Below, piece by piece: positions 1-64,000 of a stretch of 64,000 nucleotides of DNA. The stretch comes from Candidatus Methylomirabilia bacterium. GTDB taxonomy: Bacteria; Methylomirabilota; Methylomirabilia; Rokubacteriales; CSP1-6. The first letter of the stretch is position 1; the number at the start of each line of letters is the position of its first letter. The notes beneath the pieces are model-generated. The model did no database searches and was not told the DNA's origin. It saw only the letters and a list, made by a program, of their open reading frames with translations. The stretch lies in assembly GCA_041496385.1 (NCBI GenBank), contig JBGQEL010000012.1, positions 11,409 through 75,408 on the forward strand. Direction: 5' to 3'. Made by a program: the position numbers and the translations under genes.

Positions 1-166
1 ATCGAGCGCGGCGCGCAGGACCTCGGCGCGGCGGGCGCGGAGCTCGAGCGCGCGCGCGGCGAGCGCGTCGTGCAGGCGCGCGAGATAGTCGCAGAACGCG
101 CCGGTGAAGAGCTCGGCCGCGCCCTCCACCGGGGCGAAGGTCACGCGGGTCGTCGCGGGGGTTGGC
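1..166 (-). CDS. malate synthase-like protein, N-terminal fragment (gene 5' end at 166, continues past window edge)
   Basis: Not in ORF track (<60 codons in window). Minus-strand ATG at 166-164 gives MPTPATTRVTFAPVEGAAELFTGAFCDYLARLHDALAARALELRARRAEVLRAALD. The F..FL..LH..F..RR.ELLAAR pattern resembles the conserved N-terminus of malate synthase A. Short fragment, weak. Confidence 0.3.
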
Positions 167-349
167 ATGAACGATTTCTTTTCGCATGGCGACGGAGACG
201 CTGTCAATGGCAGAATGGGCCGCGTTGAAGGCGACCATCCACATGAAGGCGCTGCGCGCCGAGTACGACGCCCACTTCGGCGACACGAGCCAGCGCGCGC
301 GCTTCGCCTACACGCAGGTCTGGCCATAGCGGGGCGCCGCTTCCGCGGC

Positions 350-736
350 ATGGGCAAGGGCCGCAAGGTCCGGCGCACGCTCGAGCGCGGCGGCAGCGGC
401 CCCTCCCAGCGCCTCAACGAGGTCCTGGGCGGCTGGGACGGCGTGCGTATCACGCCCATGTTCGGGCGCTGGGGCTACTTCGTGGGCGACATGCTGTTCG
501 CCTGCTTTCCGCTCCGCGAGAAGGAGCGCGATCTCTGGATCCGCCTCGACGCCGGCGATCAGCGCCGGGCGCTCGCCGACCCCAGGATCCGGCCCCACCG
601 GCGCTTCGCGCGGCGCGGCTGGATCGAGCTCGACGTGATCGAGCCTGAGGACGTCGCCCGCGCGCTCCGGTGGCTCCGGCGCGCCCTCCACGCCACGCCG
701 GCGCCGCCGCCCGGCGACGACACAGAGGAGGCCTGA
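350..736 (+). CDS. TfoX N-terminal-domain-like protein
   Basis: ORF 104..736; conserved part begins at in-frame ATG 350 (MGKGRKV...). Segment ITPMFGRWGYFVGDMLFACF...LWIRL resembles the TfoX/Sxy N-domain. ATG 104 would overlap the divergent gene ending at 166, so 350 is preferred. Confidence 0.4.
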   Translation: MGKGRKVRRTLERGGSGPSQRLNEVLGGWDGVRITPMFGRWGYFVGDMLFACFPLREKERDLWIRLDAGDQRRALADPRIRPHRRFARRGWIELDVIEPEDVARALRWLRRALHATPAPPPGDDTEEA

Positions 737-739
737 CGG

Positions 740-1996
740 ATGGGCGAGATCCTCGAGCTGGCCGAGGGCTTCTGGTCCGGACGGGTCCCGCCGAGCGAGT
801 TCTGGAAGCCGACGGGCAAGACGGAGGAAATCGCGCCGGACGTCGTCTTTCTCCACGCGTTCGCCAACGTCACGGTCATCCGCACCGGCGCGGGCCTCGT
901 CCTGATCGACACGAGCAACTACGCCGCGCGCGAGCGCACGTTCGCCGCCGTGCGCGCGATCGACCCCGGGCCCGTCTTCGCCGCGATCTACACCCACGGC
1001 CACGCCGACCACGCCCTCGGCATGCCGCCCTTCCTCGCCGAGGCGCGGGACAAGGGCTGGCCCCGGCCGAAGATCGTGGGCCACCGCAACGTCGCCGCGC
1101 GCTTCGACCGCTACCGGCGCACGCGGGCCTGGAACGCCCAGATCAACGCGCGGCAGTTCTCGATTCCGGCCTCGTGGCCGGCCGACTACGACGACCCGGA
1201 CACGGTCTACGACAAGGCGCTTCGCTTGGTGGCGGGCGACGCGGTCCTGGGCCTCCGGCACGCGCGCGGCGAGACCGACGACCACACGTGGATCTGGTGG
1301 GCCGAGCGCCGCATCCTCTGGACGGGCGACCAGTTCATCTGGGTCGCGCCGAACGCCGGCAACCCTCAAAAGGTCCAGCGGTACGCGGCCGACTGGGCGG
1401 CCTCGCTGCGCGCGATGAGCGCGCTCGAGCCGGAGCTGCTGATCTCGGGACACGGCGTCCCCATCGTGGGGCGTGCCCGGGTGCGCGTGGCGCTCGACGA
1501 GACGGCCGAGTGGCTCGAGCACCTGGTGGCCGAGACGCTGGCGCGGATGAACGCGGGCGCGACGCTCCCGCAGATCCTGGAGGAGGTGAAGCCGCCGGGG
1601 CACCTCGCCGATCGTCCGTACCTGCAGCCGGTGTACGACGAGCCCGACTTCGTCGTCCGCAACGTCTGGCGCCTCTACGGCGGCTGGTGGGACGGGATTC
1701 CCTCCCACCTCAAGCCCGCGCCCGAGGCCGAGCTCGGCCGCGAGGTCGCGGCGCTCGCCGGCAGCGTCGCGGCGCTCGTTCTGCGGGCGCAGGCACTCGC
1801 GGACGCGGGCCGCCTCGCGCTCGCGAGCCACCTGATCGACTGGGCGGTGGCGGCCGAGCCCGAGGACCGGCAGGCGCACGCCGCGCGCGCCGAGATCTAC
1901 GGGGCCCGCGCGAAGGCGGCCGGGGCGCTCATGACGCGCGGGATCTTCGGCGCCGCCGCGCGCGAGTCGGCGGCGCGCGCCGGCGGCGGCCCCTAG
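740..1996 (+). CDS. MBL-fold metallo-hydrolase, alkyl/aryl-sulfatase-like (MBL plus dimerisation domain, no SCP2 tail)
   Basis: 418 aa; THGHADH metal-binding motif and a GGWWDG-containing region as in SdsA1-type alkyl sulfatases; starts 4 nt after the upstream stop. Confidence 0.6.
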   Translation: MGEILELAEGFWSGRVPPSEFWKPTGKTEEIAPDVVFLHAFANVTVIRTGAGLVLIDTSNYAARERTFAAVRAIDPGPVFAAIYTHGHADHALGMPPFLAEARDKGWPRPKIVGHRNVAARFDRYRRTRAWNAQINARQFSIPASWPADYDDPDTVYDKALRLVAGDAVLGLRHARGETDDHTWIWWAERRILWTGDQFIWVAPNAGNPQKVQRYAADWAASLRAMSALEPELLISGHGVPIVGRARVRVALDETAEWLEHLVAETLARMNAGATLPQILEEVKPPGHLADRPYLQPVYDEPDFVVRNVWRLYGGWWDGIPSHLKPAPEAELGREVAALAGSVAALVLRAQALADAGRLALASHLIDWAVAAEPEDRQAHAARAEIYGARAKAAGALMTRGIFGAAARESAARAGGGP

Positions 1997-2002
1997 CCCG
2001 GA

Positions 2003-2197
2003 TCAATCACGAACGACCACACCCACGTCGGACGGGTGGCGCCGCGGGCTGTGCCCGGGCAGCCGGCGAAGTGGGACCCCCGAGTCCCGTCCGCAGCTCG
2101 AAGAGCTGCGATCGAGCGAGTGGGTGACGGAGCCGGGGCGCGGGCACAGCCCGCGGCGACAGGACCCGTCCGCCTCGCGTGTAGTCGTTCGTGAATA
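2003..2197. repeat. ~195-nt nested imperfect palindrome exactly filling the convergent intergenic gap
   Basis: Perfect arm pairs: cacgaacgac (2008-2017) with gtcgttcgtg (2184-2193); cggacgggt (2029-2037) with acccgtccg (2164-2172); gccgcgggctgtgcccg (2041-2057) with cgggcacagcccgcggc (2141-2157). No T-tract. Confidence 0.6.
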
Positions 2198-2203
2198 CCC
2201 GGG

Positions 2204-3550
2204 TTAGGCGGATGCCGCGGCGTCGGCCGCCGCGCGCGCCCGGGCCTCCTCGCGCGCGCGGGCCTCGATCCGGTCGATCCGCACCAGGGGCACGAGCAGC
2301 CAGGCCGCCGCGGTGACGGCCGCGGAGACGAGCACGAGCGGCGTGTAGCCGAGCGCGTCGTAGAGGCGCGCGCCGACGTTCTGCGAGAGCTGGGCCCCGC
2401 CGTTGTAGACCGACATGAGCAGCGCGAAGAAGGTCGCCTCCACCCGCCGCGGACACGACTTGGCCGCAAGGTCGAGGAGCGCCAGCTGGGTGATCATCCC
2501 GACGCACCCGAACGTGACGTCGATGACGAGCGCGGACGCGGCGCCGCGGTAGAGGAGGTAGCCGAGCGTTGCGACGACACCGGCGGCGATGGAGGCGTTG
2601 ATCAGCAGCTTGAGCGGCAGGCGCCGCGACAGCGGGGCGTAGATCGCCGCGCCGATCACGCCGGCGATCGCCGCGAGCGACGCGAGCAGGCCGATGAACT
2701 GCTGGCTGAACCCGAGCGCGTCCGTCTGGTAGTAGAGGAACGCCGGACCGAAGGACGGGCTGAACGTCCAGAAGAGGACGAACCCCGCGACCACCCACAT
2801 GTCCCGGTGCGCGAGCGCCTCCCGGATCGCCTGCCACGTCGCGCGGATCGCGGCGGCGTCGAACCGGGCGCGCGGCTCGCGCACGAAGAAGACCCCCATG
2901 AGCAGCGAGACGACGGGGAACGTCGCCGCGATGAGGAAGGCGGGCCGCAGGCTCCGGCTCTCCGCCAGGTAACCGCCCAGCGCGCCCACGATCACCGAGG
3001 CGACCGTGATGCAGGCCCACTGGACCGACTGGAACGCGCCGGTGAGGCCGCGCGGCCGGCCGTTCTCGACCATCAACGCGTCGGTGAGCACGTCGGTGAA
3101 GGCCAGCCCGAGCGCCATGAGCGTGAACAGGCCCACGCCGGCGACGAGGGTGAAGCTCACGGCGCCGACGAGCGGCAGCGCGACGCTGAAGCTCTCGACG
3201 GGGCCCTCCGCGATCAGCGCGCCCGAGGCGAGGACGAGGCTCGCCACCGCGGCGAGTCCCGAGGTCACGACGAAATAGCTCTGGCGCCGGCGCCCGAAGA
3301 GCGGCACGAAATCAGAGAGGAGCCCGTAGACGGGCTTGATGAGCCAGGGGATCGTGCTGATGAGGAAGAAGTCGGCGACCTGGCCCGCGCTGAGGCCGCG
3401 GTCCTTGAGGATGATCGTGATCGTCTGGTTGGGCAGATACCACATGCCCTGCGCGAAGTAGACGACGCCGAAGAGGAGGGCGAGTCGCTGCGTCTCGGGG
3501 GTCTTGAACGGGTTGAGCCGCCGGACCCACTCGGGCATGCCGGCGGCCAT
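2204..3550 (-). CDS. BT1 / folate-biopterin family MFS transporter
   Basis: ORF 2204..3847; membrane protein begins at internal ATG 3550 (MAAGMPEWVRRLNPF...), ~12 hydrophobic segments, LLFGVVYFAQG region typical of the BT1 family. The upstream 99 codons of the ORF are Arg/Ser-rich and would overlap the divergent gene. Confidence 0.6.
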   Translation of the reverse strand: MAAGMPEWVRRLNPFKTPETQRLALLFGVVYFAQGMWYLPNQTITIILKDRGLSAGQVADFFLISTIPWLIKPVYGLLSDFVPLFGRRRQSYFVVTSGLAAVASLVLASGALIAEGPVESFSVALPLVGAVSFTLVAGVGLFTLMALGLAFTDVLTDALMVENGRPRGLTGAFQSVQWACITVASVIVGALGGYLAESRSLRPAFLIAATFPVVSLLMGVFFVREPRARFDAAAIRATWQAIREALAHRDMWVVAGFVLFWTFSPSFGPAFLYYQTDALGFSQQFIGLLASLAAIAGVIGAAIYAPLSRRLPLKLLINASIAAGVVATLGYLLYRGAASALVIDVTFGCVGMITQLALLDLAAKSCPRRVEATFFALLMSVYNGGAQLSQNVGARLYDALGYTPLVLVSAAVTAAAWLLVPLVRIDRIEARAREEARARAAADAAASA

Positions 3551-3569
3551 GATACCCTGATCTCCGGTC

Positions 3570-5612
3570 ATGCCGTCCTCGGTTTGTCCGCACGACTGCC
3601 CCTCGGCCTGCCGCCTCGTCGTCGAGGTCGAGAACGGGCGCATCACCTCCGTCACGGGCGATCCCGCGCATCCGTTCACGCAGGGCGTGATCTGCGGCAA
3701 GGTGCGCGAGTACGCCGAGCGCGTCCACTCGCCGCTCCGCGTCGCGACGCCGCTGCGGCGCGTCGGCCCCAAGGGGCGCGGCGAGTTCGCCCGCATCTCC
3801 TGGGACGAGGCGATCGGGGAGATCGCCGCGCGCTGGCGGACGATCATCCGCGAGCACGGCGCCGAGGCGATCCTGCCCTTCTCCTACGCGGGCTCGATGG
3901 GGCAGGTGCAGTACCACGCGGGCCACCCGCTCTTTCACGCCCTCGGCGCCTCGCGCCTCGACCGCTCCATCTGCGTCTCGACGGCGTACGCGGGATGGCG
4001 GGCGACGCTCGGCGTGGTCACCGGGAACGACTCCGAGCAGATGGTCGGCGCCGATCTCGTCGTGCTCTGGGGCGTGAACGCCGCCTACTCGACCATCAAC
4101 GTCATGACGCTCGTGAAGCAGGCGCGCGCCCGGGGCGCGCGCGTCGTGGTGATCGATCCCTACCGCACGCCGACGGCGCAGCAGGCCGACGAGCACCTGA
4201 TGGTCCGCCCCGGCACCGACGCCGCGCTCGCGCTCGGCGTCATGCACGTGCTCGTGACGGAGGGCCTCGTCGACCGCGGCTACGTCGAGCGCGCGACGCT
4301 CGGCTTCGACCGGCTCGCCGAGCACGTCAAGGCGTACCCGCCCGAGCGGGTCGCCGCGATCGTGGGGCTCCCCGCCGAGACCGTCGTCGGGTTCGCCCGG
4401 CGCTACGGCGCCTCGCCGCGGACGTTCATCCGCGTCGGCATCGGCGTCTCGCGCCACGACAACGGCGGGATGACCTGCCGGACGCTGGCGTGCCTGCCGG
4501 CGCTCACGGGCGCCTGGGCGGACCCCCACGGCGGCGCGCTCCTGTCCTCGGGCGGCGCCTTCGGCTTCGACTACGGCGTCCTCGAGCGCCCCGACCTGAT
4601 GCCGGGCCCGGCGCCGCGGGTGATCAACATGATCCACCTCGGGCGCGCGCTCACCGACCCGGCGCTGACGCCCCCGGTGAAGGCGCTCTACGTCTACAGC
4701 TCGAACCCCGCGGCCGTGTGCCCGAACCAGAGCCGCGTCCTCGAGGGGCTCGCGCGCGAGGACCTGTTCACCGTCGTCCACGAGCAGGTCCTGACCGACA
4801 CGGCGTTCTACGCCGACGTCGTCCTGCCGGCCACGACGTCCATGGAGCACGAGGACCTCTACCGCTCCTTCGGCCAGTTCACGCTCCAGCTCGCGCGGCC
4901 GGTCCTGCCGCCGCAGGGCGAGGCGCGGTCGAACTGGGAGACGTGCGGCGCGCTCGCCCGGGCGATGGGGGTCGCGCAGGAGCACTACGCGAAGGACGCC
5001 CCCGGGCTCATCCGCGAGTTTCTCGCGCGCGGCGACGCCGCCGTGCGCGCCGTCACCTACGAGCGGCTCCTGCGCGAGGGCTGGGCGCGCCTCGACCTGC
5101 CGCGCCCGTACCTGCCGTTCGCCGACGGGGCGCCGACGCCGTCGGGCAAGGTGGAGCTCTACTCCGAGACACTGGCGAGCCGCGGGCTCCCCCCGCTGCC
5201 GACGTACGTGCCGCTCACGGAGGGGCCGGCGAGCCCCGAGCGGCTCGCGCGCTATCCGCTGCAGTGCATCGTGCCGCCGAACCGCTTCTTCCTGAATTCG
5301 TCGTTCAGCCAGTCGGAGCGGCTGCGCCGGCGGCAGAAGGCGCCGACGGTGATGCTCGCGGCCGAGGACGCCGCGTCGCGCGGTATCCGCGCCGGCGACG
5401 CCGTCCGCGTGGAGAGCGCGCGGGGCGCCGCGCGCTTCACGGCGGAGGTGACCGACGCGACGCGCCCCGGCGTCGTCGTGGTCGAGGGGATCTGGTGGCA
5501 TCGCTTCCACCCGGGCGGGCGCGGCGTCAACGTCCTCACCGACGACCGGGTGACGGACATGGGCGGCGGTCCCGCGTTCCATTCCAACCTCGTCGAGGTC
5601 GCGCGTGTCTAG
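3570..5612 (+). CDS. molybdopterin (Mo-bisPGD) oxidoreductase family protein, cytoplasmic (no Tat signal)
   Basis: 680 aa; N-terminal 4Fe-4S motif C-x2-C-x3-C (CPHDCPSAC) followed by a downstream Cys; molybdopterin oxidoreductase domain organisation; no twin-arginine motif. Substrate not assignable. Confidence 0.75.
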   Translation: MPSSVCPHDCPSACRLVVEVENGRITSVTGDPAHPFTQGVICGKVREYAERVHSPLRVATPLRRVGPKGRGEFARISWDEAIGEIAARWRTIIREHGAEAILPFSYAGSMGQVQYHAGHPLFHALGASRLDRSICVSTAYAGWRATLGVVTGNDSEQMVGADLVVLWGVNAAYSTINVMTLVKQARARGARVVVIDPYRTPTAQQADEHLMVRPGTDAALALGVMHVLVTEGLVDRGYVERATLGFDRLAEHVKAYPPERVAAIVGLPAETVVGFARRYGASPRTFIRVGIGVSRHDNGGMTCRTLACLPALTGAWADPHGGALLSSGGAFGFDYGVLERPDLMPGPAPRVINMIHLGRALTDPALTPPVKALYVYSSNPAAVCPNQSRVLEGLAREDLFTVVHEQVLTDTAFYADVVLPATTSMEHEDLYRSFGQFTLQLARPVLPPQGEARSNWETCGALARAMGVAQEHYAKDAPGLIREFLARGDAAVRAVTYERLLREGWARLDLPRPYLPFADGAPTPSGKVELYSETLASRGLPPLPTYVPLTEGPASPERLARYPLQCIVPPNRFFLNSSFSQSERLRRRQKAPTVMLAAEDAASRGIRAGDAVRVESARGAARFTAEVTDATRPGVVVVEGIWWHRFHPGGRGVNVLTDDRVTDMGGGPAFHSNLVEVARV

Positions 5613-7041
5613 CACGCCGGCGGCGGGCTACCTCAAGACGCTCTTCCTGCACCCGCCCTCGTACGAGGGCTTCGACGGCGGAGCCGGCTCGCGCTATCAG
5701 GCGCGCCGCGAGATCCGCTCCTTCTGGTACCCGACCTGGCTCGCGCAGCCCGCGGCCCTGGTGCCGGGCTCGCGCCTCGTGGACGCGCCGCCCGGCGGCC
5801 TCGGGCTCGAGGACGTGCTCCCGCTCGCGCGCGAGTACGAGCTCGCGGTGCTCCACACGAGCACGCCGTCCTTCGCCTACGACGTCAAGGTCGCCGAGGC
5901 GCTCCGCGGCGAGAACCCGAAGCTCCGGATCGGCTTCGTCGGCGCGCACGTGGCCGTGCACCCCGAGCAGGCGCTGGCCGCGTCCGACGCAATCGAGTTC
6001 GTCGCGCGCAACGAGTTCGACTTCACGATCCAGGAGGTCGCCCAGGGCCGGCCGCTCGCCGAGGTCGCCGGCCTCTCCTATCGCTGGGACGGCGCGATCC
6101 GCCACACGCCGGATCGCGCGATGCTCGAGAACATGGACGCGCTGCCGTTCGTCGTGGACGTCTACCGGCGCGATCTCACGATCGACCAGTACTTCATCGG
6201 CTACCTCCTGCACCCGTACGTGTCGCTCTACACGGGCCGGGGGTGCCGCTCGAAGTGCACGTTCTGCCTCTGGCCGCAGACCGTCGGCGGCCACCGCTAC
6301 CGGACGCGCTCGGTCGAGCACGTGCTCGCGGAGATCGAGCGCGCCACGCGCTACTTCCCGCAGGTGCGCGAGTACTTCTTCGACGACGACACCTTCACCG
6401 ACGACCTCCCGCGCGCCGAGGCGATCGCGCGGGGCCTGGGGCGGCTCGGCGTCACGTGGTCGTGCAACGCCAAGGCGAACGTGCCGCGCGAGACCCTGCG
6501 GGTGCTGCGGGACAACGGCCTCCGGCTCCTGCTCGTGGGGTACGAGTCGGGCGACCCGCGGATCCTGAACAACGTCAAGAAGGGGGTCCGTCTCGACGTC
6601 GCGCGGCGATTCACGCGCGACTGCCGCGACCTCGGCATCACGATCCACGGCACCTTCATCCTGGGCCTGCCCGGCGAGACGCGCGAGACGATCGAGCGGA
6701 CGATCCGCTTCGCCTGCGAGATCGACCCGCACACGGTCCAGGTGTCGATCGCGGCGCCCTATCCGGGGACGGCGATGTACCGCGAGGCGATGGACCACGG
6801 CTGGCTCAGCGGCGACGGGCTCGTGGACGGTCGCGGCCTCCAGCAGAGCGCGCTCAGCTACCCCGACCTGCCGAGTGCCCAGATCTTCGACGCGGTCGAG
6901 CGCTTCTACAAGCGCTTTTACTTCCGTCCCCGGAAGATCGGGGCGCTCACTTGGGAGATGCTGCGCGACCGCCGGATGCTCGCGCGGAGGCTTCGCGAGG
7001 GCGTCGAGTTCTTCCGCTTCCTGGCGCAGCGGTCGCGCTAG
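5605..7041 (+). CDS. hpnJ: hopanoid biosynthesis-associated B12-binding radical SAM protein HpnJ
   Basis: 478 aa; GTG start overlapping upstream stop by 8 nt (GTGTCTAG). N-terminus YLKTLFLHPPSYEGFDGGAGSRYQARREIRSFWYPTWLA and radical-SAM cysteines CRSKCTFC match the HpnJ family. Confidence 0.8.
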   Translation: MSSTPAAGYLKTLFLHPPSYEGFDGGAGSRYQARREIRSFWYPTWLAQPAALVPGSRLVDAPPGGLGLEDVLPLAREYELAVLHTSTPSFAYDVKVAEALRGENPKLRIGFVGAHVAVHPEQALAASDAIEFVARNEFDFTIQEVAQGRPLAEVAGLSYRWDGAIRHTPDRAMLENMDALPFVVDVYRRDLTIDQYFIGYLLHPYVSLYTGRGCRSKCTFCLWPQTVGGHRYRTRSVEHVLAEIERATRYFPQVREYFFDDDTFTDDLPRAEAIARGLGRLGVTWSCNAKANVPRETLRVLRDNGLRLLLVGYESGDPRILNNVKKGVRLDVARRFTRDCRDLGITIHGTFILGLPGETRETIERTIRFACEIDPHTVQVSIAAPYPGTAMYREAMDHGWLSGDGLVDGRGLQQSALSYPDLPSAQIFDAVERFYKRFYFRPRKIGALTWEMLRDRRMLARRLREGVEFFRFLAQRSR

Positions 7042-7064
7042 CCTCGACGATCCTGCGCGTCGCG

Positions 7065-7278
7065 CCGGCGGGCGCGGGGCGGGAGGGGTCGTCGGACCAC
7101 GCGGCTCGCGTTCGCTGCCCGGCTGTGACTGGGCTCCATCCGGGCGCGTGGGGCCCGTCGCCCGGGGCGGGAACGAGTCCGATCAACCCCTCCCGCCCCG
7201 CGCCCGCCGGCGCGGCAATCGGGGTCGTCGGACCACGCGGCTCGCGTCCGCTACCCGGCAGCGGCTGGACCACGCGGG
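7065..7278. repeat. composite repeat in convergent intergenic region: 24-nt perfect inverted repeat plus 39-nt direct repeat (2 mismatches) plus a third partial copy
   Basis: IR ccggcgggcgcggggcgggagggg (7065-7088) with its exact reverse complement (7187-7210). DR ggggtcgtcggaccacgcggctcgcgtNcgctNcccggc at 7085-7123 and 7221-7259. The core ggaccacgcgg recurs at 7268-7278. Confidence 0.6.
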
Positions 7279-7284
7279 TGGAGT

Positions 7285-8481
7285 TCAGCGGTCGCGAGAG
7301 GTCGCGACGGGGCGGGGCGTTTCCCGGGCCGCGAGCCCCAGCAGGTGCGCGGCGACGTCGCGGGCGGCGTGCGGCCGTCGGAGGGCCCGCATCGCCACTC
7401 GGAGGCCGTCGAGCGCACCGGGCCCGGCCAGCGCCCGGCGCAGCACCTGGGCGAGCTCGGCGGGCGTGCGGGCGGCGAGCGCGATGCCGGCCTGGACGGC
7501 GAACGCCTCGTTGCGCGCCTCGTGGCCGGGGAGCGAGCCGAAGCAGACGATGGGAAGCTCGGCGGCCAACGCCTCGGCCAGCGAGAGGCCGCCCGCCTTG
7601 GTGACGAGGAGGTCCGCGGCGGCCATGAGCTCTCGGACGTTGTCCGCGTAGCCGAGGATCCGAATCCGGCCGGACGCCCCGACCGCCGCGCGCAGCTGCC
7701 GCGCGAGGTCGGCGTCCACGCCGGTGACGACCAGGGCCTCGAGCGGCTGCGGGAGCTCGCGCACGACTCGGGTCACCTCGGGCAGACGCCCGAGCCGGGT
7801 CGCGGCGCCCGCCATCACGAGGACGACCGGCGCGCGGGGGTCGAGGCCGAGCTCGGCCCGCGCCCGCGCCCGGTCGTGCGGCACGGCGAACTCCGCGCCC
7901 ACCGGAATGCCCGTCGCGACGGCGCGCGTCGGGGGCAGCCCGAGCGCCACCAGCGCCTCGCGGATCGACTCCGCCGGCACGTAGTGGGCGTCGGCGTCCG
8001 GGTGGATCCACTGGGCGTGGACCACGAAGTCGCTGAAGACGAGCCCGTAGGGCGGGATCGCGACGCCGCGCGAGCGGAGCAAGCCGAGGGCGCCGGCGGG
8101 TGTGGGGTGCGTGCACGCCACGCAATCCGGGCGCTCGGCGTCGAGGAGCCGGGCGAGCTTCGCGCTGCCGAGCCGGTTCGCGTCCAGCGTGAGTCGCGAC
8201 GACGGCGTCAGGCGGTCGCCGACGCGGTAGGCGAGGTCCCACAGGATGGGCGCCCGGTGGAGCATCGCCTCGTAGATCCGCTGGCTCCAGCGTTCGAACG
8301 CGGGATGCACGAGCTCGCGGAAGTGGTCCACGATCTTCGTCGAGGCGCCGACCGCGCGGAAGGCGGCGTCGAGCGCGGCGGCGGCGGCGTGGTGGCCCGA
8401 GCCGAAGCCCGCGGTGAGGATGAGGGCGCGCGGCGCGCGGCCCCCTCCGGCGACGCGCGCCGGAGCGAGCTCCGCGCTCAT
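7285..8481 (-). CDS. glycosyltransferase, MGDG-synthase/UgtP-like (GT28 family)
   Basis: C-terminal 398 codons of the 1406-aa ORF 7285..11505; the rest of that ORF is an out-of-frame overlap of hpnN and MIPS. ATG 8481-8479 overlaps the hpnN stop (ATGA). N-terminal LILTAGFGSGHH..AA.AL as in MGDG synthase/UgtP; C-terminal GT28 region (LLVTKAGGLSLAEALAAELPIV). Confidence 0.65.
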   Translation of the reverse strand: MSAELAPARVAGGGRAPRALILTAGFGSGHHAAAAALDAAFRAVGASTKIVDHFRELVHPAFERWSQRIYEAMLHRAPILWDLAYRVGDRLTPSSRLTLDANRLGSAKLARLLDAERPDCVACTHPTPAGALGLLRSRGVAIPPYGLVFSDFVVHAQWIHPDADAHYVPAESIREALVALGLPPTRAVATGIPVGAEFAVPHDRARARAELGLDPRAPVVLVMAGAATRLGRLPEVTRVVRELPQPLEALVVTGVDADLARQLRAAVGASGRIRILGYADNVRELMAAADLLVTKAGGLSLAEALAAELPIVCFGSLPGHEARNEAFAVQAGIALAARTPAELAQVLRRALAGPGALDGLRVAMRALRRPHAARDVAAHLLGLAARETPRPVATSRDR

Positions 8482-11228
8482 GGGCGCGAGGCGAGGGGGG
8501 CGGACTCGAGGTCGGGCGCGGCGGGTACCGGGCGGGGGCGCTGGCGCAGCAGCACGGGCAGCACGATCAGCGAGGCGACGAGGCTCGTGGCGCTGCCGAG
8601 CGTGAGCAGCAGACCCAGGCCGAAGATGCCGCGGTGGTCGGCGACCATGAGGCTGCCGAAGCCCACGACGTTCGAGAGCCCGTTGACCAGGACCGCCATC
8701 ACCGTGCTGCGGGCGATGAGCGGCCCGCCGTGGTCGCGCCCTTCCATGTAGCGCATCACGATGTTCAGCCCGTACTCGGCGGCGGCGCCGAGGATGAGCG
8801 GGAGCCCGAAGACGTTGCCCATGTTGAACTTCAGGTCGAAGAAGTACATCAGGCCGAAGGTCCAGAGCATCCCGAGGCCCAGCGGCAGGAGCGCCAGGAA
8901 CGTCTCGCGCACGCGGCGCAGCGCGAGGAAGGTGACGAGCGTGACGAGGAGCACCGCGTACACGGTGCCCTCCTTGTACGAGCGCTCCATGAAGCGGATC
9001 GCCTCGAAGGTGACGACGGGCGTGCCGGTCACCTCGGGGTCGACCGAGCGCAGCTCGGTGACGAAGCGGGTCGCGCCCTCGCGGTCCCAGATGTCCACCG
9101 CCGGCTCGATCTGGAGGAGGAACCGCCCCTTGTCGCTGATGAACTTGCGCCGGATCTCCGGCGGCACGTCCTTGAGTCCGATGGTCCGCGGCGCGAGGTT
9201 CCCCTGGAGCCGCTGGAAGCTCTTGACGAAGTCGCCGTAGATCTGGTTCTGCAGCACCGTGAGCGCCGGCTCGCTCACCTCCGGATCGGTCTGGCGCAGG
9301 CGGATCATGAGCCGGTCGATCTCTTCGTTGAGATTCTGCAGGCGCAGCTTCGTGTCGCCCTCCGGGGCCTCGTTCGCGGCGATCCCGAAGCGCCGCCGCA
9401 GCGTCTCGAGCGCGGTGACGAGCCGCTCCCGGTCCACGGGCGTCGCGCGCCCCACGCGCACCGACGCGACGATGGGCGCGAAGTCGCGGATGATCTTCAT
9501 CTTCTCGGCCTGCTCCTCGGGGATCAGCAGGAGGGCCGAGTCGACCCCGGAGACCGTCGGGAGCCGGGCGAACGCCGCCTGTTTCCGGCGGAGCTCGTCG
9601 AGCGTGTCGGCGCTCGCCAGGGCCGTGAAGGCCGAGCGCCCCGCGGTGGCCAGGATGCGTTTCTCCCAGGCGACCGATTCGGTGCCGCGGGCCTGGAGGT
9701 TGAGCAGGTTGTAGTCGAACTGGATGTACATCAGGCCCCAGAGCGACACGCCGGTGATCACGGCCGCGAACGCGAGCACCGACTTCGGATAGCGCACGAG
9801 CCGCTCGACGAGCGGGACGTGCACGCGCTCGAGCGCCAGCGCGCGGGGGATCGCGTTCCCGGAGCGGTTCGCGTGCCGGCGATCCACGAGCACGAGGACC
9901 GCGGGGAAGACGGTCATCATCGAGACCCACGAGAGGAGGATCGCCGTGCCGGCCACGAAGCCGAGCTCCTGGACGCCGCGGAACTCGGTGAGACCGAGCA
10001 CGTAGAAGGTGCCCGCGGCGGTCACCGCGCCGAGCAGCATGCCGGGGCCGCTGCGCGCCGCCGTGATCTCGATCGCCTCCTTGAGGTTCCGGCCGAGGAA
10101 CAGCTCCTCCTCGTAGCGGAAGAGGAAGTAGATGCCGTAGTCGATCCCGATGCCGATGACGATCGAGATGAACATGACCGAGAAGAGCGAGAGGTGACCG
10201 ATGACGAGCGTCGCCGCGCCCAGCGACCAGCACAGACTCACCGTGAGCACGAGCAGCATCAGCAGAGGCTTGCCGACCCGGAGGAAGGCGGCGAGCAGGA
10301 GGCCGAGGATCAGCGCGAAGGCGAGGATCGTCGCGTTCTCGCTGTCGCGGAAGGCCGCCGTCATCTCGTCGTTGGCGAGCGCGGGCTTGCCCGTGACCCC
10401 GACCTCCACGTTCGGGAACTCGCGCTTCAGCGACGCGATCACGGCGCGGACGCCCTCGATCGCGCGCTGGTCGCCCGTGAAGCTGCCGCGCTCGGTCTTG
10501 GGTTCGGCGAGGATGAAGAGGAGCCGTTGGTCGTCGGAGAGGAAGTAGCCGGCGCCCGGGTTGTCGGCCCCGTCGACCGAGAAGAAGGTGCCCCAGGGCG
10601 AGCGGTACGGCGCGGGCCGGTCGAGCCGCGCCGAGATCTGCCCGACGAGGTCTTCGACGAACTTGAAATCGAGCGAGGCCTTGCCGTCGTTGAGACCGAG
10701 GTCGATGAAGCTGGTGACGAACGCGTTCGCGACCTGGGTCGCGACGCCGTCGACGAGCTGGTCCAGGGTAGGGCGGCCCGCGAAGGCCTCCACGAAGTCC
10801 TGGTAGTCGAAGATCTTGTCGCGGATCGCCTCGAGCCTCTCCTTCGAGAGGTAGAGGAGGCCGCGTCCCTCGAACTGCTTGGGGTCGATGCGATACGCCA
10901 CGCGCGCGAGCGGCACCTGATGGACACGCAGCTCGCGGGCGAGGCGCTGCGCGTAGACCGTCGCCTCGGGCAGCGACGGCGCCTGGACGACGATGGCGAG
11001 ATCGTCGAGCTGGCCGAACTCCTTCTCGTACTGCCTGTACTTCTCGACGTACGGCTGGCCGGACGGCAGCAGCCGGAGGGCCGAGGTCTGGAAGGTCATG
11101 GTCGTCAGCGTGTAGACGACCGAGACGACGGCGAGAGCCAGCGCCAGGCCGAGCGTCAGCCAGGGCCGGGCGCACGACAGCCGAACAAGGCGCCGGAGCG
11201 GACGGCCGATGCTTCGGGCGACCGCCAC
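8478..11228 (-). CDS. hpnN: hopanoid biosynthesis-associated RND/MMPL transporter HpnN
   Basis: 916 aa, two ~6-TM bundles with large periplasmic loops, MMPL/RND architecture; GTG start directly abutting the MIPS stop (TAGGTG); sits in an hpn gene neighbourhood. Confidence 0.8.
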   Translation of the reverse strand: MAVARSIGRPLRRLVRLSCARPWLTLGLALALAVVSVVYTLTTMTFQTSALRLLPSGQPYVEKYRQYEKEFGQLDDLAIVVQAPSLPEATVYAQRLARELRVHQVPLARVAYRIDPKQFEGRGLLYLSKERLEAIRDKIFDYQDFVEAFAGRPTLDQLVDGVATQVANAFVTSFIDLGLNDGKASLDFKFVEDLVGQISARLDRPAPYRSPWGTFFSVDGADNPGAGYFLSDDQRLLFILAEPKTERGSFTGDQRAIEGVRAVIASLKREFPNVEVGVTGKPALANDEMTAAFRDSENATILAFALILGLLLAAFLRVGKPLLMLLVLTVSLCWSLGAATLVIGHLSLFSVMFISIVIGIGIDYGIYFLFRYEEELFLGRNLKEAIEITAARSGPGMLLGAVTAAGTFYVLGLTEFRGVQELGFVAGTAILLSWVSMMTVFPAVLVLVDRRHANRSGNAIPRALALERVHVPLVERLVRYPKSVLAFAAVITGVSLWGLMYIQFDYNLLNLQARGTESVAWEKRILATAGRSAFTALASADTLDELRRKQAAFARLPTVSGVDSALLLIPEEQAEKMKIIRDFAPIVASVRVGRATPVDRERLVTALETLRRRFGIAANEAPEGDTKLRLQNLNEEIDRLMIRLRQTDPEVSEPALTVLQNQIYGDFVKSFQRLQGNLAPRTIGLKDVPPEIRRKFISDKGRFLLQIEPAVDIWDREGATRFVTELRSVDPEVTGTPVVTFEAIRFMERSYKEGTVYAVLLVTLVTFLALRRVRETFLALLPLGLGMLWTFGLMYFFDLKFNMGNVFGLPLILGAAAEYGLNIVMRYMEGRDHGGPLIARSTVMAVLVNGLSNVVGFGSLMVADHRGIFGLGLLLTLGSATSLVASLIVLPVLLRQRPRPVPAAPDLESAPLASRP

Positions 11229-12335
11229 CTACTCTTCGCCGGCGATGAACCGCTCGAGGCGCGTGTGGGCGACGTCGTCGGTCCACTGCTCCGGTGGCGA
11301 CTTCATCAGGTAGGCTGACGGCGCGAGGAGCGCCCCCTTGAGCCCGCGGTCCAGCGCCGTCTGGCAGAGGCGAATCGCGTCGATGACGACGCCGGCGGAG
11401 TTCGGCGAGTCCCACACTTCGAGCTTCAGCTCGATGTTGATCGGCTGGTCGCCGAAGCCGCGGCCCTCGAGGCGGATGTGGGCCCACTTGCGGTCCTCGA
11501 GCCACGGCACGTAGTCGCTCGGGCCGATGTGCACGGCGTCGGCCGGGAGCTCGTGACCCAGCTGCGAGCGGACCGAGTCGGTCTTCGAGATCTTCTTCGA
11601 GACGAGTCGGTCGCGGTCGAGCATGTTGTAGAAGTCGGTGTTGCCGCCGAAGTTGAGCTGGCTCGTGCGCTCGAGCCGGACGCCGCGGTCCATGAAGAGC
11701 TTGGTGAGGACGCGGTGGATGATGGTGGCGCCGACCTGCGACTTCACGTCGTCACCGACGACGGGCAGCCCGCGCTCCTCGAAGCGCCTGCGCCAGTAGC
11801 TCTCGCGCGCGATGAAGACGGGGATGCAGTTGACGAACGCGCAGCCCGCTTCGAGGACCTGCTCGACGTACCACTTGGTCGCCATCTCGCTGCCGACCGG
11901 CAGGAAGTTCACGACGACGTTCGTCCGCGTCTCGCGGAGGATGCCGACGATGTCGGCCGTCGAGCCGGGCGCCTTCTTGATCATCTGCGAGAGGTAGTGG
12001 CCGAGGCCGTCGTGCGTCATCCCGCGCTGGACGGGCACGCCGAGGTGCGGCACGGTCGCGAAGCGCACCGTGTTGTTGGGCGGCTGGAAGATGGCCTCGC
12101 CGAGGTCCTTGCCCACCTTGCGCTCGTCGATGTCGAACGCGGCGGAGAACTCGATGTCGCCGACGTGGTAGGCGCCGACCCTCGGATGCATGAGACCCGG
12201 AATGAACTGGTTCTCGGGGGCGTTCCGGTAGTAGTGGACACCCTGGACGAGCGACGATGCGCAGTTGCCGACACCCACGATGGCGACTCGAACGGATCCC
12301 ACGGGCGCCTCCCTCGGCAGGAATACTTTTCGCAC
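11229..12335 (-). CDS. ino1: myo-inositol-1-phosphate synthase (inositol-3-phosphate synthase)
   Basis: 368 aa; N-terminal [16 protein letters not shown] Rossmann motif, NFGGNTDF and surrounding catalytic-region motifs typical of prokaryotic/archaeal MIPS. Confidence 0.8.
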
Positions 12336-12382
12336 AGTGTATCACAGGCTTGGAGGGGGTCCGCGCTCCGGGACGCTCACCC

Positions 12383-13579
12383 TCACGGCGCCCCCAGGCT
12401 CGCGCGGAACCGGTCGCGGATCTGGCGCGGCGTGTGCGGGATCCGCGGGACATCCACCTCCTCCGGCGTGACCTTCGCCAGGACGAAGCCCGGCCCCGGC
12501 CCGGCCAGCGCCGCCCGCACCGCGGCGGTGAGCGCGTCGGGCGTCGCGACCGCCGTCGCGACACAGCCCGCGGCGCGCGCGATCCGGTCGAGCCGCACCT
12601 CGCGCGAGGGGGAGGGCTGGTTGCCGGTCGAGCCGTAGACCTCGTTGTCGAAGACGACGTGCACGAAGCGAGGCGGGCGCAGGCTGCCGATCGTCCCGAG
12701 GATGCCGAGGTTCATCAGGAGGTTGCCATCGCCGTCGAAGACGACCGTCCGCTTCTCGGGCCGGACGAGCGCGAGCCCCAGGCCGATCGCCGAGGCGAGG
12801 CCCATCGAGCCGATCATGTAGAAGTTCTGCGGCCGGTCGGCGAGCGAGAAGGACTCGCGGCAGATGTAGCCGTTCGCGTGGATCACGGGCTCGTCGCGGA
12901 GCTGCCCGATGGCGACGCCGAGCGCGTCGCGCCGCGACATCACCGGCCGCAACTCCTCGTCCGCCCCCGCCTGTCCCGAATGAATGCCTGCCACCGGGGC
13001 CGGGGTGGTGGTCGGGGGCGGCCCAGTGGGCGTGTCGTTACCGGCAACGGGGCCGCCCCCCCCCACCCCCCCGGCCCCCCTCACGGCGCCAAGATCGAGG
13101 ACTCCGGGGGGAACGAGGATCGCGACCGGTGCTTCGCGCGCGTCCATTTCGGCGCGCGCCCACTGCAACAGCTCCTCGACTCCCTCTCGGGCGAGGACCC
13201 GATGGGGGATGCCGTGGAGCTCGAGAAGCTGCGGCGTGATCCGGCCCGTCAGGATGTGCTCGGGCGCGTCCTTGCCCTCGAAGCCGCGCCACGTGATCAG
13301 CAGCAGGACGGGGAGGCCGTACATGAGGGAGAGCGAAGCCAGGGCGTTCCCGCACGTGCCGAGCCCGGAGTTCTGCATCAGCACCACGGGCCGCCGCCCG
13401 CCGAGCCACGCGCCCGCGGCGAGCCCGATCGCGGCGTCCTCGCGGGCCGCGGCCACGTACGGCGCGCGCGGGCGGCGCTCGAGCGCCGCGACGAGGTCCT
13501 CGATCAACGAGCAGGGAACGCCGGTGAAGAAATCGAATCCGTGACGCTCGAGCAGCGCGGCGAGCTGGGCGCCCGACAC
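12383..13579 (-). CDS. TPP-dependent decarboxylase, sulfopyruvate/phosphonopyruvate decarboxylase family (fused two-domain form with Gly/Pro/Thr-rich linker)
   Basis: 398 aa; N-terminal TPP pyrimidine-binding domain and C-terminal domain with the GDG-N diphosphate-binding motif (VVFDGDGNLLMNLG), no central domain. This is the ComDE/Ppd architecture. The domains are joined by GAGGVGGGGPVAGNDTPTGPPPTTTPAPVAG. Confidence 0.6.
   Translation of the reverse strand: MSGAQLAALLERHGFDFFTGVPCSLIEDLVAALERRPRAPYVAAAREDAAIGLAAGAWLGGRRPVVLMQNSGLGTCGNALASLSLMYGLPVLLLITWRGFEGKDAPEHILTGRITPQLLELHGIPHRVLAREGVEELLQWARAEMDAREAPVAILVPPGVLDLGAVRGAGGVGGGGPVAGNDTPTGPPPTTTPAPVAGIHSGQAGADEELRPVMSRRDALGVAIGQLRDEPVIHANGYICRESFSLADRPQNFYMIGSMGLASAIGLGLALVRPEKRTVVFDGDGNLLMNLGILGTIGSLRPPRFVHVVFDNEVYGSTGNQPSPSREVRLDRIARAAGCVATAVATPDALTAAVRAALAGPGPGFVLAKVTPEEVDVPRIPHTPRQIRDRFRASLGAP
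13055..13080. repeat. homopolymeric tract C9-A-C7-GG-C6 inside the TPP-decarboxylase CDS (encodes GGVGGGGP on the minus strand)
   Basis: Plus-strand gccccccccc a ccccccc gg cccccc. Reverse-complement translation gives GAVRGAGGVGGGGPVAG, matching the ORF. Confidence 0.7.
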
Positions 13580-13613
13580 TATGCCCGGGGGTGCGCGCGC
13601 GGGCCCGGGGCGC

Positions 13614-14252
13614 TCACTTCTGCGAGGTGCGTCGCGCCTGCTCCTCGTGGAACTCGTCCTGCTTGGTCTTCATCTTCCGGACGAGCTCCTGGTAGGACGA
13701 CGTCGTGATGATCTTGTTGAACTGGGCGCGGTAGTTCGCGATGAGGCTCACGCCCTCGATGACGACATCGTAGACGAGCCACCGATCGCCACTGCGTCGC
13801 AGCATCCGGTACTCCACGGGGATGTCGGTGCCGTCCTTGGTGACGAGCTTGCTCCGGACGATCGCCTGATCGTCGTCGATGGTCTCGCCGGTGTACGTGA
13901 TCTTCTCGCCGCCGTAGATCTCGATCCTGGAGATGTACGAGCGCTCCAGGAGGTCGGCGAAGAGGGCGACGAACTCCTCGCGCTCCGCGGCCGTCCGCGA
14001 CGCCCAGTGGCGCGCCAGCGAGCGTTTCGCGGTCTCGCCGAAGTCGAAGACCTCGTTGGCGATCTTGCGGACGGCCGCGCGCCGCTCCCTGACCCGGGTC
14101 TCCTTCTTGAGCTCGGGATCCTCGAGCAGTCGCATGACCCGCTCGATCTGGGCCTTGAGCTGCTCCGTGGGCGGGCCCGCCCACGCCGGGGCCGCGTCCA
14201 GCAGCAGCAGGACGGCGGCGGCACAGACGAGGCCCCGGCTCCGTGGCGTCAT
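13614..14252 (-). CDS. hpnM: MlaC/Ttg2D-family periplasmic lipid-binding protein (HpnM-like)
   Basis: 212 aa with signal peptide (AAAVLLLLDAAPAWAG); Ttg2D/MlaC-like fold motifs; the hopanoid-associated member of this family is HpnM. Confidence 0.65.
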   Translation of the reverse strand: MTPRSRGLVCAAAVLLLLDAAPAWAGPPTEQLKAQIERVMRLLEDPELKKETRVRERRAAVRKIANEVFDFGETAKRSLARHWASRTAAEREEFVALFADLLERSYISRIEIYGGEKITYTGETIDDDQAIVRSKLVTKDGTDIPVEYRMLRRSGDRWLVYDVVIEGVSLIANYRAQFNKIITTSSYQELVRKMKTKQDEFHEEQARRTSQK

Positions 14253-14262
14253 CGAGGATCTC

Positions 14263-14703
14263 CTAAACTTTGCCGAAGATGTACTTGGATAGCAGCTCCT
14301 CGAAGTCGACGGGCGCCTCGACCTCGCGGATCCGGCCGTTCGGCTTGATGATCCGATCCGAGCCTCCGGGGCTGATCCGGAGGTATTTCTCGCCGATCAG
14401 CCCCTTGGTCTTGATCGAGGCGATCGAATCCTCCTGCAGCTTCACGCCCTCGTTGATCCGCAGCGTCACGCGCGCCTGGTAGTCCACCAGACCGATTGCC
14501 TCGATGCGCCCGATCTCGACGCCCGCGATCTCGACGGTCGAGCCCGCCTTCAGTCCGCCCACCGCGGGAAAATCCGCGGTGACGACGTAGGCGCCGCCGC
14601 CGAGCAACGAAACCCGCCCGAGTTTAATCGATAGATACCCCAATGCCAAGATCCCGATCAGCACGAACAGCCCCACCGCGATGTTGACGCGCGACCGCTC
14701 CAT
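14263..14703 (-). CDS. MlaD-like MCE-domain protein
   Basis: ORF 14263..15165; protein starts at internal ATG 14703-14701 (MERSRVNIAVGLFVLIGILALGYL...), one N-terminal TM segment plus MCE domain. Start overlaps the upstream stop by 1 nt (TGATG). Confidence 0.7.
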   Translation of the reverse strand: MERSRVNIAVGLFVLIGILALGYLSIKLGRVSLLGGGAYVVTADFPAVGGLKAGSTVEIAGVEIGRIEAIGLVDYQARVTLRINEGVKLQEDSIASIKTKGLIGEKYLRISPGGSDRIIKPNGRIREVEAPVDFEELLSKYIFGKV

Positions 14704-15446
14704 CAGCTTCCCTCCGAGTCTTCCGGGACGCCCCGGATGAACTGGCTCACGACCGGGTTCTGGGACGCCTGGATCGCCGCCGGGGGGCCGACCTCGACGA
14801 TCCGACCCTCGTGCAGCATGGCGACGCTGTCGGCGATCTCGAAGATCTCCGGGATCTCGTGACTCACCATGACGGCCGTGAAGCGGTACTTCCGGTGGAG
14901 ATCGAGGATCAGGTGGTGGATCGTGTTGACGAGCACCGGATCGAGCCCGGTCGTCGGCTCGTCGAAGAAGACGATCTCGGGCTCGATGACGAGCGCGCGC
15001 GCGATCGCCACGCGCTTGCGCATGCCGCCGGACACCTCGGCCGGATACTTGTGGCCCATGCCCTCCAGGCCGACCTGCTGGAGCCCGGCCTCGACGCGCT
15101 TGACCACCTCCGCCGCGGGCAGCCGGAGCTTCTCGCGCAGGGGGAAGGCGACGTTGCCCGCGCACGTCATCGAGTCGAAGAGCGCGCCCCCCTGGAACAC
15201 GACGCCGTAGCGCCGCCGGATGTCGTCGAGCGCGCGGCCGCGGAGACCGGTGATCTCGACGCCGTCCACGAGCACGCGGCCCGCGTCGGGGCTCAGCAGG
15301 CCGATCAGGTGCTTGAGGAGCACCGACTTGCCGCCGCCGCTCCGCCCGATGATCACCGTGATCGAGCCGGTCGCCATCTCGAGGTCGAGGCCGCGGAGCA
15401 CCGGCTGGCCGCCGAACGACTTCACCAGCCCCTCGACCACGATCAT
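14703..15446 (-). CDS. MlaF-like ABC transporter ATP-binding protein
   Basis: 247 aa; Walker A GRSGGGKS, ABC signature LSGGMRKRVAIARAL, Walker B IVFFDEPT. Confidence 0.8.
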   Translation of the reverse strand: MIVVEGLVKSFGGQPVLRGLDLEMATGSITVIIGRSGGGKSVLLKHLIGLLSPDAGRVLVDGVEITGLRGRALDDIRRRYGVVFQGGALFDSMTCAGNVAFPLREKLRLPAAEVVKRVEAGLQQVGLEGMGHKYPAEVSGGMRKRVAIARALVIEPEIVFFDEPTTGLDPVLVNTIHHLILDLHRKYRFTAVMVSHEIPEIFEIADSVAMLHEGRIVEVGPPAAIQASQNPVVSQFIRGVPEDSEGS

Positions 15447-15533
15447 GGACTCGCCTCGGACGGCGGGGCCCCAGCCCCGCGACGCCCTGCGGCTCGCGCG
15501 GCCACGATCATCGGCTCGCCTCGGACGGCGGGC

Positions 15534-16328
15534 TCACGGCAGCACCGAGCCCAAGAAGTAGTCCCAGACCAGGATCAGGACCGAGGAGAGCACGACCGCG
15601 TCCGTCGTCGCCTTGGCGACGCCCTCGGCGCCGTGCCCGACGTTGAAGCCCTTGTAGGTGCAGACCCACATGACGATCACGCCGAAGGACAGCGACTTCC
15701 AGAAGCCGGTCATGATGTCCTTCATGTCGACGAAGGTCTGCATCTCGCCGAAGTACGTGCCCTGGGACAGCCCCAGCAGCTCGACGCCCACGAGGTAGCC
15801 GCCGAAGATGCCGACCGTGTCGAAGATTGCCGTCATCAGCGGGAAGGTCACGATGCCGGCGAGGATGGACGGCGCCACGAGATAGCGCATGGGGTTGAGC
15901 GCCATGACGGTGAGCGCGTCGATCTGCTCGGTGATGCGCATGATCCCGATCTCGGCGGTGAGCGCCGAGCCGGCGCGGCCCGTCACCATGAGCGCCGCGA
16001 GCACGGGACCCAGCTCGCGGATGATCGAGAGCGCGACGGCCGGGCCGAGGTACGCCTCGGAGCCGAAGCGGACGAGCGTCAGGTAGACCTGGAGCCCGAG
16101 GACCATGCCGGTGAAGGAGCCGGTCAGGAGGATGATCAGGAGCGATCGGTAGCCGACGTAGTGGATCCGGTCGATGAACGCCCGGAGCTTGAACGGCGGA
16201 GTCAGGAGCGCGCCCAGCGCCTCGCCCAGGAAGCTGCCGAAGCGACCGAGCGCCTCGACGATCGCGATCGCCCAGCGGCCGAGGGCGTCGAGCGGGGCCA
16301 GCGCCAGCGGGAGCGGCCGCTCAGTCAT
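15534..16328 (-). CDS. MlaE-like ABC transporter permease
   Basis: C-terminal 264 codons of ORF 15534..17684, from ATG 16328 (MTERPLPL...). MlaE/Ttg2B-type permease pattern (ITEQIDAL.VMALNP). ATG overlaps the shc stop (ATGA). Confidence 0.75.
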   Translation of the reverse strand: MTERPLPLALAPLDALGRWAIAIVEALGRFGSFLGEALGALLTPPFKLRAFIDRIHYVGYRSLLIILLTGSFTGMVLGLQVYLTLVRFGSEAYLGPAVALSIIRELGPVLAALMVTGRAGSALTAEIGIMRITEQIDALTVMALNPMRYLVAPSILAGIVTFPLMTAIFDTVGIFGGYLVGVELLGLSQGTYFGEMQTFVDMKDIMTGFWKSLSFGVIVMWVCTYKGFNVGHGAEGVAKATTDAVVLSSVLILVWDYFLGSVLP

Positions 16329-18244
16329 CGCTGGACGCTGCGGTAGACCCCGAGCGCCCAGAGGGGGAAGTACTTCGCGTAGAGGTGGTACTTGAGGTAG
16401 AAGACGCGCGGGAATCCCGTGCCGTTCCAGAGCCGATCGTCCCAGGAGCCGTCGGGCTGCTGCGCCTGCAGGAGATAGAGGACGCCGCGCTCGATGGCGC
16501 GGCCGCCCGTCCGGCCCGCGGCGAAGAGCGCCAGGAGCGCCCAGGCGGTCTGGCTCGGCGTCGACTCGCCGCTCCCGGCCAGCTCGGCGTCGTCGTAGCT
16601 CTCGCAGGTCTCGCCCCAGCCGCCGTCGGGGTTCTGTTGCCGCTCGAGCCAGCGGACCGCCCGCTGCACGTACTCGTGGCGCAGATCCTCGCCGATCGCC
16701 CTCAGGCCGCGGAGCACCGACCACGTTCCGTAGATGTAGTTGACGCCCCAGCGGCCCTCCCAGGGCCCGTCGTGCCGCTGCGCGTGGCGCAGAAAGTGGA
16801 TCGCGCGCCGCGCCGGCTCGAAGTCCGTGCCGTAACCCAGCGTGCCGAGGAGCTCGAGCCCGCGCCCCGTGAGGTCCTCCGTCGAGGGGTCGAGCAGCGC
16901 TCCGTGATCGGCGAAGGGGATGTTGTTCAGATAGAGGCGGTTGTTGTCGGCGTCGAACGAGCCCCAGCCGCCGTCCTCGCCCTGCATGCCGAGGAACCAG
17001 CCGAGGCCGAGCTCCTTCGCCGTCTGGGCGGCGTCGCCGTCGAGACCCCGCACCTTCTCCAGCGCCATCAGGACCATCGCCGTGTCGTCGAGGTCGGGAT
17101 AGAAGTCGTTGCGGTACTGGAACGCCCAGCCGCCGGGTTTCACGTGCGGCCGCTTCACCTGCCAGTCGCCCGGCACGAGCACCTGACGGTCGATGAGCCA
17201 CTCGGCGGCGCGCCGCAGCGTCGGGTCCTCGGGCGCGACTCCGCTCTCGACCAGCGCGTTGACGGTGAGCGCCGTGTCCCAGACGGGCGACGGGCAGGGC
17301 TGATAGTGAATCTCCTCGCCCTCCTCGACCGCGAGCGCCTCGATCTCCTTGATCTGCCCCATGACCAGCGGGTGATCGTCGGGGTAGCCCAGCAGCCGCA
17401 TCGCCAGGATCGAGTTGGCCATCGCCGGATAGATGCCGCCCAGGCCGCCGGGGACGGCGAGCCGCTCCTCGAGCCAGAGACGCGCCGCGTCGACCGCCCG
17501 CTTCCGGAGCGGGCGCTTCGTGAACCGCTCCCAGATCTTCAGGCCGTCGTCCACCGAGACGAAGAAGTTCTTCCAGAAGAGCTTGCGCCAGCTGAAGGGC
17601 TCCGGCACCCGCGGGAAGCGCAGGCTCGTCCGCTCGCGCGAGTCCGGCCAGAGCTCGTCGAGCGAGAGGTGGGGCGGGAGCCACTTCACCGGCTTGCGGT
17701 CCATGATGATCAGGAGGGGCACGATGACGGTCCGCGACCAGTACGAGACCTCGTAGATATTGAAGAGGAAGAAGGGGCGCGGCAGCAGCATGATCTCGAC
17801 CGGCATCGCGGGCACGCCGTTCCAGTCGTACTCGCCGAAGAGCGCCAGCAGGATCTTGGTGAAGACGTCGCTCTTCACGGGCCCGCCCATGTCGTGGATC
17901 CGCCCGCGCGCCGCCACCATCGCGGGGTCGTCCACGCCGACACCGGCCAGCTTCATCGCGAAGTAGGCCTTGATGGTCGCCGACAGATTCGACGGGCCGT
18001 CCTCGAAGAGGTTCCAGCCGCCGTCCGGGAGCTGGCGGCGGCGGAGGTAGTGGACGGCCTTGGCCTCGCGCTTGCGGTCCACACGGTCGATCAGGTGGCA
18101 GAGCAGGAGGAACTCGGACGTGATGGTCGTGTTGGCCTCGAGCTGGCCGACCCAGTGACCGTCGGGGGCCTGATGCGCCAGGAGCCAGGACTGGGCGCGC
18201 GCGATCGCGTCGGTGAGGGCCGTCACGAGGGCTGATGGTAACAT
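16325..18244 (-). CDS. shc: squalene-hopene cyclase
   Basis: 639 aa; DxDDTA catalytic motif (DLDDTAMVLMAL) and multiple QW repeats; N-terminus MLPSALVTALTDAIARAQSWLLAHQAPDGHW. Confidence 0.9.
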   Translation of the reverse strand: MLPSALVTALTDAIARAQSWLLAHQAPDGHWVGQLEANTTITSEFLLLCHLIDRVDRKREAKAVHYLRRRQLPDGGWNLFEDGPSNLSATIKAYFAMKLAGVGVDDPAMVAARGRIHDMGGPVKSDVFTKILLALFGEYDWNGVPAMPVEIMLLPRPFFLFNIYEVSYWSRTVIVPLLIIMDRKPVKWLPPHLSLDELWPDSRERTSLRFPRVPEPFSWRKLFWKNFFVSVDDGLKIWERFTKRPLRKRAVDAARLWLEERLAVPGGLGGIYPAMANSILAMRLLGYPDDHPLVMGQIKEIEALAVEEGEEIHYQPCPSPVWDTALTVNALVESGVAPEDPTLRRAAEWLIDRQVLVPGDWQVKRPHVKPGGWAFQYRNDFYPDLDDTAMVLMALEKVRGLDGDAAQTAKELGLGWFLGMQGEDGGWGSFDADNNRLYLNNIPFADHGALLDPSTEDLTGRGLELLGTLGYGTDFEPARRAIHFLRHAQRHDGPWEGRWGVNYIYGTWSVLRGLRAIGEDLRHEYVQRAVRWLERQQNPDGGWGETCESYDDAELAGSGESTPSQTAWALLALFAAGRTGGRAIERGVLYLLQAQQPDGSWDDRLWNGTGFPRVFYLKYHLYAKYFPLWALGVYRSVQR

Positions 18245-18271
18245 GTTGACTCGTCGAGTGAAAATGCTCTC

Positions 18272-19075
18272 ATGGATCTAGTCCTCGAAACCATCGCCCT
18301 GCGTCCTTACGTCTTCGGCTTCATGGCGGCGTTTCTCATCGCCGGCTGCCTCGACCTCGGGTGGCGGCGGACGCTCCTGTTCGGGGCCGTGGTCTCGCCG
18401 ATCGCGTGGCTCGCGGAGTTCTCCTCGACGCGCACGGGGATTCCGTTCGGGCTCTACACCTACACCGGCGCGACGCGCGGCGCGGAGCTCTACGTCGCCG
18501 ACGTGCCGTTCATGGACTCGATCTCGTTCGCCTTCCTCGCGTACGCCGCGTTCTGCCTGGCCCGCGCGGCCCTCGCGCGCCGGTCGCCCGGCCGCTGGGC
18601 GCTCGCCCTGAGGACGGGAGTGCTCATGATGGCGCTCGACGTCGTCATCGACCCGCTGGCCGTCCGCGGCGACCGCTGGTTTCTCGGACGGATCTTCTAC
18701 TACGCCGACGGCGGCGCGTACTTCGGCGTGCCCCTGTCGAACTTCGCGGGATGGGTCCTCGTCGGCGCCGTGGCAGTCGGCCTCTATCTGCTTCTGCCGG
18801 GGTCCGCGAGGCCGGCGCCAACCGCGGGTGGCCGGCAATGGGCACACGGGGCTCCCCTCGCGATGTCCCCCGTCGGCGAACGTGTCTGGCCGGGAGTCGC
18901 GCTATACTACGTCGTGCTCGGATTCAATTTGGCCGTGACCGCGTGGATCGGCGAATGGATGCTGGTCGCTCTCGGGTCCGCGCTCCACGCCGCGGTCGCC
19001 GTGGCCATCCGCTACGCGGGCCGGGAACACCGGGAGGCCCCGGTCATCCCGAGCCGGGGAGTTCAGCGCGCATGA
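18272..19075 (+). CDS. polytopic membrane protein, DUF422 / carotenoid-biosynthesis-protein-like (family uncertain)
   Basis: 267 aa, ~7 hydrophobic segments; divergent from shc; its stop overlaps the hpnH start (ATGA). Confidence 0.5.
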   Translation: MDLVLETIALRPYVFGFMAAFLIAGCLDLGWRRTLLFGAVVSPIAWLAEFSSTRTGIPFGLYTYTGATRGAELYVADVPFMDSISFAFLAYAAFCLARAALARRSPGRWALALRTGVLMMALDVVIDPLAVRGDRWFLGRIFYYADGGAYFGVPLSNFAGWVLVGAVAVGLYLLLPGSARPAPTAGGRQWAHGAPLAMSPVGERVWPGVALYYVVLGFNLAVTAWIGEWMLVALGSALHAAVAVAIRYAGREHREAPVIPSRGVQRA

Positions 19076-20094
19076 GCGTTCCGATCTCGCAGATGTGGGC
19101 CGTCGCCTCGTACGTCCTGGGGCAGCGCCTCCGGGGCCACGCGCGGTACCCGCTCGTGCTCATGCTCGAGCCGCTGTTCCGGTGCAACCTGGCGTGCGCC
19201 GGCTGCGGCAAGATCCAGTACCCGGCGCAGATTCTCCGCAAGCACCTGACCGTCGAGCAGTGCCTCGCCGCGGTCGAGGAGTGCGGCGCGCCGATGGTGT
19301 CGATCCCGGGGGGCGAGCCGCTCATGTATCCGGACATCGGGCCGCTCGTGAAGGCGCTCGTCGCCCGCAAGAAGTACGTCTACCTCTGCACCAACGCGAT
19401 CCTGCTGAAGGAGAAGCTCGAGGCCGGCCTGTTCGAGCCGTCCAAGTACCTCTCGTTCAGCGTGCACATGGACGGGCTGCGCGAGGAGCACGACGAGGCC
19501 GTCTGCCGCGACGGCGTCTACGACCAGGCGGTGGAAGGGATCCGCGCGGCACTCCGGCGGGGCTTCCGCGTGACGACGAACACGACGCTCTTCGACGGCG
19601 GGAACCCCCTGCGCATGCGCGAGTTCTTCGACGCCATGATGGACCTCGGCGTCGAGGGAATGATGATCTCGCCGGGCTACAGCTACTCGAAGGCGCCCGA
19701 CCAGGAGCACTTCCTCCGTCGCCAGCGCGCCCACGAGCTGTTCGGGACGATGCTCGGGAACCCGAAGAAACGCTGGAAGTTCAACCAGTCCCCGCTCTTC
19801 CTCCAGTTCCTCATGGGCAAGCAGGAGTTCGAGTGCACGCCCTGGGGGAACCCGACCTACAACATGTTCGGCTGGCAGCGCCCCTGCTACCTCCTGCAGG
19901 AGGGATACGCGAAGACCTTCCGCGAGCTGATCGAGACGACGCGGTGGGAGCAGTACGGGCGCAAGAGCGGCAACGAGAAGTGCCGCGACTGCATGGTCCA
20001 CTGCGGCCACGAGCCGACGGCGGTGCACCACACCTTCAGCTCGTGGCGCGGCCTGCGCGACACGGTCGTCACGACGGTCACGGGCCGCCTCTAG
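19072..20094 (+). CDS. hpnH: adenosylhopane synthase, radical SAM HpnH
   Basis: C-terminal 340 codons of ORF 18361..20094, from ATG 19072 (MSVPISQMWAVASYVLGQRLRG...). YPLVLMLEPLFRCNLACAGCGKIQ radical-SAM region is characteristic of HpnH. Confidence 0.85.
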   Translation: MSVPISQMWAVASYVLGQRLRGHARYPLVLMLEPLFRCNLACAGCGKIQYPAQILRKHLTVEQCLAAVEECGAPMVSIPGGEPLMYPDIGPLVKALVARKKYVYLCTNAILLKEKLEAGLFEPSKYLSFSVHMDGLREEHDEAVCRDGVYDQAVEGIRAALRRGFRVTTNTTLFDGGNPLRMREFFDAMMDLGVEGMMISPGYSYSKAPDQEHFLRRQRAHELFGTMLGNPKKRWKFNQSPLFLQFLMGKQEFECTPWGNPTYNMFGWQRPCYLLQEGYAKTFRELIETTRWEQYGRKSGNEKCRDCMVHCGHEPTAVHHTFSSWRGLRDTVVTTVTGRL

Positions 20095-20103
20095 CCCCCG
20101 GCG

Positions 20104-20433
20104 ATGACGGACGAGGCGCTCGAGGGCTGGGCCCCGCGGATCGGCGACGGGATCACGCTCGAGGAGGTCGTCGAGCAGGCCTTCGACTACCGCGGCAACG
20201 TCACGCTCGTGAAGACCGACGGCTCCGAGCTCGAGGGCTACCTGTTCAACCGCAGCCGCGACGTCGGCGAGCCCTTCGTCCAGATCTTCGACCTCGCCGG
20301 CGTCGGCCCCCACGACGTCCGCTACGCCGACATCCGCACCATCCGCTTCACGGGCAAGGACACGGCGGCCGGGAACTCGTACGCGGCCTGGCTCCGCGCC
20401 AAGGAGTCCAAGAAGCCGGCCTCGGGCGCGTGA
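20104..20433 (+). CDS. hypothetical protein (109 aa) embedded in hpn operon
   Basis: Intact ORF 10 nt after the hpnH stop, acidic N-half; its stop overlaps the hpnG GTG start (GTGA). No family recognised. Confidence 0.5.
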   Translation: MTDEALEGWAPRIGDGITLEEVVEQAFDYRGNVTLVKTDGSELEGYLFNRSRDVGEPFVQIFDLAGVGPHDVRYADIRTIRFTGKDTAAGNSYAAWLRAKESKKPASGA

Positions 20434-21110
20434 CACACGTCGCCGTCTTCACCGCCGTCGAGCTCGAGGCCCGCACGCTCGCGCGGCTGCTCGGCCTGCC
20501 TCGCGTCGCGGGCGCCGCGTGGCCGCACTTCGGCGCGGGCGCCCTGGAGATCGTCTGCGCCGGTCCCCGCGCGCGCTTCCTCGACGACCGCGCGCGGGGG
20601 CTGGCGGCCCCCACGCTGGTCGTCTCGGCGGGCGTCTGCGGCGCGCTCTCGCCGGACCTGCGCGAGGGCGATCTGGTCGTGCCCGCGACCGTCCTCGGCC
20701 CGGCGGGCGAGCGCCACGCCACCGCCGAGCTTGCCGGGCTGCCGCGCGCGGGCGCGCTGGCGAGCGTGAGGGACGTGGTCGCGACGCCGGCGGCGAAGGC
20801 GCGCCTCTGGGTCGAGACGCAGGCCCTCGCGTGCGACATGGAATCGGCGGCCATCCTCGCGTGGGCGGGCGCGCGCGGGATCCCGGCCGCGGTGATCCGC
20901 GGCGTCAGCGACGCGGCGGACCGGGGCGTGCCGCGAGACCTCGCGGCGGTCGTCGAGCCCGACGGGCGCGTCCACACCGCGCGCGCGGTGCGCGCGATGC
21001 TCGCGCGGCCGCGCGCGATCGCCGACGCGATGACGCTGCGGACCGGCACCGGCGCCGCGCTGAAGGCCGTCGCGCAGGCGTTGGGCCGCCTCGCGAGGCA
21101 CCGGGCGTGA
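20430..21110 (+). CDS. hpnG: hopanoid-associated nucleosidase/phosphorylase HpnG (PNP/MTAN family)
   Basis: In-frame part of ORF 19095..21110, from GTG 20430 (VTHVAVFTAVELEARTL...). PNP/MTA-nucleosidase-type fold motifs (AVIRGVSD) in the expected position between hpnH and hpnA. Confidence 0.7.
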   Translation: MTHVAVFTAVELEARTLARLLGLPRVAGAAWPHFGAGALEIVCAGPRARFLDDRARGLAAPTLVVSAGVCGALSPDLREGDLVVPATVLGPAGERHATAELAGLPRAGALASVRDVVATPAAKARLWVETQALACDMESAAILAWAGARGIPAAVIRGVSDAADRGVPRDLAAVVEPDGRVHTARAVRAMLARPRAIADAMTLRTGTGAALKAVAQALGRLARHRA

Positions 21111-22114
21111 TCGCGCTGGTCACGGGCGGCACCGGGTTCGTGGGGGCCAACCTCGTGCGCGAGCTCCTCCGGGACCGGCGCGCCGTGCGCGTCCTCGCGC
21201 GGCCGGGCGGCGATCGGCGCGCGCTGGCCGGGCTCGACGTCGAGATCTGCGAGGGCGACCTGCTCGATCCTGCCTCGCTCCGCCGCGCGGTGCGGGGCGC
21301 GGACACGATCTTCCACGTCGCGGCCGACTACCGCCTGTGGGCGCGCGACCCCGGCGAGATGCACCGCGCGAACGTGGGCGGCACGCGCGCCATCCTCGAG
21401 GCGGCGGCGGAGCACGGCGCGCGGCGCGTGGTCTACACGTCGACGGTCGGCGCCCTCGGCATCCCGAAGGACGGCTCGCCGGGCACGGAGGACACGCCGG
21501 TCTCGCTGCGCGACATGGTCGGCCCGTACAAGACGTCGAAGTTCATCGCCGAGCAGGTGGCGCTGGGCTTCGCGCAGCAGGGTCTGCCGCTGGTGATCGT
21601 GAACCCTTCGGCGCCCGTCGGCCCGTGGGACGTGAAGCCCACGCCGACCGGGCAGATGATCGTGGATTTCCTCAGCGGCCGGATGGTCGCGACGCTCGAC
21701 ACGGGGCTCAACCTGATCCACGTGCGCGACGTCGCGCGCGGGCACATCCTCGCGGCCGAGCGCGGTCGCGTCGGCGAGAAGTACATCCTCGGCCACGCGG
21801 ACCTGTCCCTCGCCGAGATCGGGCTGCTCCTCTCCGAGGTCACCGGGATCCGTCCGCCGCGCCTCCGGGTCCCCTACGCGGTGGCCTGGCTCGCGGCCGC
21901 GTCCATGGAGGCGGCGGCCCGGCTGACGGGCGGCGCGCCCCGGGTGCCGCTGACCGCGGTGCGCATGGCGAAGAAGCGCATGTACTTCAGCGCGGCCCGG
22001 GCGGTGCGCGAGCTGGGGCTGCCGCAGACCGACGTGCGCGAGGCGCTGCGCGACGCGGCGGAGTGGTTTTCGGCGCGCGGCTATGTCAAGCTCCCGGCGA
22101 GGCAGACGGCATGA
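21107..22114 (+). CDS. hpnA: hopanoid-associated NAD-dependent sugar epimerase/dehydratase HpnA
   Basis: From GTG 21107 (VIALVTGGTGFVGANLVREL...); Rossmann GxxGxxG and YxxxK (YKTSK) SDR-extended motifs; GTG overlaps the hpnG stop. Confidence 0.75.
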   Translation: MIALVTGGTGFVGANLVRELLRDRRAVRVLARPGGDRRALAGLDVEICEGDLLDPASLRRAVRGADTIFHVAADYRLWARDPGEMHRANVGGTRAILEAAAEHGARRVVYTSTVGALGIPKDGSPGTEDTPVSLRDMVGPYKTSKFIAEQVALGFAQQGLPLVIVNPSAPVGPWDVKPTPTGQMIVDFLSGRMVATLDTGLNLIHVRDVARGHILAAERGRVGEKYILGHADLSLAEIGLLLSEVTGIRPPRLRVPYAVAWLAAASMEAAARLTGGAPRVPLTAVRMAKKRMYFSAARAVRELGLPQTDVREALRDAAEWFSARGYVKLPARQTA

Positions 22115-22998
22115 TCGCCGACCTCGCCGCGCGGCTCACCCGGAAGAGCCGGTCGAACTTCTACTACGCGTTCCTCGCGCTGCCGCGGCCGCGCCGCGAG
22201 GCGCTCTACGCCGTCTACGCGTTCTGCCGCACGGTCGACGACATCGCCGACCTGGGCGGCGCGCGGGGCGGGGGTCCGGCGGCGCAGCGGGACGAGCTCG
22301 CCCGCTGGCGCGCGGACGTCCTGCGCTGCTACACCCCCGACGGCTCGCCCGAGCATCCGCTCGCGCGCCGGCTCCAGGCCGCGGTGCGCGCCTTCGCGAT
22401 CCCGCGCGAGGCGCTGCTGGCGATCATCGAGGGCGTCGAGATGGACCTCGACCGGGTCGTGTACGAGACCGCCGAGGACCTCTATCCCTACTGCTATCGC
22501 GTCGCGTCGGCCGTCGGCCTCTGCTGCATCGAGATCTTCGGCTACACCGACCCCCGCGCGCGCGAGTACGCCGTCCGCCTCGGCACGGCGCTCCAGCTCA
22601 CGAACATCATCCGTGACGTCGGCGCGGATGCGCGCGACGGCCGCGTGTACCTGCCGCTGGAGGATCTCCGCAAGTTCGGCGTCACCGTCGACGACCTCCG
22701 CACGGGACGCTACGGCGAGCCCTTCGTCGCGCTCATGGCCCACCAGGCGGAACGCGCCCGGCGGTTCTACCGGCTCGCGCGGGAGAGCTTCCCGGCGGCC
22801 GACGCGCGCGCGCTCGTGCCCGCCGAGATCATGGGGCGCATCTACCGGGCGCTCCTCGAGGAGATCGAGGCGCGCCGCTTCCGCGTCTTCGACCGGCGGA
22901 TCACCGTACCGGCGCGGCGGAAGGTCGCCATCGCCCTCGTCTGCTGGGCGTCGGCCCGGATGGCCGCGCGCGCGGCGGGACGGCCGGGGGCCGCATGA
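22111..22998 (+). CDS. squalene/phytoene synthase family protein (HpnC/HpnD-like)
   Basis: From ATG 22111 (MIADLAARLTRKSRSNFYYAF...). Asp-rich motifs YAFCRTVDDIAD and NIIRDVGADARDGRVYLP; ATG overlaps the hpnA stop (ATGA). The only member of this family in the window. Confidence 0.75.
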   Translation: MIADLAARLTRKSRSNFYYAFLALPRPRREALYAVYAFCRTVDDIADLGGARGGGPAAQRDELARWRADVLRCYTPDGSPEHPLARRLQAAVRAFAIPREALLAIIEGVEMDLDRVVYETAEDLYPYCYRVASAVGLCCIEIFGYTDPRAREYAVRLGTALQLTNIIRDVGADARDGRVYLPLEDLRKFGVTVDDLRTGRYGEPFVALMAHQAERARRFYRLARESFPAADARALVPAEIMGRIYRALLEEIEARRFRVFDRRITVPARRKVAIALVCWASARMAARAAGRPGAA

Positions 22999-24005
22999 TC
23001 GCCGCCGTCCTGCGCGAGGGAGGGCGGCTCGCCGCCGAGGAGTGGCCCCGCCCGTCGATCGGCGCCGGCGAGGTGCTGCTCCGCCTCCGGGGCTGCGGCC
23101 TCTGCGGCTCGGACATCGCGAAGATCGTGGACCCGCGGACGCCCGTGCCGCTCGTGCTGGGCCACGAGGTCGTCGGCGAGGTGGCGGCGACGGGCGCCGG
23201 CGTGACGGACTACGCGATCGGTGACCGCGTCGCCGCGGCGCACCACGTGCCCTGCGGCGACTGTCACTACTGCCGGCGCGGCAGCGAGTCCATGTGCCGC
23301 ACCTTCAAGGCGTCGAACCTCGACCCCGGCGGCTTCGCCGAGTACGTCCGGATCCCGGAGCCGAACGTGCGGCACGCCATGTTCCGCGTGCCGCGGCACG
23401 TGAGCGACGAGGCGGCCTCGTTCGTCGAGCCGCTGGCGTGCTGCCTGCGCTCCCTGCGGCGCGCGCGCGTCGAGCGCGGCGACACGACCGTGGTGGTCGG
23501 GCTCGGCTCGATCGGCTGCCTGTTCGTCCAGCTCCTCGCGAACGCCGGCGTGCGCGTCGTCGGCTGCGACCCGGTCGCCGACCGCGCGGACGTCGCCAGG
23601 CGGATGGGCGCCGTGGCCGCCGGAGGGGCCGAGGTCGCCGTGGCGGCGCAGCGCGAGCTCTCCGAGGGCCGCGGCGCCGACCAGGTCATCGTGACCGGCG
23701 GCGGCGTGGACGTCCTGCCCTGGGCGGCCGACGTCCTGCGCGACGGCGGCAGCGTCCACTACTTCGCCGGCGGCGCGGGCGACGCGCTGCCGCTCCGGCT
23801 CGAGACGCTCTATCACCGCGAGCTCACTGTCACCGCGACCTACTCGTCCTCGCCCGCCGACCTCGCGGAGGCCTTCCGGCTCATCGCGAGTGGCGCGGTC
23901 GCGCCCGAGCGGCTCGTCACCCACCGGCTCTCGCTCGGCGGCCTGCACCGCGGCGTGGAGCTGATGCGCCGCCGCGAGGCGCTCAAGGTGTACGTGACGC
24001 CGTGA
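22995..24005 (+). CDS. Zn-dependent alcohol/polyol dehydrogenase (MDR family) 1
   Basis: 336 aa; catalytic Zn ligands (C..GHE), structural-Zn cysteines CGDCHYCRRGSESMC, GLGSIG Rossmann; ATG overlaps the upstream stop (ATGA). Confidence 0.75.
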   Translation: MIAAVLREGGRLAAEEWPRPSIGAGEVLLRLRGCGLCGSDIAKIVDPRTPVPLVLGHEVVGEVAATGAGVTDYAIGDRVAAAHHVPCGDCHYCRRGSESMCRTFKASNLDPGGFAEYVRIPEPNVRHAMFRVPRHVSDEAASFVEPLACCLRSLRRARVERGDTTVVVGLGSIGCLFVQLLANAGVRVVGCDPVADRADVARRMGAVAAGGAEVAVAAQRELSEGRGADQVIVTGGGVDVLPWAADVLRDGGSVHYFAGGAGDALPLRLETLYHRELTVTATYSSSPADLAEAFRLIASGAVAPERLVTHRLSLGGLHRGVELMRRREALKVYVTP

Positions 24006-25027
24006 GGGCGATGGTCTTTCACGGCCCGGGCGACCTCCGCCACGAGGAGCTCCCCCTGCCCGAGCCCGCGGCGGGTGAGCTCGTGCTGCGGATCGACGCG
24101 GCCCTCACGTGCGGCACCGACGTGAAGACGCTCCGGCGCGGTCATCCGGTGATGATCCCGACCGTTCCGACCGTGTTCGGTCACGAGCTGGCGGGCACCG
24201 TCACCGCGGTCGGCGCGGGTGTGCGGCGCTTCCACGAGGGCGACCGCGTGGTCGCGGCCAACTCGGCGCCGTGCGGCGACTGCCGCCTCTGCCTCGCGGG
24301 CCGGCCGAATCTCTGCGAGGACCTCCTCTTCGTCAACGGCGCGTACGGCGAGTTCATCGCGCTGCCGCCGCGCCTCGTGGCCCGGAACGTCGTCCCGCTC
24401 GGGCGCGGGCTGCCCGCGTCGCGCGCGGCGTTCGCCGAGCCGCTCGCCTGCGCGCTCCTCGGCGTGGAGCGCGCGCGGGTGGAGTCGGGCCAGACGGTCG
24501 CCGTCTTCGGTCACGGGCCGCTGGGCTGTCTCCTGGCCATGGTCGCGGCCGCGCGGAAGGCGCGCGTGCTGCTCGTCGGCAAGGCGGGCTGGCGGCTCGA
24601 CCGGGTGCGCGAGCTCGGGATCGGCGAGTGCCTCGACGCGAGCCGAACGGACAGCGTTGTCGCGCACATCCGTGAGGCGACGGGGGGCCGGGGCGCCGAG
24701 GTCGCGATCGACGCGACGGGCCGGCCCGAGGTGTGGGAGCAGGCCGTCGATGCGACGGCCCGCGGGGGCAGCGTGGTATTCTTTGGAGGCTGTGCGCCCG
24801 GCACGTCGATCCGGCTGGACACGCGCCGCGCGCATTACGAAGAACTCACGCTCCTGGGGGCGTTCCATCACACGCCCGAGCTGATCCGTCGGGCGGTCGA
24901 CCTCATGGAGGCCGGGGTGCTGGTGCCTGACGGCCTGATCACCCACCGGATGCCGCTCGAGGCCGTCAGACAGGCGCTCGACCTCATGGCGCGGGGTGAG
25001 GCGCTGAAGGTGCTGATCGAACCATGA
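24002..25027 (+). CDS. Zn-dependent alcohol/polyol dehydrogenase (MDR family) 2
   Basis: From GTG 24002 / ATG 24011 (MRAMVFHGPGDL...). GHELAG, CGDCRLCLAGRPNLC, GHGPLG motifs; the start overlaps the upstream stop. Confidence 0.75.
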   Translation: MRAMVFHGPGDLRHEELPLPEPAAGELVLRIDAALTCGTDVKTLRRGHPVMIPTVPTVFGHELAGTVTAVGAGVRRFHEGDRVVAANSAPCGDCRLCLAGRPNLCEDLLFVNGAYGEFIALPPRLVARNVVPLGRGLPASRAAFAEPLACALLGVERARVESGQTVAVFGHGPLGCLLAMVAAARKARVLLVGKAGWRLDRVRELGIGECLDASRTDSVVAHIREATGGRGAEVAIDATGRPEVWEQAVDATARGGSVVFFGGCAPGTSIRLDTRRAHYEELTLLGAFHHTPELIRRAVDLMEAGVLVPDGLITHRMPLEAVRQALDLMARGEALKVLIEP

Positions 25028-25626
25028 CGAAGCTGATGGTCTCCGCGGTGGCGCTCGTGGCCCTCGCGACGCTGGCCGCGCCGGCGCGGGCCTTCGACGC
25101 CGCGGACACCTTCAGGAAGGGCACGCTCGTCCTCTCCGGCGAGGGCAGCTACGGCGAGCAGTTCAACCTCGAGCGGTTCCGCGTCCAGAGCGACATCAAG
25201 TTCTTCAACCTGGGGTTCCGATCCTCGCTCCTGCCCTTCGAGCCCTTCGCCGCCGGGAGCGCCGCGCACGGCGCGCTCGAGATCGGGCTCGAGCCGCTCT
25301 ACCAGCGCTACACGGAACCCCAGACCGCCTTCTGGGCCGGCGTCGCGGCGGTCTTCCGCTACCACTTCCTGGCGCTCGGCCGCGTCGTCCCGTACGCGGA
25401 GCTCGCCGCGGCCGCGGGCGGCACCGACCTCCACGTGCGGGAGATCGACTCGGACTTCTCGTTCCTCCTGTTCGGCGGCCTCGGCGCGTCGGTCTTCGTC
25501 ACCGACTCGACCGCGCTCTACGCCGGCTACCGGTACGAGCACAACTCCAACGGCAACACGGCCACGCCGAACCGGGGCTGGGAGTCGCACGTGGGCGTGG
25601 TCGGCGTGTCGTACTATTTCCGCTGA
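25024..25626 (+). CDS. outer-membrane beta-barrel protein, lipid A deacylase PagL-like
   Basis: 200 aa; signal peptide MTKLMVSAVALVALATLAAPARA; C-terminal aromatic YYFR; H-x-S-N-G (EHNSNGN) resembling the PagL catalytic His/Ser motif. ATG overlaps the upstream stop (ATGA). Confidence 0.45.
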   Translation: MTKLMVSAVALVALATLAAPARAFDAADTFRKGTLVLSGEGSYGEQFNLERFRVQSDIKFFNLGFRSSLLPFEPFAAGSAAHGALEIGLEPLYQRYTEPQTAFWAGVAAVFRYHFLALGRVVPYAELAAAAGGTDLHVREIDSDFSFLLFGGLGASVFVTDSTALYAGYRYEHNSNGNTATPNRGWESHVGVVGVSYYFR

Positions 25627-25639
25627 GGCGGGGGGGCCG

Positions 25640-26632
25640 ATGAGATCCGCGATCACCGAGATCCTGCTGGCCGGGCCGCGCGGCTTCTGCGCCGGCGTGG
25701 AGCGCGCCATCGACATCGTCGAGCTGGCGCTGTCCCTCTGCCCGCCGCCCGTCTACGTGCGCAAGGAGATCGTCCACAACCGGCTCGTCGTCGACACGCT
25801 GCGCGAGCAGGGGGCGATCTTTGTCGACGAGCTCGACGAGGTTCCGGACGGGGCGACGGTCGTCTTCAGCGCCCACGGCATCTCCCCCGCGGTCCGCGAG
25901 GACGCCCGGCGGCGCGGCCTCCGTGCGATCGACGCCACGTGCCCGCTCGTCACCAAGGTGCACCTCGAGGCGATCCGCTACGCGCGCGAGAACTACTCGA
26001 TCGTCCTCATCGGCCACCAGGACCACGACGAGGTCATCGGCACGCTCGGCGAGGCGCCCGAGCGCATCTTCGTCGTCGCCAGCGCCGCCGAGGCCCAGAA
26101 GCTCGAGGTGCCGGACCCGGACAAGATCGCCTACCTCACCCAGACCACGCTCTCCATCGACGACACGCGCGAGGTCATCGAAGCGCTCCGGCACCGGTTC
26201 CCGAGGATCGTCGGCCCGTCGCGCGACGACATCTGCTACGCGACGCAGAACCGGCAGGCCGCGGTCAAGCGGCTCGCGAACGACGTCGACCTGCTGCTCG
26301 TGATCGGGTCGGCCAACAGCTCGAACGCCATCCGGCTGGTGGAGGTGGCCCGGACCGCGGGCACGCGCGCCTACCTCATCAACGACGTGCGCGACATCCG
26401 GCCGGACTGGCTGGCGGGCGTGGGGCGGGTCGGCGTCACGGCCGGCGCCTCGACGCCCGAGGTCCTCGTGAGCGAGACCGTCGCGGCGCTCCGCGGGAGC
26501 GACGTGTCCGTGCGCGAGGTCCACGTGGTCGAGGAAGACGTGCGCTTCGCGCTGCCCCAGGAACTCGACAAGATCGCGCGCGAGCGCGGTGTGCCCCTGC
26601 CGTCCCGGGACGCGATGCGCCGCTCGCTCTAG
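25640..26632 (+). CDS. ispH: 4-hydroxy-3-methylbut-2-enyl diphosphate reductase
   Basis: 330 aa; LytB/IspH motifs (GFCAGVERAI, three conserved Cys regions); 13 nt after the PagL-like gene. Confidence 0.9.
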   Translation: MRSAITEILLAGPRGFCAGVERAIDIVELALSLCPPPVYVRKEIVHNRLVVDTLREQGAIFVDELDEVPDGATVVFSAHGISPAVREDARRRGLRAIDATCPLVTKVHLEAIRYARENYSIVLIGHQDHDEVIGTLGEAPERIFVVASAAEAQKLEVPDPDKIAYLTQTTLSIDDTREVIEALRHRFPRIVGPSRDDICYATQNRQAAVKRLANDVDLLLVIGSANSSNAIRLVEVARTAGTRAYLINDVRDIRPDWLAGVGRVGVTAGASTPEVLVSETVAALRGSDVSVREVHVVEEDVRFALPQELDKIARERGVPLPSRDAMRRSL

Positions 26633-26736
26633 CGCAGTGCGAGGTGAGGCCGGTCGTCGGCCGAGCCGAGCGGTGAAATGGTTCTGAGATCGGCGGTGCG
26701 GACGGCGCGGGCGCCGCTGCCGTGCTGGAGGAACCC

Positions 26737-27099
26737 ATGACCTCGAAATGCAACCTGACGGCGTGCGCGCTCGCGGCGGTCGTCGTCGCGGCCGTCCTGC
26801 TCGCCGGCGCCGACGGCGGGGCGCAGAACGTCGCCGAGAAGCTCCTGCTCGACAACGAGCAGGTCATGGTGCTCGAGTTCGTCTTCCCGCCCGGGTTCCG
26901 CGGCGACGAGCACGCGGCCGTCGCCAACGAGTTCGCCTACGTCCTCGAGGGCGAGTTCGCGGTCGTCACGCGCGGGCGGGGCAAGCGGGTGGTCAGGCCG
27001 GGCGAGATCGAGTACGCCGCCAAGGGCACGATCCACCAGTCGCTGAACGAGACGAAGAAGCCCGCGCGGGTCCTCGTCGTGCTCGTCAAGGACCGCTGA
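26737..27099 (+). CDS. secreted cupin-domain protein
   Basis: ORF 26722..27099; signal peptide from ATG 26737 (MTSKCNLTACALAAVVVAAVLLAGA) preceded by GGAGGA; small cupin barrel motifs. Confidence 0.5.
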   Translation: MTSKCNLTACALAAVVVAAVLLAGADGGAQNVAEKLLLDNEQVMVLEFVFPPGFRGDEHAAVANEFAYVLEGEFAVVTRGRGKRVVRPGEIEYAAKGTIHQSLNETKKPARVLVVLVKDR

Positions 27100-27102
27100 G
27101 CC

Positions 27103-28044
27103 ATGCGGCTCGTGACCTATCGCAAGGGCTCCTCGAACCCCCGGGTCGGCGCCGTGGTCGGGGACGCCGTGTTCGATCTCGCCGCCCTCGCCGCCGACCT
27201 CGCGCGGGAGCGCGGGAGCGTGCGCCACGGCCGCGGCGGGTTTCCCCGGAGCATGCACGAGCTGATCGCGGGCGGCGCCCAGACGCTGGCCGCGGCCCGC
27301 GAGGCGGCCGCCCACGGCGAGGCGGTGCAGAAGCGCCAGGGCCTCGACGCGCTCGCCGCGCAGAAGCTCGGGCAGGCACTCGCCCGGGCGCGGCTCGAGG
27401 CGCCGATCCCGCGGCCCCACCGCAACGTCTTCTGCCTCGGCCGCAACTACAAGGAGCACGCCGCCGAGCGGGGCGCCGAGGCGCCGCCGCATCCCGTCTA
27501 CTTCACCAAGGCGCCCGAGTGCGTGCTGGCGCCCGGCGGCCCCATCGTCCACCACGCGGTCACGAAGGAGCTCGACTACGAGGTCGAGCTGGCGGTGATC
27601 ATCGGGTCGGCCGGACGCGACATCGCGCGGGCGGACGCGCTCGCGCACGTCTTCGGCTACACGGTCGTCAACGACGTGACCGCGCGGGACTTACAGAAGC
27701 GCCACGGGCAGTGGTTCAAGGGCAAGTCGCTCGACACCTTCTGCCCGATGGGCCCGGCGCTCGTCACCGCCGACGAGATCCCCGATCCGCAGGCGCTGGC
27801 GATCGCGCTCCGCGTGAACGGCGAGACGCGGCAATCGAGCCACACCTCGAAGATGATCTTCCCGGTGGACGAGTGCATCGCGGTGCTCTCGCAGGGGTTC
27901 ACGCTCCTGCCCGGCGACGTCATCGCCACCGGCACGCCCGAGGGCGTGGGCGCCGCGCTCGGCAAGTTCCTCAAGGCCGGGGACCGGCTCGAGGCCGAGG
28001 TCGAGAAGATCGGCGTGCTCGCGAACCGCGTCGTCGCGCCCTGA
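27103..28044 (+). CDS. fumarylacetoacetate hydrolase (FAH) family protein
   Basis: 313 aa; FAH-fold C-terminal motifs (YEVELAVIIG, GDVIATGTPEGVG). Confidence 0.75.
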   Translation: MRLVTYRKGSSNPRVGAVVGDAVFDLAALAADLARERGSVRHGRGGFPRSMHELIAGGAQTLAAAREAAAHGEAVQKRQGLDALAAQKLGQALARARLEAPIPRPHRNVFCLGRNYKEHAAERGAEAPPHPVYFTKAPECVLAPGGPIVHHAVTKELDYEVELAVIIGSAGRDIARADALAHVFGYTVVNDVTARDLQKRHGQWFKGKSLDTFCPMGPALVTADEIPDPQALAIALRVNGETRQSSHTSKMIFPVDECIAVLSQGFTLLPGDVIATGTPEGVGAALGKFLKAGDRLEAEVEKIGVLANRVVAP

Positions 28045-28063
28045 GGCCCGGCGGGGGAGCCCG

Positions 28064-29299
28064 ATGAGCTTCGTCAGCCACGTCGAGTGCACCGTCTGCG
28101 GCCACCGTCACGAGCCCAAGCGCCTGCTGACGACCTGCGAGACGTGCGGCCAGATGCTGGCCGTACGCTACGACCTCGAGCGCCTGCGCGCGCGCGTCAC
28201 CCGGGACACGCTGGCGTCGCGGCCGCCCGGCATGTACCGCTTCCGCGAATTGACCCCGCTCGACGACCGCGAGGAACCCGTCACGCTCGGCGAGGGCGGC
28301 ACGCCGCTCCTGCTACTGCCCCGGCTCGCCGGCCACCTCGGCATGCGGCGGCTCTGGGCGAAGGACGAGGGCCAGAACCCGACCGGCTCGTTCAAGGCGC
28401 GCGGCCTGGGCATGGCCATCACACGGTCGAAGACGCTCGGCGCGACGGGCTTCGTGATCCCGTCGGCCGGCAACGCGGGCGGCGCCGCCGCCGCGTACGC
28501 GGCGCGCTGCGGCCTGCCGTGCGTGGTCATCGTGCCCCGCTCGACGCCGCCGGCGGCGATCGCCGAGGCGCTCGTCGCGGGCGCGCACGTGTTCACGATC
28601 GAGGGCTCGATCGCGACGGCGGGGCGCGTCGCGGCGAAGGCGGCGCCGGCGCTCGGCTGGTTCGACCTCTCGACGCTGAAGGAGCCGTACCGGCTCGAGG
28701 GCAAGAAGACGATCGGCCTCGAGCTCGCCGAGCAGCTCGGCTGGCGGATGCCCGACGTGCTGCTCTATCCGACCGGCGGCGGCACCGGGCTCGTCGGCAT
28801 TCCCAAGGGGTACGAGGAGCTCCGCGCGCTGGGCTGGCTCGCGGGTTCGCTCCCGCGCGTGTACGCCGTGCAGGCCGACGGCTGCGCGCCCGTGGTGAAG
28901 GCGTTCCGCGAGGGCGCCGAGACGACCGCGGCGTTGGAGAACCCGACGACGCACGCCGCCGGCCTGCGCGTGCCGTCGCCGTTCGCCGGCCGCCAGATGC
29001 TGCGCGTGCTCCGCGAGACGCGCGGCGGCGCCGTCGCGGTGAGCGAGGGCGAGATCGCGCAGGCCCACGGCCTCGTCGGGCGCGTCGAGGGGATCTGGAC
29101 CTCGCCGGAGTCGGCGGCACTCGTGGCCGCCCTCCTGCGGCTCCGCGACGCGGGAGAGGTCGCGCGCGACGCCGAGGTGATGCTCGTCTTCACCGGGACG
29201 GGGTTCAAGTACGCGCCGCCGCCGCTCCCGGCGCCGACCCACCTCGAGGGCACGGACGAGGAGGTCCTCGCACGGGTGCGGCGCGTCGTCCGCCCCTAG
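28064..29299 (+). CDS. threonine synthase-family PLP enzyme with N-terminal Zn-ribbon (CTVCG...CETCG)
   Basis: 411 aa; PLP-lysine region (NPTGSFKARG), fold-type II PLP enzyme; archaeal-type threonine synthase/cysteate synthase-like. Cannot be discriminated by eye. Confidence 0.7.
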   Translation: MSFVSHVECTVCGHRHEPKRLLTTCETCGQMLAVRYDLERLRARVTRDTLASRPPGMYRFRELTPLDDREEPVTLGEGGTPLLLLPRLAGHLGMRRLWAKDEGQNPTGSFKARGLGMAITRSKTLGATGFVIPSAGNAGGAAAAYAARCGLPCVVIVPRSTPPAAIAEALVAGAHVFTIEGSIATAGRVAAKAAPALGWFDLSTLKEPYRLEGKKTIGLELAEQLGWRMPDVLLYPTGGGTGLVGIPKGYEELRALGWLAGSLPRVYAVQADGCAPVVKAFREGAETTAALENPTTHAAGLRVPSPFAGRQMLRVLRETRGGAVAVSEGEIAQAHGLVGRVEGIWTSPESAALVAALLRLRDAGEVARDAEVMLVFTGTGFKYAPPPLPAPTHLEGTDEEVLARVRRVVRP

Positions 29300-29354
29300 G
29301 CTCCTGTGGTAGGATGACCGGCACCGCGAGAGGCCGTTCTCAGGAGGCCGGTCA

Positions 29355-31439
29355 ATGACGATCGAAGTCGGCAAGATCCGAAACGTCGGCGTCGTCGGGC
29401 ACGGCGGTGTCGGCAAGACATCCCTCGTCGAAGCGCTCCTCTTCTCCGCCGGTGCCGTGACGCGTCTCGGGAAGGTGGACGACGGCTCGACGACGACGGA
29501 CTTCGACCCCGACGAGATCAAGCGGAAGATCTCGATCAACACCTCGATCGCCTACCTCGACTGGAAGGGCCACCGCGTCAATCTCGTGGACACGCCGGGG
29601 TACGGCGATTTCATCGCCGACGCCCGGGCGGGCCTGCGCGTCGTCGAGGCGGCCGTCGTCGTCGTGGACGCCGTCGCGGGGGTCCAGGTGCAGACCGAGA
29701 AGGTCTGGAAGTTCGCGAACGAGTACAACCTGCCGCGCGTGGTCGTCGTGAACCGGCTCGACCGCGAGCGCGCCGACTTCTACCGGACCTTCGAATCGAT
29801 CGCCCGGCGTCTCAAGGGACGCCTGGTCGCGCTCCAGATCCCCCTCGGCGAGGAGGCCGGCTTCAAGGGCGCGGTGGATCTCGTGAGGATGAAGGCGGTC
29901 ACCTACGCGGGCGGCAAGCCCACCGAGGGCGAGATCCCCGGCGACGTCTCCGACCGGGTGAAGGAGTACCGGGAGAAGCTCGTCGAGGCCGTGGCGGAGA
30001 CCGACGACGACCTCCTGAGCAAGTACCTCGAGGAGGGCTCGCTCGGCGAGCCCGAGATGCTGAAGGCGCTCCGGGCGGGCATCGCGCAGGGCAAGCTCGT
30101 GCCGGCCCTCTGCACGGCGGCCGCGAAGAACATGGGGAGCACCGCGCTGCTCGACCTCATCGTCGACGCGCTCCCGTCGCCGGCCGACCGGGGCGAGGTG
30201 GCGGGGACGGACCTCAAGACCAAGCAGGCGGGCACGCGCGGGCCCGATCCCAAGGCGCCCGTAACGGCGCTCGTCTTCAAGACGCTCGCCGATCCGCACA
30301 TCGGCAAGCTCTCGCTCTTCCGCGTCATGAGCGGCACGCTCCGCGCCGACTCGACGCTGCTCAACCCCCTTCGCGGCGCGAAGGAGCGCATGGGGCACGT
30401 CTCCTGGCTCCAGGGCAAGACCCAGAAGAACGTCGAGGCGCTCGGCCCCGGCGAGATCGGCGTCGCGCAGAAGCTGAAGGAGACGCAGACGGGGGACACG
30501 CTCGGCGACGAGGCGCACCCCTTCGAGCTGCCGCGGATCACGTTTCCCGAGGCGGCGATCTCGTTCGCGATCCAGCCGAAGACGCGCGGCGACGAGGACA
30601 AGATCTCGACCGCGCTGGCGCGCATCGCCGAGGAGGATCCGACCGTCCACTACCACTTCGACCCCGAGACGAAGCAGCTCCTCGTCTCGGGCGTCGGGAG
30701 CCTCCACGTCGAGATGGTCGTGGAGCGCATGAAGCGGAAGTACAACGTGGACGTCAACCTCCTGCCGCCGCGCATCCCCTACAAGGAGACGGTGAAGGGG
30801 CGTGCCGAGGGGCAGGGGAAGTACAAGAAGCAGACGGGCGGCCGTGGCCAGTACGGCGACACCTGGCTGCGCGTCGAGCCCCTCCCGCGGAGCGGCGGCT
30901 TCGAGTTCGTGGACGACATCTTCGGCGGCTCCATCCCGCGCAACTTCATCCCCTCGGTCGAGAAGGGCGTCCGCGACTGCATGAAGCGCGGCATCCTCGC
31001 CGGCTACCCGATCGTGGACTTGAAGGTGACGCTCTACGACGGCTCGTACCACGACGTCGACTCCTCGGACATGGCGTTCCAGATCGCGGCCTCGATGGGG
31101 CTCCAGAAGGTGTTCGTGGAGGCCCACCCGATCCTGCTCGAGCCCATCATGAACGTCGAAGTGACGACGCCCGCCGACCACGCGGGCGACGTGATCGGCG
31201 ACCTGAACTCCCGGCGCGGGCGCATCGTGGGGATGGAGCCGGCGGGCGAGACCGCGCTCGTGCGGGCCGTGGTCCCGATGGCCGAGATGCTGACCTACGA
31301 GTCCTCCCTGCGCTCGATGACGGGCGGCCGCGGCGGCTACGCGATGGAGTTCTCGCACTACGAGGAGGTGCCCGCCTTCATCGCCGACAAGGTGATCAAG
31401 GAGGCGAAGGCCGAGAAGGAGCGGGCGGAGAAGCACTAG
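29355..31439 (+). CDS. elongation factor G-family GTPase (EF-G paralog, not in str operon context)
   Basis: 694 aa; G1 GHGGVGKTS, G3 DTPG, full EF-G domain order; strong GGAGG RBS. Confidence 0.8.
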   Translation: MTIEVGKIRNVGVVGHGGVGKTSLVEALLFSAGAVTRLGKVDDGSTTTDFDPDEIKRKISINTSIAYLDWKGHRVNLVDTPGYGDFIADARAGLRVVEAAVVVVDAVAGVQVQTEKVWKFANEYNLPRVVVVNRLDRERADFYRTFESIARRLKGRLVALQIPLGEEAGFKGAVDLVRMKAVTYAGGKPTEGEIPGDVSDRVKEYREKLVEAVAETDDDLLSKYLEEGSLGEPEMLKALRAGIAQGKLVPALCTAAAKNMGSTALLDLIVDALPSPADRGEVAGTDLKTKQAGTRGPDPKAPVTALVFKTLADPHIGKLSLFRVMSGTLRADSTLLNPLRGAKERMGHVSWLQGKTQKNVEALGPGEIGVAQKLKETQTGDTLGDEAHPFELPRITFPEAAISFAIQPKTRGDEDKISTALARIAEEDPTVHYHFDPETKQLLVSGVGSLHVEMVVERMKRKYNVDVNLLPPRIPYKETVKGRAEGQGKYKKQTGGRGQYGDTWLRVEPLPRSGGFEFVDDIFGGSIPRNFIPSVEKGVRDCMKRGILAGYPIVDLKVTLYDGSYHDVDSSDMAFQIAASMGLQKVFVEAHPILLEPIMNVEVTTPADHAGDVIGDLNSRRGRIVGMEPAGETALVRAVVPMAEMLTYESSLRSMTGGRGGYAMEFSHYEEVPAFIADKVIKEAKAEKERAEKH

Positions 31440-31477
31440 GGGCGGCGGCGCCTCCGCCGTAGAATAGGAGCGCCGGG

Positions 31478-32878
31478 ATGATCTTCCAGCAGATCGTGAA
31501 CGAAGAGTCCGGGTGCCTCTCCTACCTGATCGGCTGCGCCGAGGCCGGCCGGGCCGTCGTCATCGATCCGGGCCGCGACCGGGTCCACGAGTACCTGCGC
31601 CTCGCCGGGAAGAAGGGCCTCGCGATCAGCCACATCCTCGAGACCCACACGCACGCCGACCACATCTCCGGGAATCGCGACCTCGCGCAGGCCGCGCGCG
31701 CGTCCATCCTGGTCCACCGCGCCGCGGGGGTCACGTTCGAGCACGAGGACGTGAGCGACGGCGACGAGATCAGGATCGGCAACGTGCGCCTCACCGTCGC
31801 CCACACGCCGGGCCACACGCCCGACTCGATCTGTCTCCTGGTCACCGACCTCTCGCGCGGTGAGGCGCCGTGGTTCGTCCTGACGGGCGACACGCTGTTC
31901 GTCGGCTCGGTCGGCCGCCCGGACCTCGGCGGCGCGGGCGCGGCCGAGGACACGTGGGAGAGCCTCCGGCGGGTGCTCCTGCCGCTCGGCGACAGCGTCG
32001 AGGTCTATCCGGCGCACGGCGCGGGCTCGGCGTGCGGGCGGGCGATGTCGGCGAAGTCGGGGTCGACGATCGGCTTCGAGCGCCGCTTCAACCCGGCGCT
32101 CCAGCTCCGCGACAAGGCGGCGTTCGTGGACTGGGTCATGCGCGACCTGCCGCCCAAGCCGGCCTCGTTCGACAAGATCGTCGGCAAGAACAAGGGCGTG
32201 ATCCCGCTGCAGTCCGCGAAGCCCCGCCCCTACACGGCGCGCGAGGCGTGGGAGGCCGTGCGGCGAGGCGAGATCGTGCTGGACCTGCGCGACCCCGGCG
32301 CCTACGGCGACATGCACATTCCCGGCGCGATCAACGTCTGGGTCGAGAGCCCGCAGTTCGCCGAGCGCGTGGCGGGGATGGTCCCGGCGGGCGTGCCCCT
32401 GCTGCTGCTCGTCGCCGGGCCCTCGGATCTCGAGCGCGCCGTCCAGGCGCTCTCGCGCGTCGGTATCGACGAGATCGCCGGCTTCCTCCAGTGGGGGATG
32501 ATCGACTGGAAGAGCGACGGGCTCCCCGTCGAGTCGGTCCCGCAGATCACGGTGCACGAGCTCCTCGAGTGGCTCGAGCAGGGCCGCGACGTCGCCGTCA
32601 TCGACGTGCGCGAGCCGGCCGAGTGGCTCGACGGCCACATCGAGGGCGCCCTGCACCTGCCGATGCTCGAGGCGGCGGCGCGGCGCGGCGAGGTGCCGGC
32701 CGAGCGGCCGAAGGCGGTCCTCTGCGCCGGCGGCCTCCGCTCGAGCACGACGATCAGCGCGCTCAAGCGCCACGGCATCGGCAACTGGTTCAACGTCACG
32801 GGGGGGATGGCGGCGTGGCTGAAGTCCAGCTATCCCGTCGTGCGCCCCGCCGCGGCCTCGCCGTCCACCCCGAAGTGA
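31478..32878 (+). CDS. persulfide dioxygenase-rhodanese fusion (ETHE1-like MBL domain plus two rhodanese domains, CstB-like)
   Basis: 466 aa; HTHADH MBL motif; C-terminal rhodanese active-site CAGGLRS. Confidence 0.7.
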   Translation: MIFQQIVNEESGCLSYLIGCAEAGRAVVIDPGRDRVHEYLRLAGKKGLAISHILETHTHADHISGNRDLAQAARASILVHRAAGVTFEHEDVSDGDEIRIGNVRLTVAHTPGHTPDSICLLVTDLSRGEAPWFVLTGDTLFVGSVGRPDLGGAGAAEDTWESLRRVLLPLGDSVEVYPAHGAGSACGRAMSAKSGSTIGFERRFNPALQLRDKAAFVDWVMRDLPPKPASFDKIVGKNKGVIPLQSAKPRPYTAREAWEAVRRGEIVLDLRDPGAYGDMHIPGAINVWVESPQFAERVAGMVPAGVPLLLLVAGPSDLERAVQALSRVGIDEIAGFLQWGMIDWKSDGLPVESVPQITVHELLEWLEQGRDVAVIDVREPAEWLDGHIEGALHLPMLEAAARRGEVPAERPKAVLCAGGLRSSTTISALKRHGIGNWFNVTGGMAAWLKSSYPVVRPAAASPSTPK

Positions 32879-32885
32879 TCGGCTG

Positions 32886-34052
32886 ATGGGGCGGTCGCTC
32901 GCGGCGCAGTACGCGGCGCTGTTCGGCCGTCCGTGGGTGGTCTGGGGCTCGGCGGTGCTCGTCGCGACGGTGAACGTCTTCCTCTTCGCCTTCGACCGGC
33001 CGTGGACCGCGTCGGACGGCCTGCGCAACTGGGGCGACTGGATGCTGACCGCGGTCGGCGTCGGGCGGCGCCCCGACCTTCTACCGCCGTGGCTCTACTC
33101 GGGCTCGCTCCTCAACGGAGGCGTGCTCCTGGGCGGCGCGATCGCCGCGCTCCTCGCGCGCGAGTTCGCCATCCGCGTGCCGGCGCGCGGCGAGCTCGCC
33201 AAGGGCGCGGCCGGGGGGCTCCTGATGGGCGTCGGCGCCGTGCTCGCTTTCGGCTGCAACATCGGCGGGTTCTTCTCGGCGACGAGCGCGCTCTCGCTCT
33301 CGGGGCTGGGGATGATGCTGGGCCTCGGCGCCGGCGCCTTTCTCGGCCTGCGCTACCTCCTGTGGGAGATGGAGCACCGGCCCGACTGGTCGCGGGGCGG
33401 CGGGCGCGCCTGGCTCCGGTCCGCGGATGCCGCGGCGAGCCGCCAGCCCTGGGCGGGGACGCTGCTCCTCGTGCTGGTCCTCGCGGCGCCCTTCCTCTAC
33501 GCGCGGGCGGGCTACGCGGCGCAGGGCGTGTTCCTGCTCTTCGGCGCGGCGTTCGGCGTCATCTTCCAGCGCTCGCGATTCTGCCTGGTGCGCGCGTTCC
33601 GCGAGCCCTTCATGACGGGCGACGCCGAGCACACGCGCGCCGCGGCGCTGGCGCTGGTGGTGTCGACGCTCGGCTTCGCGATCCTGAAATTCGCCGACCT
33701 CAAGGACAAGAACGAGTGGGTGTTCCCCGCCGCCGGCGCGGGCGCGCTCGCGGGCGGGCTCGCGTTCGGCGCCGGCATGACGCTCGCGGGCGGCTGCGGC
33801 GCCGGCTCGATCTGGCGCGCCGGCGAGGGCCAGGTGAAGCTCTGGGCCGCCGTGCTGTGCTTCGCGCTCGGCGCGTCGGCGACGCGGCTGGCCGCCGCCC
33901 AGACGGGGCTGCTGCAGAAGCTCGGCCTGGCGGTGTTCCTGCCGTCCGTCCTCGGCTGGGGCGCCGCGATCGGATTGATCGTCGCGGTCGCGCTCGCCTG
34001 GGCTATGCTGGCGACCTGGAACGAGGAGACGCGCCGGTTCAGCGCGATCTGA
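32886..34052 (+). CDS. YeeE/YedE family sulfur-compound (thiosulfate) transporter
   Basis: 388 aa; two repeated halves each with the family Cys motif (FGCNIGG and GGCGAGSIW). Confidence 0.7.
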   Translation: MGRSLAAQYAALFGRPWVVWGSAVLVATVNVFLFAFDRPWTASDGLRNWGDWMLTAVGVGRRPDLLPPWLYSGSLLNGGVLLGGAIAALLAREFAIRVPARGELAKGAAGGLLMGVGAVLAFGCNIGGFFSATSALSLSGLGMMLGLGAGAFLGLRYLLWEMEHRPDWSRGGGRAWLRSADAAASRQPWAGTLLLVLVLAAPFLYARAGYAAQGVFLLFGAAFGVIFQRSRFCLVRAFREPFMTGDAEHTRAAALALVVSTLGFAILKFADLKDKNEWVFPAAGAGALAGGLAFGAGMTLAGGCGAGSIWRAGEGQVKLWAAVLCFALGASATRLAAAQTGLLQKLGLAVFLPSVLGWGAAIGLIVAVALAWAMLATWNEETRRFSAI

Positions 34053-34086
34053 GCGCGCGCGCCGCGCGCATTCAGCGGAGGCCGCG

Positions 34087-35343
34087 ATGACGGAGTTCAC
34101 GCGCAGAGGGTTCCTCAGGGCGTCGGGGACCGGGCTCGGGCTGCTCGCCGCGGGCTGTGCCCGCGCGATGACGGGCGACTTCGCGCCGAAGAGCGGCCGG
34201 CGGGTCGTCGTGATCGGCGGCGGCTGGGGCGGCGCGACCGCGGCCAAGTACGTCCGGCTCGCGGATCCCACGATCGACGTCGTCCTGCTCGAGCCGAACC
34301 GCCAGTTCGTCTCCTGCCCGTTCAGCAACCTGGTCCTCTCCGGCGTTCGGACCATGGACAGCATCACCTTCGGCTACGGCGGGCTCAGGCGGCGCGGCGT
34401 CCGCGTCATCCACGAAATGGCGACGGCGATCGAGCCGGACGCCCGGCGGGTCCGCGTGGGCGAGGGCTACCTCCAGTACGACCGCCTGATCGTCTCGCCC
34501 GGCGTCGAGTTCCAGACCGAGCAGGTCGAGGGCCTCGCCCAGGCGGGCAACCAGGTCCTGCACGCGTGGAAGGCGGGGCCGCAGACGGCGGAGCTCGCGC
34601 GGCGGCTCCAGGCGATGCCCGACGGCGGCGTCTTCGTCCTCACCGTGCCGCCGGTCGCCTACCGCTGCCCGCCCGGTCCGTACGAGCGCGCCTGCCAGGT
34701 CGCCTGGTACCTCAAGAACGCCAAGCCCCGCGCGAAGCTGATCGTCCTCGACGCCAACCAGAACATCGTCTCGAAGACGGCGCTGTTCCGGGCGGCCTGG
34801 CAGGCGTACCCGAACCTCGAGTACCGCGCCTCCAGCAAGGTCTCTAAGGTGGACCCGGGCGCGCGCGAGGTGACGACCGAGTTCGGCGACAAGGTCAAGT
34901 ACGACGTCGTCAACCTCATCCCGCCCCAGCGCGCGGGGACGATCGCGGTCCAGGCCGATCTCGTCGGCGCCGACAAGCGCTGGTGCGAGGTCAACCACGT
35001 CACCTACGAGTCGGCGAAGCAGAAGGGCGTGCACGTGATCGGCGACGCGACGATCGGGCTGCCGGTGCCGAAGTCGGGGAACGTCGCGAACGCCATGGGC
35101 AAGATCTCGGCGCTCGCCGTGGTCCAGCTCCTGAACGGCCGGGAGCCGCAGCAGCTCGCGCCCGGCAACACCTGCTACAGCTGGGTGAACGACAAGGAAG
35201 CGATCGCGGTCGTCAATGCGTACAAGATCGAGGGCGGCAAGGTCGTGCAGATCGAGCAGAAGCTCACCCCGGGCCAGTCCGAGCAGTGGGGGCAGAACGC
35301 GATCGGGTGGGCGACCAGCATCTGGAACGACGTGCTCGGTTAG
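34087..35343 (+). CDS. fccB: flavocytochrome c sulfide dehydrogenase flavoprotein subunit
   Basis: 418 aa; Tat signal TRRGFLRASG; FAD-binding VVVIGGGWGG; FccB/SoxF-like. Confidence 0.7.
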   Translation: MTEFTRRGFLRASGTGLGLLAAGCARAMTGDFAPKSGRRVVVIGGGWGGATAAKYVRLADPTIDVVLLEPNRQFVSCPFSNLVLSGVRTMDSITFGYGGLRRRGVRVIHEMATAIEPDARRVRVGEGYLQYDRLIVSPGVEFQTEQVEGLAQAGNQVLHAWKAGPQTAELARRLQAMPDGGVFVLTVPPVAYRCPPGPYERACQVAWYLKNAKPRAKLIVLDANQNIVSKTALFRAAWQAYPNLEYRASSKVSKVDPGAREVTTEFGDKVKYDVVNLIPPQRAGTIAVQADLVGADKRWCEVNHVTYESAKQKGVHVIGDATIGLPVPKSGNVANAMGKISALAVVQLLNGREPQQLAPGNTCYSWVNDKEAIAVVNAYKIEGGKVVQIEQKLTPGQSEQWGQNAIGWATSIWNDVLG

Positions 35344-35364
35344 GCCGGCGGAAAGGGAAGCGCG

Positions 35365-35949
35365 ATGCCGATCATCCTGACGCTGCTCCTCGGACTCGCC
35401 GTGGCGGGGACCGCGTGGGCCGGGCCGCTCGACGCGCCGGGCGCCGGCAAGACGCTCGTCTGCAGCGCCTGCCACGGCCCGAACGGCCAGAGCCCGTCCA
35501 GCACCATGCCGATCCTCGCGGGCATGGCGCCCTGGTCCTTCTCGAAAGCGATCCAGGACTATGCCGCGGGCCGGCGGCCCTCGCCGGAGATGGAGCCGTA
35601 CGCGAAACAGGTGCTTCAGTCCGGCCTCGACGAGATCGCGGCGTTCTTCGCGGCGCAGCCGCGGCAGCCGTCGGCCGTGCGGCCCGACGCCGCCGCCGTC
35701 GAGCGCGGCCGCGCGGCCGCCGCCCAGTGTGTCGTCTGCCATGGCGCGAACGGACGGGGCGACGCGGCCAAGGGCATTCCCGACATCACGGGACAGCCCG
35801 CGGGCTATCTCCGGAACCAGATGCTGCTCTTCAAGTCGGACCGGCGGAACCCGAACGACCAGACGCTCAAGGCCCTGAAGGCGCTCTTCGCCACGCTGCC
35901 GGACGCGCAGCTCGCGGACCTCGCGGCCTACTACTCGAGCCTCAGGTAG
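35365..35949 (+). CDS. dihaem cytochrome c (FccA-like partner of FccB)
   Basis: 194 aa; signal peptide; two CxxCH motifs (CSACH, CVVCH). Confidence 0.6.
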   Translation: MPIILTLLLGLAVAGTAWAGPLDAPGAGKTLVCSACHGPNGQSPSSTMPILAGMAPWSFSKAIQDYAAGRRPSPEMEPYAKQVLQSGLDEIAAFFAAQPRQPSAVRPDAAAVERGRAAAAQCVVCHGANGRGDAAKGIPDITGQPAGYLRNQMLLFKSDRRNPNDQTLKALKALFATLPDAQLADLAAYYSSLR

Positions 35950-35962
35950 TGCCGGCGCGCCG

Positions 35963-36748
35963 GTGACCGTCGCGTTCGGCGCCACCCTGGTCTCGCTCGG
36001 ATTCTGCGGCGCGTTCGTGGCGGGCCTGCTCGGCGTGGGCGGCGCGATCGTCATGATCCCCCTGGTGCTCTACGTCCCGCCGTTCCTCGGCGTCGGGCAG
36101 CTCGACGTCAGGGCGGTCGCGGGCGTGACGATGACGCAGGTGCTCGCCGCCGCCGCCGTCGGGATGCTGGCGCACCGGCGGCACGCCGCCGTGCACGCCG
36201 GGCTCGCCTGGGTCGGCGGGCTCGCGATGGCGGCGGGCTCGCTCGTCGGCGCGCTCGCCTCGGCGTATGCGAGTGACCGGGCGCTGCTGACGGTCTTCGC
36301 GCTGATGGTGACGGCGGCCGCGGCGCTCGTGTTCGTGGGCGCGGGCGGGGACGCCGCGCGGGAGCACGAGGCGCTGCTGAGCTTCAACCGGCGCCGCGCG
36401 GCGCTCGTCGCCTCCGGCGTCGGCCTGGCCGCGGGACTCGTCGGCGCCGGCGGCGCATTCCTGCTGGTGCCGCTGCTGCTCGTCGTCGTGGGCGTGCCGA
36501 TCCGGATCTCGATCGGCAGCTCGCTCGCGATCACGGCGCTGGCGGCGACCGCGGGGTTCGCCGGGAAGCTCGTGACCGGCCAGATCCCGCTGGCGCCCAC
36601 CCTCGCCGTCGTCGCGGGCGCGATCCCCGGGGCGCCGCTCGGCGCGATGGTCAGCCGGCGGATGCCCCCCTTCGGACTCCGCCTGACGCTGTTCGTCGTC
36701 ATCGTGCTGACGGCCGTGAAGGTGTGGCTGGATCTCCTGGGTCGTTGA
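35963..36748 (+). CDS. TauE/SafE family sulfite exporter-like membrane protein
   Basis: 261 aa; two 4-TM repeats with GxGGG-type motifs. Confidence 0.65.
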   Translation: MTVAFGATLVSLGFCGAFVAGLLGVGGAIVMIPLVLYVPPFLGVGQLDVRAVAGVTMTQVLAAAAVGMLAHRRHAAVHAGLAWVGGLAMAAGSLVGALASAYASDRALLTVFALMVTAAAALVFVGAGGDAAREHEALLSFNRRRAALVASGVGLAAGLVGAGGAFLLVPLLLVVVGVPIRISIGSSLAITALAATAGFAGKLVTGQIPLAPTLAVVAGAIPGAPLGAMVSRRMPPFGLRLTLFVVIVLTAVKVWLDLLGR

Positions 36749-36764
36749 CCCCTCGGGGAGGCTC

Positions 36765-38297
36765 GTGCGCTACGGATTCGTGATCGACCAGCGACGCTGC
36801 ATCGGCTGCCACGCGTGCACCGTCGCGTGCAAGGAAGAGAACCAGGTGCCGCTCGGCGCGTTCCGCACCTGGGTGAAGTACGTGGAGCGCGGGAGCTTTC
36901 CGCACACGCGGCGCTACTTCTCGGTCCTGCGCTGCAACCACTGCGACGCGGCGCCCTGCGTGACCATCTGCCCTACGGTCGCGCTCTACCGGCGGCCCGA
37001 CGGCATCGTGGACTTCGACGGCGAGCGCTGCATCGGCTGCAAGGCGTGCATGCAGGCGTGCCCCTACGACGCGCTCTACATCGACCCCAACACGCAGACC
37101 GCGGCCAAGTGCCACTACTGCGCCCACCGCATCGAGGTCGGGCTCGAGCCCGCGTGCGTGGTCGTCTGCCCGGAGCAGGCGATCATCGCGGGCGACCTCG
37201 ACGATCCTGCCTCGCGCATTGCCCAGCTCGTCGGGCGAGAGCAGGTGCAGGTGCGGAAGGCCGAGCAGGGGACGCGGCCCAAGGTCTTCTATCTCGGCGC
37301 CGATGCGGGCGCGCTGGTCCCGGCCCTCCAGGCGCCGGCGGAGAGTTACCTCTGGGCCCAGCGGCCCCAGGCCGAGGTGGATCTCGTGAGGATGGTCGTC
37401 GAGGCCGAGGCGGAGGCCGGCGACCCCGCCGGCGGTGTCACGCGGACGGTATACGACGTTCCCCACGCGCCGTTCCCGTGGGGGTGGAAGGTCGCCGCCT
37501 ACCTCTGGACCAAGTCGCTCGCGGGCGGCGCGCTCCTCGTCGGCGCGCTCGGCGTGGTCTCGGGCGGGGAGCCGACGGGCTTCCTGCTGGGCCTGGCCGC
37601 GCCCACCCTGGCGCTGCTCTTCCTGGCGGCGACGACGGCGCTCCTCGTCACCGATCTGAAGCGGCCGGAGCGCTTCCTTTATATCCTGTTCAAGCCCAAC
37701 GTCCGGTCGTGGCTGGTCTGGGGGACGTGGATCCTCCTCGCCTACGGCGCGGTCGCCGGGCTCTGGCTCCTCGCCGCGCTCGCGGGCAACGCCGCGCTCG
37801 TCCGGCTCCTGGCGTTGCCCGCCTTCGTCCTGGCCGCGGCGACGGCGGGCTACAGCGCGTTCCTCTTCGGCCAGGCCGAGGGCCGCGACTTCTGGCAAAG
37901 CCCGCTGCTGCTGCCCCAGCTCCTGGTCGGGGCTGCGGCCGCGGGCGCCGCCGAGCTCCTGCTCGTCGCGTTCGTCTGGCGCGTGGACCTGACGAGCCTC
38001 TGGGCGCTCAGCGTCATCATGGTCTGCGCACTCGGCCTGCAGGCGGTGATCCTCTTCGCCGAGCTCCTCGTCGCCCACGCCAGCGTGGACGCCGCGCGCG
38101 CGGCCCGGCTCATCACGCGCGGCCCCTGGCGGACGCCGTTCTGGGGCGGCGTCGTCGCGGCGGGCACTCTCCTCCCGATCATTCTCGTCTGGCCCAACCC
38201 CTACTCGGCGGCCCTCGGCGCTCTGCTGGTGCTGGTCGGCCTCTGGATCTACGAGGACGTGTGGGTGAAGGCGGGGCAGGCGATCCCGCTCTCGTGA
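36765..38297 (+). CDS. 4Fe-4S ferredoxin subunit fused to NrfD/PsrC-like membrane anchor
   Basis: 510 aa; N-terminal half with four Cys clusters (CIGCHACTVAC...CNHCDAAPC...CIGCKACMQACP...CHYCAHR) like PsrB/NrfC/SoeB; C-terminal half ~8 TM helices like NrfD/PsrC/SoeC. Confidence 0.75.
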   Translation: MRYGFVIDQRRCIGCHACTVACKEENQVPLGAFRTWVKYVERGSFPHTRRYFSVLRCNHCDAAPCVTICPTVALYRRPDGIVDFDGERCIGCKACMQACPYDALYIDPNTQTAAKCHYCAHRIEVGLEPACVVVCPEQAIIAGDLDDPASRIAQLVGREQVQVRKAEQGTRPKVFYLGADAGALVPALQAPAESYLWAQRPQAEVDLVRMVVEAEAEAGDPAGGVTRTVYDVPHAPFPWGWKVAAYLWTKSLAGGALLVGALGVVSGGEPTGFLLGLAAPTLALLFLAATTALLVTDLKRPERFLYILFKPNVRSWLVWGTWILLAYGAVAGLWLLAALAGNAALVRLLALPAFVLAAATAGYSAFLFGQAEGRDFWQSPLLLPQLLVGAAAAGAAELLLVAFVWRVDLTSLWALSVIMVCALGLQAVILFAELLVAHASVDAARAARLITRGPWRTPFWGGVVAAGTLLPIILVWPNPYSAALGALLVLVGLWIYEDVWVKAGQAIPLS

Positions 38298-38304
38298 GGC
38301 GCCC

Positions 38305-41133
38305 ATGAATCCGCGATCGCCCGAGCCGCTCCACCCGGCCGCCCGGGAGCTGGCCCCACCCGCGGGAGGCCTCGCGAGCTACCCGCCCGTCGAGCGCTGG
38401 GAGGATTGGGAGGAGTTCGATCCCGTCGCCTGGCCACGCAAGGTCAAGCGCCGCTACGCGCTGATCCCCACCATCTGCTTCAACTGCGAGGCCGCCTGCG
38501 GTCTGCTCGCGTACGTCGACCGGGAAACGCTCCGCATCCAGAAATTCGAGGGCAATCCCGCGCACCCGGGGAGCCGCGGGCGGAACTGCGCCAAGGGGCC
38601 GGCGACGCTCAACCAGGTGAACGACGCCGAGCGGATCCGCTATCCGCTGCGCCGGGTGGGCAAGCGCGGCGACGGGCGGTGGGAGCGCGTCACGTGGGAC
38701 GAGGCGCTCGACGACATCGCGGCGCGGATCAGGAAGGCCCTCGTCGAGGGCCGCCAGAAGGAGATCATGTACCACCTCGGGCGGCCGGGCCACGAGCTGG
38801 TCTACCTCCAGCGCGTGTTCCACGCCTGGGGCATCGACGGCCACAACAGCCACACCAACGTCTGTTCCGCGAGCGCGCGCGCGGGCTACGCCTTCTGGCA
38901 CGGCATGGACCGGCCCTCGCCCGATCACGCCAACGCGCGCTTCATCCTGCTCCTGTCCTCGCACCTGGAGACGGGCCACTACTTCAACCCCCACGCGCAG
39001 CGCATCATGGAGGCCAAGGCGCGCGGCGCCCAGGTCTGCGTGATCGACTCGCGCCTCTCCAACACCGCCTCGATGGCCGACTGGTGGCTCGCGCCGTGGC
39101 CGGGCTCGGAGTCGGCGCTGCTCCTCGCGATGGCGAGCGTCCTGATCCGCGAGCGGCTCTACGACCGCGAGTTCGTGCGCCGCTGGATCAACTGGGACGA
39201 GTACCTGCGCGAGGAGCGTCCCGACCTGCCGGTGACCTTCGAGGCGTTCGAGGCCGCGCTCGCCGCCCTCTACGCGCGCTACACGCCGGAGTTCGCCGCG
39301 CGCGAGAGCGGCGTGGACCCGAGCGCCATCGTCGAGGTGGCGCGCGCCGTGGGCCGCGCCGGCGGCGCGCTCGCGACCCACATCTGGCGCAACACGGCGG
39401 CGGGCAACCTGGGCGGCTGGCAGGTGGCGCGCGCGCTCGAGCTGCTCGTGGTCCTGATGGGCGCCGTGGGGACGCCCGGCGGCACCGCGCCCAGCGCCTG
39501 GAACAAGGCGATTCCCGCGCCGCCCCTGATGCCGCCGCCCGCGAAGGTGTGGAGCGAGCTCCTGATGCCGCGCGAGTACCCGCTCGCCTTCTTCGAGATG
39601 AGCTTCCTGCTGCCGCACTTCCTGAAGGAGGGCCGCGGCAAGCTCGCGATGTACTTCACCCGCGTCTACAACCCCGTCTGGACCAATCCCGACGGGATGT
39701 CGTGGATCGAGATGCTGACCGACGAGGCGAAGATCGAACGACACGCATGTCTCACACCGATATGGAGTGAAACGGCGTGGTTCGCCGATTTCGTGCTGCC
39801 GATGGGCCACGCCTCCGAGCGCCACGACCTCATGTCGCAGGAGACGCACGCGGCGCGCTGGATCGGGTTCCGCCAGCCCGTGCTGCGCGTGCTGCTCGAG
39901 CGGCAGGGACGGACCTTCGACCTGACCTGGCAGGCCCACGAGGCCGCCGGCCTGGGGCAGGTGTGGGAGGAGGACGAGTTCTGGATCGAGCTCTCCTGGC
40001 GCATCGATCCCGACGGCGCGCTCGGGATCCGCAAGTACTTCGAGTCGCCCTACCGTCCGGGCGAGAAGCTCCGCATCGAGGAGTTCTACCGCTGGATCTT
40101 CGAGCACAGCGTGCCCGGACTGCCCGAGGCGGCGGCGCGCGAGGGCCTCACGCCGCTCGCCTTCATGCGCAAGTACGGCGCCTTCCTCATCGAGGACCAG
40201 GTCTATCGCACCCACGAGCAGGCGCCGCCCGCGAAGGACCTCGAGGGCGCCGGCGTCGATCCCCTGACGAAGATCATCGCCAAAGGCGGCCAAGCCGTGG
40301 GCGTCGAGGTGGACGGGCGCGCGTGCCTGGGGTTCCCGACGCCGTCGCGCAAGCTCGAATTCTTTTCCAAGACGCTCAAGGACTGGCGGTGGCCCGAGCA
40401 GGCCGTGCCCGGCTACATCCGAAGCCACGTCCACTGGTCGAACATCGACCGCGGCCGCGGCGAGATGGTGCTGCTGCCGACGTTCCGCCTGCCGACGCTG
40501 ATCCACACCCGGTCGGGCAACGCGAAGTGGCTCTACGAGATCTCGCACACCAATCCGCTCTGGCTGCACCCCGAGGACGCCGCGCGCCTCGCGGTCGCCA
40601 CGGGCGATCTGCTCAAGGTCGCGACCGCGATCGGCCACTTCGTGGACAAGGTCTGGGTGACCGAGGCGATCCGTCCCGGCGTCGTCGCCTGCTCGCACCA
40701 CCTGGGCCGCTGGCGACTCCACGAGGACGCGGGCGGCGAGCGCTGGTCGACCGCGCTCGTGGACCTCACGCAGCTCCAGCCGGGCCGCTGGCTCATGCGG
40801 CAGGTCCACGGCGTCCGGCCGTTCGCGAGCGACGATCCCGACTCCGGACGGATCTGGTGGGAGGAGGCGGGCGTCCACCAGAACCTCACGTTCCCCGTCC
40901 AGCCCGATCCCGTGAGCGGCCAGCACTGCTGGCACCAGAAGGTGACCGTGACGAAGGCGGGACCCGACGAGCGCTACGGGGACATCTTCGTGGACACGAA
41001 CAAGTCCTTCGAGGTGTACCGCCAGTGGCTCGCCCTGGCCCGCCCCGCGCCCGGTCCCGGCCGGCTGCGCCGGCCGCTCTGGCTGCCGCGCGCCTTCAAG
41101 CCCGACGCCTCCGCCTATCGCATCGATCCCTGA
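38305..41133 (+). CDS. molybdopterin oxidoreductase catalytic subunit lacking Tat signal (SoeA-like sulfite dehydrogenase candidate)
   Basis: 942 aa; N-terminal FeS Cys motif (CFNCEAACG...C), Mo-bisPGD domain order, no RR motif, which implies a cytoplasm-facing enzyme like SoeABC; 8 nt after the FeS-NrfD gene. Confidence 0.7.
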   Translation: MNPRSPEPLHPAARELAPPAGGLASYPPVERWEDWEEFDPVAWPRKVKRRYALIPTICFNCEAACGLLAYVDRETLRIQKFEGNPAHPGSRGRNCAKGPATLNQVNDAERIRYPLRRVGKRGDGRWERVTWDEALDDIAARIRKALVEGRQKEIMYHLGRPGHELVYLQRVFHAWGIDGHNSHTNVCSASARAGYAFWHGMDRPSPDHANARFILLLSSHLETGHYFNPHAQRIMEAKARGAQVCVIDSRLSNTASMADWWLAPWPGSESALLLAMASVLIRERLYDREFVRRWINWDEYLREERPDLPVTFEAFEAALAALYARYTPEFAARESGVDPSAIVEVARAVGRAGGALATHIWRNTAAGNLGGWQVARALELLVVLMGAVGTPGGTAPSAWNKAIPAPPLMPPPAKVWSELLMPREYPLAFFEMSFLLPHFLKEGRGKLAMYFTRVYNPVWTNPDGMSWIEMLTDEAKIERHACLTPIWSETAWFADFVLPMGHASERHDLMSQETHAARWIGFRQPVLRVLLERQGRTFDLTWQAHEAAGLGQVWEEDEFWIELSWRIDPDGALGIRKYFESPYRPGEKLRIEEFYRWIFEHSVPGLPEAAAREGLTPLAFMRKYGAFLIEDQVYRTHEQAPPAKDLEGAGVDPLTKIIAKGGQAVGVEVDGRACLGFPTPSRKLEFFSKTLKDWRWPEQAVPGYIRSHVHWSNIDRGRGEMVLLPTFRLPTLIHTRSGNAKWLYEISHTNPLWLHPEDAARLAVATGDLLKVATAIGHFVDKVWVTEAIRPGVVACSHHLGRWRLHEDAGGERWSTALVDLTQLQPGRWLMRQVHGVRPFASDDPDSGRIWWEEAGVHQNLTFPVQPDPVSGQHCWHQKVTVTKAGPDERYGDIFVDTNKSFEVYRQWLALARPAPGPGRLRRPLWLPRAFKPDASAYRIDP

Positions 41134-41178
41134 TGATCGCTCGATTCGCCGTGGCGAACGGCGTATATTGACTCCGCG

Positions 41179-41670
41179 ATGACGGACGCATTCGACCTCA
41201 CGCGACGGACGCTGCTGGGAACGCTCGGCGTCCTCGGCGTGGCGGCGCTGGCGGGCGGCCTCGCGGCGCCCGAGGGCGCCGGCGCGCAGCAGCTCGGGCT
41301 GCAGGAGACGATCGACGAGGCCCTGAAGCGTGTCTTCGGCGGGCGGCCCATTAAGGACGGCTCGGGCGCGATCAAGCTCGATATCCCGGCGATCGCCGAG
41401 AACGGCGCGCTCGTGCAGACGGGCGTGACCGTCGAGTCGCCGATGACGCCGGCGAACCACGTCAAGCACATCTGGATCGTCGCCGACAAGAACCGGATCC
41501 CCGTCGTGTTCGTCGCGACGCTCACGCCGGAGGCGGGCCGCGCCTCCGTCGGCGCCACGATCCGGCTCGGCGAGACGGGTGACGTTCGCGCCATCGTGGA
41601 GCAGAGCGACGGCACGCTGCTCCAGGTGAAGCGCGAGGTCAAGGTCACCGTCGGCGGCTGCGGAGGCTGA
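41179..41670 (+). CDS. soxY: sulfur carrier protein SoxY
   Basis: 163 aa; Tat signal (TRRTLLGTLG); C-terminal GGCGG swinging-arm motif. Confidence 0.85.
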   Translation: MTDAFDLTRRTLLGTLGVLGVAALAGGLAAPEGAGAQQLGLQETIDEALKRVFGGRPIKDGSGAIKLDIPAIAENGALVQTGVTVESPMTPANHVKHIWIVADKNRIPVVFVATLTPEAGRASVGATIRLGETGDVRAIVEQSDGTLLQVKREVKVTVGGCGG

Positions 41671-41676
41671 GCGCGC

Positions 41677-42009
41677 GTGTCCGACATCGGCAAGGTGCGC
41701 ATCCGGATTCCCTCGAGCATCAAGCCCGGTGACGTCGTCCAGGCGCGCACGCTCGTCATCCACCCCATGGAGCGCGTCGAGCGCGACCGGCAGGGCCGCG
41801 TCATCCAGAAGAACTACAGCTACATCACCCGGGTGGTCGTGACCTACCTCGGCAAGACGGTCGTCACCTTCGACACGACGCAGGGCGTGAGCGAGAACCC
41901 GTTCTTCTCGTTCACGTTCCGCGCGACGGATCCGGGCCAGCTGAAGGTCCAGTTCCTGGACACGACGGGTGGCCGGTACGAGGGCACGACCGACATCACG
42001 TTCTCCTGA
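41677..42009 (+). CDS. soxZ: SoxZ
   Basis: 110 aa immediately after soxY; SoxZ-sized beta-sandwich protein. Confidence 0.8.
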   Translation: MSDIGKVRIRIPSSIKPGDVVQARTLVIHPMERVERDRQGRVIQKNYSYITRVVVTYLGKTVVTFDTTQGVSENPFFSFTFRATDPGQLKVQFLDTTGGRYEGTTDITFS

Positions 42010-42028
42010 CGGAGCGCGCCGGGCGTCC

Positions 42029-43324
42029 ATGCACGCGCCGCGCGCTCTGCCCTCGATCCTGCTGGCCGCGCTCGCTCTCGGCTGCGCCGCCGCCACCGAG
42101 CGTCCCGCCGACGGCGTTCCGGCCTGGACCACGCGCGCGATCCCCGAGGCGCGCGGCGACGTCCGCGTGGCGCCGGATGGCACGCGCGTCGCGATCCGGT
42201 ACCGCGGCTGGACGACGCGCGACTTCGGCGCCTTCCGCACCTACGCCTACGACGACACGCGCCCCGAGCCGCGCGTCGCGCGCGCGGCGGCGCCGTCGGG
42301 CGTGACGGGCGACGCCGCGCGCGGGCGGCGCCTCTTCCTCGACCGCGCGAAGGGCCCGTGCACCGGCTGCCACCTGGTGCCGGGTGACGACGTCTGGCCC
42401 GCCGGCAACGTCGGCCCCGATCTCTCGACGCTCGGCGCTCGCGACCTCGCCGACGCGTACCTCTACCAGCAGCTCTTCGACCCGCGCGTGACCTTCCCGA
42501 AGACCTCGATGCCGCCGTGGGGCGCCGCCGGCGCCTTCACGCCCGCCGAGCTCGCGGACCTCGTCGCGTACCTCCAGACGCTCCGCGGGCCCGTGCCGCC
42601 CGAGCGCGATCGCGACCGCGACCCCGCCACGCGGGGCAAGCCCCCGGGCTTCGGCGACAACCTCGATCCCACGAACAATCCGGCCGTGCTGCTGGCCGAG
42701 GACGCCGAGGCGCGCTGGGCGTCGCCGGGCCCGGCGGGAAAAGCGTGCGCGGGCTGTCACGAGGGAGGGCCCGCGCGGGCGATGAAGGGCGTCGCCACGC
42801 GCTACCCGAGGCACGTCCCGGCGTGGCGCCGCGTGATGAGCCTCGAGGACTTCCTCGAGGTCCACGGCCCCGGGACGACCGGGCGCGCCTACCCGCTCGA
42901 GTCCGCCGAGAACCTCACGATGACGATCCTCGTCAAGATGGCGTCCAACGGCCTGCCGCAGGCACTCGACACGACCAGCCCCGAGGCGCGGGCGGCCATC
43001 CGCCGGGGCCGGGCGACCTTCGAGCGTCGCGTCGGCGAGCGCAACCACGCGTGCGCCGACTGTCACACGCCCGAGCACGGCGCCGGACGGTTTCTCGGCG
43101 GCCGTCTGCTGGCCGACGTGAGCGCGGGGCTCACGCGCCACTTCCCGACGTGGCGCACGAGCCAGGGCGAGGTCTGGGACCTGCGCAAGCGCTTCCAGTG
43201 GTGCATGACGCCGCTCGGGGCGAACATGCTCGCGGCCGACGCGATCGAGTACGCGGAGCTGGAGCTCTACCTGGCGACGTTCGACGTCGGCAAGCCGCTG
43301 AGCGTCCCCGGGATCCGCCACTGA
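42029..43324 (+). CDS. SoxXA-like trihaem cytochrome c (apparent SoxX-SoxA fusion)
   Basis: ORF 41969..43324; signal/lipobox-like start at ATG 42029 (MHAPRALPSILLAALALGCAA). Three CxxCH motifs (CTGCH, CAGCH, CADCH), consistent with a monohaem SoxX-like N-terminal part plus a dihaem SoxA-like part. Confidence 0.6.
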   Translation: MHAPRALPSILLAALALGCAAATERPADGVPAWTTRAIPEARGDVRVAPDGTRVAIRYRGWTTRDFGAFRTYAYDDTRPEPRVARAAAPSGVTGDAARGRRLFLDRAKGPCTGCHLVPGDDVWPAGNVGPDLSTLGARDLADAYLYQQLFDPRVTFPKTSMPPWGAAGAFTPAELADLVAYLQTLRGPVPPERDRDRDPATRGKPPGFGDNLDPTNNPAVLLAEDAEARWASPGPAGKACAGCHEGGPARAMKGVATRYPRHVPAWRRVMSLEDFLEVHGPGTTGRAYPLESAENLTMTILVKMASNGLPQALDTTSPEARAAIRRGRATFERRVGERNHACADCHTPEHGAGRFLGGRLLADVSAGLTRHFPTWRTSQGEVWDLRKRFQWCMTPLGANMLAADAIEYAELELYLATFDVGKPLSVPGIRH

Positions 43325-45003
43325 GCCTCACCCGGCGCGACCTGCTGACGGTCCTGGCCGTCGCGGCGGCGGCGGGGCTCGCGCCGCGCCGGCTCGAGGC
43401 GGCCGACGGTCCCGAACGGCTCCTCGAGGTCGAGCCGCTCGGCAACGTGACGCTGCTCCACCTCACGGATTCGCACGGGACGCTCCGGCCCGTGCACTAC
43501 CGCGAGCCCGACACGCTCGTCGGCGTCGGCGCCGAGCGCGGGAAGGCGCCGTTCCTGACGGGCGCCGAGTTCCTGCGCGCGTATCACCTGGCGCCCGGCT
43601 CCGCCCTCGCCCACGCCTGCACGCATCTCGACTTCCCGGCGCTGGCGGCGCGCTACGGGCGGATGGGCGGCTATGCCCACCTCGCGACGCTCGCCGGCCG
43701 CGTGCGCGCCGAGCGGGCGGGGAAGACGCTGCTCCTCGACGGCGGCGACACCTGCCAGGGCTCGGCGACCGCGCTCTGGAGCCGCGGCGAGGACATGATC
43801 CGCGCCGCGAACCAGCTCGGTGTCGAGGTGATGACGCCGCACTGGGAGTTCGTCTACGGGCTGGACCGGGTGCGCGAGCTCTTCGGCGAGGGCGAGCGGC
43901 GCGGCCTCTTCGCGGGCGACTTCGTCGCGCAGAACGTCACGCGCACGGGCTGGGGTGACCGCGTCTTCGCGCCGTACACGATCCGCGAGGCCGGCGGCGT
44001 GCGCATCGGGGTGATCGGCCAGGCGTTCCCGTACGTCCCGGTGTCGCATCCGCGACGCCTGGTGCCCGACCTGACGTTCGGCATCCAGGAGGGCCCGCTC
44101 CAGGCCCTCGTGGGGGAGGTGCGCGACGCGCGGCGCGTGGAGCTGGTCGTGCTCCTGTCGCACAACGGCATCGCCGTGGACCTGAAGCTCGCCGCCCGCG
44201 TCCAGGGGCTCGACGTCGTGCTGGGCGGCCACACCCACGACGCGCTCCCGGAGCCCATCGTCGTCGGGCGCACGCTCGTCGTGAACTCGGGCTCGCACGG
44301 CAAGTTCCTCTCGCGCCTGGACCTCGACGTGCGCCAGGGCCGCGTCGCGGGCTGGCGCTACCGGCTCCTCCCCGTGCTCGCCCGGTCCATCCCCGAGGAT
44401 CCCGCGATGGCACGGCTCGTCGCCGAGCTGCGCCGGCCGTACGAGGCGACGCTCGCCGAGCCGCTCGCGGTCTCCGAGTCGCTGCTCTACCGCCGCGGCA
44501 ACTTCAACGGCACCTTCGACGAGCTGATCCTCGACGCGCTCCTCCAGCGCTTCGACGCCGAGGTTGCCTTCTCACCGGGGTTCCGCTGGGGCCCGACGAT
44601 CGTGCCCGGGCAGACGATCACGCGCGAGGACGTCTACGCCCACACGGCGCTCACGTACCCGAACACCTGGGCGCGCGCGATGACGGGCCGCGAGATCCTG
44701 GCGCTCATGGAGGACGTCGCCGACAACCTCTACCACCCCGATCCGTACTACCGGCAGGGCGGCGACATGCTGCGCGTCGGCGGCCTCACGTACGCGATCG
44801 ACCCGCAGGCGGCGATGGGCCGGCGGATCCGCGACGTCCGCGTCGGCGGCCGGACGCTCGAGGCGGAGCGGCAATACAAGGCCGCGGGCTGGGCGAGCCT
44901 CGGCGAGGCCGCGGGGCCGCCCGCGTGGGACGTCGTTGCTGCCCACCTGCGGGCGCTCGGGCGCGTCCGGCTCGACCCGCGGCCGCGCGTCCGCGTCCTG
45001 TGA
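43321..45003 (+). CDS. soxB: thiosulfohydrolase SoxB (apparent CTG start overlapping upstream TGA)
   Basis: In-frame part of ORF 42517..45003; Tat signal LSLTRRDLLTVLAVAAAAGLAP; 5'-nucleotidase/metallophosphatase motifs (HLTDSHG, GGHTH). No ATG/GTG/TTG between GTG 43198/43201 and the Tat motif; alternative start GTG 43198. Confidence 0.8.
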   Translation: MSLTRRDLLTVLAVAAAAGLAPRRLEAADGPERLLEVEPLGNVTLLHLTDSHGTLRPVHYREPDTLVGVGAERGKAPFLTGAEFLRAYHLAPGSALAHACTHLDFPALAARYGRMGGYAHLATLAGRVRAERAGKTLLLDGGDTCQGSATALWSRGEDMIRAANQLGVEVMTPHWEFVYGLDRVRELFGEGERRGLFAGDFVAQNVTRTGWGDRVFAPYTIREAGGVRIGVIGQAFPYVPVSHPRRLVPDLTFGIQEGPLQALVGEVRDARRVELVVLLSHNGIAVDLKLAARVQGLDVVLGGHTHDALPEPIVVGRTLVVNSGSHGKFLSRLDLDVRQGRVAGWRYRLLPVLARSIPEDPAMARLVAELRRPYEATLAEPLAVSESLLYRRGNFNGTFDELILDALLQRFDAEVAFSPGFRWGPTIVPGQTITREDVYAHTALTYPNTWARAMTGREILALMEDVADNLYHPDPYYRQGGDMLRVGGLTYAIDPQAAMGRRIRDVRVGGRTLEAERQYKAAGWASLGEAAGPPAWDVVAAHLRALGRVRLDPRPRVRVL

Positions 45004-45079
45004 TCCAGGCGCTCGCGCTGGCGCTCGTCGCGCTCGCCGCGGCCCCGGCGGCGGCGCAGGAGATCGATCTGCCCGGCCC

Positions 45080-45997
45080 CTAGCCGCGCCGCCCGCGGGG
45101 CGGACCGCCGGCGTCCGAGAGCGCCGCGCGCAGCACGCCGAGCAGGGACCGCGCCTCCGGCGAGAGCGGCCGCTGCCGCGGGTGGATCACGTCGAGGCTC
45201 CGCGCGAGCGGCTCGGCGCCGACGATGTGGATCGCCACGAGCGAGCGCCGCCGGAGCTCCCGGCCGACGGCGAGGTGGGGCAGGAACGCGAAGCCGACCC
45301 CCCGCTCGACCATCTTCTTCGCCGTCTCGATCGTCTCGACCTCCAGCACCACGTTCGGCACGAGCCCCGCCCGGCGGAAGAGACCGTGGGTGAGCGTCCA
45401 GTCACTCGAACCCCGGTCGAAGAAGACGAGCCGCCGCTCGGCCACCTGCTCGAGCCGCGCCCGCCGCTCGCGCGGCGGCCACGAGGCCGGGCGCGCGACC
45501 AGGATGAGCGGATCGTCGCGCAGCGAGAGCGTCTCGACGTCGGGGTGGTGGAGCGAGCGCGCCAGCCCGACCTCCGCCTCGCCGCGCAACACCATCTCGA
45601 GGACCTCCTTCGAGTGGCCCGAGCGCACCGTGATGAGCGTCTTCGGGTGCGCCGTCTGGAAGCGCTTGAGCACGTCGGGCAGCAGGTACGTGCAGATGGA
45701 GAGCACGGCCGCGATCTGGAGCGCGCCGCCCGCGGCCGGCCGGAGGTCGTGGACCGCCTGGCGGGCGAGCGCCACGGCCTGCAGGAGGTGCTCGGCGCGG
45801 GGCTTGAGTACGCGGCCCGCCGCCGAGAGCGCGAAGCCGTGCTTGCCGCGCTCGAAGAGCTTCACGCCGAGCGACGCCTCGAGCGACCGGATCCGCGCGC
45901 TGACGGCGGGCTGGGTGAGGCGCAGCGCTTCGGCCGCGCGGCGGAAGCCGCCGAAGGTGCCGACGGCGAGGAACGCCTCGACCTGCGGGATCTCCAT
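45080..45997 (-). CDS. LysR family transcriptional regulator
   Basis: 305 aa; N-terminal wHTH (FRRAAEALRLTQPAVSARIRSLE) plus LysR substrate-binding domain. Confidence 0.85.
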   Translation of the reverse strand: MEIPQVEAFLAVGTFGGFRRAAEALRLTQPAVSARIRSLEASLGVKLFERGKHGFALSAAGRVLKPRAEHLLQAVALARQAVHDLRPAAGGALQIAAVLSICTYLLPDVLKRFQTAHPKTLITVRSGHSKEVLEMVLRGEAEVGLARSLHHPDVETLSLRDDPLILVARPASWPPRERRARLEQVAERRLVFFDRGSSDWTLTHGLFRRAGLVPNVVLEVETIETAKKMVERGVGFAFLPHLAVGRELRRRSLVAIHIVGAEPLARSLDVIHPRQRPLSPEARSLLGVLRAALSDAGGPPRGRRG

Positions 45998-46002
45998 GGC
46001 TG

Positions 46003-46030
46003 ATAAATATATTTTATCTCGCTTATAAAA
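46003..46030. promoter_or_regulatory. AT-rich divergent promoter region with LTTR-type T-N11-A box (TTATCTCGCTTATAA) and ATAAA-N5-TTTAT inverted repeat
   Basis: Only strongly AT-rich stretch in the window (tgataaatatattttatctcgcttataaaaacaatcac), located between the divergent LysR start (45997) and the small ORF at 46129. Confidence 0.45.
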
Positions 46031-46128
46031 ACAATCACGTTGCTTTACCCGTCGCCGGCCGCCAAAGTGCTCTCACGCAACACGACGGGACACGAGAAAT
46101 TTCCGGAAACGACGAGGAGGAAACGACG

Positions 46129-46293
46129 ATGCCGACGACATGCGAGTGCGGGATGACGCTGGAGCTGCCGTCGAGCCGGACCGGCTGCCCGGAGTGCGGG
46201 ACCGCCGGCTGCCGGAGCTGCTCGATCGAGATGGAGGCCACCCACTACTGCCGCTGGTGCGCGACGTCGCTCGCGCTCGGCCAGCCGGCCTGA
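46129..46293 (+). CDS. small Cys-rich zinc-ribbon protein (54 aa)
   Basis: Not in ORF track (<60 codons). ATG 46129 preceded by AGGAGGA at ~-10; MPTTCECGMTLELPSSRTGCPECGTAGCRSCSIEMEATHYCRWCATSLALGQPA; four C-x(1-2)-C pairs; followed by a second GAGGAGGA RBS for the next gene. Confidence 0.5.
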   Translation: MPTTCECGMTLELPSSRTGCPECGTAGCRSCSIEMEATHYCRWCATSLALGQPA

Positions 46294-46308
46294 GGAGGAC
46301 ACCGGACC

Positions 46309-47280
46309 GTGGAAAACATGGGACGCATCTTCCGCCAGCTGCTCCTGACCGAGCCGTACCTGTTCACCGGCGGCGTCTATGACCCGCTGGGCGCCCAGCT
46401 CGCCGAGCGCACGGGCATGAAGTCGATCTATCTCAGCGGGTATTCGATGGCGATGGCCAACGGCTGGCCGGACATGGGGTTCCTCACCCAGACCGAGGTG
46501 ACGCGCATCGCCTCGATGGTCGCGAGCGCGACGAGCCTGCCCATCATCGCCGACGCCGACGACGGCTACGGCAACGCGCTCTCCACGATCCGGACGGTGC
46601 AGGAGTACGTCAAGACGGGCGTCGCGGGCATCCACCTCGAGGACCAGGTGTTCCCCAAGCGCTGCGGCCACATCGCGGGCAAGACGATCGTGAGCTTCGA
46701 GGAGGCGCTGGGCAAGTACCGCGCCGCCGTCGACACGCGCAACCGGCTCGACCGCGACTTCGTCATCATCGCGCGGACGGACGCGTACGGCGCCGTCGGC
46801 GGGAGCATGGAGGAGGCGATCCGGCGTGGCCGCGCCTACGCCGACGCGGGCGTGGATCTCGTCTGGGCCGAGCTGTCGAACGCCTCGCGCGAGCCGGCGA
46901 TCGCCTTCGCGAAGGCGATGCGCGAGACGCATCCCGCGCTGCCGCTGGCGTTCAACTACTCGTCCTCGTTCCGCTGGCACCAGGACCCGAACCCGCTCAG
47001 CTTCAAGGAGCTCGGCGACCTGGGCTACAAGTTCATCTTCATCACGCTCTTCGCGGCGCACGCGGCGACGTACGCGGTGTGGAACGCCATGGAGGAGCTG
47101 GTGCGCGACCAGGAGCAGGCGCAGTGGCGGCTCGAGAAGACGAAGGTCGGGCACCCGACCGAGAGCCATCACGTGATGGCGCGAGTCGCCCATTTCCAGG
47201 AGCTCGAGAAGCGGTACATTCCCGGCACCGCCGAGCGGATCAAGTCCTCGGCCGGCTTCGACGACAAGCGCCTGCACTAG
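46309..47280 (+). CDS. isocitrate lyase/PEP mutase superfamily lyase (2-methylisocitrate lyase-like)
   Basis: 323 aa; LEDQVFPKRCGHIAGK with the K-R-C-G-H lyase signature (not the KTNS of true PEP mutase); GTG 46309 / ATG 46318 downstream of GAGGAGGA. Confidence 0.75.
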   Translation: MENMGRIFRQLLLTEPYLFTGGVYDPLGAQLAERTGMKSIYLSGYSMAMANGWPDMGFLTQTEVTRIASMVASATSLPIIADADDGYGNALSTIRTVQEYVKTGVAGIHLEDQVFPKRCGHIAGKTIVSFEEALGKYRAAVDTRNRLDRDFVIIARTDAYGAVGGSMEEAIRRGRAYADAGVDLVWAELSNASREPAIAFAKAMRETHPALPLAFNYSSSFRWHQDPNPLSFKELGDLGYKFIFITLFAAHAATYAVWNAMEELVRDQEQAQWRLEKTKVGHPTESHHVMARVAHFQELEKRYIPGTAERIKSSAGFDDKRLH

Positions 47281-47313
47281 CCCGCGGGGCCGGCTCCGTC
47301 TCTGAGCTAAGAT

Positions 47314-47342
47314 AGGGCCACTGTGACGTCGACAGTGGCCCT
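47314..47342 (+). terminator. perfect 11-bp inverted repeat hairpin (agggccactgt-N7-acagtggccct) followed by U-rich CUAUUGCUUUCC
   Basis: Lies 34 nt after the ICL-family stop and spans the GTG start (47323) of the redoxin gene. Could be a terminator and/or start-codon-sequestering structure. Confidence 0.3.
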
Positions 47343-47868
47343 ATTGCTTTCCTGTCTCGCCCTCGTCGTCGCCGCGCCCGCCGCGTGCGCCGGCGGCGAG
47401 CGCCTCGACGATCTCGCGATCGACCTCCTGCTGGTCCCGCTCGTGCGCGACCCGGCGCCGTCGCTGGCGCTCGAGGCGATCGACGGGACCCGGGTCGCGC
47501 TCCACGAGCTGCGCGGCCGGCCGGTCCTCCTCTATTTCTGGGAGTCGACGTGACCGTACTGCGCGAGGGAGTTGCCCTCGACGATGGAGCGGGTCGGACG
47601 CGACTTCGGTCCGCGCGGGCTCGCGATCCTCGCGATCAATCTCGGCGAGGGCCGGGAGATCGTCGCGCGCTATGCGCGCGGGAAGGGGCTCACGTCGACG
47701 GTGCTGCTGGATCTGACCGGCGTCGCCGGCCGGGCCTATCGGGTGACCGCCACGCCGACGGTCTTCGTCGTCGGTCGCGACGGGCGGCTCGTCGCCAAGG
47801 CGCTCGGCACGATGGAGTGGACCGGGCCCGCGGGTCGGGCCTTCCTCGAGGCGCTCGTCGAGCGGTGA
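47323..47868 (+). CDS. selenocysteine-containing TlpA/redoxin-like thiol:disulfide oxidoreductase (UxxC), in-frame TGA at 47551-47553
   Basis: Track ORFs 47323..47553 and 47572..47868 are in the same frame, separated only by TGA. Read-through gives ...GRPVLLYFWEST-U-PYCARELP...LAILAINLGEG...LLDLTG..AGRAYRVTATPTVFVVGRDGRLV: a thioredoxin-fold redoxin with TGA exactly at the first Cys of the WCxxC motif. Signal/lipobox-like N-terminus. Confidence 0.7.
47554..47583 (+). promoter_or_regulatory. candidate bacterial SECIS hairpin downstream of the in-frame UGA
   Basis: Stem cgaggg/ccctcg (47564-47569 / 47575-47580) with 5-nt apical loop AGUUG containing G-U; stem begins 10 nt after UGA; extendable with a bulged A (c62-g83, g63-c82). 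Confidence 0.45.
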
Positions 47869-47893
47869 CCTCCACCAACCCCAGGGAGATCCG

Positions 47894-49099
47894 ATGGAAC
47901 GCTTGATCCTGACGGGCGCCACGCTCATCGACGGCACCGGCGCCGAGCCCGTGCGCAACCGCGCGGTCGTAGTCGAGGACGGCCGCATCACAATGGTCGG
48001 TCCCGACGGCGGCCGTTCCGCGGGGGCGACGACGCTCGATCTCCGCGGCCTCACGCTGCTGCCCGGCCTGATCAACTGCCACGTCCACTTCTGCCTCGGC
48101 GGCGAGGCCGACCCGTCGAAGGCGCTGGGCGAGGACGCGCCCGCGCTCCGCGCGATCAAGGCGGCGGTCCGCGCGCGCCAGACGGTCGAGGCCGGTGTCA
48201 CGACGGTGCGCGACCTCGGCGGGCCCGACGGCGCCGCCCTCGCGGTCCGCGACGCCGCGCGCGCCGGGCTCATCCCCGGCCCGCGCGTGCTCGCCGCGGC
48301 GCGCGGCGTCTGCATGACCGGCGGCCACGGCTGGCGCTTCGGCCGCGAGGCCGACGGGCCCGACGACGTGCGTCGCGCGGTGCGTGAGCAGCTCAAAGCG
48401 GGCGCCGACGTCATCAAGATCTTCGCGACCGGCGGGGTGATGACGCCCGGCGTGGAGCCGGGCTCGCCGCAGCTCACGCCCGAGGAGATCCGCGCCGCCA
48501 TCGAGGAGGCGCGCAAGGCGGGCCGGCGGACGGCGGCCCACGCCCAGGCAGAGGCCGGCATCGCCGCCTGCGTGGAGGCAGGCATCGCGTCCATCGAGCA
48601 TGGCATCTTCCTCACCGAGCCGATCGCCCGCGCGATGGCGCGCGACGGGATCGCGCTCGTCGCGACGCTGATCGCCCCCGAGCAGATCGTGAACCACGGC
48701 GTCGCCGCCGGCATCCCCGAGTTCGCGGTGCGCAAGTCGGAGGCCGTGCGCGGGCGCCACTTCGAGAGCTTCCAGCTCGCGATTCGGCTCGGCGTGCCGA
48801 TCGCGGCGGGCACCGACGCGGGCACGCCGCTGAACCCTCACGGCTCGATCGTGCCGGAGCTCGGCCTGATGGTGAAGGCCGGGATGGCGCCGCGCGACGT
48901 GATCCGCTCAGCGACGGCGACGGCCGCGCGCCTGCTCGGCCTCGAGCACGAGACCGGCCGCGTCGCGCCGGGCCTCGCCGCCGACCTCCTCGCCGTCGCC
49001 GGCGACCCCGGCGAGCGGATCGAGGCCCTCGACGACGTGCGGCTCGTGGTGGCCCGCGGCCGGGTCGTCGTGAATCGCCTGGCGGAGGCCGCGCGGTGA
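47894..49099 (+). CDS. amidohydrolase family metal-dependent hydrolase
   Basis: 401 aa; HxH (CHVHF) near the N-terminus and the other Zn-ligand region of the amidohydrolase superfamily. Confidence 0.8.
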   Translation: MERLILTGATLIDGTGAEPVRNRAVVVEDGRITMVGPDGGRSAGATTLDLRGLTLLPGLINCHVHFCLGGEADPSKALGEDAPALRAIKAAVRARQTVEAGVTTVRDLGGPDGAALAVRDAARAGLIPGPRVLAAARGVCMTGGHGWRFGREADGPDDVRRAVREQLKAGADVIKIFATGGVMTPGVEPGSPQLTPEEIRAAIEEARKAGRRTAAHAQAEAGIAACVEAGIASIEHGIFLTEPIARAMARDGIALVATLIAPEQIVNHGVAAGIPEFAVRKSEAVRGRHFESFQLAIRLGVPIAAGTDAGTPLNPHGSIVPELGLMVKAGMAPRDVIRSATATAARLLGLEHETGRVAPGLAADLLAVAGDPGERIEALDDVRLVVARGRVVVNRLAEAAR

Positions 49100-49674
49100 G
49101 CCACTTCTTCGCTTACCTCTCGCGCATGAAGCTCATCCGGCGATGGGGCCTGATGCACAGCGCCTATCCCGAGAGCGTCCAGGAGCACAGCCTGCGCGTC
49201 GCGCAGATCGCGCATGCCCTCGCGCTCATCCGCAACCGGCTCTTCGGCGGGCGGCTCGTGCCGGAGCGCGCCGCGACGCTCGCGCTCTACCACGACGCCG
49301 GCGAGGTCCTGACCGGCGACCTGCCCACCCCCGTGAAGAACTTCAATCCCGAGATCAAGGCCGCGTATCACGGCATCGAGGGCGCCGCGCGACAGAAGCT
49401 CCTCAGCATGCTCCCCGCCGCGCTCGCGGCCGACTACGCGCCGTTCCTCCAGCCCGGCGACGGGGACGGCGCGCACTGGGAGCTGGTTCGGGCCGCCGAC
49501 AAGCTCTGCGCGTACGTCAAGTGCCTGGAGGAGCTCGGCGCCGGGAACCCGGAGTTCTCGGAGGCCGCGAAGACCATCAGAGCGGGGATCGACGCGATCA
49601 CGCTGCCGGAGGTCCGGTACTTCGTCGACACCTTCGTGCCGAGCTTCGGGCTGACCCTCGACGAGCTGCGCTAG
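49096..49674 (+). CDS. yfbR: HD-domain 5'-deoxynucleotidase YfbR-like
   Basis: 192 aa; HD motif (EHSLRVAQIAHAL...HD); GTG overlaps the upstream stop (GTGA). Confidence 0.75.
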   Translation: MSHFFAYLSRMKLIRRWGLMHSAYPESVQEHSLRVAQIAHALALIRNRLFGGRLVPERAATLALYHDAGEVLTGDLPTPVKNFNPEIKAAYHGIEGAARQKLLSMLPAALAADYAPFLQPGDGDGAHWELVRAADKLCAYVKCLEELGAGNPEFSEAAKTIRAGIDAITLPEVRYFVDTFVPSFGLTLDELR

Positions 49675-49694
49675 GGGCGGCGCCGGCCGCGCGC

Positions 49695-50747
49695 CTACGC
49701 GGGACGCGACGCGACGATCTCGGCGTAGAGCGCGGCCTGCCGGTAGAAGTGGCGGAGCACGTAGTGCTCGTTGATGTCGTGCTGCTGATTGTGGCTGTTC
49801 GCGGCCGGGATCCAGAGCGCGGGGATCCGTAGCGTCTCGGTGAAGACGTGGAGCGGCAGGGTGCCGCCGAGGATCGGCAGCGCGACGGGCTCGCCGTCGT
49901 CCTGCTGCTCGAGGAGCCGGAGGAGCCAGCCGAACTCCGGCCGCGCCGGCGAGGTATAGCTCGCCGGCTGGCCGGCCGTCGTGACGGTGAACGTCACGCC
50001 GGGCGTCCGTCCCTGATGATCCGCCACCGCGCGCTCCACGACCTCGACCATCGCCGCCAGCGGCGTGTCGGGTGTGAGGCGGATGTCCAGGCGGGCCTCG
50101 ACCGAGCGCGGGATGATCGTGCGCCGGAGCGTCGGCGACGCGCCGTCGGTCATGAGGTGATTCACGTTGACCGTCGGCCGCAGATACGGCGTCCAGGCCG
50201 CCTTGTCCTCCCACTTGGCGAAGACCCCGGTCGCCTCGCGGCGGAAGGCGTCGTGCCGCGCGGCGTAGTCTCCCACGCGGGTCTCGATGTCCTCGATGAG
50301 GCGCGCGAGCGGCAGCACCGGATTCGGCACGATGTTGCCGTAGTTGCCCGAGTGGACCGACGCGGGCTGGCCGTTGTCGGCGACGAGGTGCACGCCGAGG
50401 AGGCCGCGCACGCCCATGACGAGGGTCGGCGCGTTCTGCTGCTTGGGCCCGTCGGACCCGATCAGCACGTCGGCGGCGAGCCGCGCGCGGTGGGCGCGGG
50501 CGATCGCGTCGAGGTGCGGGCTCCCGTGCTCCTCTTCGCCGTCGAGGATGATCTTGACGCGCCACTCCTGCCGGCCCGCCCGGACCGCGTCGAGCGCCCC
50601 GAGGACGTTCGCCAGGTGCTGCCCCTTGTTGTCGGCGCCGCCACGCGCGACCACGACGACCTCGTCGAGCGCCGCGTCGTCCAGCGTCGCCGGGTCCACG
50701 GGCCGGTCGCCGTGGAAGTAGGCCGGCTCGAAGGGCGCGACCGGCAC
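49695..50747 (-). CDS. M20 family metallopeptidase (N-terminal ~43 codons appear to lie in another frame, 50877..~50775; possible frameshift)
   Basis: 350-aa ORF with H-x-D ... GGADNKG (27-residue spacing as in CPG2) and DGEEEHGS motifs. A convincing M20 N-terminus (MSVRHERLALLDRYLRIATIS...) is encoded from ATG 50877 in a different frame and merges if one G of a GGG run (plus-strand CCC 50776-50778) is removed. Confidence 0.65.
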   Translation of the reverse strand: MPVAPFEPAYFHGDRPVDPATLDDAALDEVVVVARGGADNKGQHLANVLGALDAVRAGRQEWRVKIILDGEEEHGSPHLDAIARAHRARLAADVLIGSDGPKQQNAPTLVMGVRGLLGVHLVADNGQPASVHSGNYGNIVPNPVLPLARLIEDIETRVGDYAARHDAFRREATGVFAKWEDKAAWTPYLRPTVNVNHLMTDGASPTLRRTIIPRSVEARLDIRLTPDTPLAAMVEVVERAVADHQGRTPGVTFTVTTAGQPASYTSPARPEFGWLLRLLEQQDDGEPVALPILGGTLPLHVFTETLRIPALWIPAANSHNQQHDINEHYVLRHFYRQAALYAEIVASRPA

Positions 50748-50903
50748 GTCCTGCCAGCGCCACTTCGCGAGGTCGCCCGTGGGCCTCGTCCACCATCGCG
50801 GGCGTCACCTGGCGGCTGATCGTCGCGATGCGGAGGTAGCGGTCGAGGAGGGCCAGGCGCTCGTGGCGGACGGACATGCGAGTGGCGGTAGTATAGCGCC
50901 GCC

Positions 50904-51701
50904 GTGATAGCTCTCGCCGGACTCACGTCTCCCCGGGCCGCGCGGCTCGCGCGCGACCCGCGTGTCGTGGTGCTCCTACCGCTCGGGGCCATCGAGCAGC
51001 ACGGCCCGCACCTGCCTCTCGTCGTCGATCTGCTGGGGGCCGAGGAGCTCGCGCGCAGGATCGCGCCGCACCTCCGGCGCGCCGGCTTCCGTCCCGTGCT
51101 GGCCCCGGCCATCCCGTACGGCGTCAGCACGCTCGCCGTCGGCTGGCCGGGCACCGTGTCGCTGTCTGCCGGCACGCTCCGCCGGCTCATCGTCGAGGTC
51201 GTGCGGCAGCTCGCGGGCCACGGGTTCCGCCGCGTCGTCCTCACCAACTACCAGGCGGATCCCGACCATCTGCGCGCCATCGCCGCCGCGCGCCGCGAGC
51301 TCGGGCACCGCCGCGGATTGCGCGTGCTCGTGGCCGGCTTCGCGCCGGCGGGGCGCCGGAGCACGCCCATGGTCAACGCGCGCGTGCGAGCCCTCTTGAG
51401 GAGCCCGAATGCAGGGGCGGAGTGGCACGCGGGCGAGCTCGAGACGGCGATGGTCCTGGCGGTTGACAGGCGGCTCGTCCGGCAAGGTCTCGTGCGGCGC
51501 CTGCCGCCGTGCTGGGTCGACGTCGGCGGGGCACTCGCGCGCGGCGCGCGGAACTTTCGCCAGATCGCCCCCGGCGGCCGGGGCTACTTCGGCTGGCCAC
51601 GCGCCGCGCGCGCGACGACCGGACGGAAGGCGATGGTGCTGCGCGGGCGCCTGATCGCCCGCGAGCTCGTCCGCGCGCTCGGAAAGCCCCGCCGTCCTTG
51701 A
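50904..51701 (+). CDS. creatininase-family amidohydrolase
   Basis: 265 aa; LLPLGAIEQHGPHLPL motif typical of the creatininase/ArfB family. Confidence 0.7.
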   Translation: MIALAGLTSPRAARLARDPRVVVLLPLGAIEQHGPHLPLVVDLLGAEELARRIAPHLRRAGFRPVLAPAIPYGVSTLAVGWPGTVSLSAGTLRRLIVEVVRQLAGHGFRRVVLTNYQADPDHLRAIAAARRELGHRRGLRVLVAGFAPAGRRSTPMVNARVRALLRSPNAGAEWHAGELETAMVLAVDRRLVRQGLVRRLPPCWVDVGGALARGARNFRQIAPGGRGYFGWPRAARATTGRKAMVLRGRLIARELVRALGKPRRP

Positions 51702-51815
51702 CGCTAACGGCGCGGCGCGTTAGAGTGATCCGTCATACAGCGCGCCATCCCGCGCGCACGAGTGCGCGCACGGGTGGAACGCGAGACGATATGTGAGAAT
51801 CGGGAGGAGGCGCTG

Positions 51816-54073
51816 ATGTTCGCCGAGCAGATCCGGTCCCTGTACGCCTCGATGCCGGAACGTCTCGCTCGCGCGCGCAAGGCGTTCGGCCGCCCGCTCA
51901 CGCTCACCGAGAAGATCCTCGCCGCGCACTGCTGGGACTTCGACCGCCAGACGTGGGAGCGGGGCAAGGCGATCCTCCGCCTGCGGGTCGATCGCGTGGG
52001 CCTGCAGGACGTGACCGGGCAGATGGCGTTGCTGCAGTTCATGCACTCGGGGCGGCCGCGCGTGGCGGTGCCCTCGACGCTCCACTGCGATCACCTGATC
52101 CGCGCCGAGAGCGGCAGCGCGGACGATCTCGCCCGCGCCATCAAGGAGAACGAGGAGGTCTACGACTTCCTCCGCTCCACGTGCCGCAAGTACGGCATCG
52201 GCTTCTGGCGGCCGGGCGCGGGGATCATCCACCAGGTCGTGCTCGAGAACTACGCCTTCCCCGGCGGGCTCATGATCGGCGCGGATTCGCACACGCCGAA
52301 CGGCGCGGGCCTCGGCATGCTTGCGATCGGCGTCGGCGGCGCCGACTGCGGCGAGGTGATGGCGGGCCTGCCGTGGGAGGTCCTGCACCCGAAGCTGATC
52401 GGCGTGCGCCTCACCGGCAAGCTCTCGGGCTGGACCGCGGCCAAGGACGTCATCACGTACCTCTGCACGCGCCTCACGGTGAAGGGCGGCACCAACAAGA
52501 TCGTCGAGTACTTCGGGCCCGGCGCCGAGTCGATCAGCGCGACGGGCAAGGGGACCATCGGCAACATGGGCGCCGAGCTGGGCGCGACGACGTCGGTCTT
52601 TCCGTTCGACTCGCGCATGGCGGCGTACCTCCGCGCGACCGAGCGCGCCGACGTCGCGGCGCTCGCCGAGGAGTTCCGTGAGCACCTGACGCCCGACGGG
52701 GAGGTCCTGGCGAGCCCGAAGACCTTCTACGACGAGCTGGTCGAGATCAACCTGGACGAGCTGGAGCCGCACGTGGTCGGTCCACACTCGCCCGACCGCG
52801 GGCGCCCGATCAGCAAGCTGGCGGCCGAGGTGAAGGAGAACGGCTGGCCCGCGAAGATCACCAACGGGCTCATCGGCTCGTGCACGAACTCCTCCTACGA
52901 GGACATGCGGCGGGCCGCCCACGTGGCGACGCAGGGCATCAAGGCCGGGCTCCGCGCCAAGATCCCGTTCCTGGTCACGCCGGGCTCCGAGCGGATCTAC
53001 CAGACGATCAAGCGTGACGGGCTCATCGAGACCTTCCAGAAGATCGGCGGCACGGTGCTCGCCAACGCGTGCGGGCCCTGCATCGGCCAGTGGAAGCGGA
53101 GCGACGTCAAGGCGAGCGAGGCCAACACGATCGTCTCGTCGTTCAACCGGAACTTCCCCGGCCGCAACGACGGCAGCGCCGCGACGCTCTCGTTCCTGAC
53201 GAGCCCCGAGCTGGTGACGGCGCTCGCCTTCGCCGGCACGCTCGAGTTCGACCCCGTGCACGGCACGCTGACGACGCCCGACGGCAAGCCCTTCCGCTTC
53301 ACGCCGCCCGAGGCCGAGGAGCTTCCGCGCGACGGCTTCGCCGGCGGCGCGGAGGGCTACGAGCCGCCCGCGGCCGACGGCGCGTCCGTCCAGGTCATCG
53401 TGCGGCCCGACAGCGAACGCCTCCAGCTCCTCCAGCCGTTTCCGAAGTGGGACGGCAAGGACTTCGTCGATCTGCCCATCCTGGTCAAGACCAAGGGCAA
53501 GACGACGACGGATCACATCTCGCCCGCCGGCCCCTGGCTCCGCTTCCGCGGCCACATCGACAAGATCAGCGACAACATGTTCCTCGGCGCGACGAACGCG
53601 TTCACCGGCGAGGCGGGCAAGGGCGTCAACCCGCTCACCGGCGAGGCCGGCCAGCCGTTCACCAAGATCGCGCGCGACCTCAAGGCCAGGGGCGTCCGCT
53701 GGATCGTCGTCGGCGACGAGAACTACGGCGAGGGGTCGAGCCGCGAGCACGCCGCCATGTCGCCGCGCTATCTCGGCTGCGTGGTCGTGCTGGTCAAGAG
53801 CTTCGCGCGCATCCACGAGACGAATCTCAAAAAGCAGGGCATCCTGCCGCTGACGTTCAAGGACCCGCGCGACTACGACCGCTTCGACGCGCCGGATCGC
53901 GTGAGCGTGACCGGCCTCGCGGCGCTCGCGCCCGGCCGGCCCGTCCGCGTGACGATCCGTAAGCCCGACGGGCGGACGGAGACCATCGAGGCGCTCCACA
54001 GCCTCACCGACGAGCACATCGCGTGGTTCAAGGCCGGGTCGGCGCTCAACGCGGCCCAGGGGGACAGGACGTA

Positions 54074-54074
<1 letters not shown>
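51816..54074 (+). CDS. acnA: aconitate hydratase (monomeric, ~750 aa type)
   Basis: From ATG 51816 (GGGAGGAGG RBS) within ORF 51762..54074. Fe-S ligand cysteines ([17 protein letters not shown]) and SR substrate motif. Confidence 0.9.
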
Positions 54075-56312
<2,238 letters not shown>

Positions 56313-56342
56313 AACCCCACCCGCCCGGCGTGGCTGGAGGCG

Positions 56343-56897
56343 ATGATGGCGAAGCGAGCGAGAGCCAGGAAGCGAGTGAAGCCCGCGCGGCGTGGGGCGC
56401 GCCCGGCGCGCCGCGCGCGCGTCGCCCCGGTGCCCGCCGGCTACCACACGGTGACGCCGTATCTCACCGTCGACGACGCCGCCCGGGCGCTCGACTTCTA
56501 CGCGCGCGCCTTCGGCGCGCGCGAGACCGAGCGCATGCCAGGACCCGGCGGCCGGATCATGCACGCCGAGCTCCGGATCGGGAACTCGATCATCATGCTC
56601 AGCGACGAGTTTCCGGGGATGAGCACGTGCCGGTCGCCGAAGTCGCTGGGCGGGACGACGGTCCAGATCTTTCTCTACGTGCCCGACGTGGACGCCGCGT
56701 TCAAGCGCGCGGTGGACGCCGGCTGCCGGGTCACGATGCCGCTCGCCGACATGTTCTGGGGCGACCGCTACGGCAAGCTCGAGGATCCGTTCGGCACCCA
56801 GTGGGGTCTCGCGACCCACCGGGAAGACGTCACGCCGCAGCAGATCAAGACGCGCGGCGCGGCGGCGATGGCCGCCATGACCGCGCCGCAGGCGTAG
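56343..56897 (+). CDS. VOC (glyoxalase/bleomycin-resistance) family protein with Arg/Lys-rich N-terminal tail
   Basis: 184 aa; PhnB/YdhH-like VOC fold pattern (TPYLTVDDAARALDFYARAFGA). Confidence 0.65.
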   Translation: MMAKRARARKRVKPARRGARPARRARVAPVPAGYHTVTPYLTVDDAARALDFYARAFGARETERMPGPGGRIMHAELRIGNSIIMLSDEFPGMSTCRSPKSLGGTTVQIFLYVPDVDAAFKRAVDAGCRVTMPLADMFWGDRYGKLEDPFGTQWGLATHREDVTPQQIKTRGAAAMAAMTAPQA

Positions 56898-56909
56898 CCG
56901 GGGGCGGCG

Positions 56910-57752
56910 ATGCGCGACATCCACTCGAGCGCCATCAGCGACGCGGTCAAGAAGCTCTGCATCGACGCCAACCTCGAGCTGGAGCCCGACATGCTGCGCG
57001 CGTTCGACCGCGCGCTCCGGACCGAGCGCTCGCCGGCCGGCAAGCAGGTGCTCCAGACCCTGAAGGACAACGCCGAGATGGCGCGGACGCGGCGCATCCC
57101 GTACTGCCAGGACACGGGCTTCGTCGTCTGCTTCGTCGAGCTGGGCCAGGACGTCCACATCACGGGTGGCGCCCTCGACGAGGCCATCAACCAGGGCGTG
57201 CGCCAGGGATACACGGAGGGCTACCTCCGCGCCTCCATCGTGCGCTCGCCCTTCGACCGGGTGAACACCGGCGACAACACGCCGGCGGTGATCCACGTGG
57301 ACATCGTCCCCGGCGCGACAATGAAGATCATGGTCATGGCCAAGGGCGGTGGCTGCGAGAACCGGTCGAAGTACAAGATGCTGACGCCCGCCGAGGGGAC
57401 GCAGGGCGTGAAAGACTGGATCCTCGAGTGCGTGCGCACGGCCGGGCCCGACGCGTGCCCGCCGCTCATCCTGGGCGTCGGCGTCGGCGGGACCTTCGAG
57501 AAGTCGGCGATCCTGTCGAAGAAGGCGCTCTTCCGCGAGCTGGGCTCGCCGCATCCCGACGCCGTCATCGACGTCCTCGAGAAGGAGCTGCTGGACCAGG
57601 CGAACCGCCTCGGGATCGGGCCGCAGGGCTACGGCGGCGACACGACGGCGTTCGGCATCCACATCCTCACGTACCCGTGCCACATCACCTCGCTGCCGGT
57701 CGCGGTCACGATCGAGTGCCACGCCCACCGGCACAAAGAGGTCACGCTGTGA
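56910..57752 (+). CDS. class I (Fe-S) fumarate hydratase, alpha subunit (N-terminal domain)
   Basis: 280 aa; Fe-S hydro-lyase alpha region (CQDTGFVVCFVELGQD). Confidence 0.85.
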   Translation: MRDIHSSAISDAVKKLCIDANLELEPDMLRAFDRALRTERSPAGKQVLQTLKDNAEMARTRRIPYCQDTGFVVCFVELGQDVHITGGALDEAINQGVRQGYTEGYLRASIVRSPFDRVNTGDNTPAVIHVDIVPGATMKIMVMAKGGGCENRSKYKMLTPAEGTQGVKDWILECVRTAGPDACPPLILGVGVGGTFEKSAILSKKALFRELGSPHPDAVIDVLEKELLDQANRLGIGPQGYGGDTTAFGIHILTYPCHITSLPVAVTIECHAHRHKEVTL

Positions 57753-57776
57753 GGCGGCGCCTCACGGAGCGGGCGC

Positions 57777-58355
57777 ATGGTTAAGACGGCGGCTGACGGG
57801 ATCAAGGAGATCGGGACCCCGCTCTCGGACAGCGACGTCGAGGGGCTCAAGTCCGGCGACCGCGTCCGGATCACCGGCGTCATCTACACGGCGCGCGACG
57901 CGGCCCACGGGCGCCTGCTCCCGTTGATCGAGCGGGGCGAGAAGCTCCCCATCGACGTGCGCGGGCAGATCATCTACTACACGGGGCCGTCGCCCGCGTT
58001 GCCGGGCACCATCGTCGGCTCGATCGGCCCGACCACGGCGAGCCGCATGGACAAGTTCATGCCGGCCCTCCTGAAGCTCGGGCTCAAGGGGACGATCGGC
58101 AAGGGCTACCGCTCCCAGCCGGTGAAGGACGCGCTCCGCCAGCACAAGGCCGTGTACTTCGGCGCCATCGGCGGCGCGGGCGCCGTGCTCTCGCAGTTCG
58201 TCAAGAAGGTCGCGATCGTCGCCTACGAGGACCTGGGCACCGAGGCGATCCGGCGCCTCGAGGTCGAGGACTTTCCCGCGATCGTCGTCAACGACTGCCA
58301 CGGCGGCGATCTCTACCAGGACGGCATGAAAGCGTACGCGAGGGAGAGCACATGA
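57777..58355 (+). CDS. class I fumarate hydratase, beta subunit (C-terminal domain)
   Basis: 192 aa; TtdB/FumA C-terminal-domain pattern (RITGVIYTARDAAH...GPT). Confidence 0.85.
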   Translation: MVKTAADGIKEIGTPLSDSDVEGLKSGDRVRITGVIYTARDAAHGRLLPLIERGEKLPIDVRGQIIYYTGPSPALPGTIVGSIGPTTASRMDKFMPALLKLGLKGTIGKGYRSQPVKDALRQHKAVYFGAIGGAGAVLSQFVKKVAIVAYEDLGTEAIRRLEVEDFPAIVVNDCHGGDLYQDGMKAYAREST

Positions 58356-59146
58356 TCCGTCACGCGGTGGAACAGGCGCGGCCCCCGATCGCGGCGACCC
58401 ATCTTCGTCGGGACGCCTGGTGGGCGCTGCCGGTCACGGTCGTGATCGTGCTCGGCTCGTTCATCGTCTACTCGACCTGGGCGGCCTTCCAGAACGCGCA
58501 CTACTACGTCGCTCCGTACCTCTCGCCCTTCTACTCGCCGTGCCTGTCCCAGACCTGCCAGCACCTCACGTTCGGCGCCGGCCTCCCCGACATCTCGTTC
58601 CCGATCATCGGGGTGGTCTCGCCCGCGTTCCTGATCCTCTGGGGCCCGGGGCTCTTCCGCCTGACCTGCTACTACTATCGCAAGGCGTACTACCGGTCGT
58701 TCTGGCTGGCGCCGGCGGCGTGCGCCGTGCGGGACGTCAAGCGCGGGTACACGGGCGAGACGCGCTTCCCCCTGGTCCTTCAGAGCTTCCACCGGTACGC
58801 CTGGTACGTCGCGGTGATCTTCATCGTGCTGCTCACCTGGGACGCGGTCCTGGCGTTCCGGTTCCCGGACGGCTTCGGGCTCGGCGTCGGGACGATCGTC
58901 ATGTGGATCAACGTGGTGCTGCTGGGCGGCTACACGTTCTCGTGCCACTCCTGCCGCCACGTCTGCGGCGGGCACGTGGACACCTTCTCGAAGGCGTCCT
59001 CCCGCTACGCGCTCTGGCACGTCCTCAGCCGGCTGAACGAGAAGCACCCGAACTACGCGTGGCTCTCCCTGTTCAGCGTGGGGCTCACCGATCTCTACAT
59101 CCGGCTGGTGTCCATGGGCATCATCCGCGACCTGAGGATCTTCTAG
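58352..59146 (+). CDS. sdhC: succinate dehydrogenase/fumarate reductase cytochrome b membrane anchor
   Basis: 264 aa; 5 TM segments with conserved His; ATG overlaps the fumarase-beta stop (ATGA); directly followed by sdhA. Confidence 0.7.
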   Translation: MIRHAVEQARPPIAATHLRRDAWWALPVTVVIVLGSFIVYSTWAAFQNAHYYVAPYLSPFYSPCLSQTCQHLTFGAGLPDISFPIIGVVSPAFLILWGPGLFRLTCYYYRKAYYRSFWLAPAACAVRDVKRGYTGETRFPLVLQSFHRYAWYVAVIFIVLLTWDAVLAFRFPDGFGLGVGTIVMWINVVLLGGYTFSCHSCRHVCGGHVDTFSKASSRYALWHVLSRLNEKHPNYAWLSLFSVGLTDLYIRLVSMGIIRDLRIF

Positions 59147-60946
59147 ATGGCCGCCGCCGACTACGAAACACACGAGCACGACGTCCTCGTCATCGGCGCC
59201 GGGGGCGCGGGCCTGCGCGCGGCCATCGAGGCCGCGGCGCAGGGCGTCTCGGTCGGCCTCGTCTGCAAATCGCTCCTCGGCAAGGCGCACACGGTCATGG
59301 CCGAGGGGGGCATCGCGGCCGCGCTCGGCAACGTGTGGCCCGAGGACAACTGGCAGGTGCACTTCCGCGACACGATGCGCGGCGGCAAGATGCTGAACAA
59401 CTGGCGCATGGCGCAGCTGCACGCGCAGGAGGCGCCCGAGCGCGTCCTCGAGCTGGAGCGCTGGGGCGCGCTCTTCGACCGCACCAAGGACGGCCGGATC
59501 CTCCAGCGCGATTTCGGCGGCCACCGCTACGCACGGCTCGCGCACGTCGGCGACCGGACCGGCCTCGAGATGATCCGAACGCTCCAGTACCACGGCATCC
59601 ACCAGGGCATCGACGTCTACATGGAGTGCAAGGTCGAGCGCCTCCTGAAGGACGGCAACCGCGTGTGCGGCGCGTTCGGCTACTGGCGCGAGACCGGCAA
59701 GTTCGTCGTCTTCAAGGCGAAGGCGATCGTGATCGCGACGGGTGGCATCGGCAAGGCGTGGAAGATCACGTCGAACTCCTGGGAGTATACCGGCGACGGC
59801 CAGTCGCTGGCGCTCTGGGCGGGTGCGGACCTGATCGACATGGAGTTCGTCCAGTTCCACCCGACGGGCATGATCTGGCCGCCCTCGGTGCGCGGCATCC
59901 TCGTGACCGAGGGCGTGCGCGGAGACGGCGGGACCCTCAAGAACAACAAGGGCGAGCGGTTCATGTTCAACTACATCCCCGAGTTCTTCAAGAGCGAGAC
60001 GGCCGACAACGAGGCCGAGGCCGACCGCTGGTACGAGGACAAGAATAACCGCCGCACGCCGGACCTCCTGCCGCGCGACGAGGTCGCCCGCGCGATCGAC
60101 AGCGAGGTGAAGGCCGGCCGCGGGACGCCGCACGGCGGCGTCTTCCTCGACATCTGCACGCGGCGGCCCGCCGACTACATCAAGAAGCGCCTGCCCTCCA
60201 TGTACCACCAGTTCAAGGAGCTGGCGGACGTGGACATCACCAGGGAGCCGATGGAGGTCGGGCCGACCTGCCACTACGTCATGGGCGGCGTCCGGGTCGA
60301 CGCCGACAGCGCCGCGGCGAACGTGTCCGGCCTCTTCGCGGCCGGCGAGGCGGCGGGCGGCATGCACGGCGCCAACCGCCTCGGGGGCAACTCGCTCTCC
60401 GACCTGCTCGTCTTCGGCCGGCGGGCGGGCCTGCACGCGGCGCTCTACGCGAAGAACAGCGGCGGCCAGCTCGTCGTGGACGCGGGCCAGGTCGAGGCCA
60501 TCGCGCGCGACGTGATCGCCCCGTTCAACCGCGCGCAGGGCGAGAACCCGTACGCGATCCAGGCCGACCTCCAGGCCACGATGCAAGCGCTGGTCGGCAT
60601 CATCCGGACCGAGAGCGAGATGCAGGAGGCCCTGCGGAAGATCGAGCAGCTGAAGGCTCGGGCCGAGCGCGTCGGCGTGGACGGCAACCGCCAGTACAAT
60701 CCCGGCTGGCACACCGCCCTGGATCTGAAATCGCTCCTGACGGTCGCCGAATGCTGCGCCCTGGCCGCGCTCGAGCGCCGGGAGAGCCGCGGCGGCCACA
60801 CCCGCGACGATCATCCCTACACCGACGACCAGTGGGGCAAGGTCAACATCGTGCTGCGCCAGCGCGACGGCGCCGTCCGGCTGACCCGCGAGCCGCTGCC
60901 GGAGATGCCCGCGGAGCTGAAGTCGCTCTTCCAGGAGAGAAAGTGA
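59147..60946 (+). CDS. sdhA: succinate dehydrogenase flavoprotein subunit
   Basis: 599 aa; FAD-binding VLVIGAGGAGLRAA, the covalent-FAD His region, HYVMGG. Confidence 0.9.
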   Translation: MAAADYETHEHDVLVIGAGGAGLRAAIEAAAQGVSVGLVCKSLLGKAHTVMAEGGIAAALGNVWPEDNWQVHFRDTMRGGKMLNNWRMAQLHAQEAPERVLELERWGALFDRTKDGRILQRDFGGHRYARLAHVGDRTGLEMIRTLQYHGIHQGIDVYMECKVERLLKDGNRVCGAFGYWRETGKFVVFKAKAIVIATGGIGKAWKITSNSWEYTGDGQSLALWAGADLIDMEFVQFHPTGMIWPPSVRGILVTEGVRGDGGTLKNNKGERFMFNYIPEFFKSETADNEAEADRWYEDKNNRRTPDLLPRDEVARAIDSEVKAGRGTPHGGVFLDICTRRPADYIKKRLPSMYHQFKELADVDITREPMEVGPTCHYVMGGVRVDADSAAANVSGLFAAGEAAGGMHGANRLGGNSLSDLLVFGRRAGLHAALYAKNSGGQLVVDAGQVEAIARDVIAPFNRAQGENPYAIQADLQATMQALVGIIRTESEMQEALRKIEQLKARAERVGVDGNRQYNPGWHTALDLKSLLTVAECCALAALERRESRGGHTRDDHPYTDDQWGKVNIVLRQRDGAVRLTREPLPEMPAELKSLFQERK

Positions 60947-61701
60947 TGCCGACCTTCACGATGCGCGTGTTCCGTGGAGACGCCAAGGGCGGCGACTTCA
61001 AGGAGTACCGCGTCGAGGCCGAGGAGGGCATGGTCGTCCTCGACGTGATCCACCGCCTCCAGGCCACGCAGGCCAACGACCTCGCCTGCCGCTGGAACTG
61101 CAAGGCGGGCAAGTGCGGCTCCTGCAGCGCCGAGATCAACGGCAAGCCCCGCCTGATGTGCATGACCCGGATGAACCTCTTCAAGGAGGGCGAGGCGATC
61201 TCGGTCGCGCCGATCCGCGCCTTCCCGATCATCCGCGACCTCGTGACCGACGTCTCGTACAACTACCGGAAGGCGAAGAGCGTCCCGCCGCTGCGGCTCA
61301 AGCCGCCGGAGCCCGACGGCACCTACCGGATGATGCAGGAGGACATCGATCGCATCCAGGAGTTCCACAAGTGCATCGAGTGCTTCCTCTGCCAGGACGT
61401 CTGCCACGTGATCCGTGACCACGAGGAGCTCAAGCCGGCGTTCGCCGGGCCGCGGTTCTTCATCAAGATCGCCGGGCTCGAGATGCACCCGCTCGACGCC
61501 GCGGACCGGACGGAGTTCCTGAAGGCGCAGGCCGGCGTCGGCCTCTGCAACATCACCAAGTGCTGCACCGAGGTGTGCCCCGAGCACATCCACATCACGG
61601 ACAACGGCATCATCCCGCTGAAGGAGCGGATGGCCGACCGCTTCGATCCGGTCGTCTGGCTCCTGCGGAAGTTCCGGGGCGCGAAGCAGCAGCCCGCGTG
61701 A
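60946..61701 (+). CDS. sdhB: succinate dehydrogenase iron-sulfur subunit
   Basis: From ATG 60946 (MPTFTMRVFRGD...), overlapping the sdhA stop (TGATG). 2Fe-2S, 4Fe-4S and 3Fe-4S Cys motifs (CRWNCKAGKCGSC, CIECFLCQDVC, CTEVCP). Confidence 0.9.
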   Translation: MPTFTMRVFRGDAKGGDFKEYRVEAEEGMVVLDVIHRLQATQANDLACRWNCKAGKCGSCSAEINGKPRLMCMTRMNLFKEGEAISVAPIRAFPIIRDLVTDVSYNYRKAKSVPPLRLKPPEPDGTYRMMQEDIDRIQEFHKCIECFLCQDVCHVIRDHEELKPAFAGPRFFIKIAGLEMHPLDAADRTEFLKAQAGVGLCNITKCCTEVCPEHIHITDNGIIPLKERMADRFDPVVWLLRKFRGAKQQPA

Positions 61702-62864
61702 AGATCCACGAGTTCCAGGCCAAGGCGCTGCTGCGCGAGTTCGGCGTGCCGGTGCCCGCCGGCGACGTCGCGACCTCGCCGGCCGCCGCGCGGGCCGTCG
61801 CGGCCCGGCTTGGCGGGAAGGTGGTCGTGAAGGCCCAGGTGCACGCCGGGGGCCGCGGCAAGGCGGGCGGCATCAAGCTCGCCGACGATCCAGCCGCCGC
61901 CGAGGCGGCGGCCGCGGCCATCATCGGCATGCGGCTCAAGACGCCGCAGACGCCCCCCGAGGGCATCCAGGTGCGCTCGGTGCTCGTCGAGGAAGCCTCG
62001 CTGGTCGAGCGCGAGCTCTATCTCTCGATCGCGCTCGACCGCGGCCGGAGCGCGCACGTGGTGATGGCCTCGCAGGCGGGCGGCATGGAGATCGAGGAGG
62101 TCGCCGCGCGCACCCCGGAGAAGATCCTCCGCGAGTGGGCCCACCCGGCGCTCGGCCTCGCCGACTTCCAGGCGCGGCGGCTGGCGTTCGGGCTCGGGCT
62201 CGCCGCCGAGGCGTTCAAGCAGGGCGTGAGCCTGATCCGGAGCCTCTTCGCGCTCTACCTCGCCAGGGACTGCTCCCTCGCCGAGATCAACCCGCTCGTC
62301 GTCACGCGTGACGGCCGCGTGCTGGCGCTCGACGCCAAGCTCAACTTCGACGACAGCGCGCTCTCCCGGCACAAGGAGATCGCCGCCCTGCGCGACATCC
62401 ACGAGGAGGACCCGCTCGACGTCGAGGCGTCGAAGTACGGCCTGAACTACATCAAGCTCGACGGCAACGTGGGCTGCATGGTCAACGGCGCCGGCCTCGC
62501 GATGGCGACGATGGACATCGTGAAGCTCGCGGGCGGCGAGCCGGCCAACTTCCTCGACGTGGGTGGCGGCGCCTCGCCCGAGCAGATCGAGAACGCCTTC
62601 CGCATCCTCGCGTCGGACCCGTCGGTGAAGGCCGTCTTCATCAACGTCTTCGGCGGGATCCTTCGCGTGGACCGGCTGGCCGAGGGGATCATCGGCGCGG
62701 TGAAGAAGCTCGGGCTGCGGCTGCCGGTGGTGCTGCGCGCCGAGGGCACGAACGTGGAGATCGGCAAGAAGATGCTCGCCGAGTCCGGCCTCCCGCTCGT
62801 GATGGCCGACGACATGGCCGACGGCGCGCGCAAGGTCGTGGCGCTCGCGAAGGGGGCCCCCTGA
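61698..62864 (+). CDS. sucC: succinyl-CoA synthetase beta subunit
   Basis: From GTG 61698 ([20 protein letters not shown]...), overlapping the sdhB stop (GTGA). ATP-grasp and CoA-ligase domains. Confidence 0.9.
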
Positions 62865-63733
62865 GCGTCCTCGTCTCGCGGGCCACGCGCGTCGTCGTCC
62901 AGGGCATCACGGGACGCGAGGGGGCGTTTCACGCCGCCCGCTGCAAGGAGTACGGCACCACGGTCGTGGGCGGCGTGACGCCGGGGAAGGGCGGCACGAC
63001 CCACGAGGGATTCCCCGTGTGGAACACCGTGGCCGACGCGGTGGCGAGCGAGCGGGCGAACTGCGCGCTCATCTTCGTCCCGCCGGCCGCCGCGGCCGAC
63101 GCGATCATGGAAGCCGCGGCCGCCGGCGTGCCCCTCGTGGTCTGCATCACGGAGGGGATTCCCGTCGCGGACATGGTGCGCACGAAGCACTATCTCGCGA
63201 CGCAGCCGACGCGGCTGATCGGGCCGAACTGCCCGGGCGTGATCACGCCGGATGAGGCGAAGGTCGGCATCATGCCCGGCCACATCCACAAGCGCGGGCC
63301 CGTCGGCGTCGTCTCGCGCAGCGGCACGCTGACCTACGAGGTCGTGGGCCAGCTCACCGGCCGTGGCATCGGCCAGTCCTCGTGCGTGGGGATCGGGGGC
63401 GACCCCGTGAACGGCACCAGCTTCGTGAACGTGCTCGGGCTCTTCGCCGACGATCCCGAGACGCGGGCGATCATGATGATCGGCGAGATCGGCGGCACCG
63501 CCGAGGAGGAAGCCGCGGTGTTCATCCGCAACCACGTCAAGAAACCGGTGATCGCGTTCATCTGCGGCCAGACGGCGCCGCCCGGCCGCCGCATGGGTCA
63601 CGCGGGCGCCATCATCGCGGGGGGGAAGGGGACGGCCGCCGAGAAGATGGCGGCGCTGGAGGCCGCCGGGGCCACCCTCGTCCGCAGCCCGGCCGACATG
63701 GGCGCGACCGTCGCCGCGGTCTTGCAGAGGTGA
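62861..63733 (+). CDS. sucD: succinyl-CoA synthetase alpha subunit (apparent CTG initiation codon overlapping sucC stop)
   Basis: Conserved N-terminus [45 protein letters not shown] aligns residue-for-residue with [21 protein letters not shown]...[10 protein letters not shown] of SucD. There is an in-frame TGA at 62801 and no ATG/GTG/TTG between it and CTG 62861; the track ORF began only at internal M 62966. Confidence 0.85.
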
Positions 63734-63831
63734 GCAGAGGTGAGAACGAATAGCGCCATGCGAAACGCAGCCAGCGCGTATCTGTCTCAGGCCACCCACC
63801 GGGTGCCGCCGGCCTCGCGGGCCCCGCTCCA

Positions 63832-64000
63832 ATGACGATCCAGCGAACGCTCGCCATCATCAAGCCCGACGCCGTCGCCAAGGGCGTCGTCGGCCAGATC
63901 CTCACGCGCCTCGAGAACGCGGGCTTCAGGGTCCTGGCGGTGAAGATGCTGCAGATGACGCTCGACCAGGCGCGCGGGTTCTACATCGTCCACAAGGATC
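63832..64000 (+). CDS. ndk: nucleoside diphosphate kinase, N-terminal fragment (runs off window)
   Basis: [56 protein letters not shown] matches the Ndk N-terminus (ERT.SIIKPDAV...G.YAEH). Confidence 0.8.

Follow-up and report, generated by a model that had tools for sequence, protein, structure and literature searches.

Composite bacteriohopanepolyols, for example BHT cyclitol ether, serve as biomarkers, and their producers are predicted from genomes by the presence of hpnI, hpnK and hpnJ. The stretch of DNA analyzed here (64,000 nucleotides, hereafter the window) lies on contig C12 of a metagenome-assembled genome of a soil Rokubacterium (~72% GC, 167 contigs, completeness 100, contamination 3.94; absences from the source genome are absences from this 167-contig assembly). 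It carries hpnJ without the other two genes, as the first-pass annotation had stated: family searches of the whole genome yielded no HpnI or HpnK match on C12. What, then, supplies HpnJ with its substrate? The same imbalance is seen in a phylum sample of 121 genomes, where HpnJ, HpnI and HpnK, each counted over its own cut-off, were detected in 64, 16 and 8 genomes, respectively, a fourfold excess of HpnJ over HpnI and an eightfold excess over HpnK. Either HpnJ is useless in most of these soil bacteria, or it is fed by another glycosyltransferase and deacetylase. The features of the window that bear on this choice are as follows:

3570..5612, plus strand: molybdopterin oxidoreductase (PF00384, PF01568, PF04879)
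5605..7041, plus strand: hpnJ copy 1 (478 aa; B12-binding radical SAM; TIGR03471, PF04055, CxxxCxxC motif)
7042..7284, no strand: spacer of 243 nt between the convergent stops of hpnJ and the GT28 gene (ORF list)
7285..8481, minus strand: GT28/MGDG-synthase-family glycosyltransferase (398 aa; PF06925, PF04101, UgtP/MGD1 profile matches)
8478..8481, minus strand: ATGA overlap of the GT28 ATG and the hpnN-like TGA (sequence reading)
8478..11228, minus strand: hpnN-like RND (HAE3/MMPL) lipid transporter (916 aa; TIGR03480, NF052374, PF03176 MMPL, sterol-sensing domain)
11229..12335, minus strand: myo-inositol-1-phosphate synthase (TIGR03450, 514 bits, cut-off 638; PF01658)

The window HpnJ scores 788.5 bits against TIGR03471 (cut-off 577.6), covering profile positions 2-471 of 472. 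Pfam detects the Radical_SAM domain (PF04055, 76.1 bits) and, weakly, the B12-binding domain (PF02310, 21.9 bits, under the 32.1 cut-off), and the cluster motif C-x3-C-x2-C is visible in the translation. The product is presumed, by family membership, to be the enzyme that contracts glucosamine to the cyclitol ring; the role of HpnJ is reported to be known from gene deletion in B. cenocepacia alone, its mechanism being as yet unexplored (PMC13459092). The 3' end of the molybdopterin oxidoreductase gene overlaps the hpnJ start by 8 nt; this gene is the upstream partner of hpnJ across the window's genus and in G002, and the pair recurs in loci L068, L082 and L083.

On the opposite strand, convergent with hpnJ, lies the GT28 gene, which the first-pass annotation had described as MGDG-synthase/UgtP-like and as the sole glycosyltransferase gene of the window. 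Pfam scans of 55 window ORFs (7 + 48) agree on both counts, and this protein is also the single PF06925 match in the whole source genome. PF06925 (MGDG_synth) is covered completely (1-169 of 169; 87.2 bits, cut-off 25) and PF04101 (Glyco_tran_28_C) scores 29.4 bits (cut-off 22), while a search of the protein with the HpnI profile TIGR03472 gave no match. The best NCBIfam match is the UgtP-type family NF010135, at 215.6 bits under the 500 cut-off, and the PDB profile matches are UgtP (9wde, 214.7 bits) and MGD1 (4wyi, 167.6 bits); these scores mark the protein as related but not orthologous to UgtP. Its AlphaFold2 model (pLDDT 86.4, pTM 0.87) is a predicted GT-B fold of two Rossmann-like domains that resembles MGD1, UgtP and MurG, with MGD1 as the best Foldseek hit (4wyi/4x1t, E 1e-20, target-normalised TM 0.82-0.85) and MurG next. 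All 74 invariant columns of a 19-sequence family alignment are kept, including the N-terminal G-x-G-H, as are the conserved C-terminal nucleotide-sugar motifs. The protein is a candidate BHT N-acetylhexosaminyl transferase; if it does the job of HpnI, it would be an analogue and not a member of the HpnI family.

Directly upstream of GT28, in the same operon, is the hpnN-like gene. Its product scores below the cut-offs of TIGR03480 (563 bits, cut-off 751.85) and NF052374 (362 bits, cut-off 1100); HpnN is nonetheless its best-matching full-length family, and the gene sits within the hpn cluster. The minus strand at 8478-8481 reads ...cgcccATGAgcgcg..., so that the GT28 ATG overlaps the hpnN-like TGA, in accordance with the earlier reading of the sequence. 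This ATGA overlap suggests translational coupling of the two genes, and we counted it in favor of a GT28-HpnJ partnership. The myo-inositol-1-phosphate synthase gene abuts hpnN within the minus-strand string of genes that runs from shc to GT28 and also holds Mla phospholipid-transport genes; the synthase-hpnN pair is found again in G002, G055 and G111. The 243-nt spacer contains no gene in the ORF list and no consensus terminator or promoter was found in it; a lone terminator-like site lies at 6900-6915, within hpnJ. In many other genera, the position of this spacer is filled by a CE4 deacetylase gene.

Canonical HpnI is present elsewhere in the source genome. A genome-wide HpnI/HpnK search, which the first-pass annotation had proposed, detected HpnI at C43:14117-15214 (416.5 bits against the TIGR03472 cut-off of 310; PF13506, Glyco_transf_21) but no HpnK over the TIGR03473 cut-off of 232.6. 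The best HpnK match in the genome is a YdjC-family gene at C16:47465-48199 (66.2 bits, with a further 22.7 bits from its C-terminal part; PF04794, 172.7 bits) that adjoins a ROK kinase gene, a sugar-kinase context. The C43 hpnI gene directly adjoins a second hpnJ copy (761.6 bits against TIGR03471) whose product is fused to a CDP-alcohol phosphatidyltransferase domain, and the locus also includes an HpnL/LPG_synthase_TM (PF03706) gene. It is most similar to loci of other genera (G083, G035); comparable hpnI-hpnJ loci without hpnK occur in G111, G116, G083, G035 and G117. The C43 locus may be an accessory acquisition or, given the contamination of 3.94%, may come from another population. Window-type hpnJ and GT28 are adjacent in the two remaining genomes of this genus (98% and 95% complete), and no HpnI was detected there at E<=1e-40; HpnI is therefore not the explanation of the window's hpnJ.

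Across the phylum sample, HpnI over the cut-off is missing in 50 of the 64 HpnJ-positive genomes, and 47 of these 50 encode a GT28 homolog, counts that overstate independence because the sampled genomes are closely related and mostly belong to one family. By hand counts from the match tables, on which this cross-tabulation also rests, 24 genomes from 10 genera, out of the 56 that have both genes, carry GT28 and hpnJ no more than 3.5 kb apart; in the other 32 the two are not adjacent. No HpnJ match at E<=1e-50 was found in 13 of 69 GT28-positive genomes; about nine of these 13, several of the nine being 90-99% complete, retain CE4, and three (G063, G070, G079) have GT28 without either CE4 or HpnJ. 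SHC is near-universal (114/121), so co-occurrence with hopanoid synthesis is uninformative.

Where GT28 adjoins hpnJ, the two genes are convergent or divergent, never co-transcribed, and their proximity spans three arrangements and two GT28 clades. In a second sample, consisting of genome contigs with loci counted by the available downstream sequence, a GT28-CE4 pair converges on hpnJ in the first arrangement: of 54 Rokubacteria-type loci that extend 4.5 kb or more downstream, 25 have a downstream, convergent hpnJ, and in 23 of these 25 a CE4 gene separates it from GT28. In the second, hpnN-GT28 converges on hpnJ (the window, G055, G101, L083). In the third, GT28 is divergent from hpnJ and inserted between copD and hpnJ (G072, L089, L091); the copD-hpnJ locus of G027 has no GT28. 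The GT28 copies of the second and third arrangements are of the window type. Each hpnJ copy tends to neighbor a glycosyltransferase gene: four genomes with two hpnJ genes (G000, G035, G117, G084) have one copy beside hpnI and the other beside GT28. In the HpnJ tree, GT28-linked and HpnI-linked proteins are intermixed and 70-86% identical, which argues for the same substrate and fits a single substrate type for both. In the tree of Rokubacterial GT28 proteins, that of the window falls in clade W, the clade without an adjacent CE4. Since three genomes hold both a W-type and a CE4-coupled GT28, the functions of the two types may be different.

The likely partner of GT28, which the first-pass annotation did not foresee, is a CE4 (PF01522) deacetylase. 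Among 67 loci whose downstream sequence is long enough, 56 have the CE4 gene right after GT28, as do 16 of 20 extended loci, and the resulting GT28-CE4 operon is found in most Rokubacteria and converges on hpnJ in many genera. The source genome encodes an orphan CE4 ortholog outside the window, at C143:8570-9307, that is 69% identical to a GT28-linked CE4 and has NodB-type motifs; G055 and G101 also retain CE4. This partner is the strongest clue that the sugar handled by GT28 is GlcNAc. Whether the catalytic domain of CE4 is cytoplasmic or periplasmic is addressed weakly by a positive-inside argument from the protein sequence; a periplasmic location would clash with the cytoplasmic radical SAM step. 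GT28-CE4 pairs without hpnJ are found in Paenibacillus-type Firmicutes, the homologs there being 31-37% identical to Rokubacterial GT28, with CE4 genes nearby. No MprF-like (LPG_synthase_TM) flippase gene was detected beside GT28 in the window or the scanned loci; HpnL/PF03706 is instead encoded on C43.

On balance we favor the view that GT28 and CE4 make BHT glucosamine for HpnJ, replacing HpnI and HpnK. From the gene identities, arrangements and distributions described above, we infer which sugar is donated, which molecule accepts it and in what order the steps run. GT28 would transfer GlcNAc from UDP-GlcNAc to the terminal hydroxyl of BHT at the cytoplasmic face of the inner membrane; the membrane-anchored, NodB-type CE4, encoded on C143 in this genome, would then strip the acetyl group to give BHT glucosamine, whose ring the radical SAM enzyme HpnJ, with a function taken from Burkholderia genetics alone, would contract to BHT cyclitol ether. 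GT28 and CE4 would thus be non-orthologous replacements of HpnI (GT2/GT21-type) and HpnK (YdjC family), assembled from a synthase-deacetylase module of the kind represented by HexS-HexD in Clostridioides difficile. That the module was recruited from glycerolipids to hopanoids, with a HexS-like GT28 adding GlcNAc to BHT and the anchored CE4 deacetylating it, we hold to be an evenly balanced proposition. In the window's genus, GT28 would have been relocated to the tail of the shc-mla-ino1-hpnN operon and become translationally coupled to the gene for the hopanoid transporter, with the deacetylase gene left elsewhere. The suggestion of the first-pass annotation that a lipid-type glycosyltransferase supplies the sugar step agrees with genomic evidence, namely the gene neighborhood and co-occurrence of GT28 across the order. 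A literature search for GT28 plus CE4 as a substitute for HpnI and HpnK found no publication.

The main competing explanation, to which we assign a clearly smaller though appreciable probability, is that GT28 is an ordinary glycolipid synthase of the UgtP/HexS type that uses diacylglycerol or a monoglycosyl-diacylglycerol as acceptor, makes an aminohexosyl glycerolipid with CE4 and has no hopanoid role, its proximity to hpnN and hpnJ reflecting the clustering of membrane-lipid genes. The nearest solved or characterized relatives take glycerolipid acceptors, namely diacylglycerol (UgtP; MGD1, also the best fold) or hexosyl-diradylglycerol (HexS), GT28-CE4 occurs without hpnJ in Firmicutes, GT28 is found independently of hpnJ (13/69), and the Mla and inositol-phosphate synthase genes give the window operon the character of a general lipid operon; the acceptors of these relatives, the hpnJ-independent occurrences and the 32 of 56 non-adjacent cases were all counted against a GT28-HpnJ partnership. 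However, under this explanation 47 of the 50 HpnI-less genomes that encode HpnJ would have no glycosyltransferase to serve it; inherited synteny alone is insufficient to account for three GT28-hpnJ arrangements in two GT28 clades; and the trio copies the logic of HpnI-HpnK-HpnJ.

Two further scenarios appear considerably less plausible. The cyclitol-ether genes could be split across loci, as the first-pass annotation had allowed, with the C43 HpnI supplying both HpnJ copies with BHT-GlcNAc, the role of HpnK taken by a housekeeping deacetylase, and GT28 a bystander. The presence of HpnI in the genome bears out one part of this scenario, YdjC-family and CE4 genes are available elsewhere in the genome, and SD1 and SD3 Acidobacteria likewise have hpnI and hpnJ without hpnK (PMC5462960). 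Nevertheless, the C43 HpnI adjoins an HpnJ copy of its own in a locus most like those of other genera, and the two same-genus genomes contain hpnJ and GT28 without HpnI. We give similarly little weight to a different acceptor: GT28 might extend BHT glucosamine or BHT cyclitol ether by another sugar or use an inositol lipid as acceptor; alternatively, HpnJ might convert a glucosaminyl glycerolipid, produced jointly by GT28 and CE4, into a cyclitol-bearing glycerolipid. The occurrence of clade W GT28, with no adjacent CE4, beside a CE4-coupled paralog in three genomes suggests a separate function, and both the inositol-1-phosphate synthase gene abutting hpnN and the CDP-alcohol phosphatidyltransferase domain of the second HpnJ speak for this scenario; yet GT28 is single-copy in the source genome, which also retains CE4, and the intermixing of the HpnJ proteins argues for a common substrate. 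To our knowledge, neither a cyclitol-bearing glycerolipid nor any other lipid required by these variants is known.

The GT28-CE4 route to BHT glucosamine, which we prefer, names two genes that are directly testable by expression in a BHT-producing host. If it is correct, surveys that look for hpnI and hpnK miss some producers of these biomarker lipids, the likely producers come to include an abundant, uncultured soil phylum, and GT28 is wired to a hopanoid exporter gene by translational coupling in the window's genus. It would also provide a specific example of a lipid head-group module that has changed its acceptor from glycerolipid to hopanoid, and would bear on the Acidobacteria with hpnI and hpnJ but no hpnK.

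Among characterized enzymes, UgtP/YpfP, the processive diacylglycerol glucosyltransferase, and plant MGD1 share family and fold with the window GT28, which differs in falling under the UgtP equivalog cut-off (215.6 versus 500), in belonging to a Rokubacteria-specific subfamily, and in its context of hopanoid and deacetylase genes rather than genes of lipoteichoic acid or thylakoid lipid synthesis. According to the C. difficile study, HexS (MGDG-synthase family) and HexD (polysaccharide deacetylase) are required for an aminohexosyl lipid, and an N-acetylated lipid intermediate builds up without the deacetylase in HexSDF (PMC10128005); GpgSDF of Pseudomonas aeruginosa is a module analogous to HexS-HexD(-HexF) (PMC12713373). 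HexS-HexD and the Rokubacterial relatives (56/67 loci) share the gene order in which a polysaccharide deacetylase comes after an MGDG-synthase-family glycosyltransferase. The window departs from this order: the 243 nt behind GT28 are gene-free and CE4 is unlinked (C143). The acceptor of HexS is hexosyl-diradylglycerol, and HexSDF has no radical SAM partner.

Subdivision 1 and 3 Acidobacteria with hpnI and hpnJ and without hpnK were judged probably unable to make cyclitol ether (PMC5462960); the C43 hpnI-hpnJ locus shows the same hpnK gap, but here CE4 can be named from context as a candidate substitute. [quoted passage not shown] Compared with HpnI-HpnK-HpnJ itself, the Rokubacterial glycosyltransferase is of the GT-B/GT28 (MGDG-synthase) type rather than GT2/GT21, the deacetylase is CE4 (NodB type) rather than YdjC-type, and its gene lies outside the cluster in the window. 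The final enzyme is the same, with the window HpnJ over the equivalog cut-off, and the genes are likewise associated with shc, hpnH, hpnG and, in the window, an hpnN-like gene. In the relatives, genes for the same three enzyme types (glycosyltransferase, de-N-acetylase, radical SAM) stand together, a trio that mirrors HpnI-HpnK-HpnJ in its three-step logic.

The minus-strand gene string that begins with shc runs through mlaE, mlaF, mlaD, mlaC, a phosphonopyruvate-decarboxylase-like gene, the inositol-1-phosphate synthase gene and hpnN, and ends with a glycosyltransferase of the MGDG-synthase family (GT28). In the window, with its GC content of about 72%, real genes were chosen by third-position GC and family scans. 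The relevant ones are:

5605-7041, plus strand: hpnJ (TIGR03471, 788.5 bits; cut-off 577.6)
7285-8481, minus strand: GT28, 398 aa (PF06925, 87 bits; PF04101, 29 bits)
8478-11228, minus strand: hpnN-like RND gene, its TGA overlapped by the GT28 ATG
11229-12335, minus strand: myo-inositol-1-phosphate synthase (MIPS) gene, abutting the hpnN start
12383-13579, minus strand: phosphonopyruvate-decarboxylase-like TPP enzyme gene (TIGR03297, 289 bits; cut-off 312.5)
16325-18247, minus strand: shc, first gene of the string
46318-47280, plus strand: PEP-mutase/isocitrate-lyase-family gene, 33 kb from the phosphonopyruvate-decarboxylase-like gene

On the plus strand, hpnJ comes second in a two-gene set, overlapping by 8 nt the end of the preceding molybdopterin oxidoreductase gene, and 243 nt separate the facing stops of hpnJ and GT28. 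A consensus scan of positions 6900-7450 yielded no promoter, and the sole terminator-like site falls within hpnJ. The first-pass annotation had reported hpnJ and GT28 in the window with neither hpnI nor hpnK, and a GT28 start overlapping the hpnN stop; the ORF and family scores bear out the former, with no second glycosyltransferase among the 55 window ORFs scanned with Pfam, and the ATG lying over the TGA on the minus strand confirms the latter. The MIPS-hpnN pair is also found in G002, G055 and L083, and in G111 directly adjoins hpnI-hpnJ; the phosphonopyruvate-decarboxylase-like gene, located between mlaC and MIPS, is absent from G055 and G002, whose operons otherwise match that of the window in gene order.

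The window GT28 scores 215.6 bits as a UgtP-type enzyme, under the equivalog cut-off of 500. A profile built from 19 homologs hits UgtP (9wde, 214.7 bits) and MGD1 (4wyi, 167.6 bits), with MurG weaker, and the AlphaFold model (pLDDT 86.4) has a GT-B fold nearest to MGD1. All 74 invariant columns of the 19-sequence alignment, including the N-terminal G-x-G-H, are kept, and the enzyme looks active.

The assembly of the window genome (G000; 167 contigs, completeness 100, contamination 3.94) contains a canonical HpnI at C43:14117-15214 (416.5 bits; cut-off 310), immediately adjoined by a second HpnJ (761.6 bits), in the order hpnI, hpnJ fusion, hpnL-like gene and second hpnN-like gene. No HpnK over the cut-off of 232.6 was detected in this genome, the top match (66 bits) being a YdjC-family gene. 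The positions of the second HpnJ and of the YdjC-family gene are:

C43:11376-14123 (L006:5377-8124), minus strand: second HpnJ, a 915-aa frame with a C-terminal CDP-alcohol phosphatidyltransferase domain
C16:47462-48490, minus strand: YdjC-family gene (PF04794, 172.7 bits), beside ROK-kinase and Zn-dehydrogenase genes

Comparably weak HpnK-like matches turn up in 70 of the 72 other family-f1 genomes, irrespective of hpnJ, and the C16 gene is probably a housekeeping sugar deacetylase. Nor was HpnB (TIGR03469) found over its cut-off in G000, where the top match (43.6 bits) is the HpnI gene itself. The window GT28 is the only PF06925 gene of the genome. The first-pass annotation had named canonical hpnI and hpnK elsewhere in the genome, together with a GT28 making ordinary glycolipids, as what would overturn its reading; of the two genes, hpnI is present elsewhere and hpnK is not.

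The C-terminal extension of the second HpnJ is in frame and about 400 aa long (PF01066, 30.5 bits; DIPP-synthase-like NF041135, 63.9 bits), and the fusion is alignable over its full length in G083 and G035. Family f2 has an unfused CDP-alcohol transferase-like gene in a single string with hpnL and hpnJ (L073-L075). This linkage may reflect a hopanoid head-group chemistry that uses inositol phosphate or something similar.

Across a sample of 121 genomes of the phylum, including that of the window, HpnJ exceeds its own cut-off in 64, HpnI in 16 and HpnK in 8, and a GT28 homolog (E<=1e-20) is present in 69 (60/72 in family f1, 6/8 in f2, 1/1 in f3 and 1/6 in f9); because these genomes are close kin rather than independent trials, the counts describe the sample only. 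The GT28 relatives are labelled Rokubacteria or Methylomirabilota. Phylogenetic profiling against SHC was dropped as uninformative since SHC is near-ubiquitous (114 of 121 genomes). The cross-tabulated figures are hand tallies from per-family tables and take in four genomes flagged as unpublished (G029, G047, G058 and G100), on which alone no claim rests. HpnI over the cut-off is missing from 50 of the 64 HpnJ-positive genomes, 47 of which carry GT28, and HpnK is missing from 56 of the 64. In each of the two congeners of the window genome (98% and 95% complete), a single hpnJ adjoins GT28 and HpnI is unmatched at E<=1e-40. Two counts speak against a link: HpnJ is unmatched at E<=1e-50 in 13 of the 69 genomes with GT28, and 11 HpnJ-positive genomes lack GT28, although 8 of these 11 have HpnI.

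Of the 56 genomes having both GT28 and hpnJ, 24 (hand count; 23 without the unpublished G029) carry them on one contig and no more than 3.5 kb apart, and 10 genus codes are represented. The distance is at most 1.5 kb in 7 of 29 short loci. Among regions of 19 kb taken from 20 genomes, 11 have hpnJ within reach of GT28, with shc, hpnH and hpnN not nearby. The gaps of 0.7-2.3 kb between hpnJ and GT28 hold, by Pfam, a gene for a NodB-type polysaccharide deacetylase (CE4; about 235 aa, PF01522 at 114-119 bits) whose start coincides with the GT28 stop or lies close to it; tblastn places CE4 next to GT28 in 22 of 29 short and 16 of 20 extended loci. A second, independent draw, in which genome_contigs was searched with the 19-sequence GT28 alignment, listed 80 loci, closest relatives first (72 of Rokubacteria type and 8 from Firmicutes). 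Among the loci listed, CE4 is directly 3' of GT28 in 56 of 67 Rokubacteria-type loci with at least 900 nt downstream, and hpnJ is downstream and convergent in 25 of 54 with at least 4.5 kb, with CE4 in between in 23. Several of the eight listed Firmicutes relatives (31-37% identity) have CE4 close by, and none has hpnJ.

Seven Rokubacteria-type GT28-CE4(-hpnJ) contigs (L087, L096, L103, L107, L113, L116 and L140) sit in MAGs labelled Nitrosocosmicus, Verrucomicrobiia, Gemmatimonadales, Acidoferrum, Limnocylindria or Binatia, for which mis-binning seems likely. In two loci from other genera (L050:1541-6887 and L069:2987-7223), hpnJ is away from the main hpn cluster, behind a conserved string that comprises a GT2 gene, genes for a MacB-like ABC permease and its ATPase, and, directly upstream of hpnJ, a PMT_2 (ArnT-like GT-C) membrane-protein gene. 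The string might represent a further candidate for sugar transfer to hopanoids or lipid A.

In a maximum-likelihood tree of 40 GT28 sequences, the window protein, those of its two congeners and one G072 copy form a clade (support 96/99; clade W) in which hpnJ adjoins every member and no member has an adjacent CE4. A small separate clade comes from G063, G070 and G079, which lack CE4 and HpnJ; these genomes (loci L014/L041, L012/L039 and L016, respectively) are 91-95% complete, and the two genes seem to be missing together. All other GT28 clades are CE4-coupled, the order of the deep branches between groups not being settled by the tree. A W-type and a CE4-coupled copy occur together in G072 and in two named MAGs (L089 with L095; L091 with L094). 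Simple orthology of the window-type GT28 with the CE4-coupled type was considered and set aside, since the tree and the three genomes holding both types make it a distinct clade.

The W-type gene is found in two settings, either after hpnN and convergent with hpnJ (window, G055, G101, L083) or between copD and hpnJ and divergent from the latter (G072, L089, L091). The same copD/hpnJ-PGDH-MPI locus lacks GT28 in G027, and in G002, whose main hpn cluster is syntenic with that of the window, hpnN directly faces hpnJ and GT28-CE4 is elsewhere. GT28 has thus come to adjoin hpnJ on at least three occasions, each in a different manner, and we regard this repeated placement as the strongest argument for a functional link.

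The window genome also has a CE4 ortholog, 69% identical to a GT28-linked CE4:

C143:8570-9307: CE4 gene, flanked by histidine kinase genes

The gene is also kept in both congeners (G055, 82% identity; G101, 78%), and its product contains TFDDG, H-x3-H and RPPWG motifs, which we take to be of NodB type. It has a single hydrophobic helix at its N terminus with four arginines behind it, a weak hint that the catalytic domain may be cytoplasmic. CE4 orthologs are present in 70 of the 121 genomes, and, by hand count, CE4 and HpnK are both missing in just 2 of the 67 genomes with a credible HpnJ (G061, 86% complete, and G082, 90%).

In a quick tree of 33 HpnJ sequences, the three encoded in hpnI-hpnK-hpnJ operons group together on a long branch (0.83), and the rest are closely related and intermixed, whether encoded beside hpnI, beside GT28-CE4, as a fusion, or alone; the window HpnJ shares 86% identity with its G101 counterpart. 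Nothing in this tree suggests a different substrate for the GT28-linked HpnJ. The three textbook operons (L063, L064 and L065, from G093, G084 and G050), each followed by an hpnN-like gene, represent a minority of Rokubacteria, and their long-branch HpnJ could have been acquired from another phylum.

Published studies describe a three-step HpnI, HpnK and HpnJ scheme whose genes are all-or-none in Alphaproteobacteria (PMC12583986), give a deletion mutant as the sole source for HpnJ function (PMC13459092), and report hpnI and hpnJ without hpnK in SD1 and SD3 Acidobacteria (PMC5462960). GT28 and CE4 are unmentioned in the examined passages of a recent hopanoid-gene survey, and the open-access matches listed, as far as their accessible text goes, include no paper linking HpnJ to either.

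The first-pass annotation had offered two readings, each of which proved partly right. Splitting of the cyclitol-ether genes across loci agrees with HpnI on C43 but not with the lack of HpnK or of an HpnI match in the congeners. A lipid-type glycosyltransferase for the sugar step agrees with the adjacency and co-occurrence of GT28 and hpnJ, whereas the occurrence of GT28 in genomes without hpnJ speaks against it. That same persistence favors the main rival, namely, that GT28 is a glycerolipid amino-glycolipid synthase merely neighboring hopanoid genes, which we consider rather unlikely. The most likely mechanism, to which we give slightly better than even credence, is a three-step route through GT28, CE4 and HpnJ. 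GT28 would put GlcNAc on bacteriohopanetetrol (BHT), CE4, encoded in trans in the genus of the window genome, would deacetylate the BHT-GlcNAc, and HpnJ would then contract the ring. In Clostridioides difficile, an aminohexosyl glycolipid requires HexS of the MGDG-synthase family, the polysaccharide deacetylase HexD and the MprF-like HexF, with an N-acetylated intermediate (PMC10128005), and the GpgSDF module is analogous to HexSDF (PMC12713373).

Follow-up and report, generated by a model that had tools for sequence, protein, structure and literature searches.

A conserved Mla-type lipid-transport module within the hopanoid gene cluster of Rokubacteria

In mycobacteria, the Mce system Mce4 imports cholesterol. 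Mla phospholipid-transport systems composed of MlaFEDB, MlaC and MlaA are described for E. coli, A. baumannii and P. aeruginosa, with solved structures such as 6xbd, 7ch8, 6z5u and 8oj4. For proteobacteria, a hopanoid route has been proposed that includes HpnN, HpnM (MlaC-like) and HpnS (MlaA-like)/HpnT (Lawrence et al., 10.1101/2025.07.29.667474); there, the HpnM and HpnS parts are extra copies, and an ordinary mla operon is located elsewhere (10.1101/2025.07.29.667474). An earlier note on the present DNA had named HpnM as the sole cluster-associated Mla part in model producers, which overlooks the MlaA-like HpnS (10.1101/2025.07.29.667474). The same survey of hopanoid transport makes no mention of mlaE, mlaF or mlaD beside shc (10.1101/2025.07.29.667474), and no published description of a conserved link between Mla and hopanoid operons was found in the literature.

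The window, i.e., the whole analysed stretch of 64,000 nucleotides, comes from a genome of the uncultured soil Rokubacteria (Methylomirabilota). On its minus strand, shc, mlaE, mlaF, mlaD and a MlaC-family gene follow one another, all intact, and open a nine-gene string that continues with genes for a ThDP-dependent decarboxylase, inositol-3-phosphate synthase (ino1), an HpnN-like transporter and a glycosyltransferase. The intergenic distances along the string are −4, 87, −1, 10, 34, 47, 0 and −4 nt, and no terminator-like sites were found between positions 7000 and 19500. Read at the level of sequence, these overlapping or near-touching junctions imply that the nine genes are probably expressed as one transcript with translational coupling.

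The first gene, shc (16325..18244, minus strand), encodes a squalene-hopene cyclase of 639 aa, which scored 762.9 bits against TIGR01507 (cut-off 431.1) and carries the DxDD catalytic motif as DLDDTA in the translation. The shc TGA overlaps the mlaE ATG as ATGA, in agreement with the earlier note. The ABC permease gene mlaE (15534..16328, minus strand; 264 aa) was assigned by TIGR00056 (262 bits, cut-off 212.2) and PF02405 (266 bits), and its product matched the MlaE chains of the PDB at E=1e-52 to 1e-60, which places it in the MlaE permease family. The ATPase gene mlaF (14703..15446, minus strand; 247 aa) has a PF00005 (ABC_tran) domain, and its translation retains an intact Walker A motif (GRSGGGKS), signature (SGGM) and Walker B motif (FFDEPT). 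The top NCBIfam match is MlaF (NF008809) at 188.8 bits, under the equivalog cut-off of 441, and the position in the operon fits MlaF. The gene mlaD (14263..14703, minus strand) encodes a membrane-anchored protein of 146 aa with an N-terminal anchor and one MCE domain (PF02470, 76 bits) and lies above the equivalog cut-off for ordinary MlaD (TIGR04430, 140.9 bits, cut-off 135). The junction sequence bears out the 1-nt overlap claimed for mlaF and mlaD, the mlaF TGA and the mlaD ATG sharing one base in TGATG.

The 87-nt spacer between mlaE and mlaF (15443..15533, minus strand) was missing from the earlier note. Its sequence and translation reveal a direct repeat of about 32 nt of the ribosome-binding and start region of mlaF, as well as an upstream ORF of 22 codons whose TGA overlaps the mlaF ATG. 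This same 87-nt spacer is present in three independent assemblies; in relatives, the mlaE-mlaF distance ranges from −4 to +51 nt, with two exceptions at 185 and 196 nt.

The following gene (13614..14252, minus strand) encodes a periplasmic lipid-binding protein of 212 aa from the MlaC/Ttg2D family, based on PF05494 (159 bits, cut-off 26) and a signal peptide ending AWA|G in the translation. It matched the MlaC chains of the PDB at E=1e-8 to 1e-12 and gave only 35 bits against the enterobacterial equivalog NF011697 (MlaC; cut-off 195). The identification of this gene as hpnM is not borne out: it scored 85.3 bits against TIGR03481 (HpnM, IPR017842), under the cut-off of 160.1. Orphan MlaC paralogues of Rokubacteria gave 75–100 bits with the same model, and 92–94 bits were obtained for two MlaC proteins of Nitrospirota, P0412 from an mla operon and the orphan P0524. 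Since the HpnM model scores the cluster gene like ordinary MlaC, the label is unsupported. Moreover, HpnM has been described as an extra MlaC-like copy apart from the mla operon, next to hpnN and hopanoid genes (10.1101/2025.07.29.667474), and the cluster gene is the copy within the mlaEFD operon. It follows mlaD by 10 nt rather than by the 11 nt given earlier.

No MlaB (STAS) gene was found, there being no further ORF inside the operon, where all gaps are at most 87 nt; the closest outgroup mla operons likewise lack MlaB. A tblastn search with two outgroup MlaA queries gave no mlaA match in the window or in 87 Methylomirabilota loci; the same search detected mlaA adjoining mlaC in about 19 outgroup loci. 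Because neither an MlaB nor an MlaA gene is present, the system described earlier as complete is so solely for its inner-membrane and periplasmic parts, E, F, D and C.

The gene starting 34 nt past the MlaC-family gene had been taken for hpnN. This can be excluded: the gene (12383..13579, minus strand) has TPP_enzyme_N and TPP_enzyme_C domains and encodes a ThDP-dependent decarboxylase of the phosphonopyruvate/sulfopyruvate decarboxylase type (TIGR03297, 289 bits, cut-off 312). It is followed by ino1 (11229..12335, minus strand; TIGR03450, 514 bits, cut-off 638; PF01658). The hpnN-like gene (8478..11228, minus strand) starts directly after the ino1 stop, 2.4 kb past the MlaC-family gene, and encodes an RND/MMPL transporter of 916 aa. 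HpnN is its best family match, yet the score is below the family cut-off (TIGR03480, 563 bits, cut-off 751.85), and NF052374 gave 362 bits, under its cut-off of 1100. Its MMPL and sterol-sensing Pfam domains, its location in the hopanoid cluster and the strand that it shares with shc and mlaEFDC fit HpnN. The last gene of the operon (7285..8481, minus strand) encodes an MGDG-synthase-like glycosyltransferase (PF06925), and its ATG overlaps the hpnN-like TGA as ATGA.

Further hopanoid genes flank the operon. Convergent with it is hpnJ (5554..7041, plus strand), encoding a hopanoid-associated B12-binding radical SAM protein (TIGR03471, 788 bits, cut-off 578). Divergent from shc lies a gene for a CruF/Caroten_synth-like membrane protein (18272..19075, plus strand; PF04240, 98 bits); the two start codons are only 27 nt apart, and the position of the CruF-like gene is conserved in relatives. 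A divergent hopanoid operon (19072..22998, plus strand) comprises hpnH, an ORF of 109 aa with no family match, hpnG, hpnA and hpnD, with NCBIfam scores of 527 bits (TIGR03470), 108 bits (TIGR03468, below the cut-off), 453 bits (TIGR03466) and 308 bits (TIGR03465). The far end of the cluster (22995..26632, plus strand) is formed by two Zn-dependent alcohol dehydrogenase genes, the gene for PagL, a lipid A deacylase (25024-25626), and ispH (25640-26632); the dehydrogenase-PagL-ispH order also occurs in locus L003. PagL and the MGDG-synthase-like glycosyltransferase are envelope genes of the cluster that are not hopanoid genes.

In about 50 related loci (Rokubacteriales), mlaEFDC is found at the corresponding position of the hopanoid cluster, and the stop-start overlap of shc and mlaE is kept in 44 of 45 of these loci. 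Across these loci identity falls to about 55% for MlaC and 67% for Shc. Seven loci lack shc at the site, but their mlaEFDC has kept its place among the hpn genes. The arrangement is not due to chance, because the order recurs in about 50 independent loci and the overlap is kept in nearly all of them. A position not conserved in relatives had been named beforehand as grounds for rejecting the link; with conservation across Rokubacteriales this objection falls away. The overlap with shc and the strand shared with the HpnN-like exporter also uphold the assignment of mlaEFD and the MlaC-family gene to the hopanoid cluster.

Based on the above results, we consider it fairly probable that mlaEFDC is an ancestral lipid-shuttle module of Rokubacteria, likely the only one of the lineage, which is embedded in an operon for hopanoids and envelope lipids and co-expressed with it. 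The module would consist of an inner-membrane ABC complex of the MlaE2F2D6 type and the periplasmic MlaC, with neither MlaB nor an adjacent MlaA. Whenever the cyclase is expressed, the HpnN-like RND pump and the Mla machinery would be produced as well, and through this joint production hopanoid synthesis, export and ATP-driven intermembrane lipid exchange would be tuned together. The module presumably retains its general task, the MlaC-mediated transfer of glycerophospholipids between outer and inner membrane; hopanoids may be accepted in addition, and the module would not be a duplicate made for hopanoids alone. Counting against this explanation is the placement of the Mla genes between shc and the gene for the HpnN-like pump, which is what a shared substrate predicts; in addition, loose co-regulation would not call for a junction as tight as the overlap of mlaE with shc, which has persisted despite large divergence.

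The same features favour a dedicated hopanoid route through the MlaFED complex and MlaC-like carrier of the cluster, as the earlier note had proposed for the ABC machinery. The maintained junction with shc and the location of the module, on one transcript, ahead of the HpnN-like gene would both be expected, and proteobacterial hopanoid clusters have recruited HpnM and HpnS as well (10.1101/2025.07.29.667474). Rokubacteria also possess two to four orphan MlaC paralogues located away from hopanoid genes, which could reflect substrate specialisation among carriers and could transport phospholipids in place of the cluster copy. In addition, one outgroup contig (L107) carries mlaFDC-mlaA back-to-back with shc-hpnG-hpnA, an independent adjacency that hints at a recurrent link between Mla and shc. 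Nevertheless, the comparison with outgroups makes this specialisation unlikely. The E-F-D-C order was found in housekeeping surroundings in Nitrospirota MAG contigs (L088 and L170) and in 11 of the 12 low-GC metagenome loci, usually adjoining mlaA, and the outgroup proteins share 64% (MlaE), 59% (MlaF), 53% (MlaD) and 53% (MlaC) identity with those of the window. Judged by similarity and collinearity, the cluster mlaEFDC is shown to be orthologous to ordinary mlaEFDC operons outside the phylum. Among the MlaC copies of Methylomirabilota, that of the cluster is the least diverged and resembles outgroup MlaC most closely, and the orphans branch within the phylum. Neither the window nor about 1.3 Mb of Rokubacteria DNA sampled yielded a further mlaE or mlaD to which orphan carriers could dock. 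Together with the non-specific, sub-cut-off HpnM score and an MlaD that passes the ordinary equivalog threshold, these results leave the claimed dedication to hopanoids unsupported.

In another reading, the module would serve a different lipid made by the same operon, namely a polar lipid or hopanoid head group that contains inositol or sugar and is synthesised through Ino1, the ThDP decarboxylase, the two Zn-dependent alcohol dehydrogenases and the MGDG-synthase-like glycosyltransferase, with bare hopanoids and bulk phospholipids not being the main substrates. In line with this, most of the related loci having a long enough flank carry ino1 downstream of the MlaC-family gene, and the start of the glycosyltransferase gene overlaps the hpnN-like stop. 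However, a homologue of the ThDP decarboxylase is found downstream of the MlaC-family gene in only about half of the related loci (adjacent in some, further on in others), nothing links the pockets of MlaC-family proteins to such a lipid, and the orthology to ordinary mla operons speaks against this cargo as it does against hopanoid specialisation; we therefore regard it as improbable.

Least probable, by a little, is a neighbourhood with no functional link, in which an essential housekeeping operon came to lie beside shc and was inherited within one order: every close example is from one phylum and 11 of the 12 outgroup loci have no hopanoid genes near mla, but the module sits in the interior of the operon rather than at one end, the junction overlap has outlasted the divergence of Shc and MlaC, the module remains in the cluster where shc has left the site, and a second arrangement exists in L107.

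The favoured ancestral module can be placed among known systems as follows. With the Mla systems of E. coli, A. baumannii and P. aeruginosa it shares MlaE, a single-MCE MlaD and MlaC, beside a probable MlaF. In contrast to the E. coli type, the gene order is E-F-D-C and not F-E-D-C-B, MlaB is lacking, mlaA was not found in the window or any Rokubacteria locus, MlaD is short (146 aa), and the operon overlaps shc within a hopanoid cluster. Outside the phylum, the nearest sequence relatives are the mlaEFDC(+mlaA) operons of Nitrospirota and low-GC loci (L088, GCA_016214855.1; L170, L112, L137 and others), which have the identical gene order and also lack MlaB; they differ in their housekeeping setting, in mlaA usually standing beside mlaC and, except for L107, in being unlinked to shc. 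As in the proteobacterial HpnN/HpnM/HpnS route, Mla-type proteins are encoded among hopanoid genes close to an HpnN-type RND pump, and in both arrangements a carrier step in the periplasm is suggested for hopanoids. Unlike that route, the cluster of the window holds an inner-membrane ABC complex with its own carrier and no MlaA-like gene, and the carrier lies below the cut-off of the HpnM model. The window MlaE matches the YrbE chains of mycobacterial Mce (PDB 8fed) at E=1e-20 to 1e-23, a likeness at the family level; the Mce systems differ in having six MCE proteins and in being importers. The HpnN-like protein matches BstA of the Methylococcus sterol transporters BstA/B/C at 296 bits; in neither case, Mce or Bst, is the model cut-off reached. 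The Mce and Bst systems demonstrate that MCE-ABC and RND machines are able to handle rigid polycyclic lipids.

The G+C content of the window is about 70–75%, and genuine genes were told apart from spurious ORFs by third-position G+C. Based on NCBIfam and Pfam scans, a tight string of nine genes was found on the minus strand: shc (18244..16325), mlaE (16328..15534), mlaF (15446..14703), mlaD (14703..14263), an MlaC-family gene (14252..13614), a gene for a ThDP-dependent decarboxylase of the phosphonopyruvate/sulfopyruvate-decarboxylase-like type (13579..12383), the inositol-3-phosphate synthase gene ino1 (12335..11229), a gene for an HpnN-like RND/MMPL transporter (11228..8478) and a gene for an MGDG-synthase-like glycosyltransferase (8481..7285). 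The products of shc, mlaE and mlaD scored above the curated NCBIfam cut-offs; for mlaF, the ThDP enzyme and the HpnN-like transporter, the named families were the best matches, with scores below the cut-offs. The junctions from shc to the glycosyltransferase gene measure −4, +87, −1, +10, +34, +47, 0 and −4 nt. The ATGA overlap of shc with mlaE and the one-base TGATG overlap of mlaF with mlaD, both described in the earlier note, were read in the sequence, and the gap before the MlaC-family gene is short, as described there, at 10 nt rather than 11. HpnN had been placed 34 nt downstream; the gene found at that point encodes the ThDP enzyme, and the start of the HpnN-like gene is a further 2.4 kb away. 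A promoter and terminator scan detected no terminator-like sites inside the string and a single promoter-like site, within mlaD, a number that lies within chance expectation. As for the Mla system, which had been called complete, E, F, D and C are present; the operon is without an MlaB gene, MlaA genes were looked for and not found either in the window or in the sequence flanking the related loci, and the rest of the window has no additional Mla-type genes.

The mlaE–mlaF spacer (15443-15533, minus strand) is 87 nt long in the window, compared with −4 nt in roughly half of the relatives. Within it lies a direct repeat of about 32 nt of the mlaF ribosome-binding/start region, creating a 22-codon upstream ORF, MIVAARAAGRRGAGAPPSEASP, which ends in a TGA that overlaps the true start codon (ATG) of mlaF. 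Since an identical spacer occurs in three independent assemblies, it is not an assembly error.

Opposite shc, a divergent string includes a CruF/Caroten_synth-like gene, hpnH, a 109-aa ORF, hpnG, hpnA, hpnD, genes for two Zn-dependent dehydrogenases and PagL, and ispH, while hpnJ (5554-7041) is convergent with the shc string. From the extent of both strings and hpnJ, the hopanoid and envelope-lipid cluster covers about 5.5–26.6 kb; the remainder of the window carries unrelated sulfur-oxidation and TCA-cycle genes. The start codons of shc and of the CruF/Caroten_synth-family membrane protein gene (18272-19075) are 27 nt apart. Almost all related loci keep the latter gene in this position, and its carotenoid-hydratase-like product might act on the hopene side chain. 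The 109-aa ORF (20104-20433), between hpnH and hpnG, had no Pfam or NCBIfam match; it is probably a real gene because its third-position G+C is very high, and relatives carry an ORF of 109–122 aa at this position. The gene for the lipid A 3-O-deacylase PagL (25024-25626) lies between the dehydrogenase genes and ispH, and is likewise placed in the related MAG L003, which suggests that lipid A remodelling is co-located with the hopanoid genes. Finally, the inositol-3-phosphate synthase and ThDP enzyme genes (11229-13579), the dehydrogenase genes (22995-25027), and hpnJ with the glycosyltransferase gene (5554-8481) look like a pathway that would supply a hopanoid, or some other membrane lipid, with a cyclitol/inositol-type head group. 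Of the two dehydrogenases, only the first was scanned against NCBIfam, giving scyllo-inosose 3-dehydrogenase as its best match. Only about half of the related loci have a homologue of the ThDP gene downstream of the MlaC-family gene.

To our knowledge, Rokubacteria have no cultured member. The NCBI entry for Candidatus Rokuibacteriota is a candidate phylum comprising only environmental-sample and unclassified members. Homologues of MlaE and MlaC with 67–100% identity were found in soil and groundwater metagenomes and in MAGs named Candidatus Rokubacteria, Rokuibacteriota, Methylomirabilota or NC10, and identical genes are present in GCA_041484465.1 and three JGI metagenome contigs. With an MlaC-family motif from a 22-sequence alignment as the seed, a scan covering a single genome for each GTDB species returned 80 loci, all of which seem to be Methylomirabilota. 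These and five loci from an exact protein look-up were compared with the window proteins by tblastn, resulting in two classes.

Class 1 consists of about 50 loci, with MlaC identity to the window of about 55% to 77%. Where the contig suffices, the gene order is hpnD-hpnA-hpnG-hpnH-cruF, then the divergent shc-mlaE-mlaF-mlaD-mlaC-(ThDP enzyme)-ino1-hpnN. An overlap of the shc stop and mlaE start by 1, 4, 8 or 10 nt was found in 44 of the 45 loci with an adjacent shc. Seven loci forming one subclade (L024, L025, L048, L053, L061, L072 and L083) have no shc between the cruF-like gene and mlaE; in these, mlaEFDC still lies between the cruF-like gene and ino1/hpnN, and the remaining hopanoid–Mla cluster is intact. 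Because these loci keep mlaEFDC in place, it is linked to the cluster and not to shc alone, and the cyclase gene of this subclade must be elsewhere in the genome or missing. The linkage of the Mla genes to the hopanoid cluster reported in the earlier note is real, and their position is conserved in about 50 relatives; the lack of conservation that the note had listed among its grounds for refutation was not observed. Contigs with the typical cluster were also filed publicly in soil MAG bins under the names Nitrosotalea and Nitrosocosmicus (two archaea), Binatia, Limnocylindria, Gemmatimonadales and Verrucomicrobiia (L048, L069, L009, L034, L025, L020 and L041); these contigs carry the same cluster as the others and are probably mis-binned.

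Class 2 loci (L008, L012, L027, L043-L046, L049, L052, L058, L059, L063, L064, L067, L070, L073-L076, L078, L079 and L085-L087) contain MlaC paralogues from the same Rokubacteria genomes, tandem pairs among them; CAVUPM01, for example, combines a single class 1 locus with two of class 2. Rokubacteria genomes carry 2–4 such extra orphan genes, which fall into at least four sequence groups. No mlaE, mlaF, mlaD, hpn or other lipid-transport genes were found beside the orphan loci. Their neighbours are genes for a giant Calx-beta protein, fumarase, MoxR ATPase, PBP1 and formate-dehydrogenase-like proteins; the Calx-beta repeat protein, of 1,500–2,300 aa, adjoins one orphan group. According to the identity tables and a neighbour-joining tree, the orphan copies branch within the phylum, and the cluster copy is the nearest of the Rokubacteria copies to outgroup MlaC. 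No second mlaE or mlaD was detected in the window and the fetched Rokubacteria loci (about 1.3 Mb sampled).

The MlaC-family gene of the cluster had been named HpnM. Against the HpnM model its product scored 85 bits, with a cut-off of 160, while the range was 75–100 bits for the orphan paralogues and 92–94 bits for two MlaC proteins of Nitrospirota, one of which is from an mla operon. The HpnM identity was therefore rejected, and the name is without sequence support here, since the model scores the cluster copy like orphan and Nitrospirota MlaC. The best two PDB matches (11hy and 2qgu) are not HpnM either.

Outside the phylum, the nearest relatives of the cluster MlaC-family protein were found in Nitrospirota. 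Two Nitrospirota MAG contigs contain an mlaE-mlaF-mlaD-mlaC operon with a convergent mlaA, surrounded by thiamine, purine, glutamine-synthetase and HtrA genes, and all four operon proteins are collinear with those of the window, at 53–64% identity. A third Nitrospirota copy (P0524, locus L089) is an orphan without mla neighbours. In a metagenome scan built around low-GC outgroup sequences, 12 loci had flanks that could be used, and in 11 of them mlaEFDC had no hopanoid gene within 10 kb. Across the outgroup loci overall, mlaA commonly adjoins mlaC. In the non-Rokubacteria contig L107 (Ga0315282_10019566, 52% G+C), mlaF-mlaD-mlaC-mlaA is convergent with shc-hpnG-hpnA, followed by an IS110 transposase gene; this is a second, different Mla–hopanoid adjacency. 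It should also be noted that a gene for a TolC-family outer-membrane protein (PF02321) lies between mlaD and mlaC in some Rokubacteria and low-GC outgroups (L010, L016, L019 and L021, at about 8440-9990; L091, 6526-7881; L093, L096 and L100). No mlaA match was found in the fetched flanks of any of these operons, and the TolC-family protein is suggested as an alternative outer-membrane partner for Mla.

Judged from sequence comparison, the results indicate that an ancestral mlaEFDC was captured into a hopanoid operon, or that hopanoid genes were assembled around it, and do not point to a hopanoid-specific duplicate. This reading as an ordinary operon is supported by the collinear outgroup operons, the branching of class 2, the lack of a second mlaE or mlaD in the roughly 1.3 Mb sampled and the HpnM scores. 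A functional link is argued for by several features. The Mla module has an internal position in the operon, with shc before it and the gene for the HpnN-like pump after it; the overlap at the shc junction was kept while Shc fell to 67% and MlaC to about 55% identity; the module remains in the cluster at sites without shc; L107 reaches the same neighbourhood by another arrangement; and PagL, a lipid A remodeller, is also in the cluster. The simplest interpretation is that these genes form a unit for outer-membrane lipids, which would co-express the synthesis of hopanoids, an exporter of the RND hopanoid type, lipid shuttling driven by ATP and the remodelling of lipid A. The cargo of the Mla machine may be phospholipids, hopanoids or both. 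The earlier note had taken the machinery as apparently dedicated to the cluster, a reading against which its orthology with ordinary outgroup operons counts. In the boldest reading, which we consider unlikely, MlaFED–MlaC of Rokubacteria would be a hopanoid transporter, produced in stoichiometric amounts with the cyclase and acting together with the HpnN-like RND pump for delivery to and retrieval from the outer membrane, and the orphan MlaC proteins would bring other lipids to the same complex. If true, this would make it the first system of the ABC/MCE type for hopanoid trafficking. On the whole, the earlier observation was largely right, with one substantive error (the HpnN position) and one unsupported name (HpnM), and its interpretation was right in part.

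We know of no transporter other than HpnN that has been experimentally implicated in hopanoid transport. The present linkage bears on the delivery of hopanoids to the outer membrane and on their balance there: ordinary Mla ABC genes overlapping the cyclase gene in a phylum-level lineage, with predicted co-transcription, are independent genomic evidence tying Mla-type shuttling to hopanoid production. If the module is the sole Mla system, the upkeep of lipid asymmetry in the outer membrane and the synthesis of hopanoids would be regulated as one unit, together with PagL. The one cluster-encoded MlaC and the several orphan paralogues are concrete proteins for hopanoid-binding study. The direction of Mla transport is itself debated, with retrograde transport argued in PMC5016091 and 10.1101/2021.05.25.445566 and export in 10.1101/388546.

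As far as could be found, the conserved Mla–hopanoid linkage is undescribed. Among published proposals, the closest is the HpnN-HpnM-HpnS/HpnT route of proteobacteria, based on microsynteny and AlphaFold 3, in which the Mla-like carriers HpnM and HpnS would complete the hopanoid route (10.1101/2025.07.29.667474). The text and supplementary files examined of that work, whose dataset includes only five Rokubacteriales genomes, contain no mention of mlaE, mlaF or mlaD in the vicinity of shc; no such link was found in the other literature searched, and a Veillonella Mla phylogenomics paper has no content on Rokubacteria. The structurally characterised MlaFEDB-MlaC-MlaA systems have E, F, D and C in common with the Rokubacteria locus but differ from it in gene order and in including MlaB and MlaA, neither of which was found there. 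In proteobacteria, additional MlaC-like and MlaA-like copies neighbour hpnN, and the ordinary mla operon has a separate location (10.1101/2025.07.29.667474). Unlike the proteobacterial route, the Rokubacteria cluster is without an MlaA-like gene, and its arrangement is complementary: the hopanoid cluster encodes the inner-membrane ABC complex together with the carrier belonging to it, and the extra carriers are encoded elsewhere.

Follow-up and report, generated by a model that had tools for sequence, protein, structure and literature searches.

Tandem zinc dehydrogenase genes and a PagL-like gene within the hopanoid biosynthesis operon of Candidatus Rokubacteria

Results and discussion

The 64-kb stretch of DNA analysed here (the window) belongs to the metagenome-assembled genome (MAG) of an uncultured soil Candidatus Rokubacteria (Methylomirabilota). 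It includes a hopanoid supercluster; the region studied is the form that the bacteriohopanepolyol (hopanoid) biosynthesis operon takes in Rokubacteria. In this operon, hpnD is followed by two zinc-dependent dehydrogenase genes, adh1 and adh2, and by a gene for a PagL-like outer-membrane barrel. As judged by sequence comparison, adh1 and adh2 may be a polyol-dehydrogenase cassette co-opted for the ribose-derived side chain of hopanoids, with the barrel as a co-expressed esterase; we tentatively place this reading first, while stopping short of calling it probable. The ADH pair and the outer-membrane esterase are candidates, not proven enzymes, for unassigned steps in hopanoid side-chain formation.

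Gene content of the locus

The order of the plus-strand genes is cruF-like, hpnH, orf109, hpnG, hpnA, hpnD, adh1, adh2, pagL-like and ispH (Table 1). All ten, as originally predicted, are present, and each has the appearance of a coding sequence (GC3 0.88-0.99, and GC1 > GC2, in 10 of 10 ORFs). They most likely constitute one predicted polycistronic unit, divergent from shc-mlaEFDC-MIPS-hpnN, with shc located 27 bp from the start of the cruF-like gene. The divergent minus-strand set consists of shc, mlaEFDC, a TPP decarboxylase gene, MIPS, hpnN and a glycosyltransferase gene, and is adjoined by hpnJ.

Table 1. Features of the hopanoid locus (positions in the window).
Feature	Position	Strand	Profile match or remark
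HpnJ, B12/radical-SAM enzyme of BHT cyclitol ether formation	5605..7041	+	TIGR03471, 788 bits (cutoff 578)
GT28/MGDG-synthase-like glycosyltransferase	7285..8481	-	PF06925, 87 bits
HpnN-like RND hopanoid transporter	8478..11228	-	TIGR03480, 563 bits (best match; cutoff 752)
Myo-inositol-3-phosphate synthase (MIPS)	11229..12341	-	TIGR03450, 514 bits (cutoff 638)
TPP-dependent decarboxylase, phosphonopyruvate/sulfopyruvate decarboxylase-like	12383..13669	-	TIGR03297, 289 bits (cutoff 312)
MlaE, MlaF, MlaD, MlaC/HpnM-like lipid ABC transport genes	13614..16328	-	downstream of shc
Squalene-hopene cyclase (shc)	16325..18244	-	TIGR01507, 763 bits (cutoff 431)
CruF-like membrane protein; first operon gene	18272..19075	+	PF04240 Caroten_synth (formerly DUF422), 97.8 bits (cutoff 25)
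HpnH, radical-SAM adenosylhopane synthase	19072..20094	+	TIGR03470, 527 bits (cutoff 225)
orf109, small conserved protein	20104..20433	+	stop overlaps hpnG start
HpnG-like nucleoside phosphorylase	20430..21110	+	PF01048, 61 bits
HpnA, hopanoid-associated SDR 'sugar epimerase'	21107..22114	+	TIGR03466, 452 bits (cutoff 368)
HpnD, presqualene diphosphate synthase	22111..22998	+	TIGR03465, 308 bits (cutoff 279)
ADH1, MDR zinc dehydrogenase, polyol-dehydrogenase type	22995..24005	+	ADH_N + ADH_zinc_N domains
ADH2, paralogous MDR zinc dehydrogenase	24002..25027	+	36% identical to ADH1
PagL-like outer-membrane beta-barrel esterase (predicted), signal peptide	25024..25626	+	PF09411, 47.7 bits (cutoff 23)
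IspH (LytB), final MEP isoprenoid enzyme; final operon gene	25640..26632	+	NF002189, 445 bits (cutoff 444)

The gene names in the original prediction mostly hold, except that DUF422 is now PF04240, the gene called sqs encodes HpnD, and the match to HpnG (TIGR03468, the best in NCBIfam, 108 bits) is under the cutoff of 187. HpnD also matched the HpnC profile at 182 bits, under its cutoff of 250, and IspH matched TIGR00216 at 329 bits. HpnH includes the Radical_SAM and DUF3463 domains. On the opposite strand, the best NCBIfam match of MlaC was HpnM (85 bits, under the cutoff of 160), and the glycosyltransferase, whose start and the hpnN stop share 4 nt, matched NF010135 at 216 bits, under the cutoff of 500. 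The mlaEFDC genes are conserved in related loci. The TPP decarboxylase gene is a variable member that is absent in L150 and L151, and MIPS keeps its position between mlaC and hpnN in the same two loci.

By these family assignments, IspH and HpnD supply isoprenoid precursors toward squalene, SHC forms diploptene, HpnH attaches the 5'-deoxyadenosyl group, and HpnG strips adenine from the resulting adenosylhopane to give ribosylhopane.

The canonical hpn clusters of Zymomonas mobilis, Rhodopseudomonas palustris, Burkholderia cenocepacia and the Alphaproteobacteria (PMC12583986, PMC13459092) share with this locus adjacent genes for SHC, HpnH, HpnG, HpnA, HpnD, HpnN, HpnJ and an HpnM/MlaC-like protein, together with a linked ispH. 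Unlike them, the Rokubacteria window contains no hpnC, hpnE, hpnI or hpnK. It includes instead the ADH1-ADH2 cassette, the PagL-like barrel, the CruF-like protein and orf109, as well as a complete MlaFED, MIPS, the TPP decarboxylase and the GT28-like glycosyltransferase. The CruF-like protein, encoded in nearly all related loci, belongs to the same Pfam family as the CruF carotenoid 1',2'-hydratase and bisanhydrobacterioruberin hydratase, but it falls far under the NCBIfam CruF equivalog cutoffs (68 bits, cutoff 155), and its gene, unlike known cruF, overlaps hpnH and is divergent from shc. Of those window genes that were scanned, none was a carotenoid gene.

Overlapping gene junctions

The seven 4-nt start/stop overlaps claimed originally were all found, as ATGA or GTGA tetranucleotides at 19072, 20430, 21107, 22111, 22995, 24002 and 25024; the remaining two are spaced, by +9 nt between hpnH and orf109 and by +13 nt between the pagL-like gene and ispH. 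With 7 of 9 junctions at -4 nt, the picture of a single tightly packed hpn operon is borne out. The corresponding count for same-strand junctions elsewhere in the window, where gene starts were set by a heuristic, is 6 of 40 (Fisher p=5e-4). A separate set of gene calls, made on the identical JGI contig, has six of the seven overlaps but starts ADH2 at ATG 24011. However, residue 4 of ADH2 orthologues is M, Q or V, hence often no start codon. At the codon matching 24002, by contrast, all intact orthologues compared have GTG or ATG, and one locus is frameshifted there. This comparison of both codons argues for GTG 24002 as the start and against ATG 24011.

The overlaps at hpnA/hpnD, hpnD/adh1 and adh1/adh2 are kept in most related loci, and in a deep clade the latter two persist although other junctions have drifted. 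Such overlaps would favour translational coupling without fixing stoichiometry. The earlier claim of obligate coupling and stoichiometric co-expression goes beyond what can be read from them: 4-nt overlaps occur elsewhere too in this 72% GC window, and equimolarity has no rationale since some products are soluble enzymes, one is an inner-membrane protein and one an outer-membrane barrel.

The ADH1-ADH2 cassette

ADH1 and ADH2 share fold and domains with the MDR polyol dehydrogenases, represented by sorbitol dehydrogenase (1pl6, 3qe3), ketose reductase (1e3j), galactitol-1-phosphate 5-dehydrogenase (4a2c) and threonine dehydrogenase. All have the catalytic Cys-His-Glu(-Glu) and structural Cys4 zinc sites and the GxGxxG motif, and every catalytic and structural zinc ligand is intact in both ADHs. 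Among ADH1 orthologues, conservation is 100% for the zinc ligands and structural Cys4 and 98% for Asp192. At this cofactor-specificity position, orthologues of ADH2 have Gly192-Lys193, and the difference between an acidic residue and Gly-Lys parallels that between NAD-dependent sorbitol dehydrogenase and NADP-dependent ketose reductase (1e3j). As read from this one position, ADH1 would be NAD-type and ADH2 NADP-type. In contrast to known MDR polyol dehydrogenases, the two form a conserved heterologous tandem pair and match any solved structure at only ~100-133 bits, the best PDB match of ADH1 being at 133 bits. Neither reached an NCBIfam equivalog cutoff.

Synteny of SHC with cruF-hpnH-orf109-hpnG-hpnA-hpnD-adh1-adh2-(pagL)-ispH extends over ~45 Rokubacteria species genomes, ADH1 identity falling as low as 56%. 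Of 44 metagenome loci anchored on hpnD, 36 have the hpnD-adh1-adh2 order; in both sets the 4-nt overlaps are mostly the same. The ADH pair and the PagL-like gene, not being absent from related hpn loci, are therefore not chance neighbours. The other eight loci either keep ADH2 alone (4/44) or have neither ADH (4/44: L124, L135, L140 and L142), and within the reach of their contigs all eight still carry hpnH, hpnG, hpnA and hpnD. The loss of ADH1 or of both suggests that the pair is accessory.

In Elusimicrobia, the same tandem cassette heads a riboflavin operon, again with overlapping stops and starts, and elsewhere it adjoins nusB, ABC exporters or an aminotransferase; no hpn genes were found within 8-10 kb of these non-Rokubacteria cassettes. 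It also lies beside GH172 and an RbsD/FucU ribose mutarotase. In a tree across phyla, ADH1 clusters with first genes of the cassette and ADH2 with second genes. Single, more distantly related ADH1 homologues (38-40% identity) belong to sugar-alcohol catabolic operons, the contexts including a PTS-galactitol operon and a ROK kinase with TIM. We infer that adh1-adh2 is an ancient, self-contained two-gene unit. As it recurs in riboflavin and other contexts without nearby hpn genes, its products are not hopanoid-specific.

Possible roles of the ADH pair

In the preferred reading, an ancestor of the sampled Rokubacteria would have placed the cassette after hpnD, and the two sorbitol-dehydrogenase-like zinc enzymes would act on the C5 polyol side chain of hopanoids. 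The NADPH-type ADH2 would form bacteriohopanetetrol (BHT) by reducing ribosylhopane in its open-chain aldehyde form. The NAD-type ADH1 would oxidise a side-chain hydroxyl; by analogy with polyol dehydrogenases, the penultimate one, at C-34, is the most plausible. Jointly they could invert the C-34 centre or yield a keto or otherwise oxidised derivative. Given the lineages without ADH1 or both, this function would be accessory. The conserved synteny, the overlaps, the zinc sites, the tree and the sugar/polyol contexts of the ADH family favour a side-chain role, and the enzyme that makes BHT from ribosylhopane is described as 'not yet established', no candidates having been found near alphaproteobacterial hpn clusters (PMC12583986). 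However, the role is weakened by the model hopanoid producers, which form BHT without such ADH genes in their hpn clusters (PMC12583986), by the eight loci lacking one or both ADHs with hpn genes kept, and by the Elusimicrobia and other non-hpn contexts.

It is also quite possible, though somewhat doubtful, that the cassette serves to interconvert sugars or polyols outside hopanoid synthesis, for instance in polyol epimerisation or the metabolism of compatible solutes, having been inserted once and inherited vertically. The conserved overlaps would then reflect compact operon structure, not a common pathway. The equally tight, overlapping arrangement in the Elusimicrobia riboflavin operon is consistent with this, as are the nusB, ABC exporter, aminotransferase and GH172/RbsD neighbourhoods, the single ADH1-like relatives in catabolic operons, and the Rokubacteria hpn operons that lost the cassette with hpn genes intact. 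On the other hand, the same slot and the same 4-nt hpnD overlaps persist throughout a radiation of class rank (ADH1 identity 56-89%), in which other junctions drifted, Omp85 was gained, and PagL and CruF were lost.

An independent association of this kind may also speak for the side-chain role and against a passenger. A Zn-ADH beside hpnCDE is already known from Acidobacteria, where 'cluster A' of many members has ug2, encoding a Zn-binding ADH of ~350 aa, ahead of hpnC-hpnD-hpnE (Damste et al. 2017, PMC5462960). As compared by description only, in both systems a hopanoid producer has a gene for an MDR-type zinc ADH directly adjoining its squalene-synthesis genes; cluster A has a single ADH upstream of hpnC and includes hpnC and hpnE, whereas the Rokubacteria locus has a tandem pair downstream of hpnD and lacks both.

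The original prediction offered two substrates, the BHP side chain, which remains preferred, and a cyclitol or inositol head group. For the latter, the ADHs would act on myo-inositol made by MIPS, for example converting it to scyllo-inositol via the NAD/NADPH pair, toward an inositol-bearing hopanoid or envelope lipid. MIPS is indeed a conserved member of the shc-mla-hpnN operon, an NAD-type with an NADP-type enzyme suits epimerisation, and scyllo-inosose 3-dehydrogenase IolM is the top NCBIfam match of both ADHs. Nevertheless, this match (153 bits) is far under the cutoff of 450 and barely above that to threonine dehydrogenase (144-146 bits), which leaves the idea unsupported. Moreover, the locus showed neither an inositol monophosphatase nor an inositol transferase, the Pfam listings for the surroundings of non-Rokubacteria cassettes include no MIPS, and we know of no inositol-linked hopanoid; this role is unlikely.

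It is more improbable still that the ADHs assist HpnD in converting presqualene diphosphate to squalene, replacing HpnC and/or HpnE. In favour of such help, conservation is tightest at the hpnD-adh1-adh2 junctions, and neither hpnC nor hpnE nor another SQS_PSY gene turned up in the 64-kb window or, in ~45 related genomes, up to 10 kb away. HpnC/E also reportedly co-occur irregularly with HpnD in Rokubacteria (PMC7306690), and acidobacterial ug2 lies ahead of hpnC-hpnD-hpnE (PMC5462960). The chemistry is wrong, however: Zn-MDRs carry out redox reactions on alcohols and carbonyls, whereas HpnC is a synthase that ionises PSPP and HpnE is a flavoenzyme. In addition, HpnD remains in the four loci that lost both ADHs, the cassette exists without hpnD nearby, and hpnC, hpnE or sqs may lie elsewhere in the same genomes.

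The PagL-like barrel and orf109

The PagL-like protein shares a signal peptide, small-barrel length and a supra-threshold Pfam match with the lipid A 3-O-deacylase PagL of Pseudomonas aeruginosa, and would be an outer-membrane lipid esterase co-expressed with the hopanoid pathway. It includes an H-x-S-x11-E motif, the spacing of which matches that of the His126-Ser128-Glu140 triad of PagL. The His and Ser are invariant in orthologues, and the Glu is not conserved. Just the C-terminal two-thirds of the protein aligns with the Pfam profile, and there was no direct sequence match to solved PagL. Unlike P. aeruginosa pagL, the gene is located within a hopanoid operon, and it is missing or degraded in about a quarter of related loci.

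No match to orf109 was found in Pfam or NCBIfam profile searches. It has 1760 homologues, all unannotated among the matches listed, of which the three bearing organism names are from Rokubacteria/NC10 MAGs. The AF2 model (pLDDT 76.6) gave weak Foldseek matches to CapW, Hfq and BrxR, and the predicted fold is Sm/WYL-like. In all related loci, orf109 is sandwiched between hpnH and hpnG.

Gene content of the hpn operon

The locus is an hpn hopanoid operon and represents a lineage-specific new variant of the known biosynthetic cluster. All ten plus-strand ORFs of the original prediction proved to be genuine, having starts and stops at the coordinates listed in the table, GC3 values of 0.88-0.99 and GC1 greater than GC2 in each case, within a window of ~72% GC. 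The closest relatives of the window proteins are all encoded by Candidatus Rokubacteria/Methylomirabilota MAGs. The phosphorylase encoded after orf109 has HpnG as its top NCBIfam match, at a score below the family cutoff, and the slot of its gene beside hpnH and hpnA is kept in related loci. The gene initially labelled sqs, as a generic squalene synthase, was reassigned to hpnD on the basis of its match to that family (308 bits, cutoff 279). Of the three-enzyme squalene route formed by HpnC, HpnD and HpnE, only HpnD was found; hpnC, hpnE and a second SQS_PSY gene were detected neither in the window nor within 10 kb in related loci. This is consistent with the irregular distribution of HpnCDE reported for Rokubacteria (PMC7306690). 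An Rfam search of the window returned no match.

Features of the hopanoid supercluster and a distant gene considered with it
Feature	Position	Strand	Family match
CruF-like membrane protein	18272-19075	+	PF04240 (formerly DUF422), 97.8 bits, cutoff 25
HpnH, radical-SAM adenosylhopane synthase	19072-20094	+	TIGR03470, 527 bits, cutoff 225
orf109	20104-20433	+	no family
HpnG-like phosphorylase	20430-21110	+	HpnG, 108 bits, cutoff 187; PNP_UDP_1 domain
HpnA	21107-22114	+	452 bits, cutoff 368
HpnD	22111-22998	+	308 bits, cutoff 279
ADH1, MDR zinc dehydrogenase	22995-24005	+	ADH_N (GroES-like) and ADH_zinc_N Rossmann domains
ADH2, MDR zinc dehydrogenase	24002-25027	+	ADH_N (GroES-like) and ADH_zinc_N Rossmann domains
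PagL-family protein	25024-25626	+	PF09411, 47.7 bits, cutoff 23
IspH	25640-26632	+	445 bits, cutoff 444
Squalene-hopene cyclase (shc)	16325-18244	-	TIGR01507, 763 bits, cutoff 431
shc with MlaE, MlaF, MlaD and MlaC genes	13614-18244	-	Mla genes directly after shc, one operon
TPP decarboxylase	12383-13669	-	near phosphonopyruvate decarboxylase, 289 bits, cutoff 312
myo-Inositol-3-phosphate synthase (MIPS)	11229-12341	-	between mlaC and hpnN
HpnN-like RND transporter	minus-strand operon	-	top match HpnN, 563 bits, cutoff 752
GT28/MGDG-synthase-like glycosyltransferase	minus-strand operon, overlapping the end of hpnN	-	
HpnJ	within 5605-8481, just past the minus-strand operon		788 bits, cutoff 578
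PEP_mutase/ICL-family protein	46309-47280	+	among TCA-cycle genes

Start/stop overlaps

Each of the seven 4-nt overlaps predicted among the nine junctions of the operon was found at its expected position and reads ATGA or GTGA. The same arrangement occurs at 6 of 40 same-strand junctions elsewhere in the window (Fisher p = 5e-4), gene starts outside the operon having been assigned heuristically. Most of the related loci share the hpnA/hpnD, hpnD/adh1 and adh1/adh2 overlaps, the latter two of which are kept even by a deep clade whose other junctions have widened. Given this enrichment in the window and recurrence in related loci, the overlap observation is confirmed and lies above chance. The overlaps suggest translational coupling of the operon genes. 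However, overlaps of this kind are frequent in GC-rich genomes and can establish neither the obligate coupling nor the stoichiometric co-expression that had been read from them, and both claims were overstated.

Database gene calls for an identical JGI soil-metagenome contig agree with six of the seven overlaps and differ at the start of ADH2, which both JGI and NCBI place at ATG 24011. This start was rejected in favour of GTG 24002, as all intact ADH2 orthologues (~40 compared) have GTG or ATG at the homologous codon, and residue 4 varies between Met, Gln and Val across orthologues, so that the downstream ATG is not conserved. The mis-start, at an ATG that lies within the gene three codons past the conserved GTG, is systematic in some public records; among the related loci (designated by L-numbers, each with its own coordinates), it is also seen in L149 at 10379, and L150 and L151 carry the correct call.

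A scan of 17.5-27.5 kb was uninformative, with no consensus sigma-70 promoter found and terminators at chance level. The gap between the divergent shc and cruF-like genes (18245-18271) is only 27 bp (GTTGACTCGTCGAGTGAAAATGCTCTC) and includes no consensus promoter. As read from the sequence, the promoters of the two operons must extend into coding sequence unless the cruF-like mRNA is leaderless.

Conservation of the passenger genes

A first scan, anchored on ADH1 and restricted to one genome per species, recovered 60 loci, of which ~45 are from Rokubacteria/Methylomirabilota. In these ~45 loci, ADH1 identity falls from 88% to 56%, and tblastn mapping revealed the order shc, divergent from cruF-like, hpnH, orf109, hpnG, hpnA, hpnD, adh1, adh2, (pagL-like) and ispH. 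As a scan anchored on ADH1 is blind to losses, a second was anchored on HpnD in metagenome contigs, and yielded 44 loci with sufficient sequence downstream of hpnD. Both ADH genes follow hpnD in 36 of the 44, ADH2 alone in four (one with an ADH1 remnant), and no ADH gene in the remaining four. Wherever the contig reaches upstream, the ADH-lacking loci retain hpnH, orf109, hpnG, hpnA and hpnD. About one locus in four lacks the PagL-like gene or has it in decayed form. Absence from related loci was thus checked, and the predicted tie of the ADH and PagL-like genes to hpn loci holds, with both ADHs kept in 36/44; these genes are accessory, not core. Every locus recovered by the second scan, which had been aimed at other phyla and above all at the acidobacterial ug2-hpnCDE arrangement, has the Rokubacteria-type order and at least 57% identity.

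Some related loci, L006 (9115-9966), L008, L017 and L040, contain frameshifts or in-frame stops in hpnD, hpnG, adh1 or adh2, and L040 shows read-through from hpnG into hpnA. These are probably assembly errors and not pseudogenes. In a deep Rokubacteria clade, an additional Omp85-family barrel (NF047779, 145 bits) is encoded between hpnG and hpnA (~6400-7587 in L037; same slot in L029-L040, L045 and L048). Outer-membrane barrels, Omp85-family and PagL-like, are recurrent in these hpn operons.

Features of ADH1 and ADH2

ADH1 and ADH2 are 36% identical and resemble one another more than they do any solved structure, the top matches (~133 bits) being a Thermus ADH, a putative Zn dehydrogenase and sorbitol dehydrogenase. 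No NCBIfam equivalog (IolM, Tdh, GatD, idonate DH and others) was reached, with a top score of 153 bits against cutoffs of 380-550. The catalytic zinc ligands Cys37, His57, Glu58 and Glu145 and the Cys4 structural zinc site are 100% conserved in 46 ADH1 and 41 ADH2 orthologues; by sequence, the cassette is catalytically intact. At the cofactor-specificity position, the same orthologues have Asp192 in ADH1 (98%), and Gly192 (100%) and Lys193 (93%) in ADH2. In MDR enzymes, Asp at this position denotes NAD(H) and Gly-Lys denotes NADP(H), which suggests that ADH1 uses NAD(H) and ADH2 uses NADP(H).

Among 1.8 billion cluster representatives searched, a large ADH1-type family was identified, nearly all members of which are acidic at the NAD position. 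Members with 38-40% identity are encoded in a PTS-galactitol operon of Oceanobacillus, and beside genes for a ROK kinase and a triose-phosphate isomerase in Ca. Hakubella. Sugar/polyol dehydrogenases is the most fitting description of this family.

The ADH cassette outside hopanoid loci

Elusimicrobia carry adh1 and adh2 in the same order, mostly overlapping and with 44-46% identity, as the first genes of a riboflavin operon (adh1, adh2, ribD, ribE, ribBA, ribH, nusB) whose stops and starts overlap. This arrangement, seen in loci L044 (9989-12048), L062 and L063 (both 10001-15705), is divergent from an arginine decarboxylase gene. Riboflavin likewise bears a ribityl chain. In further metagenomic lineages, the cassette adjoins nusB, two ABC exporter genes or a Beta_elim_lyase/aminotransferase-family gene, or flanks genes for a GH172 glycosidase and an RbsD/FucU ribose mutarotase. 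In a neighbour-joining tree, the first genes cluster with ADH1 and the second with ADH2 across the cassette-bearing lineages, indicating that the adh1/adh2 duplication is older than these lineages. Ancient and mobile between operons, the ADH cassette is neither universal in Rokubacteria nor restricted to hopanoid loci.

Proposed role of the ADH cassette

Among bacterial membrane lipids, hopanoids form a major class, and their fossil forms are in wide use as biomarkers. Rokubacteria are abundant uncultured soil bacteria; the operon content predicts that they may make side-chain-modified hopanoids. Once HpnG has acted to form ribosylhopane, the hopanoid carries a 5-substituted ribose as its side chain, in place of which bacteriohopanetetrol (BHT) has the corresponding ribitol-type tetrol. 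Since a chain of this type is the kind of substrate handled by sugar/polyol dehydrogenases, we tentatively propose, at somewhat less than an even chance, that the cassette acts on the ribose-derived side chain. ADH2, as an NADPH-type enzyme, would reduce ribosylhopane to BHT; ADH1, as an NAD-type polyol dehydrogenase, would oxidise the penultimate hydroxyl, at C-34; and together they could invert or modify the C-34 centre. BHT-34R and BHT-34S isomers exist, and we know of no genetic basis for them. The full joint scheme, in which ADH2 would be the missing NADPH-dependent ribosylhopane reductase, the pair would invert the C-34 hydroxyl to give a BHT-34R-type stereoisomer of the sort that serves as a biomarker and, as a corollary, the CruF-like protein would interconvert diplopterol and diploptene for HpnH, is unlikely.

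Several hopanoid steps lack assigned enzymes, among them, as far as is known, the origin of BHT stereoisomers. Another is the reduction of ribosylhopane to BHT, for which an alphaproteobacterial hpn cluster survey gave no candidates (PMC12583986) and which a 2026 review presents as a predicted non-enzymatic step (PMC13459092). Damste et al. described a gene for a Zn-ADH of ~350 aa, 'ug2', that precedes hpnC-D-E in many Acidobacteria (PMC5462960), possibly an independent association of ADHs with hopanoid genes.

The prediction that the ADHs are hpn-linked enzymes of the bacteriohopanepolyol side chain stands as far as the association in this lineage is concerned, and is plausible; that the pair wanders and is dispensable had not been foreseen. 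These properties bear on the main rival explanation, that the cassette is a passenger performing polyol chemistry unrelated to hopanoids. Its embedding in the Elusimicrobia riboflavin operon is equally tight and it has been lost repeatedly, which makes this a substantial, if doubtful, possibility set against its retention in most Rokubacteria loci. Action on an inositol head group, which had been suggested with reference to the MIPS gene on the other strand, is quite improbable: the scyllo-inosose 3-dehydrogenase match of 153 bits (cutoff 450) is scarcely above that to threonine dehydrogenase. The MIPS gene itself keeps its position in L150 and L151 (2359-3432), from a related species without the adjoining TPP decarboxylase gene. 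Substitution of the ADHs for HpnC/E is very improbable, even with those genes missing from the window, as the chemistry does not suit and the ADH-less loci still keep hpnD.

The locus provides concrete candidate genes for open hopanoid steps. The short list comprises the ADH pair, a putative outer-membrane esterase (the PagL-like protein), the CruF-like protein and the lineage-specific orf109, and the natural variants without ADH1 or without both ADHs are ready comparators. The variants that have ADH2 alone speak against an obligatory heteromer of the two enzymes.

CruF-like, orf109 and PagL-like proteins

The CruF-like protein scores well below the CruF equivalogs (68, 59 and 55 bits versus cutoffs of 155, 300 and 400), and phmmer found no match to it in the PDB. 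Its gene is neighboured by shc, 27 bp from the shc start, and by hpnH, which it overlaps in most loci, and not by crt genes; it was not detected in the related loci L028, L119 and L143. HpnH requires an olefin (diploptene). Speculatively, the CruF-like protein might act in the manner of carotenoid 1,2-hydratases and interconvert diploptene and diplopterol; no paper tying CruF to hopanoids was found in the literature.

The product of orf109 has 1760 database homologues (E <= 0.001), and 120/120 among the matches listed are without functional annotation, the few named being from Rokubacteria or NC10 MAGs. The gene is invariably located between hpnH and hpnG in related loci and usually overlaps the hpnG start. 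A model built from the database-homologue alignment (pLDDT 76.6) has a helix and a five-stranded bent sheet, a predicted fold that weakly resembles Sm/Hfq and WYL domains. An unknown gene, 'ug3', follows hpnH in Acidobacteria (PMC5462960), and orf109 might correspond to it.

The PagL-like protein has a signal peptide and aligns with positions 40-135 of the 136-position PF09411 profile. The window protein includes H-N-S-N-G with Glu at +12, an H-x-S-x11-E motif, the spacing of which we take to be that of the catalytic triad in the P. aeruginosa PagL structure. Among 23 orthologues, the His and Ser are invariant and the Glu position is variable (E/Q/N/D). The solved PagL was not retrieved by phmmer against the PDB, which gave only NspA (E = 0.008), and no lipid A genes adjoin the pagL-like gene.

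The divergent operon and flanking genes

The plus-strand operon and the minus-strand operon, which start 27 bp apart, form a hopanoid supercluster. The MlaC encoded after shc has HpnM as its top NCBIfam match (85 bits, below cutoff). MlaC/MlaA-like HpnM and HpnS have been proposed as hopanoid shuttles in Proteobacteria (PMC12324291). Here a complete Mla-type ABC system is hopanoid-linked in a different phylum. Neither hpnI nor hpnK was found near hpnJ. The GT28/MGDG-synthase-like glycosyltransferase might replace HpnI in BHT glycosylation.

A phosphonate link between the TPP decarboxylase and the PEP_mutase/ICL-family gene was considered and is possible but unsupported: the two lie 33 kb apart, the latter among TCA-cycle genes, and the decarboxylase gene is missing from the close relatives L150 and L151. 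The genes downstream of ispH are unrelated to hopanoids, encoding a cupin, an FAA hydrolase, ThrC and EF-G, followed by Sox sulfur-oxidation and TCA-cycle genes. The sulfur-oxidation region (31478-45003) encodes a rhodanese/beta-lactamase-fold protein, a sulfur transporter, flavocytochrome c sulfide dehydrogenase, TauE, a molybdopterin oxidoreductase with NrfD/4Fe-4S partners, a SoxXA fusion and SoxB, with TCA-cycle genes coming next at 51-63 kb.
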